From the NCBI RefSeq assembly GCF_006345805.1, contig NW_021829939.1, positions 1-34,821 on the forward strand: a stretch of DNA of 34,821 nt. Reading direction: 5' to 3'. Within the stretch, counting starts at the first letter, position 1; each line of letters starts with the position of its first letter. Made by a program: the position numbers and the translations under genes. Below are positions 1 through 34,821 of this stretch, piece by piece. The notes under the pieces are model-generated. The model saw only the letters and a list, made by a program, of their open reading frames with translations, was not told where the DNA came from and did not search any database. This DNA comes from Octopus sinensis. Its lineage: Eukaryota.

Positions 1-607
1 GAATAATCAAATAAAACAATTCTTTGAGAATGTTGATTTTATGAAATATCTCATTCCATTATATCTAAAAAAAGATTCTTATATATGACGAACTGTTAAT
101 GTAACTTATCTCTTTTATAATGCTAATTTATTCAATCTTAGGCAATTAAACTATCAACAGTATGCGATTACTAATATAAATTATTTTTCTTGCTGGCGAA
201 ACCTTAAAAAGATAGAAAAAATTTATTACAGAAGAGGAGTTGCTATTCCAGTTTATGTCTGGCCTGCTATTTGAATTGTTGTTTTGAAATGTTCCAGGTA
301 CTAAATATAAAAAAAATTTTAAATTAAAAACACGTATTTTTCACGGACTGGCAAATGAAGACAAAATTGATTGATTCTTATGCCAACACTCTTAAAAATA
401 ATTGATCTAAAAATTTTTTAGTTAATTTTAACTTATTAATTTTTGTTTATAAACCTATTTTAGGGTCCAATATTTTACGAATCGAAAAAATATCACATAT
501 ATTAAAAATACTTAATTTTAATTGAGATAGTTTATAAAAAAGATATGTCATGGTACAAAATCTAAATTATTCTGGTTGCATGGATTGTAAATCGGGTGGT
601 TCTCTGT
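1..607 (+). pseudogene. Possible decayed spliced gene of unknown family
   Basis: Exon-like blocks bounded by GT..AG. Frames read like protein (NNQIKQFFENVDFMKYLIPLYLKKDSYI*RTVN; YYRRGVAIPVYVWPAI*IVVLK; SNILRIEKISHILKILNFN*DSL*KRYVMVQ) but carry several in-frame TGA/TAA. No family recognised. Confidence 0.25.
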
Positions 608-866
608 AAGTAAAAATTACTGTTTTTTGAAATTTCTATTTTTCAAAAAGTCTTTAGATTTTTAAAAACTTTAATGAATTTCTAAAATGTGGGATTTAAT
701 TTTCAAATATGTGAGATTTAAATTTGCTCAACATTAATTATAAACAACTAGCTCGGCAGCTCGCTTCGCTCACCGCGACCTAGCTCCTGCGGAGGGCCTG
801 TTTCATCAAACAACTATAAGTTTATGTAGATGTATAAAACACACCAATCAAATAGATAACTATCAC

Positions 867-1058
867 ATGTTTGGCCCGTTTGCAATGGAGACGTCGGGAG
901 TCCTCGGTCCCAGAACTAAAAAATTCCTTATTAAACTGGGGGACCTAGCAAGCAGAAGGAGAAACGATCATCGGGAATGGACATGGCTTTTCCAACGCAT
1001 ATCAATAGCCATCTTGCGTGGGAAATGCCATTCCATCCTATCCTCTGCTGCTAATTAA
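867..1058 (+). mobile_element. CRE-clade non-LTR retrotransposon, 3' fragment (restriction-like endonuclease C-terminus)
   Basis: FGPFAMETSGVLGPRTKKFL...WTWLFQRISIAILRGKCHSILSSAAN* matches the F.P.A.ET.G / QR.SIA..RGN C-terminal signature of CRE RLE domains. Confidence 0.8.
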
Positions 1059-1221
1059 ATATTTATGAACATTTTCTGTGTTAAAAAAAAATTCACTATC
1101 ACATTAATAGATAACAATAGGCATTAAATAGATAACAATAGAGAGAGATGCGGCAGGGCAGCAGCAGCCAAAAAAGCGACACGCAAAGAAGATTTAATTA
1201 ATTACCTTAAGCTGACCGTTT

Positions 1222-1458
1222 TTTCTTCAGCTTCGTTTTTCCTCCTTCGGTTATCTATTTAAAAATTATTTTTGAATAATAAAAAATATTAGGAAAAAAG
1301 AGGCATACCGAAAATAAATTCTATCTTTACGAAAAACTTCTTTTCTTAAGCTTCGTCTTCCCTCCTTCGGTTATCTATTGAAAAAATTATTTTTGAATAA
1401 TAAAAAAGTTTAGGAAAAGAGGCATACCAAAAATAAATTCTATCTTTACGAAAAACTT
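1222..1458. repeat. ~118-bp imperfect tandem duplication
   Basis: GCTTCGT..CCTCCTTCGGTTATCTATT...GAGGCATACC.AAAATAAATTCTATCTTTACGAAAAACTT occurs twice back to back. Confidence 0.9.
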
Positions 1459-1808
1459 AAATAAATAGTTAATATTTTAACGCAAATTCTTCTGATTGCG
1501 CTGTCAATTGGTGGTAAATTGTGTTAATGATTGTGCTAATGTGGTTTCAACTATCAAAGTGTTTTTCAAAATCTGTTAATTGCACACTCTATTCAAGGTC
1601 GTGCAATCTGTAATTGCACATTCTGTCAAAGTCAAATATGATAATAGCTTTAATTTTGATTCATGGTCGATAATGATATATGCATTTAATTTTAAAGAGA
1701 AAAACATAGGATGAATTCTTTATCGCGAATAATTGGGAGTTCATCATTGTTAATATTCTCGCTGTCGTTTTCATCAAGGATATTCTAATACGTGAGATTT
1801 TTGCCTCG

Positions 1809-2690
1809 AAGGTTTTAATGGACCTCATCATGTAAGTCGAGGACATCGTAGTTGTTCATTTTAACCAAAATGCAGAAATTTTTTTTTTAATTTTTTTGGG
1901 GGGAAGGTTTTAAGGACCTCATCATGTAAGTCGAGGACATCGTAGTTGTTCATTTTAAACAAAATGCAGAAATTTTTTTTAATTTTTTTGGGGGGAAGGT
2001 TTTAAGGACGTTATCATGTAAGTCGAGGACATCGTAGTTGTTCATTTTAACCAAAATGCAGAAATTTTTTTTTAATTTTTTTTGGGGGGAAGGTTTTAAA
2101 GACCTCATCATGTAAGTCGAAGACATCGTAGTTGTTTATTTTAACCAAAATGCAAAAAAAAATTTTTTAATTTTTTTTGGGGGGAAGGTTTTAAGGACCT
2201 CATCATGTAAGTCGAGGACATCGTAGTTGTTCATTTTAACCAAAATGCAGAAATTTTTTTTTAATTTTTTTTGGGGGGAAGGTTTTAAGGACCTCATCAT
2301 GTAAGTCGAGGACATCGTAGTTGTTCATTTTAACCAAAATGCAGAAATTTTTTTTTTAATTTTTTTGGGGGGAAGGTTTTAAAGACCTCATCATGTAAGT
2401 CGAAGACATCGTAGTTGTTCATTTTAACCAAAATGCAGAATTTTTTTTTTAATTTTTTTTGGGGGGAAGGTTTTAAGGACTTTATCATGTAAGTCGAGGA
2501 CATCGTAGTTGTTCATTTTAACCAAAATGCAAAAAAATTTTTTTTAATTTTTTTTTTTGGGGGGAAGGTTTTAAGGACCTCATCATGTAAGTCGAGGACA
2601 TCGTAGTTGTTCATTTTAACCAAAATGCAGAAAAAAATTTTTTGCTTTTTTTGGCGAAAAGGTTTTAAGGACCTCATTATCGAGGATATT
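1809..2690. repeat. ~94-bp satellite/VNTR, 9 full copies plus a partial copy
   Basis: AAGGTTTTAA restarts at 1809, 1904, 1996, 2090, 2185, 2279, 2373, 2467, 2565 and 2659. Copies differ mainly in T/A run lengths. Confidence 0.95.
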
Positions 2691-2823
2691 CTTGATATGT
2701 TAGATTTTTGGGTGGAAGATTCTTGGAGGAGTTCATGATTTTAAGCTTGTTCCCCATTATTGGCTAATAAGGGGAAAGGATTTTGACAATTTATCTGTAC
2801 TTTGCCAATTTGAAGTTGGTGTG

Positions 2824-2851
2824 CACACACAGACAGACAGACAGACACACA
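2824..2851. repeat. (CA)n(CAGA)n microsatellite
   Basis: CACACACAGACAGACAGACAGACACACAC read directly. Confidence 0.9.
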
Positions 2852-2879
2852 CCATACCATTTTATTATTAAGATATAAA

Positions 2880-2990
2880 TAGGCCCAATGGGATTAGTAT
2901 TCTTTTCTCGATCGGGAGGCTCATTGAAAAGGAGACAAAACACACCCTGGAAACCAGTTGGCTGTACTAGAGGGTATCGATAGCAATCTT
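2880..2990 (+). mobile_element. Degenerate CRE-clade 3' remnant
   Basis: ETSWLY*RVSIAIL resembles WTWLFQRISIAIL of the 867-1058 copy. Confidence 0.5.
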
Positions 2991-3280
2991 GTGCACACTG
3001 GTGAATACTGATTTTCAAATTATCAGTTACGATAATTAATCATAAATAGTCAATCGTCCTTGCAATAGTATAATCATATAAATAGATAAATCTATCATTA
3101 TATTCCACTCATAAATCCAGAAATTATTAAAAATCAAAAATATTCACAACCAAAACGACCACTTAATTAAAAACTGCCTGAACCATAACTCGTTGTTTGG
3201 AGGTAAAATAACAAGTTAAGACACACACCAAGTCCTATATAGTAAATATAATAATCGAAAGTATTAAAAAACTGATTTAT

Positions 3281-3941
3281 TTAAATATCGACAATAACAA
3301 AAATGTCAGTACGATTACTAGTTGTAACAATATTCATACAATGGTAAGTAACAGCCTTGATCTCCGTCCCCAAAAAATAAAAAATATTATTTAAAACTTG
3401 TTCGTGTTTTTTCAAATCAAACTCCTCTCCTTTTCTATAAATGAATCAAAAAACTACAAATCTTACAATCTACATTCCAAAGACCATCCTCCATCACAAT
3501 TTTGACCAAATTGAGTAATATTTATATCCTAAATATTAAAAATAACCAAAAATACATTTGCGACAAAATATTGACCGCAGGAAAATATAAAAATTATTTC
3601 ATCCAGAAAATTGTAAAGTAAAGAATATAAATCGTGTCCTACGTTAAAAATAATCACAAAAAACCTTCAACGGTAAAATCAAAATAATTTTTAAATTCAA
3701 CTTTATTTATATTTGTCATATAACCGTACATTCCGAGAGCAGCCTAAAATTAACAAAATAAAAATGCCAATTCAAAGGCTTCCTCGATATTTGGAGACCC
3801 TAAAAATTTCATGTTTAAATTTATACAGGAATGGATTCTATATTTATTAATTTAATATTTAATACTGAATATCAGCAGGATGGTCCAAATCTTAAAAAAT
3901 TATTATTTAATTTACTAACATTCATATCCACACTCACCCAT
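3281..3941 (-). CDS. ZBTB8OS: Archease (RTCB tRNA-ligase cofactor), 9 exons, 146 aa
   Basis: Exons 3941-3920, 3890-3866, 3837-3827, 3799-3768, 3743-3665, 3638-3556, 3528-3467, 3434-3398, 3370-3281 (441 nt) give MGECGYEYLDHPADIQIHSWSPNIEEAFELAALGMYGYMT...HDLYSLLYNFLDE...GEEFDLKKHEQGTEIKAVTYH...DIFVIVDI*. YEYLDH.AD, GTE.KA.TY and terminal DI are archease hallmarks. The last intron lacks AG. Confidence 0.93.
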
Positions 3942-4167
3942 ATGACAATAAAATAAAATTTAAATAATTAAAATATTTTTTTATAAATATTTTTTAAATT
4001 AAATTTTGTGTGTCAATTATTTGTTTGAAATAATAAGATTTTTGTGTCTATTGATTTAATTGTAACCGTTTTCAGTAAAAAAATTTATTTAATATTATTT
4101 TTCATAATAAAGAAATTTTAATTTCGTTATTTTAATTAATAATAATAATTTATAATAAAAAATTATT

Positions 4168-5388
4168 TTAAAATAAATCAAATTTATTTTCTTGTTGTAG
4201 CATTCTAATATTCTCCAACTCTGAATAATTCTTTTTCAATTTATTCTTCATTTCCATTATCTATAATGAATTAAGATTTTAATACAATATTTAAATCTTT
4301 CTTTGCCTCATTCAATGATTCATACACATTAGAATGCCTTTTATTTATTATTTTGTTATTAAATTCACGAAGTTCCTCTGTAATCTGTTCCACGTCTTCA
4401 GCCCTAAAAAATGATAAAAATTTCCCGCCTTTTTCTTTCTTTTTCCATCAAATCAAAAGCCGAAAAATTTTTCTTAGCCACAATCTGGTCTATGGGACTG
4501 TTCTTGGCCTAAAAGTCAATTTTTATGTGTACAATCTCATTTTCCATAGAAGTAGGAATACGAGTCACATCAACTCCAAAAGGTGCATTTTTAATAGAAT
4601 TATTAATTTCTTAAAATTAATTTATTTTAATTAAATATATTATTAAATAATAAAATAAACTTATTTTTCCAATTTGAATATCAAATATTTTTTGTTGGTT
4701 AATTATTTTGGTCTTTTCTCTCCAATCAACCAGAGCACGACATACACTGAAGATTATAAATAAAAAACAACTTTAAACGATCCAATTTTTTCTGAGTCAC
4801 AATTTTTAAATCGTCGGAAACAATTTTTGGTTTATTTTTATTCATAATTTTTGATTTTTTCTCTTAAAATTCATAGAAAACTATTTTTTACCAATTTTTA
4901 TTGGAATTTGGGTATTTTGGTGGATTTCGTTTTTTAAATGTTTCAAAAAACTGTCTAAACCTGAAGAATATATTTTTTTAAAATCTGAGTCTAGTGGGTT
5001 TGATCTAAGACTCAAATTTTTTAAATTTGGTAAAAATCCTGTCTGTTTTTTGATGTAGAAAAACCGTATGAGTTTGGAATTGAAGTCAGGACGTTTCGGT
5101 CGAGAAGGAGTGTGTTGAGGTCACACTCTTTTGGCGATTGGACCAAAGGTAGTTGAGTTATTTGATTGGCGCGAAGATCAATCCAAAGAGCTTTTTGGAG
5201 GGAATCAAAAAATGAATTTGGTAATATTTTTAGATTGTTTTTTGATAGATCTAAGAACTTAATTATTTTAATATAATTACTTTTATGTTTTTTATATTTA
5301 GGAGTTCTTTTGGAATTTCGTTTAGTTTAGAATTAGATAAATTAATTCTATTTTCATTACATTGTTCATATGCCTTAGATATCATCAT
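4168..5388 (-). CDS. LRRC27: Leucine-rich repeat protein, LRRC27-like, 9 exons, 330 aa
   Basis: Introns 5280-5258, 5064-5039, 4891-4863, 4771-4747, 4660-4610, 4532-4509, 4428-4404 (GC-AG), 4285-4261 leave a 993-nt open frame. It has LRRs (FFDSLQKALWIDLRANQITQLP, LNTLLLDRNVLTSIP, LKNLSLRSNPL) then a coiled coil with RALVDWREK, like LRRC27 RALQEWRER. The LRR call is firm; orthology is from recall. Confidence 0.8.
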
Positions 5389-5670
5389 AAGATTGGTAAC
5401 TTGGTAATATTTTATTTATTTAATTAACAAATAGAATATAAAATATAATATTTTATAAAATATAATAAATTTTAAATTAATATAGTTTCTATTTTTTATA
5501 TCAAAAATGTATAATAAAAAACAACTATCAATATACAAAATTCTTATTTCTAAATTAAACTATAATATAAAGCTAAATATTTATAATTATTTATAAATAT
5601 ATTAATATAAATAATATTTTTAGAAATATAAAAAAATAATAAAAGACTAATACTCAGCACCTTGTTGTGC

Positions 5671-6222
5671 ATGTCAGGCCAACATATTTCTGACCCAATT
5701 ACCACAGAAAATAGTAATTTATAAATAAAATATAATTAATTAGTAATAACCACAAACAAACGTGGTTGGAATGACCCTCCTAAGATGTCATACATGTATA
5801 CAACCTCTGGCTCAGACTCATCCAGCACAGCCTCAAATTCAACATCCTCAAAGCCAAAATTCGATAAAAATGAAGATTTGGGGAAACAGTCTTACGTAAT
5901 CAACAATTCTCAAAAAATAACATCAGGCCTCGTTAAAGTTGTTTAAAAAATAATTATTCCAAAGGAGGCTGTGATTGGTAAAAGAATTGACATTCTTAAC
6001 GAGGCATGGGAAGGAAATTTGCTATCAGAAGAAATAAAGGACTATTTGGTTCAATTAATCACGTGCTTGCTCAAACCTGACTTTTTTCGCGCCGAAAATA
6101 TATGCAAGATTATGGCGGTTGACCACATTAAAGAGGTTCATTTCATTATGTAATAAATTCAGGTAAGTAGGTGGATTGCTGGATATAGAATGCTCATTTC
6201 TCAATTAAAAAATAATATATAA
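5671..6222 (+). CDS. SRA1: Steroid receptor RNA activator protein (SRAP), 4 exons, 155 aa
   Basis: Introns 5714-5743, 5938-5964, 6136-6162. Protein contains NKRGWNDPPKMSY and IGKRIDILNEAWEGNLLSEEIK...MAVDHIKEVSRWIAG, matching SRA1 RGWNDPP and VDHVTEVSQW motifs. Confidence 0.9.
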
Positions 6223-6253
6223 GTTTTTTAATTTAATTTTTACTAACATTTTA

Positions 6254-6874
6254 TTAAAAATCTTCAATTTTTATATAACAGATATTATTTCCCGCCGTTG
6301 TAGCTATTATTAAAGCGCGGGAACCAAAAATACGGGTATATGAATCTCTAAGTTGCATCAAATCATTTTCCTCACTAAAAATACTGTTTAAAATTATATA
6401 TAAATAATATTTAAATTAATTAAAATATATAATAAAATACCTTGTTACAAATAGATGATATTGTGGTGATGTGGGATTGGATTTTTTAAAAGTCTTAACA
6501 CAAGACGGTAAATAAACATCAAAAATGGAATAATAAAAAGGAGTAGTATTACGACGTAGTACATAGCCCAGTTGTGTTAAATTGGAGTATACAGTCATGA
6601 CATTACTCCCCAATAGTCCATCAACTATAAGGGACAGGTCATCGGCCTGTAGTATTTGGCCGTCTTTTAGACATGTTAGTGAGCCCTTGTTGGTTAGATA
6701 TAGTATTTCCTCGGGGAATAAGTAATGTCTACTATTTTTTGAATAACCCATTGTTTTGAAGAAGTTGCCCTAAATTAAAATATATATTTTTTATACTTTT
6801 ATTTTTACTAGTTCTCCTACTTTCAAGTCTTCTATCCAATTAGCATGTGCTGTTTTAGATAGTAATAACTCCAT
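6254..6874 (-). CDS. TSEN54: tRNA-splicing endonuclease subunit Sen54, 3 exons, 178 aa
   Basis: Introns 6796-6770 and 6440-6384. GNFFKTMGYS...YLFPEEILYL..KGS, VYSNLTQLGYVLRR and IFDVY..VKTFKKSNP match the Sen54 N- and C-terminal conserved blocks. Confidence 0.88.
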
Positions 6875-7217
6875 TAATTAAATAACCACAACAAGTGGAT
6901 AAATTATATATATTTTATTATATTATCAAATTTTAAAATTAATTAAATATACTTTACTTAGTAGTTTGACCCAGTCAAACTTAATTTTAATACTTATTAA
7001 ATATATATATTATAATGTGACAAATTATTATAACTTTAGTCATTTTAACTTTTCTATATAGATTAGCTAACGATTAGGAATGACTTTATAAATTTTTATT
7101 TTATTAATATAGTTAATTTAATAAATATTTTTTAAATAATTAATTAGTATATTTAAATTTATAATAAAAGAAGACATAATTTATTGTGGTCCCCTTACTC
7201 TAGTGAGTAATATAAAC

Positions 7218-8699
7218 ATGAGCATTGAGCAGTCACTTATACCGATAATTTCTCCTTGTATTCCAGACGAGGAAAAGATTATCCAATCATTGCTAATATT
7301 AGAAAAGTTCCAACAAGATTTTAGACATTTTATTCAAAAATAAATCAAAATGTATAAATATGTAACGATTAAAGCTATAGATAGATGTTAGAAAGGACAG
7401 ATTGTCATCCATAAAGTCTAGAATTTCAATTGTTGAGCAAAAAATCAAAAACTGGACAAATCGGGCAAGGCAATAAGGATTTATTCTCCCTTCAATTTGC
7501 CTCAGACAATAAAATTTCCAAGAAATGACCTCCAAGTTAGGCCAAATGTTAAAAATGAAACCAAACTCCACTACAAACTATCAAAAGTTTTTTCATTTAA
7601 ATATCTATTATAAATTTAATTAAAAATAAAATTATTTTAATTAATTAATTAGAATTTAGATTTAATTTCTCAATATAAAAATTCTACAATGGTCCCAGCC
7701 TCTTTTGATTTAATAAAAGACAAGGAAAAGACACCGTTTAATGAGGGAATTGGCAGGCCTCCGAACAATTTGAAAAGCACTGGAAATTTTCTTATATATA
7801 ATACAAATATAAATGCGTAATTTATTTTTATATTTATTATTAATTTTTTATTTTAATAAATAGATTTAAAAACTATTCTTTTGTTGATCCTCTTAACGTT
7901 GTTTCAAAAATTACAAAACCACATGAAAAAAGACACGAGCCAGCCAAGGCACCGGAGACCGTGACTTTGGGCCATCAATTCGATCCTTTCCAGCGTTTAA
8001 ATTTTGACTACAATCCTATTTTGGGTGATGTACCTCAAATCAAGGTCCCCGAAAGTCTTCCCGTGCTTTCTGGTTAAACTCAATTTGTTATTTCAGGGAT
8101 TGTAAGTGATTTGAATTATCTCCCTAAAAAAGAAACGGGGATTGCTCCGTCGATTATTTTGACCGAAATCACCGTGGATTTACCGGATCTTGATAACGAA
8201 TTCACCGAGGATCCCGTAATGTCCACACCACCAAAGGTCGAGGCTTCGCATCCCGAATCCAACATTTTTCCAAAACTGAAATTGCGAGAGGAAAACATGA
8301 CTTTGTCATCAAAAATGAAATCGAGGAAAATTTTGTAGTCGAAGATGACAAAAAATGTCGAGGTCACTCCGAAGCCTTCAGGAGAACCGAAACTGAAGGC
8401 TCTGCTGACTCAATTCTTGACGCGGGAGGGATAAATCAGTTCAAATTCCGAAAAAGAAAGAAAATGAAACAAAAACTGAGATTGAACCAAAAAAGGAAGA
8501 GGAAAAAATTGATATATTGTCACAACTCAAAAAAGTGTTAAAAAGAAGAGGAGAGTCTCTAAAAGGGAAGGGAGAGGACTATGTAGAGCCTCCAAAGTCG
8601 AAGAAGTATGAGGAGTCACCACTAATCAAGAGTATGTCTAAAGTCATAAAGAGTGAATCAATGGAGGAGGATGAAAATGAGGCTGGCTGGTCGGATTAA
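7218..8699 (+). CDS. WASHC1: WASH complex subunit 1, frameshifted as written (assembly error, pseudogene or recoded)
   Basis: Introns 7352-7380, 7587-7652, 7817-7863, 8073-8096. Restored frame gives KAIRIYS, EGIGRPPNNLKSTGNFLIYNT, FVDPL, LGDVPQIKVPESLPVLSGIVSDL..GIAPS, ILDAGG, DILSQLKKVLKRRGESLKGK and acidic EEDENEAGWSD*. At least five +1-nt corrections are needed. Confidence 0.88.
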
Positions 8700-8989
8700 A
8701 TTTATTTTGATTACTAATATTATTATATAAGTCACATTTATTGGGTTTCAAGTATTTCTATTTTCTAGGTTTTCAAAAAAAATAATATTTGATAATATTT
8801 TGAGCTAAAAATGGCTTTTTATTTTTTTCTTGCCAAAACAATAGCGAGATTTTTACGTATCAACTTTATTTTTAGCTAAGAGGTAGAATATGATAGTCAG
8901 CTGTATTATCTTAAAAAATTGACATTGTTGTTAAAAAATACTTAATTGTCCATGGTTTGAGCTCTTAGTGTGTTTTCAAACATCCTTAA

Positions 8990-9430
8990 TATTAATTTTA
9001 AAACATATTATTCCTGGAAAGACTGGCAGTCGAGCCAGATGCCGTGATTGTAGGAAGGAGGCACAAGGTCTCGTATTTCGAATGAGGCAGCATTATTTGT
9101 TATTCCGTCTAATATTGATATCCCTCAAAATCCGTCAAAAGTTGAAATTGGCGTAATCAGCGAATTGTCCCTGAGGATGAGGGACCGATCATTAATCAAT
9201 TTTGTTACTACGATGACGTTATCGAACAAAAATTTGATAGATATGCAACTCGCTAGATACGTATATCCAAGAATACTCCTTCTGGAAGTGTAGCACATCT
9301 AGAATTTGTTCAATTTATCAAAATGTTTCTTTTGGGTATTGTTTACATTCTCATCTTCAAATTGGTCGTCCATTTCTTGATCGAGTGTACCACCAACTAC
9401 ATGAGGACTGTCGACAAAAACTTATTTCAT
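8990..9430 (+). mobile_element. Decayed hAT-type transposase N-terminus (BED zinc finger)
   Basis: RARCRDCRKEAQGLVFRMRQH (BED finger), then FVTTMTLSNKNLIDMQLARYVY / VAHLEFVQFIKM / QIGRPFLDRVY across shifting frames. Confidence 0.65.
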
Positions 9431-9588
9431 AAAAATCCTCTTTAAATAACAAAAATAAGATTTTTTACTGTATATAAGTCCAAGTTCCGTCTTGAAAAAC
9501 CTGGAAACGACCCCGTTTCATTTATTGCATTTTTGAATTTCGGACTGCTTCAGGTGGTCTTGGGAAGTGACTTTCACTATGATGATAA

Positions 9589-9668
9589 TACAGTGAATAC
9601 TCTCAAATTCGCCATTTTTGGTTTTGTCATTTTTTGCAGCGAATTTGAGGAATGGCAAATTTCAGAAT
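9589..9668 (+). mobile_element. Left end of a pogo/Tc1-mariner-type MITE
   Basis: TA followed by CAGTGAATACTCTCAAATTCGCCATT (9591-9616); inverted match to 13848-13873. Confidence 0.6.
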
Positions 9669-9769
9669 ATAATCAATAAATTTTGAATGCGAGTAGAACT
9701 GTTTAATAATTCGAAAATAACCAAAATTGACGTAATTGAAAAAATTAATTTTATTTTAACAAAGAATTA

Positions 9770-10265
9770 TGCTTTTTTATCAAAGTAATATTCCAGTCCC
9801 GTTTGTAGGTGATCCCTGCCTCCAACAACACCCGTACTCTCCTTACATGATCTTTTGATGACCCAAACGTAACCCGGAAACACCTTCTCTTCCTTCTGCA
9901 GAAGAACTCAATCGGAGTGCATTTCTTTATAACCGACCAAAATTCCTCTGCATGGGCCACCTTTTCCTTGAGTGGGTTTCCCAGTTCCTTGCAGAAACGT
10001 AGGAAACCCTGTCCATTCTTCTGCGTCGCCTCCTCGGAAGCAAGGCTGCCAACTGAGGTGTCAGTGTGGAGCATAATCTTCCTTCTGAGTGAGTTCAAAC
10101 GTTCCGCTTTCGAACAAGCAATTGCAAACCTCCAGGCTGAGCAGGCATACTCAACCGTCGGAGCAATCACTTGTTGGTAGACCTTGCTAACACAATCTTT
10201 CAGGAGAAAGGGACTCTTCTTTAACAGAGCTTTCAAGACATCCCTCGTTATCTTTCGAAAGGATT
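9770..10265 (-). mobile_element. LINE ORF2 C-terminal fragment
   Basis: VYQQVIAPTVEYACSAW...KAERLNSLRRKI matches the post-RT LY...I.P.LEYA..AW motif. The segment is GC-richer than its flanks. Confidence 0.7.
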
Positions 10266-10866
10266 GTAGGTTTTTAAACAAAATGTAGTGTACTATTATT
10301 ACAAGCTGTACATTTTTTCTTAGATCAGAGTCCTTTCGAAAAATAACAAGTGATAGATAGGCGAAATCAACGCTTTTGTTGCAGATTATATCAAATTATG
10401 TGTTCAGGAAATATTAGAAATCAATTTGAAAATCTAGTTTAGACTCAATTGAAAATGCAAGTATTTTAATTTAAAATTTATATTTAGGACATTTTAATTG
10501 TCTTTGTTAACGTCCAAAAAAATCAAAATTTGATTTAAAGTTAAGGAACAGCGGTTAGGTGTCGGGCTAGAGTGAATGTAACCGGTTCCCCATACGTATT
10601 CATCCACCATGTCACATATTATGTTAATTAGAATTTTTCTCTAATAGGTCAGCTTAGCATCAATAATTTCGTTTTCAAAATTTATGGCATAATCGATCCA
10701 GAATAACACTACCTATTGTAACCTCAAAAAAACTTCAAGGCATTAAAAAACACGAAAAATACATACGATCTTGACGCTTTCAGGATTATAACACAACTGC
10801 GCATTCTAGAAAAATATGATCAAGACAAATTATGTTATGCAAACAAGAAAATCGATTAATGAAATG

Positions 10867-11826
<960 letters not shown>

Positions 11827-12149
11827 TCTATTTTACTGTTATTAAAAATATTCAAATTAAGTGCCGTGATTAAAAAGATTTGATTACCAGAAATGTATAA
11901 TATAAATAATAGTTCAATTTTTTTAATTTAATGGACTTCATTTAAAACAGAAAAAGAAAAAAGGTCAATTTAAAATGCCGAATTAATTAAGGTTAAATAT
12001 AAAATTGAAAGGATTGAATAAACTAATTATTACGATGTTAATTTTTCATTATCCGCGAGAGATTAGTCTCCTCATTTTAGAGGAGGAAGTAGCAACATCC
12101 CTCTAATATCCTCTGCCTCCAAATCAGTTACGACTCCTTTTCCCCTACT

Positions 12150-13200
12150 TTTCATATTGTCATCATACGAACCACTTGTTATGCTGTACAGTGAAGACAG
12201 GAATGCGGGACACATCAATAGGATTTCGGATGCCAAGACCTCCAAAGGAGACAGGAAGGGAAGCTTGTTTCCAGCCATGATCGTCGAATTTGATGTTTAT
12301 GATGCGTTCGGTTGTTTTCCGGAAAAGGACATTAATAGAATGAAGTTGATCATTTTCTAAGAAGCAGGGTGACCCCCGTAGCACATGATTTAATTTTTGG
12401 ATGCCAAGGGCATTTTTGAGCAGGAAAAAGGCTGTATGTGGGTCCAACAAATTAAGACGAACAAAAGTCTTTTCCAGTAGCATTTCCTTAGTTTCAAGAG
12501 CGTCCTTGATTCCACCATCTATCAATGGGCAGCCTAATATCTCCAGACTGATACTAGGCGTAATGGACGGTCCGGGAATTATCTCACTGAAAGAGGAAAC
12601 AATAACCTCGAATTCATCACAACGGAACCCAAAATTAATGATTTCACTTTTTGAAGTGCTCAGTATACGACCAACGCATTCAAGTCTCGGAATTAGGTCA
12701 ACAAGCGTCTTGAAGACAGTTTCGGGATGACCTCCGAGGGTGCAGTCATCAAGGTACTAAACATTCAGCGGGGTTGAGCAGCTATTAGCAATGTGATTAA
12801 TTCCAAGGCAAAAGAGAACAGGAACCAATAAGTCTCCTTGTTGAACCCCCGAGGACGAGGAAATATGGTAAGGGCCATAAACGAGGGTGGATGGTTTCGC
12901 GTATGAGCTGAAAACATAGTTGTATATTTCGGGACAAAATTCAAGACAGTTCTCCAATATAGAGTCGCGGCGAATGGTGTTAAATGCATTACGGATGTCC
13001 AATTTAACAATAATATAGGGGTATTGTTGTTTATGTGGTTGAATGCACGGATTCCGTGTATTGCAGCTTCACAACCTTCTAGGGTACCAACTCCAAGTTG
13101 AATAGGGCACATTAGCGGGGTTAATGTGGAGATAACAGCCCTGCATGCCATCTTTGAAGCTAGCCGACGGAAGACAGATCCAACTGCAATGGGTCGAACA
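12150..13200 (-). mobile_element. CRE-clade retrotransposon RT region, frameshifted
   Basis: RPIAVG, QLGVG..GCEAAIH, DIRNAFNTI, GVQQGD, YLDD, LEILGCPL, WKQASLPVSFGGLGIR spread over several frames with stops. Confidence 0.9.
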
Positions 13201-13719
13201 CCCCCTCCTTTCTTTTATATTTTCAAGATGACAAGGTATACAATGAGAAATACAATTATCAATCAAAATTGACTTTTTTCCTTCGTCAAAAAGTTGTCAA
13301 AATTAATCCGCCATTTGGCCCGACAGAGCATTGATAGTCGTAATTTTGGAAACATCTTGGCATCTTTAAGTTTCCAATTAAAACAGGTTTTAGTTTGTGA
13401 TTATTTACACACAACATTACAGATATCCGATCCTTAAAATCTTTATATCGTCCAAACTGAGTCTTGCAAATACTTTTAGGTAGAATTAGTTTGTAGAAAA
13501 TCCCTGTTTCATCAAGGTTATAAATTTCATCGAGAGTATAGGACTTGGATAAATTTTGAAATTCATTTAAAAATCCTTTGATGTTAACTTTTTATCAGTT
13601 TTCATCTGCCCATACAATTTTCTCAGACGGAATTCATTTCTTTTTTCAAACTTGAACAAGAACTTTTTAAAAATGTATTACTTATCAATATTTTTTTATT
13701 TAAAAATTTAAACAAATTG

Positions 13720-13875
13720 TGGCGAATTTCAGAATTAGCGAATCTCCATTGAAACTAGAATTTTTTTTAAAAAAGGGCGAATCTAAGAATTGGCGAATTT
13801 AAGAATGGCGAATTTAAGAATGGCGAATTTAAGAATGGCGAATTTAGAATGGCGAATTTGGGGGTATTCACTGTA
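13720..13875 (-). mobile_element. Right end of a pogo/Tc1-mariner-type MITE with a 15-bp subterminal tandem repeat
   Basis: AAGAATGGCGAATTT x4-5 (13786-13859), then the TIR whose reverse complement is CAGTGAATACCCCCAAATTCGCCATT, followed by TA. Confidence 0.65.
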
Positions 13876-14081
13876 TTTTTTTATTTTGTCATACACGAAT
13901 AAGCTTGTTACATCGAATTCTCGTAATTCAACATTTTTTGTCGATAGGATTTACAAGGGTGAGTACAAAGGCAATTTCAAATTCAGACAATGATAAATGA
14001 AAAATGTTTATCACAATCCACTACTTTCTGGGCGGAACTTTAACAACAAAAAAACACTTTCCGTTTTACATAACTGGAAGA

Positions 14082-14681
14082 TTAGGTATATATTGTCCTA
14101 TTCCTCAAAGTGGGTGTAAAACTATCTGACATTGACGTTACATTCTTGCCTTCACTATACACAGACAAGTCAGCTTGGAATAAATGCGCACTTCCAGTCA
14201 AATACGTTCTGCCATACTTTACTCCCCTAATATACTTTGTGTCAGTTCTAATAAAATGCATGCCAAATAATCTCTTCTTATCACAAATGATCAAAAAATC
14301 GAAATTTACAAAATTAGTCTAACTGAATAAATTATTGACTATTTATTTGTATAGAAAACATTAGTTTACTGAAACTATATAAGGAAAAATCAAAGAAACG
14401 AAGGACCCCAAAATTGATACACTGTTAATAAAAGTGCAGCTTTGGAGCTCTTGTAAAAGACCCTTCGCTGTGTGGGAGAATGTTATTAAGAAGACTTGGG
14501 AAGTGTACTTGGACATAGACCCAAAGAGTGTCATGATGCAATAGGAATGTTTAGATCCGGGCAGATTGATTAACAAACCGGCATAGACGACTACCCACAA
14601 TAGATTGTCGCTGGCCTTTATACACATCAGACAGTAATACACGTTTTTTAGTACGACCCGTGGACTATCCGATTGATCCAA
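14082..14681 (-). CDS. Candidate two-exon gene of unknown function
   Basis: The 106-aa and 70-aa minus-strand ORFs can be joined in frame by a 51-nt GT-AG intron. No family recognised. A competing plus-strand model (25-nt GT-AG intron near 14096-14110) also exists. Confidence 0.25.
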
Positions 14682-16093
14682 TCAGCAATGAAATGTTGGT
14701 GAGATATTATGATTATTAATTGTTTTTTTCCGTTATAAAGTCGAATTTTGAAATAATTTTTAATCATTGACTAATAAACTGAAATTAAGAAGCCGTGAAG
14801 ACAAGTAAAACGACCGAAAACAGTCCTTCTGGTAAAAACTTTGAAATGAGAGGAAGTAATATATATAATTTTGAGAAAAAGATTAGAAACAGATTAGAGG
14901 AATAAAATCGAAAATATCACAAAAATGACGAAATTTCAGATAATTAAATCACTAAAAGAAAAACTTCACACGAAATATTCCTTCTGAATCCAATTTAATA
15001 CACAAAATAAAGCAAAGCTAATTAATAGAGCAGTACAACAAACTAAATAAACCGCATCTAATAATCTATTAGGTTTGTCATTAAAAATTTAGAAAATTAA
15101 CAAAAATTAATGAAAAAAAGTTTATAATATTATTGAAATAATTATCTGTATCTTTTATTTAGATTTTTCTAATCGGTCCATAAAAAGTACATCTAATTAA
15201 ATTTGTAAATTTTTAAGTTCATTTTAACTACTCCTATTATGACATAACTACTCATAACAGGCTCTTGTGGTCTGATTATTATTTCTGTCAATTGCTTATT
15301 AATCCAAATTTTCTTCAAAATACTGACATGAATAACTGTTAATGACATGTGATGAATCGGTTTATCAGGTACGGAGAGAGAAACGTTATCTCCTCGTTTG
15401 AATAAACTGGAATAAAATGAAACAGTCGTTTTCTGAATGATTTATAAATTTCGTTAATAATACTTTGTCGTAAAGTCAATCGAAGTAACTATTAGCAATA
15501 CATGGAACACATAATTAGTTACGCCTACGCAGCGTAGGGAAAAACGATCAGCTACATCAATTGGGGAAAATTTTCGAAAATTCAATCAAAAAACTGTCTA
15601 AGAAACAGGGTGACGACATAACGAATGACACAGCTGCTGCGCCCATACAAAAAATTCGCGTGAACAAGAGGAAGAACGTCAGCGGAAAATGAGGACCCTC
15701 CTTTAGACAGTGGTCTTGGTTGAATAATAATAAAAGATACAGGCTCGTAAAATTGTGGAATGAATTTCTATTTTAAAAAATGAAAAAACAATTTTCAAAG
15801 AATGGGCTAAAATTGAGTTTTTTTTCTGTGAAGATGAACTTGGATTAAAAAGGTTAAGTGCATTGAGTGCAACTTAATAAATAAAAGTTAGACTGAACAT
15901 AATTATAACCACTTTAGGAAAGACCGCTTTTTTTCAAAATTAAAAAATCTCTAATATAATTTGAATACATAAGAAAAATCAATTTAAAGCTAATAAGTAT
16001 ATTATTGATTATCGAAAAGGAGGACGAAACAGTTACAGATTGTATTCATATTTCTCGATTAGTTAAAATTGATTGATACTTTTTAATCTAGAA

Positions 16094-17478
16094 CAGGGGT
16101 TCTCAACCTTTTTAGCTCAAGGGCCAAATCGATAATTAAGATTAGCTTCGCGGGCCGCACAAAAAATATTTTATATATTTTTATATTTTCCAAGCCGGTA
16201 ACTCGCTTGCAATCCGAAGTGCAGCCACTGCTGATGGTAATGAGTTTTTGGACTCTGTTTCTTTTTTTTAATTTCCATTTCCTTATAAAGAATTACAAGC
16301 TAAAAAATCTAAAAAAAGGCGTTGTAACTAAAAAGAAAGTATTATTTGTTTATTAAGTTTTTGAAATCCGGAATAAGTAAAGTCGAAGAAGTTCGTAAAA
16401 GCTGACTCGAGTGATTATCCGTGAGATTGTTACGATATTTATTTTTTATGCGAATCATTTTCCTAAATATTGATTCGCATAAAAAGTAGATCCAAACATT
16501 GATATATTCATATATGCATTGTGTGTTATATTTTTGAATTTGTCTTGAGGAATTAATTCGTAAAAATTAATAATGGACGCTTTTTTGAACAATGCCGCCA
16601 GTTCTATATCATGTTGTAAATTAATGAGTTCTAGTTGAAACTTTGCAGGCGCATCCTTAATTTCCACGCTGAATGGAGTTGCGAATATTTTCATTAAAGG
16701 AAGGAATTTTTTAAAATTCTAAAAATTAAATTTATATAAATGTACCCCAAAACGTGCTTCAAATTGATTAATTAAATCACCAATTATGGATATGTATTTT
16801 TCATAAGCAGCGCCTCGTTGTTTTCAGATAGTGAATAAATAAAAATGAGATGTATTCCCTCTTTAAGGGAAGTCATCCATAAATATAATTTTTCGATAAA
16901 CAAAGAAATATATCCATATACCTGATAACAGAGTTTGCCTTTTCCTTGTAATTCAACATTGAGATCCGACAAATGCGTGGTTAAATCAACATAAAAAGCC
17001 AAATCGGCAATCCATCTTTCATCGTAAGTTCATCGAAAATTACTCTGTCTTTGGTAAACTCCTTAATTTCTGGAAGCAATTTATAGAACCTTTAATAAAA
17101 TATTAAGGCATTCGAACGACTTAACCACCTCACTTCAGTATGAAAAATAACATCTCCATACTCAGCATCAACTTCTTCCAAAAAAGATTTAAAATATCGG
17201 TGATTGAGCGCTTTTGAGCGTATCCAATAAACGATATTAACGACTTTTTTGGAAACATGTTCCATTTAATGGACTTGGCGATAAGATTTTCTGGTGAATT
17301 ATGCAGTGATGCCATATTAATTGATCGAAACTATTTTCGGTTATATCTTTGGAACAATCAATAAATAATTAAATTTTAACATTATTAAAAAATTAAAAAA
17401 GTTAGTTACTCTAGAGGGGCCGCAAAAAAAATCCTGCGGGCCGCATGCGGCCCCGGGGGCCGCATTTGAGAACCGCTG
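16094..17478 (-). mobile_element. hAT transposon (Buster/SPIN/Charlie-like), internally deleted, 1385 bp
   Basis: TIRs CAGGGGTTCTCAAC / CAGCGGTTCTCAAA. Identical 8-bp TSD ATCTAGAA at 16086-16093 and 17479-17486. Transposase C-terminal pieces (FYVDLTTHLSDLNVELQGKG; PFSVE..FQLELINLQ; SMFGST). Confidence 0.93.
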
Positions 17479-18289
17479 ATCTAGAATAAAAATAATTTTT
17501 TATTAAAATTAACGATAAATTTTATCCAAAAAATATTAGAATAACCTAAAATCGTGAAACAAGCTGGCTTTTTCAGTGGATATCGTTCGCGATATTGCGT
17601 GGAAATTGCCTGTCCATCCGCTCGGCGACTCATCTAATTTAGTTAACTTCTCTATTTTCTTTTGACCTTAATAAATCACTAAAGTGAAAAAAAAACCTAA
17701 AATGAAACAACAATATTCAACGTATACGCTAATTTCATAAATTGCGTGTGGTTGGTTTTGTTAATATAAATTGGTTAAAAATGAATTTTACATTAAAAAT
17801 CGTATTTTTAATGATAATTTCAATACACATTTTACGCGCAATAGGCTATAAGGTTGGCCCATTGATTTGAAAAAATAGAAATATATTAATTATCGGTCTA
17901 TGATAATGTAAAATTTTCCCCAAAAAGCGGTTTATTTCATAAAATCATTGTATTTTACAGGGATGGCAATAATATTTCTCCAAAAGCAAGGGTTCTCCCA
18001 AAAAGTAGGTTCCCCGCAACTCGATTTTTTCAATTCAAGGTCTCACTATATTTTAACCAATATTTAGACAGGTGTTATTCAGATTTTTCCGTTTTTGTAA
18101 AAAATGCTACCTAAAAATTTAGTACTAACTATTGTAGAGTACAAAACATTGTTTCTTATTTAAAAAGCAATACGATTGATGTAAGTTTAATTGAAATGAA
18201 AAAGTCAAGATTTATAAATAAAAAAATTTTTTACTAAAGATTCTAGATTAAAACCAAATAAGAAACAAACAATTGTAATTGCTAAAAAA

Positions 18290-19055
18290 TAATTTGTCAA
18301 CATTCAGAGAGATCATCCCTAAAGCCACAGAAACCAAACCAGAACAACTAGAAATACTTGGATGCCCTCTCACTGATGCAGGAATCAGTAACACTTTAAT
18401 AACAAAAGAACATCAACTAAAAACAACTTTCAGACGTTTGGAGTTGCTAGACGCACATACCTCCCTATTCCTGCTAAAAAACGCCTTGTCAGCACAGAAA
18501 CTAAATTACGTTCTTCGGGGTGACCCTGCTACCTGAAAACGCAACAGCTCGACAATATCGATCGTCTCTTTCGGACCACAATTGAACGCATTACGAATGT
18601 GAAATTCGACGACCAAGGGTGGGACCAAGCGACCCTACCCGTTAACCTGGGCGGACTGGGAATCCCTTCTCCGAATGATCTGGCTCGCCCCGCATATCTA
18701 TCCTCTTTGGACTCCAACCAACTGCTGATCAGGATGATTCTCCAACTCCAAACTGAAAGACCATCTGCGAGGATAAATACGAGAGGCTTCTGAACCAGTC
18801 AAACCAACACAGACGTGCCTGTCTAGTGACTGGAAGATGCGAATCGAGTGGAGCTTGGATCAATGCACTCCCCGTTGATAGTGTCGGAACTCACTTTGAC
18901 GACGATACTGTCCGAATTGACATCAGCACCAGACTTGGACTGGAGATTTGCCGGACTCACAAATGCCGGTGTGGGGCCACCGTCGATTGTTACGGACACC
19001 ATGCTCTCTCTTGTCGAAGAAGTGCAGGACAATTTCCAAGACACAAGGCGATCAT
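18290..19055 (+). mobile_element. CRE-clade retrotransposon, RT C-terminus to zinc knuckle
   Basis: LEILGCPL, LDAHTSLFLLKN, WDQATLPVNLGGLGI, SGAWINALP, LGLEIC..HKCRCG..DCYGHHALSC. Confidence 0.88.
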
Positions 19056-19925
19056 TTCCTTTCCTTCCATAAAATTTTTGACAATCGACGAATAATCTTT
19101 CAACCTTTTGGAGTATATACCTCCAACGGTTATCCATCCAATAGAAGTTTTTAAATCAATGGATGCTAATTCACATACATTCTGTTCAATTATTCTTGGA
19201 TTCCGAATGTCAATAGATTTTTTGTAAAATATTGATGTTCCTGTGCCGGCGTTAGCACCAGGATGCCAAGGAATATCAATCGAGCTGTATCCAGGAATAG
19301 TGATACTTCCAGACTTCTTCATTTTCGTCTCGTTAATGATAAATACATCCATCTGAACTGTGCTGATAAGAGCTATCAGCTCTGCTGCCCGCTTTCGAAG
19401 AGAGCGGGCATTAACCAGGGTAATCCTGGTCACGTTTGATTTATTTGGTGGCTGCTTCCCTCTTTTAGGAGAGCCACCAAACCGAGTAAAAACTTGGCAT
19501 CTTTTTTAGTTCTGGTCATGTCCTTAATAGATCTTTCGAGCTCATTAATTAAGTCAGCTCGAGGTCGACCCGTCATTGACCCAGCTCCTGAAGTCGACAA
19601 AGTCTGCACCGCCGAGTGAGATATAGTCGTTTCCTCTGTCTGTGTTCCAACTTCAACTGTTTTCCTAACTCTTGGAACGTTCCATCCCGCCCATGGCTTC
19701 AAGGGTAAATTTTTTATGTCTGTTTGGTTGATTTTAGCATTCTCAGAAGCTTCTTTTAACAGTTTCTGAACCAGAATTTTATCATTTTTTAGCTTTGAAG
19801 CTTCTTTAGCTTTCTCACAGCCCCGATAATTTGCCAAGTGGCTCGAAGAACCGCAGTTGACACATTTTTTCATGTTAGAGTCCTTGCAATCTGTTCCAGC
19901 ATGTGTACCCGAACAAAATTTCGAT
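19056..19925 (-). mobile_element. Jockey/I-like LINE fragment: ORF1 zinc knuckles plus ORF2 APE endonuclease start
   Basis: ORF1 end FCSGTHAGTDC...CVNCGSSSHLANYRGC. ORF2 start ITLVNARSL...IINETK...GTGTSIFYK. Truncated within the APE domain. Confidence 0.88.
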
Positions 19926-20360
19926 CCAATTATTATTATTTAAGCAATAATCATCCCTTTTTTAAATTCAGTTAACTGTTTCTTGGGAGAACGTGGCATA
20001 TGCAATAACAAGAAAAGTGAGCAATGTTTTTTGTCACAAGATTTAAATTTTTATGCTTTAAATTCCTTATATTGAAATGAAATCGCATTAATAAATTAGT
20101 ATACTTAAGAATTAGAATAAAAATGAAGCGTAAGATTAAATTTTTCATTAATTTGTCAATAAAAGCATGAAAAAATGGCTGAGCAATTTTTTTTGACGAG
20201 CACTGTACATTTGTCAACTATTAAATCTGAAAGTTGGAGTTTACATTTGAAAACGCATTATGAAGTAAACAAATTGAAAGAATAGTCATTTTTGTTTTAT
20301 ATAGTGCTAATGTTAAAAAAAAGAGGTATGGACGGTTCCAATTCCAAAACGCGCATATAA

Positions 20361-20640
20361 TTAATTCGCGGCTGACGACATAATTGAATAGGCATTGCCG
20401 CGAACAACGGCCAAACCTATTCTCTGTCGAAGCCATGTGGGTTCCCTCCAGTCGTTTTTTATATGAGCGATTTTACGTCCGATTTCTTTGAGGAATGACT
20501 CAGTTACAGTTCCTGTGACACCCGAAGTCTCGACTGCCACAGGAACAAAGCGGTACGAATCTCCGATTGTGGAATATTTGGCAATTTTTGCTTTTTCAGC
20601 AAAGTTAGCGGCCGATCTCTGAAGAATAGTCTGACAACTA
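20361..20640 (-). mobile_element. CRE-clade 3' end (RLE domain)
   Basis: SAANFAEKAKIAKY...YRFVPVAVETSG...EPTWLRQRIGLAVVRGNAYSIMSSAAN*. Absent from the ORF track because it has no start codon. Confidence 0.85.
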
Positions 20641-20724
20641 TTTTTTAGTATAAAGAGATTAATTATCGGAAATGTTTGTGCTGAATGTGTGGACTGTGCT
20701 CAAAGTCAGTCATTAAAAGTGCAT

Positions 20725-20990
20725 ATTCCTTGATTAACATTAAAGCAAAAACTCCAAACGAAGGTTATTAGATGGATATAAAAGATTTGAGTCCCTAGTC
20801 TGAATCGTGGCATCAAATATATTTTTAACATAATCGATATTTATTTCAAATTTTACTTTGCCTAAGATACTAATTCATATAAAGCATTTCTAATTTCTTC
20901 TATTTTAAAAGCTTTATTTTACAATTTTAGACCTCCTTAAATATTGCAATCAGAAAACAGTAAAGACCTCAAAAATGAGAAGGAAAAGTA
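20725..20990 (+). mobile_element. Degenerate DDE integrase remnant
   Basis: PLINIKAKTPNEGY*MDIKDL...IIDIYFKF resembles the I.A..P.ERFQMDL.D..L..ID..SK integrase start; contains stops. Confidence 0.5.
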
Positions 20991-22008
20991 ATTTAAACAA
21001 GGGGTTTTTAATCTAGGTCAATTTTCACAAAAACTAGGTAACAATATAGGTCAAGTGTGTAAGACGATAGTATGGGTAACGCGGACGTGTCGTTATCAAA
21101 AAGTTTGCTTATGTTTAATTATGTTAGTTGTATTGATACGTTATCGACGGATATGATCCGAATAAAAAGATATTTTGTTTATATTGTCTATTGTCTAACT
21201 TTCCGTCATTAACCAAACAGAAATCTATAAATTTCGTCCTAAAAGAGTTCTAAATTGATGAATGTCTAAATGTGAATTGCCCATTATTGGTATGTTGGTA
21301 AACCGGACGTCCTCACTAATGTGAAACGGCTGAAACTAAATTCCTACAAAGTTTACACAGACCTAAGATATTAAATTTTTTTATTAAATCTTATTTATTA
21401 TTTATATTTTTCCTAATTTATCAAATCGAATAAAATAAATTATTCACGTGTTAAGCACGTTGTATTCTTTTCTTGTGTTGTGCATTCCTGTTGTTAATTC
21501 TTATTTTATTATTTCTTGCTATCAATATATTTTTTTTTATAATATTATCATTTTTATATATTTGAAGATTAATTAAATTGACCGTTTGTAAAATATCCTG
21601 AATAAGGTTTATTTTGCAAGTAAATTTGTATTCATTTTATCAATTAATTAATCTCCATTCCTATGGAATTTTTTCAATTAAATTTATTTTCTTCTACACC
21701 ATATTGATCATTTTTAGTATTTTATTGTTTATTTTTTATGGTTCTAGTTTCCATTTTTATTAAAATAACGCTCACGAGTTTTTTTATAGTGTGATTCTAA
21801 TTTTTCTGGTGACAATTATTATTATTTAAGCCAAACAAAATCACCGTCTTAACCATTAACTAACACGTTCAGGTGATTCCGACACTTCTCAACAGTCGAG
21901 CCATCTTTTCACGATGTTCCGACTGTGACCCCACACATTTTCTGTATGTACGGTGAATGGTTTGTGATCCATTTCCACGATCCCCCCATTTGCCTCTACG
22001 AGAGACTT

Positions 22009-22565
22009 CAACTTGATAAACAATTGGCAAGAGATTTGAATCGTAATGTCGAAATATCGATCGAACTTGTATTGATTCATCGATGAATTCTTGGCTACCG
22101 AGGCAAAAATATATGACTAGTCTTCTATTTTTCACATAGAGTTCGGTTTTTGGAAGCTTTTAATTTTTTGGCTGGATTTGCCAATAATTTATTTTCATAT
22201 CGCCCAAACATGCTCTATTGCAGTGTTTCTTGGCTTTTTTAACCGAGAACCACTTTGGTTGTTGAATTTTTCTGGGGGACCACCAGTAACAAAACAATTT
22301 AATAAAAAATCATAGTATTGATGTTAAATCGGTAGATCATCCAATTGTATACTAATTTTGCATGGGCTGCCTATATCATAACATGTTGTTCCAAGAGAAA
22401 TTAACAATTTTTGGGTAGTTTGGAGTCAGAGAAGATGCTTGATGTTACCAGACCAAGAGCAACTTGATAAACAATTGGCACGAGATTTGAATCGTAATGT
22501 CGAAATATCGATCGAACCTCTATTGATTCGTCGATCAATTCTTGGCTACCGCGGCAAAAATATAT
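22009..22565. repeat. Dispersed 106-bp direct repeat (22009-22114 and 22460-22565), probably transposon-derived
   Basis: CAACTTGATAAACAATTGGCA.GAGATTTGAATCGTAATGTCGAAATATCGATCGAAC...GGCTACCG.GGCAAAAATATAT occurs twice. Confidence 0.85.
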
Positions 22566-22569
22566 AAAT

Positions 22570-22715
22570 CTTTAATAAACAATACCATAATTGAAACCCC
22601 TTCAGATCAATTAAATCCATCTGAAATCTTTCATTTGGACGATGGGCAATCACATTATTTTCTTCATCCACAAGTTTCAAGGGGGTTGAAAATTTGCATA
22701 TTTGTGAATAAATCC
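22570..22715 (-). mobile_element. Integrase-core fragment fused to the Merlin remnant
   Basis: VIAHRPNERFQMDLIDLK motif. Confidence 0.55.
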
Positions 22716-22719
22716 CTCC

Positions 22720-23233
22720 AATCTGCGTAATCCCATTATAGGCGGCCCAACCATCAGTAATGATATGGGTGCCGGGAAGTACGCGTCGAACGATAACTTC
22801 ATTAAATGTTTCCGCTGTTCTTTCTAAAGGATAAATGCAAATAGAACCTACAACTTCTTCAAAAAAGCACTTTCTAGTTTCCCTGTCTATTCCACACAAT
22901 ACCCAATGGCCTGGTCGCCAATGACCTTGATGGTACTTTCTGTGAAAAAATTTGCACTCGTCGATTTCCACTATCGACTCTTCTGTTCTGTCTAAAGGAT
23001 AAATGGAAAAAAGCACTTGCAACTTTTTCAAAAAAGCACTTTCTATTTCCCTGTCTATTCCACCCAATATTCAATGGCCTGGTCGCCCATGACCTTGATG
23101 GTACTTTCTGTGAAAAAATTTGCACTCGTCGATTTCCACTATCGACTCTTCTGTTCTGTCTAAAGGATAAATGGAAAAAAAAACCTGCAACAAATCTTTT
23201 CTTGAAAGATACAGCTTTCCAGAAATTACACAA
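22720..23233 (-). mobile_element. Merlin (IS1016/IS1595-like) transposase remnant with an internal ~169-bp tandem duplication
   Basis: IVEIDECKFFHRKYHQG..WVLCGIDRETRKCF..RTAETF..I..VLPGTHIITDGWAAY. The VEIDE-to-KCF block is present twice. Confidence 0.85.
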
Positions 23234-23600
23234 AAATTTTCAGCTTTTTTGCTGAGTTAAAGCCGCGCTGACATCGTGCGACATTAAACAGGAATTAATC
23301 CGAGACCGTAAAGCATTCTTCAACGAGGGTTTAGAATTAGATTTTATATGAGAGAGACGGAACGAGAGAGCCCTTCATAAACTGACTCATATTCTTTTTA
23401 AAGATAAAAACAAAGGAATCATCGGGGAGACGGGCAGAGGAGCCCAACGCAAAGGTTGGAAAAAGGAATAAACATTCCAATTAGAAATGGATGGGTCGGA
23501 AATGACAGAATCGATTAGAGAGGATAAGATTTGGGCCGCAGAAATACGGGGAGATTTTGGATTCGAATAGGAATGCGGAAAGAAGCATGATAATCGTCAA

Positions 23601-24053
23601 TCAATTCAAGAACAGATTCAGAATCCAACAAAAATGGATCTGAAGGATTATCAAGAGGGGGAAATGTTCGACCGAATCAAAGGCTTTTTTAACATCAATC
23701 CATGTAGAACATAAATTGTTTCCATTTTTTGATTTAAACATTGATTGACAATAGCTTGTTCCTTTTCCCCTTTTCTCTGATAAGTTTTTAATCGATTTTA
23801 TTCTTTGTTTGAGGAAGATAGCGTCTTGCGGGTCCCAACACCGCTTTAGTTTACTTTCCACGTTCCTTTTTTCACCAAGTAGTTTGGATTGTTCTTCATT
23901 TATCAATCGATTTTTGTACGAGAAGAGAAACCTCTTTTTTCCATAGTCCTCCAGATAACTTCGAATAATGTTTCTCATTCTTTCATCCAAATAATTGATC
24001 TCGTCAAGATTTAGTATTTTCAATTCTTGAGTATTTGCCAATTTCATAGACAT
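23601..24053 (-). mobile_element. RT fragment of an R2/NeSL-like non-LTR element
   Basis: NLCSTWIDVKKAFDSVEH is an RT motif; the WID..KAFDSV.H form is typical of RLE-clade elements. Confidence 0.65.
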
Positions 24054-24108
24054 ATAAAAATTGAAATGATTCCAATTAATGTTGCTGATTGATAGCGTCT
24101 GGCATGCC

Positions 24109-24381
24109 GTCTGGAAGTATCACTATTCCTGAATACAGCTCGATTGATATTCCTTGGCATCCTGGTGCTAACGCCGGCACAGGAACATCAATATTTTACA
24201 AAAAGTCTATTGACATTCGGAATCCAAGAATAATTGAACAGATCCTGATTTGACTTCACGCACCCATATGCAGTATGCTTTGCATTTAAGTCTCCAACAA
24301 GAATTGGATTTTCAATTCCTTCCATAAAATTTTTGACAATCGACGAATAATCTTTCAACCTTTTGGAGTATATACTTCCAA
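24109..24381. mobile_element. Rearranged second copy of the Jockey/I-like APE domain (forward piece plus inverted piece)
   Basis: 24109-24242 matches the SGSITIP..RIIEQ part of the 19056-19433 copy on +. 24241-24381 is the downstream IYSKRLKDY..GDLNAKH part on -. Confidence 0.88.
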
Positions 24382-24679
24382 GTTCTCTTTGCAATAAAAC
24401 TTTCGACAGTGTCAGCATTCTGTGGGTGATTTTTTTCCTTATGTTTTTTTAAAAAGTTGTTTCCCATTATGACGTCGCATATCATGCACTGCGATTTATC
24501 GACGTTTTCAGATTCAGTATATTTGGTAAATCCATATTAGACATAAGAATCAATCCATTTGCGATTTACCATTACAATCAAATAACAAAAAAAGTGGAAT
24601 AAAATTAATTAAATATTCAAATGAATAAATAATTTTTCAGTTATAAAAATTAATTGAGCTAAACATGCTTCGGGGGACG

Positions 24680-24960
24680 ACGTTAAGAAACACTGGTCTA
24701 TTGGATTTTATATATTTAATTATTGTTTCTGAAATATGCCAAGGGTCATTATCTTGCTGAAAAATAAACGAGTTTAGCTTTTTTAGAGCTATATGGGACC
24801 TGCCGGTCAGTCCGCAAAGACGCACTGCGGATCGAGAGGCAGTTCCGCGTAGAATAGAGATTGGAAGAGGCAGCTCGCATCCTTCGGTCATGCGTCTTCA
24901 AGGCAATTTTATCGCCGAGCATACGCAATCCGCTTCTTTACTTAGCACGCCAGTGGTCTA
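24680..24960 (-). mobile_element. Chimeric remnant: CRE fragment plus Tc1 DDE fragment
   Basis: LPLPISILRGTASRSAVRL (CRE LP...GG.G.RSA-like) runs into FIFQQDNDPWH (Tc1 FQQDND.KH). Confidence 0.55.
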
Positions 24961-26339
24961 AAAGCAAGGGGGACAAACTCGTATGCGTCAGAAAGAAGTA
25001 CGTATTTTTAGCTCTTCCACTCCTTTAAAAATGTTTATATAATTTGCATTGTTCATTTTTTTACATTTTAAAAAGGCCTTAGTCACTTTCAAATTCGAGT
25101 TATCAAATTTGATTCATCTGATTTTTGTTGGCAATATGTAGTCAGACAATCTGTTATGTCGTCGAAAATCATTGCCGACGTAAATTTTATGTTCTTAGAC
25201 AACTTGTGGAGGTTAAAAAATGCCTTGTTGACTGCTTCGCTGTCGTTAAACATAGTTAAATCGGCATTGTTTATTTTTTAATTTTATACCTAATATTCAA
25301 AAAATTTCATTAATTTATTTCGGGCTTTATTTGGTGATGTATGAAATGCACAAGTATCCATTTTTCTGGAAAAATTTCACTAAACGTCGTAAATTCATTA
25401 AATTGGTCAATCCGGCACTGTAGAATATTCTCCGAAATTTGTATTATTATTTATTAATAGTGTTTTTGACGCGTAAATAACAATTATGCAATAAATATAT
25501 GCAGGCTTTGTCAACAATCTTAAAAATTACTTTATCACTAAAAATAAGATTAATCAAAGGATGATGCAGATAGATCGCGGTGACGGAAAACTTTCTGACG
25601 GGTCTACATTATTCCCGTTCAAGATGGGACAAAATATGCTTAATTGACCGACACTTGTTGCCTCGTCCCCCTGGCTCTCGAAACCAATAGGGGTAACTGA
25701 CCCTAAAACTATCAAACTTCTTTTAGAGATTGGTTTAATCATCTCGAAGAGGAGTCACGACAGTCGCGAAACGAGCTGGCCTTTTTAACGTTTATTATTA
25801 TTATAATTTCAAATCTGCAACAAAAAGAAAGTTACAATCTTCTCGTCGCTTATTACACTTTTCTCTTTCTCATATTTCTTAACGTTGAAAAAATAAATAC
25901 ATTAGTTGGTCGTTAATTTTTCTGAGATTTTTTATATCTTTTTCAAATAGCTTCTTATAGATGGATGTCTTATTTTGTAAAGTAGAATGTTAGATTCAAG
26001 AAAACCAAGAGTGACTTTGAAGGCCGATTATGTTCGAAGAAATTTGATTTTTAAATATTGATTCAATTCATTTTAGAAATATTTATAAATCTTAATTGAA
26101 GCCAATCAAATGTTATGAAAACGAAGTATTCATCAACAAAATATTTTTATCACTGCATACTGATTTAAAAAAATGCTTCAAAATATATTGGCGAAATTGC
26201 CGTGGCGTTTTTTGACACTGAAAAACAATCCCTCTGACAGGACCCGGCGGAGTGAACTAAGATATCGGGAAAAACACGGAGATTTTCTATAATAAAATGC
26301 TGCATCGAGTATTTTCTCTGTCACAGCAGGAAATTGTGA

Positions 26340-26954
26340 GTTAGTCTTACACCAGTCACACGACAACTGGACAGCCATCAACCTGCAAATCTTCAATATT
26401 TAGCTTTTGTCCAAATTCCTTTGCTTTAGTAATAATGTTTCATCAGTCAGGTAACCGTTAATAACATCCATTCAAGATAGCAATCTATCAATAAATTCTC
26501 AAGCAGATAATGATTTTTAGAAGCTTTGAACTCTCACTATTTTTCCATTGTTCTTTATTTTTTAAAATTTCAGATAAAGTAGAATTTTCTAGGTCCAGGT
26601 TTAATTCTCTTCTAATAATTTGAGACAATTCATTCAGCGAGACTTTCATCGAATCCTTGATTTAACAAATCTGTTCTTTTAGATAAATTTCGGTCATTTT
26701 TCTAACCATAGAATTATAAAAAGCGTGCTGTTAATTAATTTTGAAAAAAAAATTAATACAAAAAATTATCAACAAAATTATTTTTTTGATAATAATAAAC
26801 AAAATTAATTGAAATTATATTAATCCTATCGTTCGGACTGCGGATTATTGAATTTTCGAAACATTGAATCAAATTTGGATCAAGTTACAAAATTTGTAAT
26901 TTTAATTAAACAAATTCGGATTATTGAGATTCGGATTAACGAGTGTTGACTGTA
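26340..26954 (-). mobile_element. pogo/Tigger-like transposon 5' part
   Basis: Terminus TA-CAGTCAACACTCGTTAATCCGAA (ends 26952). CENP-B-like HTH remnants STLSEILKNKEQW and YLTDETLLLK/KAKEFGQKLNIEDL, with stops and shifts. Confidence 0.6.
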
Positions 26955-27329
26955 ATTGTACCTCTCATTGGTTGCCATCGAATTTGGAAAATATTATGTT
27001 GAGCGCCAAGAATGAAACCGTCCGAAACTCCAATCATGACAGCTGTCATCAATTTTAATCCTTGACAAAAATAAGATAATCAAATATTTTTCAAACAAAA
27101 AATTAACTAATTGTTTTTTAGTATCTTTTTTTGGCGTTTAGAATGCACCTTCTTCCCCATTCCCTCACTATTTTTAAAATTGACAAAATTGTTGGAAAAT
27201 TTTGGAATAATAGTGACGACATTTCCGTAAGGATGCTCAAACCTTTGCAGACATAGTGAAGAATTAGTTCCATAGTACTTTTTATGGGGACCTTTTAAGT
27301 TATTATAAATCGGATATATTATCTCCTTT

Positions 27330-27665
27330 GGAGAAGAGAGCGGAGTTCAATATGTCGATAGAAGAGTTGTCTTTGCCTACTAAAGTTGTTCAGTCCTATG
27401 AATTGATGAAGTGTCGGGAAATTTTAAACAAATGTTAGACTGTGATGGAATTAATGGACATTCCGGGGAATATATCTAAGGAAGAGTCATGTCGAGTTAT
27501 CCTGTGTGGTGTGAGTGGTAGGAGTTGGGTGGGTTGGGAGTCGTTAAAGATATGATTGCCGTGGAGAATCGTTTGGGCACTGAGGGTTTTGGTCAAGTCA
27601 GGCAGTGGTTGGATGTTGTCGAGCCAATTTATCGTTTGAGGATTATTGACTATTTGAGAAATTTT
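27330..27665 (-). mobile_element. Degenerate LINE ORF2 C-terminal fragment
   Basis: TLSAQTILHGNHIFN..PHRITRH-type post-RT tail; GC-richer than its flanks. Confidence 0.4.
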
Positions 27666-27709
27666 GTCTTACTACTTTACTAATTATTTTAAATACTGTT
27701 AGAATTGAA

Positions 27710-27736
27710 TACAGTGAACTCTCGCAAATTGGCCAC
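27710..27736 (+). mobile_element. Solo TA-CAGTGAA terminus related to the 9591/13873 TIR family
   Basis: TACAGTGAACTCTCGCAAATTGGCCA versus TACAGTGAATACTCTCAAATTCGCCA. Confidence 0.4.
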
Positions 27737-27892
27737 CTCGAAATTTACTAAGATAAAAATTAATTTTCTTAGTATATTGGCCAATTCTCAAATTTTGACT
27801 ATCTCATATTATAGCTCGCAGAAAGCTTTAAAAAATGGTTTTAATAAATGATAGTAATGAATTAAAAGTGTGAATAACTAAAAATATTTATT

Positions 27893-29069
<1,177 letters not shown>

Positions 29070-29261
29070 CGAGTTATAAATTAAATATAACCTATTCAAT
29101 TTTATTTTTTCTACTTAATTTAATATTTTCAAATTGCAATTTAAACTAAACAATATTTGACTACTTTTTTACTTTTCATTGATCCTCCAATTACTTTCGA
29201 TTTGATACAATTTTATTTGAATAAAGCTACTTTATTATAAATAAAAAGAAATTGATCATCC

Positions 29262-29412
29262 AAAGTGGATTCAGGTTTGGAAGATCAATTGCCGATGTAA
29301 TATAAGGAGACAGATGTATTTCTGCCATATGCCAAAAATTTGAAATGGTAACCATAATATTGGGCATTGATATGAGCAGGGCATTTTACACGATTCGCAG
29401 AGACAAGCTGAA
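29262..29412 (+). mobile_element. Short LINE RT fragment
   Basis: QSGFRFGRSIADV...ILGIDMSRAFYTIRRDKL. Confidence 0.7.
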
Positions 29413-30303
29413 GTGATATATGATATAGACTTTCTGTCTCATGATAAGTCAACATTTCTGAACATTACTCTACGTGTATAAAAATTGTAAAATTTCTTTA
29501 ATAAAATTTCATCTCAGAATTGAAGTTTCATCTCAAAATCTCAGTGAACATTGTCTTAATAAATCAATTTACTGATTTGAAAGCTACATAAACTCCCAAT
29601 CACTTAGCATTTTGTAAACAAAATTGACAGAATGAAAAACTTATTCAAGAATTTTTTTTAATCTTTGCTTTTTGAGCCGTAGACTTTTGATCAAAGGATA
29701 GTTAGGATAAAGATAAAGTGTTAGACCATCTAACTTTGAACTATGAGATAGTTAGGATAAAGTGTTAGACCATTTAGTTTTCTTAACTAACCGATGTGAT
29801 ACATCTATTACAAAAAAACGATTTTCTGTCATGTTATTGCTTTAGAATGTCAAAATCTCCATTCTTTTTCATTTCTGTAATTTTAAACCAGCTATAAAAT
29901 AATTATTTCAAACCTGTAATTGAAATATGTTTATCCAATACCCGGTATTATTCTTTTACAGAATTTCGCATAGTCGTTAGTAATATTCATTGGGCTTAAT
30001 TGTTATTAAAAATAGATGCTATAGTCATTTTATCCTATCAGTTAATCATAGTTTTCAAGTGAAGTTCTATCAATCAATATAGTCTTAACATTTTTGATCC
30101 TATACCATTTTAAAATTATTTGAAAGTTTTTTGTTTACAAAATTGTGCCAAATAGTTTGCTAAAATAAGAATATATACGACTTTTTAAACTGACATTCAA
30201 GTAAAAAAACAAAAATCTTGCCAATTTTTCTGATAAAACAAAAATAAGATAATATTTATTGAAGTGGGAGTCACATCCTCAAAAATTTAAAACAAATCAA
30301 GAA

Positions 30304-30452
30304 ATGTTTCGGCAAGATAAGAAGCCCCAAGTCACCTAAAACGACATTGGAGGGTACAACCAGCAGAAACAAAAAGTAAGGAAGCCGTCGAACTCGCTCT
30401 TAACCAGTATGAACTGTATAAGCAAAGTGGGATTGACTTCTCCTGCGAGTGT
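30304..30452 (+). pseudogene. PSMC4: Fragment of a 26S proteasome ATPase Rpt3/PSMC4-like gene
   Basis: KPQVT*NDIGGYNQQKQKV(R)EAVELALNQYELYKQSGID versus PSMC4 [39 protein letters not shown]. One stop and one frameshift; no flanking exons found. Confidence 0.72.
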
Positions 30453-31829
30453 TTAAACCGTTAATGAAACTAATCATGTTTTCGCTTTTGTTCCGAATGA
30501 GTCATTTTAAATTGACCTTATTGATCTAAATGTTTGAAAACGTAATTGGTAGTTACTCTTGACCTCAGAAAAAATTGTGAAACGCCTTAATGATTGCAGA
30601 GATCATAACATGTTGCAAAATCGTCAGAAATAAAGAAAACTGTTCAGAGAACTGACTTATTGTGTTGCAGATGCATTGCCATGACCTATGGAATCGTGTT
30701 AGTGCTTAAAATAATAATAATTTTAGATTAAAAATGTCCCACTTTTGCTTTCCGGAAAATTTTTATGCCCGACCTCAAATAAATGACTATAGTACATTTT
30801 TTAATATACATTAAAAATGGTCAAACTAGTATTGTGCACAATTTATTAAAAAATATGTTTTTATTTTCCCCCACTTCAAATACGTAAAAATGTTCCAGTT
30901 TTATCACATCCAAAATTCACAGATCTAATTCTTCAATATGCGATCTCGTTGAGTATATTTTTTGAAGATTTTTATAAAATAAAGACAACACAATAATAAA
31001 TATTGTGTGATGCTCGTCACGTGACGTCAAATAATTATGGGATTAAATTGAACCAAGTTTGCACTTTAAGGAATTTATATTACACAAAATTAGATTTCCA
31101 TAAAATTTAATAAATTTGTCTTTAAATGGTTTAGCGGAATATTCTTGAAATTGAAATGTTTTTTATATTTTGTAATTTCTTGACATTATAGGTTTCACTC
31201 TGATTTTATTTAATAACATTACATTTTACATGAAAAAGAGTCAATTTGGACAAACATAAAAAATAGTTAATGTTCTTATCATAAAAAACAACTACAAAAC
31301 CAACATTATATTACAGTACTAGCAGCTGTCCATCGAAAAGCACTCGCTCTTTAAAAATAAGTCAACTATTTTTAACGATTGTCCCTGTGCCTTGTTATTG
31401 TAATCGCAAAACTCATCTTCAATGAAGTTTTAGCCTTTTAAATCTAACCGGTAATTCATCCAAAATAATTGAAATTCGTGAGATATAAACATCATCAACT
31501 CTATATTTACCTGTTGAAAACGTCGCTTCTATTACCTAGTAATCGAATTTTTGATAACTAACCTTTGGGTTAGAGTTTTTTTCTTAATTATTATTAATTA
31601 TTTAAAACACAAAAATTATAATTAGAAATATCTTGATTTAAATTAAATTAGTCTTATTTAAGTTTACCCATACGCCTGACTCCCTGTTCTCTATACTCAC
31701 TTTGGGTTACTTCCCCTTTGGTCACACAGAAACATACTTAATTTCTAATAATGTGGAAATAAAAACAATAAAAAGTCCAAATGGTTATGTTATATTATAG
31801 GAAAATTTTTATTTTAAATAATTAGTTGA

Positions 31830-34821
31830 GAGGCTGTTAGTGAGGTAACATAAGGAGACCTTCGGCATTCCTGCCTTTTCGGTCCAGCACACACGCTCGC
31901 CTCTCTACACAACCACAGGTTAGGACTTACCGTCTTACTGCCACCCAGTCATTATCTTCTCTAGGACCTCAGGGAGGCTTTGAGGGACAATTCCTGGGCG
32001 TTGGAGAGCTCATCACGCCATCCTAAGCCATAGGCTAGCCTGATGGCTCGTCTTCTTACTTCTTAAGCGCGTCAACGTACTTCTCCCTGTCCTCGCAGAA
32101 GTGCCAAGCGTGCACGCCATAGGTAACACGGGTAACACCATGACGTTGAACACACGGAACAGGCACCTCTCCTCAAGTGGAAAGCACGCAACGCGCCTAA
32201 TCGCTGCATTGCACGCATTTTAGTACGTGCAATGTGATCATCGAACTTACCTGACTGCTTGAAGACCACGCCCAAGTAAGTTGTCCGATCAACTACAGCG
32301 ATCGCTGACCCGTCCAGCGATAACCTAGGGATAAAATTAGTGTAACCCCTCGTCCTTTTACAGACTTTAAGGACACTGCACTTGTCCGCACACATCTTTA
32401 GACCCCTACTCCCACACCAGTTTACAAGTTCATCCACAGCAACCTGTAGCCTACGACACGCACGCTCTGGTTTCATCGACTGATCCCAGAGGATAATGTC
32501 GTCTGCATAGATCACCATTCCAGTACGAGCATTGACTGGCATAGGTGCAGAGGCCATAAAGATATTAAACAGTGTGGGACTCAGCACAGAACCCTGAGGG
32601 ACCCCGCGAAGGACTGTTGCGACTTTAGAAAAGACCCCCTGGTGTCGCACGACCTGACCGCGAGATTCGAGGAACCCCGACAACCAGCGCTTAGACACGG
32701 AGAAAACCCCACACGTGGCGAGGGAACTCCGCAGGCCGTCGTGCCACACCGAGTCGAAGGCCTTTTCTATGTCAAGACTAACTAACATACCACACTCCCT
32801 TTTCTGGAGGGCGTTCTTCATTTCGGAAGACACCTTCCACAAGCAGTCTCCACTGAACGACCCTCCTGAAGCCCCATTGGAACTCCGGGAGGCGTCAACC
32901 ACCGTCAGCTCCTCCAGGAGCCTTCGGTGCATGATCCTTTCTAGGATTTTAGATATAGCGGGAAGCAAGGAAATGGGCCTGTATCCCCCGGGGACATCAT
33001 AAGGCTTCCCAGGTTTTCCAATGAAGATTACCTCAGCCACTTTCCACCTGGAAGGAATCATCCCAAGTCGCAAGCTCCCGCTAAACAAAACTGTAAGGCC
33101 GTGATCAACAACGGCGGGGCTTTTTGAAGATGGACATAGGGATCCGATCTAGCCCGCCGCGGTGTTCTTACTTCGGGAGATCGCTGCCAGGATCTCCCTT
33201 CCGGAAACTTCGCCTGCATCGACCCTTGATATGTCCAGCTGGCAGCGTTTGTCCCAAGACAATACCTCCTGGATAGTAACAAAAGACGACGTCTCTACGA
33301 ACTGACTTCCGTCAGTTCCGAGATGTGTTGAGGTGAGTTGAAAATATATCAGCCACCTCACCGGGTCCGAGGCGAGGGTTCCATCAGAGCGCTTAAGGCG
33401 CACTGACTTTGCCTCCCCTCTCCCCGACAGGCTCTTCAGTTGTTTCCAGAAGTCCGGAAACGCGGGTCCACTCTTTGGCAGGCCCGCTCCCACCGTGAAC
33501 TTTCGTGTTCACGGATTTCCCTCCGGATCTCCCTCTGAAGCCGGCTGATCCAGCCGCGAAACCAGACACGGTTCTCCTGGTAGACGCATTTGTCCCGCAG
33601 TCTGGACAGCCGGCGCTTGAATCTAATTTTATTTAGCACCCGGTACGGGAGCGTGAATGTGCCTGGCCCTGTACTGGGTTCTGTTTGAAATTATCTCGCA
33701 TATAATCAGACAGGGCAGCATTGATTCCATTATCTAACGCCTCCAACTCTCGTATGTTGGCGCAGGTATTCCCCACCAGGCGTGAGTGGGCAACCTGCTG
33801 GCCATGAACCTCTCCAGGTTGGCCCAGGAACCGGACCGGAGGTCAAAGTATCCTGGGGCCCTTTGAGGAACTGGCTCACGAAGTTCGTGCAATCAAGGCA
33901 GATGGTCGCTCCAATATCAGGCAATAAGATTGTGTTACTAACCCAATTTAGCATCCCCGGGGCTTATCAGAGCAAGGCCTAGCCAGTCTTGTCCTCCCCG
34001 CGAATCGATGTGGTTTGGCTCGCTTGAAGATCTGATTTCCAACCCGAGGTCTTCAACCAGCGTCTTTAGAGCCAAACCATGCGCGTTGGTTACCCTGAAA
34101 CCGAGCTCTTGGTGCTTGGCGTCAGGTCCCCAACGACCATCGCCTTCGGATGCTTTCCAATGAACTCCCGTACGTGCCAGAACACGCCGTAAAGTTCTTC
34201 GAATACATCGCCCCTAGGTAAAATGTTAAATTACCTATGCGAATCCTCACTTGGAGGAATTCACATAGGCTACAAGAACATAAACCTGAGCTCCGGAGAG
34301 CAAGGTACGGCTTGTAGAAGAGGCTAGTTCCCGTGCCACATATTGACCCCCTGTTTCCAGGGTATGTGACAACAGTTGTAGCCATCAACTACGTACGGAC
34401 CCCCCCTTACCTTCGTTTCGTTGACCACCAGAATGTCCGCACTCGTGGTGGCCAACATCCACTGAACGGCGTCTCCTTTACCGGACAAGGAGCGCGCGTT
34501 CACCGATATAATGTTGAGCATCATATCGGTTCCTCGCCAAGGATCTTCTTGGCCTCAGCCATGTTGCAATGTAGCATATCTGCTACACTGCACTTCGTCG
34601 CCTACATAATTTTAGTAGGCGCACACACAACTCCACCGCAGGACTAACACTGTCCTGGGGAGCACGCTCGCCAGGGGGGGAGTGCGGTGGCATTTCCACG
34701 TATGGAGTACGCCTTTTCCCCCTAGGTTTTGCTGGGCGGTATCACCTGTAGCCCACTCGGAAGGCTTAGCACGCTTCGGCATCCGAACTGACTCGGATGT
34801 TATTAGCGGCTCAGCCGACTT
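31830..34821 (-). mobile_element. GC-rich Jockey/I-like LINE, nearly full ORF2 (APE plus RT), frameshifted; 5' end outside the window
   Basis: APE: ISVNARSL, VVNETK, GTGTSLFYK. RT: YRPISLLPAISKILE, LDIEKAFDSVWH, GVPQGSVLSPTLF, YADD, YLGV. The 3' boundary is approximate. Confidence 0.93.

Follow-up and report, generated by a model that had tools for sequence, protein, structure and literature searches.

A frame-broken WASH1 copy in probable dicyemid DNA: young pseudogene or local consensus error

The WASH1 homologue and its exon structure

The stretch of DNA analysed here (34,821 nucleotides, referred to as the window) carries at 7218-8699 on the forward strand a homologue of WASH1, whose six exons are read in three frames against those of relatives and are separated by introns of 29, 66, 47, 24 and probably 28 nt, all of them bordered by GT..AG. 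The Pfam profile WASH_WAHD (PF11945) matches three separately translated pieces (7653-7817, 7844-8074 and 8078-8335), with profile positions 139-281 of 292 being covered. Exon 1 (7218-7351) starts with the ATG at 7218 and aligns with exon 1 of two sister copies described below, and intron 1 (7352-7380, 29 nt, GT..AG) joins INQN to IDVRKD with the spacing found in other animal WASH1 proteins. The 3' junction of exon 2 (7381-7586), by which KLSK is joined to NLDL across intron 2 (7587-7652, 66 nt), as well as the junction of NINA with FKNY across intron 3 (7817-7863, 47 nt), are those used in the RefSeq model XP_036356071.1. Exon 3 (7653-7816; WASH_WAHD E = 5.5e-3) and exon 4 (7864-8072; E = 3.9e-9) encode parts of the WAHD1 domain, the latter in a single frame and with 99% identity to XP_036356071.1. 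Intron 4 (8073-8096, 24 nt) contains an in-frame TAA, and its removal yields LPVLSGIVSDLNY, in agreement with other WASH1 proteins. Exon 5a (8097-8334; E = 2.6e-4) covers the end of WAHD1 and then a linker of reduced form, in which no polyproline stretch is found. Exon 5b (8363-8699) encodes the C-terminus in the order WH2-like LLDSILDAGG, basic segment, central motif LKKVLKRRGESLKG and acidic tail with GWSD at its end, followed by the TAA stop at 8697-8699. A Pfam search gave no match for the short VCA/WH2-like motif; the WH2-like, central and acidic-Trp motifs were recognised by aligning the pieces from the window and from sister copy A with the C-termini of four full-length animal WASH1 proteins. 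In the window this C-terminal VCA module is distributed across three frames.

The segment 8335-8362 (+) is probably a fifth intron, of 28 nt in the window and 29 nt in the sister copies, with GT..AG borders and a TAG at 8336. This assignment is based on the reading frame: removal of the segment leaves the majority sequence of the three copies open for 430 codons, and if it were kept in, a frameshift would be common to the two sister copies. The segment is atypical in its GAG acceptor and in its GC content of 39%, and near 8354 it contains a one-base difference private to the window. A preliminary description of this DNA had rightly regarded the splice sites of the gene as intact, but its gene model missed this tiny fifth intron as well as a compensated pair of indels at 8272-8286; an additional base which it proposed near 8350 for a better WH2 match falls inside the probable intron.

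Neighbouring genes and other features of the window

Genes for archease, a leucine-rich repeat protein (LRRC27), SRA1, TSEN54 and uridine phosphorylase (UPP) accompany WASH1, and all five are free of frame breaks, as had been stated before. The archease gene (3284-3666, reverse strand) has a tiny intron of about 27 nt in the window vs 30 nt in the sister copies; since this net difference of 3 nt falls inside the intron, the coding frame is untouched. UPP (10870-11721, reverse strand) is intact and has four introns of 22, 24, 24 and 23 nt, the third of which (around 11180-11203) appears to be of the GC-AG type. A cathepsin L gene with Inhibitor_I29 and Peptidase_C1 domains lies at 27896-28917 on the reverse strand and shows one frame break near 28716, where it is shorter by one base than the copy on the sister contig (98.5% identity), directly after a 31-nt intron (GAATTGGAG in the window, GAATTTGGAG in the other copy).

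Positions 1808-2677 form a tandem array with a unit of 94 nt (189-nt double unit), comprising 9.2 copies with 91% matches. At the other end, a GC-rich block (32000-34821, 53% GC) stands out in a window otherwise of 25-40% GC and carries on the reverse strand a 358-aa reverse transcriptase ORF (32075-33148; RVT_1, E = 1.6e-34) of a LINE-type element, for which no counterpart was found in the examined part of the sister contig.

Sister copies of the locus

Contig VCDQ01006887.1 of assembly GCA_006345805.1, labelled Octopus sinensis, follows the window collinearly with an identity of 93-99% and contains two copies of window positions 2861-8794, about 80 kb apart from each other: copy A at 5336-11263 and copy B at 85076-92397. 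Divergence of the window from copy A is about 4% in a left block (2861-9590), in which copy A, copy B and the window are nearly equidistant, and 0.6-1.1% in a right block (17479-30131). Patches of 22 consecutive private substitutions occur at 3111-3360 on the window lineage and at 5361-5700 in copy A. This unevenness of divergence, together with the patches, suggests a mosaic history of the aligned sequences, for example by recombination, gene conversion or mixed haplotypes. A segment of 4.3 kb (9591-13875), which comprises the UPP gene and ORFs resembling remnants of transposable elements (without a Pfam match), is absent from both sister copies, its flanks being contiguous on VCDQ01006887.1; the difference may be either an insertion in the window lineage or a deletion in the others.

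In the three-way alignment, the WASH1 copy of the window has lost one base without compensation at five sites, at each of which the base is present in both copy A and copy B. The window reads A5 at 7336-7340, where both sister copies have A6, and its frame changes there from FIQK to INQN; it again reads A5 instead of A6 at 7447-7451; it has five A at 8311-8315 compared to six bases in both sister copies; it reads CT at 8405-8406 where both have CTT, a run which does not consist of A and whose shortening splits the WH2 motif between KALL and DSILDAGG; and it has A3 at 8457-8459 compared to A4 in both (all on the forward strand). The majority sequence of the window, copy A and copy B is an open frame of 430 codons, and the ancestral state of the gene was thus intact. 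In addition to the five losses, a compensated pair is found at 8272-8286 (+): A4 at 8272-75 replaces A5 of the sister copies, and an extra G at 8286 cancels the shift, leaving four codons which differ (LKLR vs TEIV/TEIA). It should also be noted that a second aligner renders this stretch as a run of mismatches. The breaks of the window are clumped within 7335-7594 and 8271-8456, the interval that separates these two stretches being free of them, and nonsense codons in the homologous frame are found in none of the three WASH1 copies.

Several statements of the preliminary description can be judged by these alignments. Its count of at least five missing single bases is borne out, as are the two breaks at 7336-7340 and 7447-7451 and the absence of nonsense codons after repair, but several of the remaining positions were placed wrongly. 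A break it assumed around 7900-7930 does not exist, exon 4 being in one frame from 7864 to 8072, and it is copy A, not the window, which is without a base at 7906. The short A4 run it pointed out near 8271 is indeed one base shorter than in the sister copies, but has no lasting effect, as the extra G restores the frame; and the last break, assigned to an A5 run at 8451-8455, has the frame effect described but lies in the A3 run at 8457-8459. Likewise, the notion that every break can be placed in a run of A is true for four of the five and fails for the CT at 8405-06.

The sister copies have private deletions of their own in WASH1, one in copy A and five in copy B, at positions other than those of the window. 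These include changes from T3 to T2, G3 to G2 and C2 to C1, those of copy B being spread over T, G, C and A runs. Taken together, the three copies show 11 uncompensated deletions and no uncompensated insertion, and a fully open WASH1 is seen in neither the window nor copy A nor copy B. Copy B has three further frame-changing indels in neighbouring genes, adding up to eight with the five in WASH1. Nevertheless, the private substitutions of both sister copies reject neutrality (omega 0.24 and p = 0.004 for copy A, 0.19 and p = 1e-5 for copy B). As these copies are clearly constrained and yet have private deletions, it shows that frameshifts which are artefactual or very recent do occur in such material.

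Programmed recoding and frameshifting

The preliminary description had raised the exciting alternative of a functional gene, in which A runs are sites of transcriptional slippage or insertional editing that brings back the frame, or in which serial -1 frameshifting does so. Some of the observations would suit such a gene: A runs are the location of four of the five breaks, all breaks shift the frame in one direction, the homologous frames are without a nonsense codon, and all three copies have private frame breaks, although copies A and B are under purifying selection. However, judged from the three aligned copies, the breaks of the window are private and no site is conserved; copies A and B are in frame wherever the window is broken and have their own breaks elsewhere, and slippage, editing and serial frameshifting in the form proposed are thereby refuted. 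The runs in the window are only A3 to A5 in length (A5, A5, A5, A3), the break at 8405-06 is located within CTGCTGAC, where a mechanism acting on A runs cannot operate, and the sister copies have breaks in T, G and C runs. A slippery sequence, be it a long homopolymer or an X XXY YYZ heptamer, is not found at every break. Programmed recoding as the explanation of this gene is therefore considered very improbable. Hardly better placed is a looser version of the idea: should the deletions be real in the DNA of all three copies, the gene might tolerate frameshifts at changing positions by an RNA-level or translational correction that is not tied to fixed sites, a scenario to which we attach very little probability.

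A different type of frameshifting may come to mind at the first break, which reads CAA AAA TAA: a +1 shift at AAA-TAA (7338-7343) as in Euplotes, combined with an alternative GT..AG intron of 33 nt at 7352-7384, would result in the open reading FIQKKSKYVRKD. The sister copies, however, pass through this site with A6 into INQNID, the spacing of which is that of ISQQVE in the WASH1 of other animals, and the AAA-TAA motif arises only from the missing base. None of the other four breaks has such a motif, and the gene resides in an animal genome in which TAA serves as a stop, as at the end of the gene itself (8697-8699). We regard this reading as extremely improbable. Reassignment of TAA or TAG as sense codons was also tried and rejected, the homologous frame being a different one and the gene ending at TAA.

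Young pseudogene or local consensus error

Two ordinary causes are the only viable ones: decay of a young pseudogene and local error in the consensus sequence. The preliminary description had named the same two and put the error first. Both have stood, but their ranking shifts slightly towards the pseudogene, because the breaks are concentrated in WASH1, the other genes of the window are almost all intact, and one break lies outside an A run. We slightly favour the view that the WASH1 of the window is a young pseudogene of a duplicated gene, giving it about an even chance of being correct.

The argument for a pseudogene is based mainly on the distribution of short indels private to the window. 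The coding part of WASH1 (1.29 kb) has 5-7 of them and non-coding sequence has 16 in 2.4 kb, whereas not one falls into the 1.86 kb of coding sequence that belongs to the neighbours (archease, an unnamed gene, the leucine-rich repeat protein, SRA1, TSEN54); for this concentration a binomial test gives p = 0.006 to 0.0006. The content of homopolymers cannot explain it, since the four neighbouring genes in the shared block contain 39 A/T runs of at least five bases vs 17 in WASH1. On the window lineage only, WASH1 resembles non-coding DNA in this respect, as selection acting gene by gene predicts. The events are not all of the homopolymer kind either, as they include the change from T2 to T1, that from A4 to A3 and the compensated deletion/insertion pair. 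Elsewhere, the window can be compared with copy A over a further 12.7 kb, in which the two diverge by about 1%, and single-base differences are rare there and evenly balanced (11 vs 9). The private substitutions of WASH1 in the window (6 synonymous, 14 non-synonymous) correspond to an omega of 0.62, which is compatible with neutrality (p = 0.23) and differs significantly neither from copies A plus B (p = 0.06) nor from the neighbouring genes (p = 0.33), and with five indels taken into account, 14 non-synonymous changes are observed vs 17 expected. Finally, a paralogue exists, as one contig holds both WASH1 copies A and B.

Several observations speak against a pseudogene. All five losses are deletions, for which there is a chance of about 9% given the non-coding private indels of the same lineage (11 deletions, 7 insertions); across all lineages, the bias towards deletions in coding sequence (12:3) compared to non-coding sequence (22:17) does not reach significance (p = 0.13). 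Counting the compensated pair as two indels, one arrives at seven indels alongside only 9 non-synonymous changes vs about 21 expected (p = 0.003), but the data agree with the neutral model when the alternative alignment is used (p = 0.28), and the test for long neutral decay thus depends on the alignment. Nonsense codons and mutated splice sites are absent, though only about one would be expected. Further, the constrained copies A and B, as discussed above, have WASH1 deletions too.

The rival explanation, that the gene is intact in the organism and the bases were lost in a poorly polished long-read stretch, draws on part of the same data. It would account for the fact that all uncompensated breaks are one-base deletions lying mostly in A runs, for their clumping, and for the profile of WASH1, which is rich in indels and poor in substitutions and in this resembles consensus error: in the gapped alignment, the ratio of indels to substitutions is 0.5 in WASH1 coding sequence vs 0.2 in non-coding DNA, and by the alignment-dependent test just mentioned, indels in such number should, if neutral, be accompanied by more non-synonymous changes. 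The window's cathepsin L gene has a one-base loss as well, and the frame-changing indels of copy B, in WASH1 and its neighbours alike, are best read as consensus error in view of its low omega. The assembly of Dicyema japonicum was merged from Illumina and PacBio assemblies (PMC6736024), which makes patches of lower quality conceivable. Errors, however, should ignore the boundaries of genes, whereas no indel is found in the 1.86 kb of adjacent coding sequence with its more numerous and longer A/T runs, and UPP is intact. In the rest of the window, the length of runs of 5-6 bases is the same as in copy A in 96% of cases; two of the breaks lie in short runs (T2 and A4), although longer ones close by have been spared; and 670 nt (7595-8270) inside the supposed bad patch are without any private indel. 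Assembly error of a uniform kind was rejected, as it should neither cluster in WASH1 nor leave five other genes intact. Error confined to this stretch remains a serious contender, to which we would give somewhat less than an even chance.

Under the favoured reading of a young pseudogene, the course of events might be envisaged as follows. An intact ancestral WASH1 of about 430 residues would have comprised WAHD1, a short linker without polyproline and the WH2-like, central and acidic-Trp motifs. Selection on the lineage leading to the window copy would then have been relaxed, probably because a paralogous copy exists, and five single-base deletions would have accumulated without compensation, so that the copy as written could no longer make the protein. 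Nothing would rescue it, and the breaks would be ordinary mutations rather than signals. Two elements of this scenario go beyond the alignments: that the bases would be lacking in the genome of the organism and not just in its assembly, and that redundancy would have been the cause of the decay.

Origin of the locus and a chimeric protein model

When the exon 4 piece was compared with 1.84 billion representative proteins, a single close match was obtained, XP_036356071.1, all others having an identity of about 40%. This 141-aa protein, annotated as 'WASH complex subunit 1-like [Octopus sinensis]' with a gene span of 10001-91670 on VCDQ01006887.1, is chimeric: its exon 2 is taken from copy A and its exons 3-4 from copy B, about 81 kb apart, and it ends at the TAA inside the unrecognised 24-nt intron. 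Searches with the unaltered ORF pieces (7437-7610, 8078-8335 and the C-terminal ORF of copy A) found no relatives in a collection of 5.8 billion proteins; an exact look-up of two ORFs, as a gene caller would produce them, and an exact 32-mer scan of metagenome contigs gave no match either.

The size of the introns offers a hint to the source of the DNA. Tiny introns occur in WASH1 (29, 24 and 28 nt), in UPP (22-24 nt) and in cathepsin L (31 nt), and among animals introns this short (mostly below 30 nt) have been reported only for myxobolid myxozoans and Dicyema japonicum (PMC13644364). The latter has Octopus sinensis as its host and possesses a repeat-rich genome of 67.5 Mb with a mean intron length of 38 bp (PMC6736024). 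Based on introns of 22-31 nt and the octopus host, we infer that both the window and VCDQ01006887.1 are DNA of a dicyemid (Dicyema-type) parasite. The likeness to D. japonicum extends from the ultra-short introns in WASH1, UPP and cathepsin L (PMC6736024, PMC13644364) to the AT-rich and repeat-rich character of the locus with its compact genes, and the sister locus was found in the assembly of the known host; a difference is that the sister contig is labelled octopus.

As a candidate for recoding the gene is of small direct value, and the finding is an ordinary one. More useful is a by-product of the analysis, namely the probable dicyemid origin of the locus and of its counterpart in the assembly of Octopus sinensis. 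The chimeric model XP_036356071.1, at the least, would then be a RefSeq protein listed under octopus but built on parasite sequence, which concerns users of those gene sets. Should the deletions be real, a duplicated cytoskeletal regulator would be losing one of its copies in an animal genome that is among the most reduced, which would be of modest interest to studies of gene loss in parasites.

Comparison with known systems

WASH1 (WASHC1) is the Arp2/3-activating subunit of the endosomal, five-subunit WASH complex. The gene in the window shares with it a predicted N-terminal WAHD1 domain and C-terminal WH2-like, central and acidic-Trp motifs, but its protein reaches an identity of no more than about 40% with the nearest non-dicyemid proteins, with 430 codons it is a short version in which the polyproline linker is lacking, and the window copy is split over shifting frames, with one uninterrupted spliced frame being absent.

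Transcriptional slippage at poly(A) tracts rescues frameshifted genes in endosymbionts of insects, and slippage or editing is also known from some RNA viruses; the tracts known to slip are long (about 8 bases or more) and conserved. Single-base deficits in A runs of an AT-rich genome are what the window has in common with these cases, but its runs are of 3-5 bases and not conserved, and one site does not consist of A at all.

Another parallel may be seen in the subtelomeric WASH paralogues and pseudogenes of humans (WASH2P, WASH3P and others), where a multicopy WASH gene likewise has some of its copies disabled. The lineage and the duplication are independent of those in the window, however, and here the duplicated block includes neighbouring genes.
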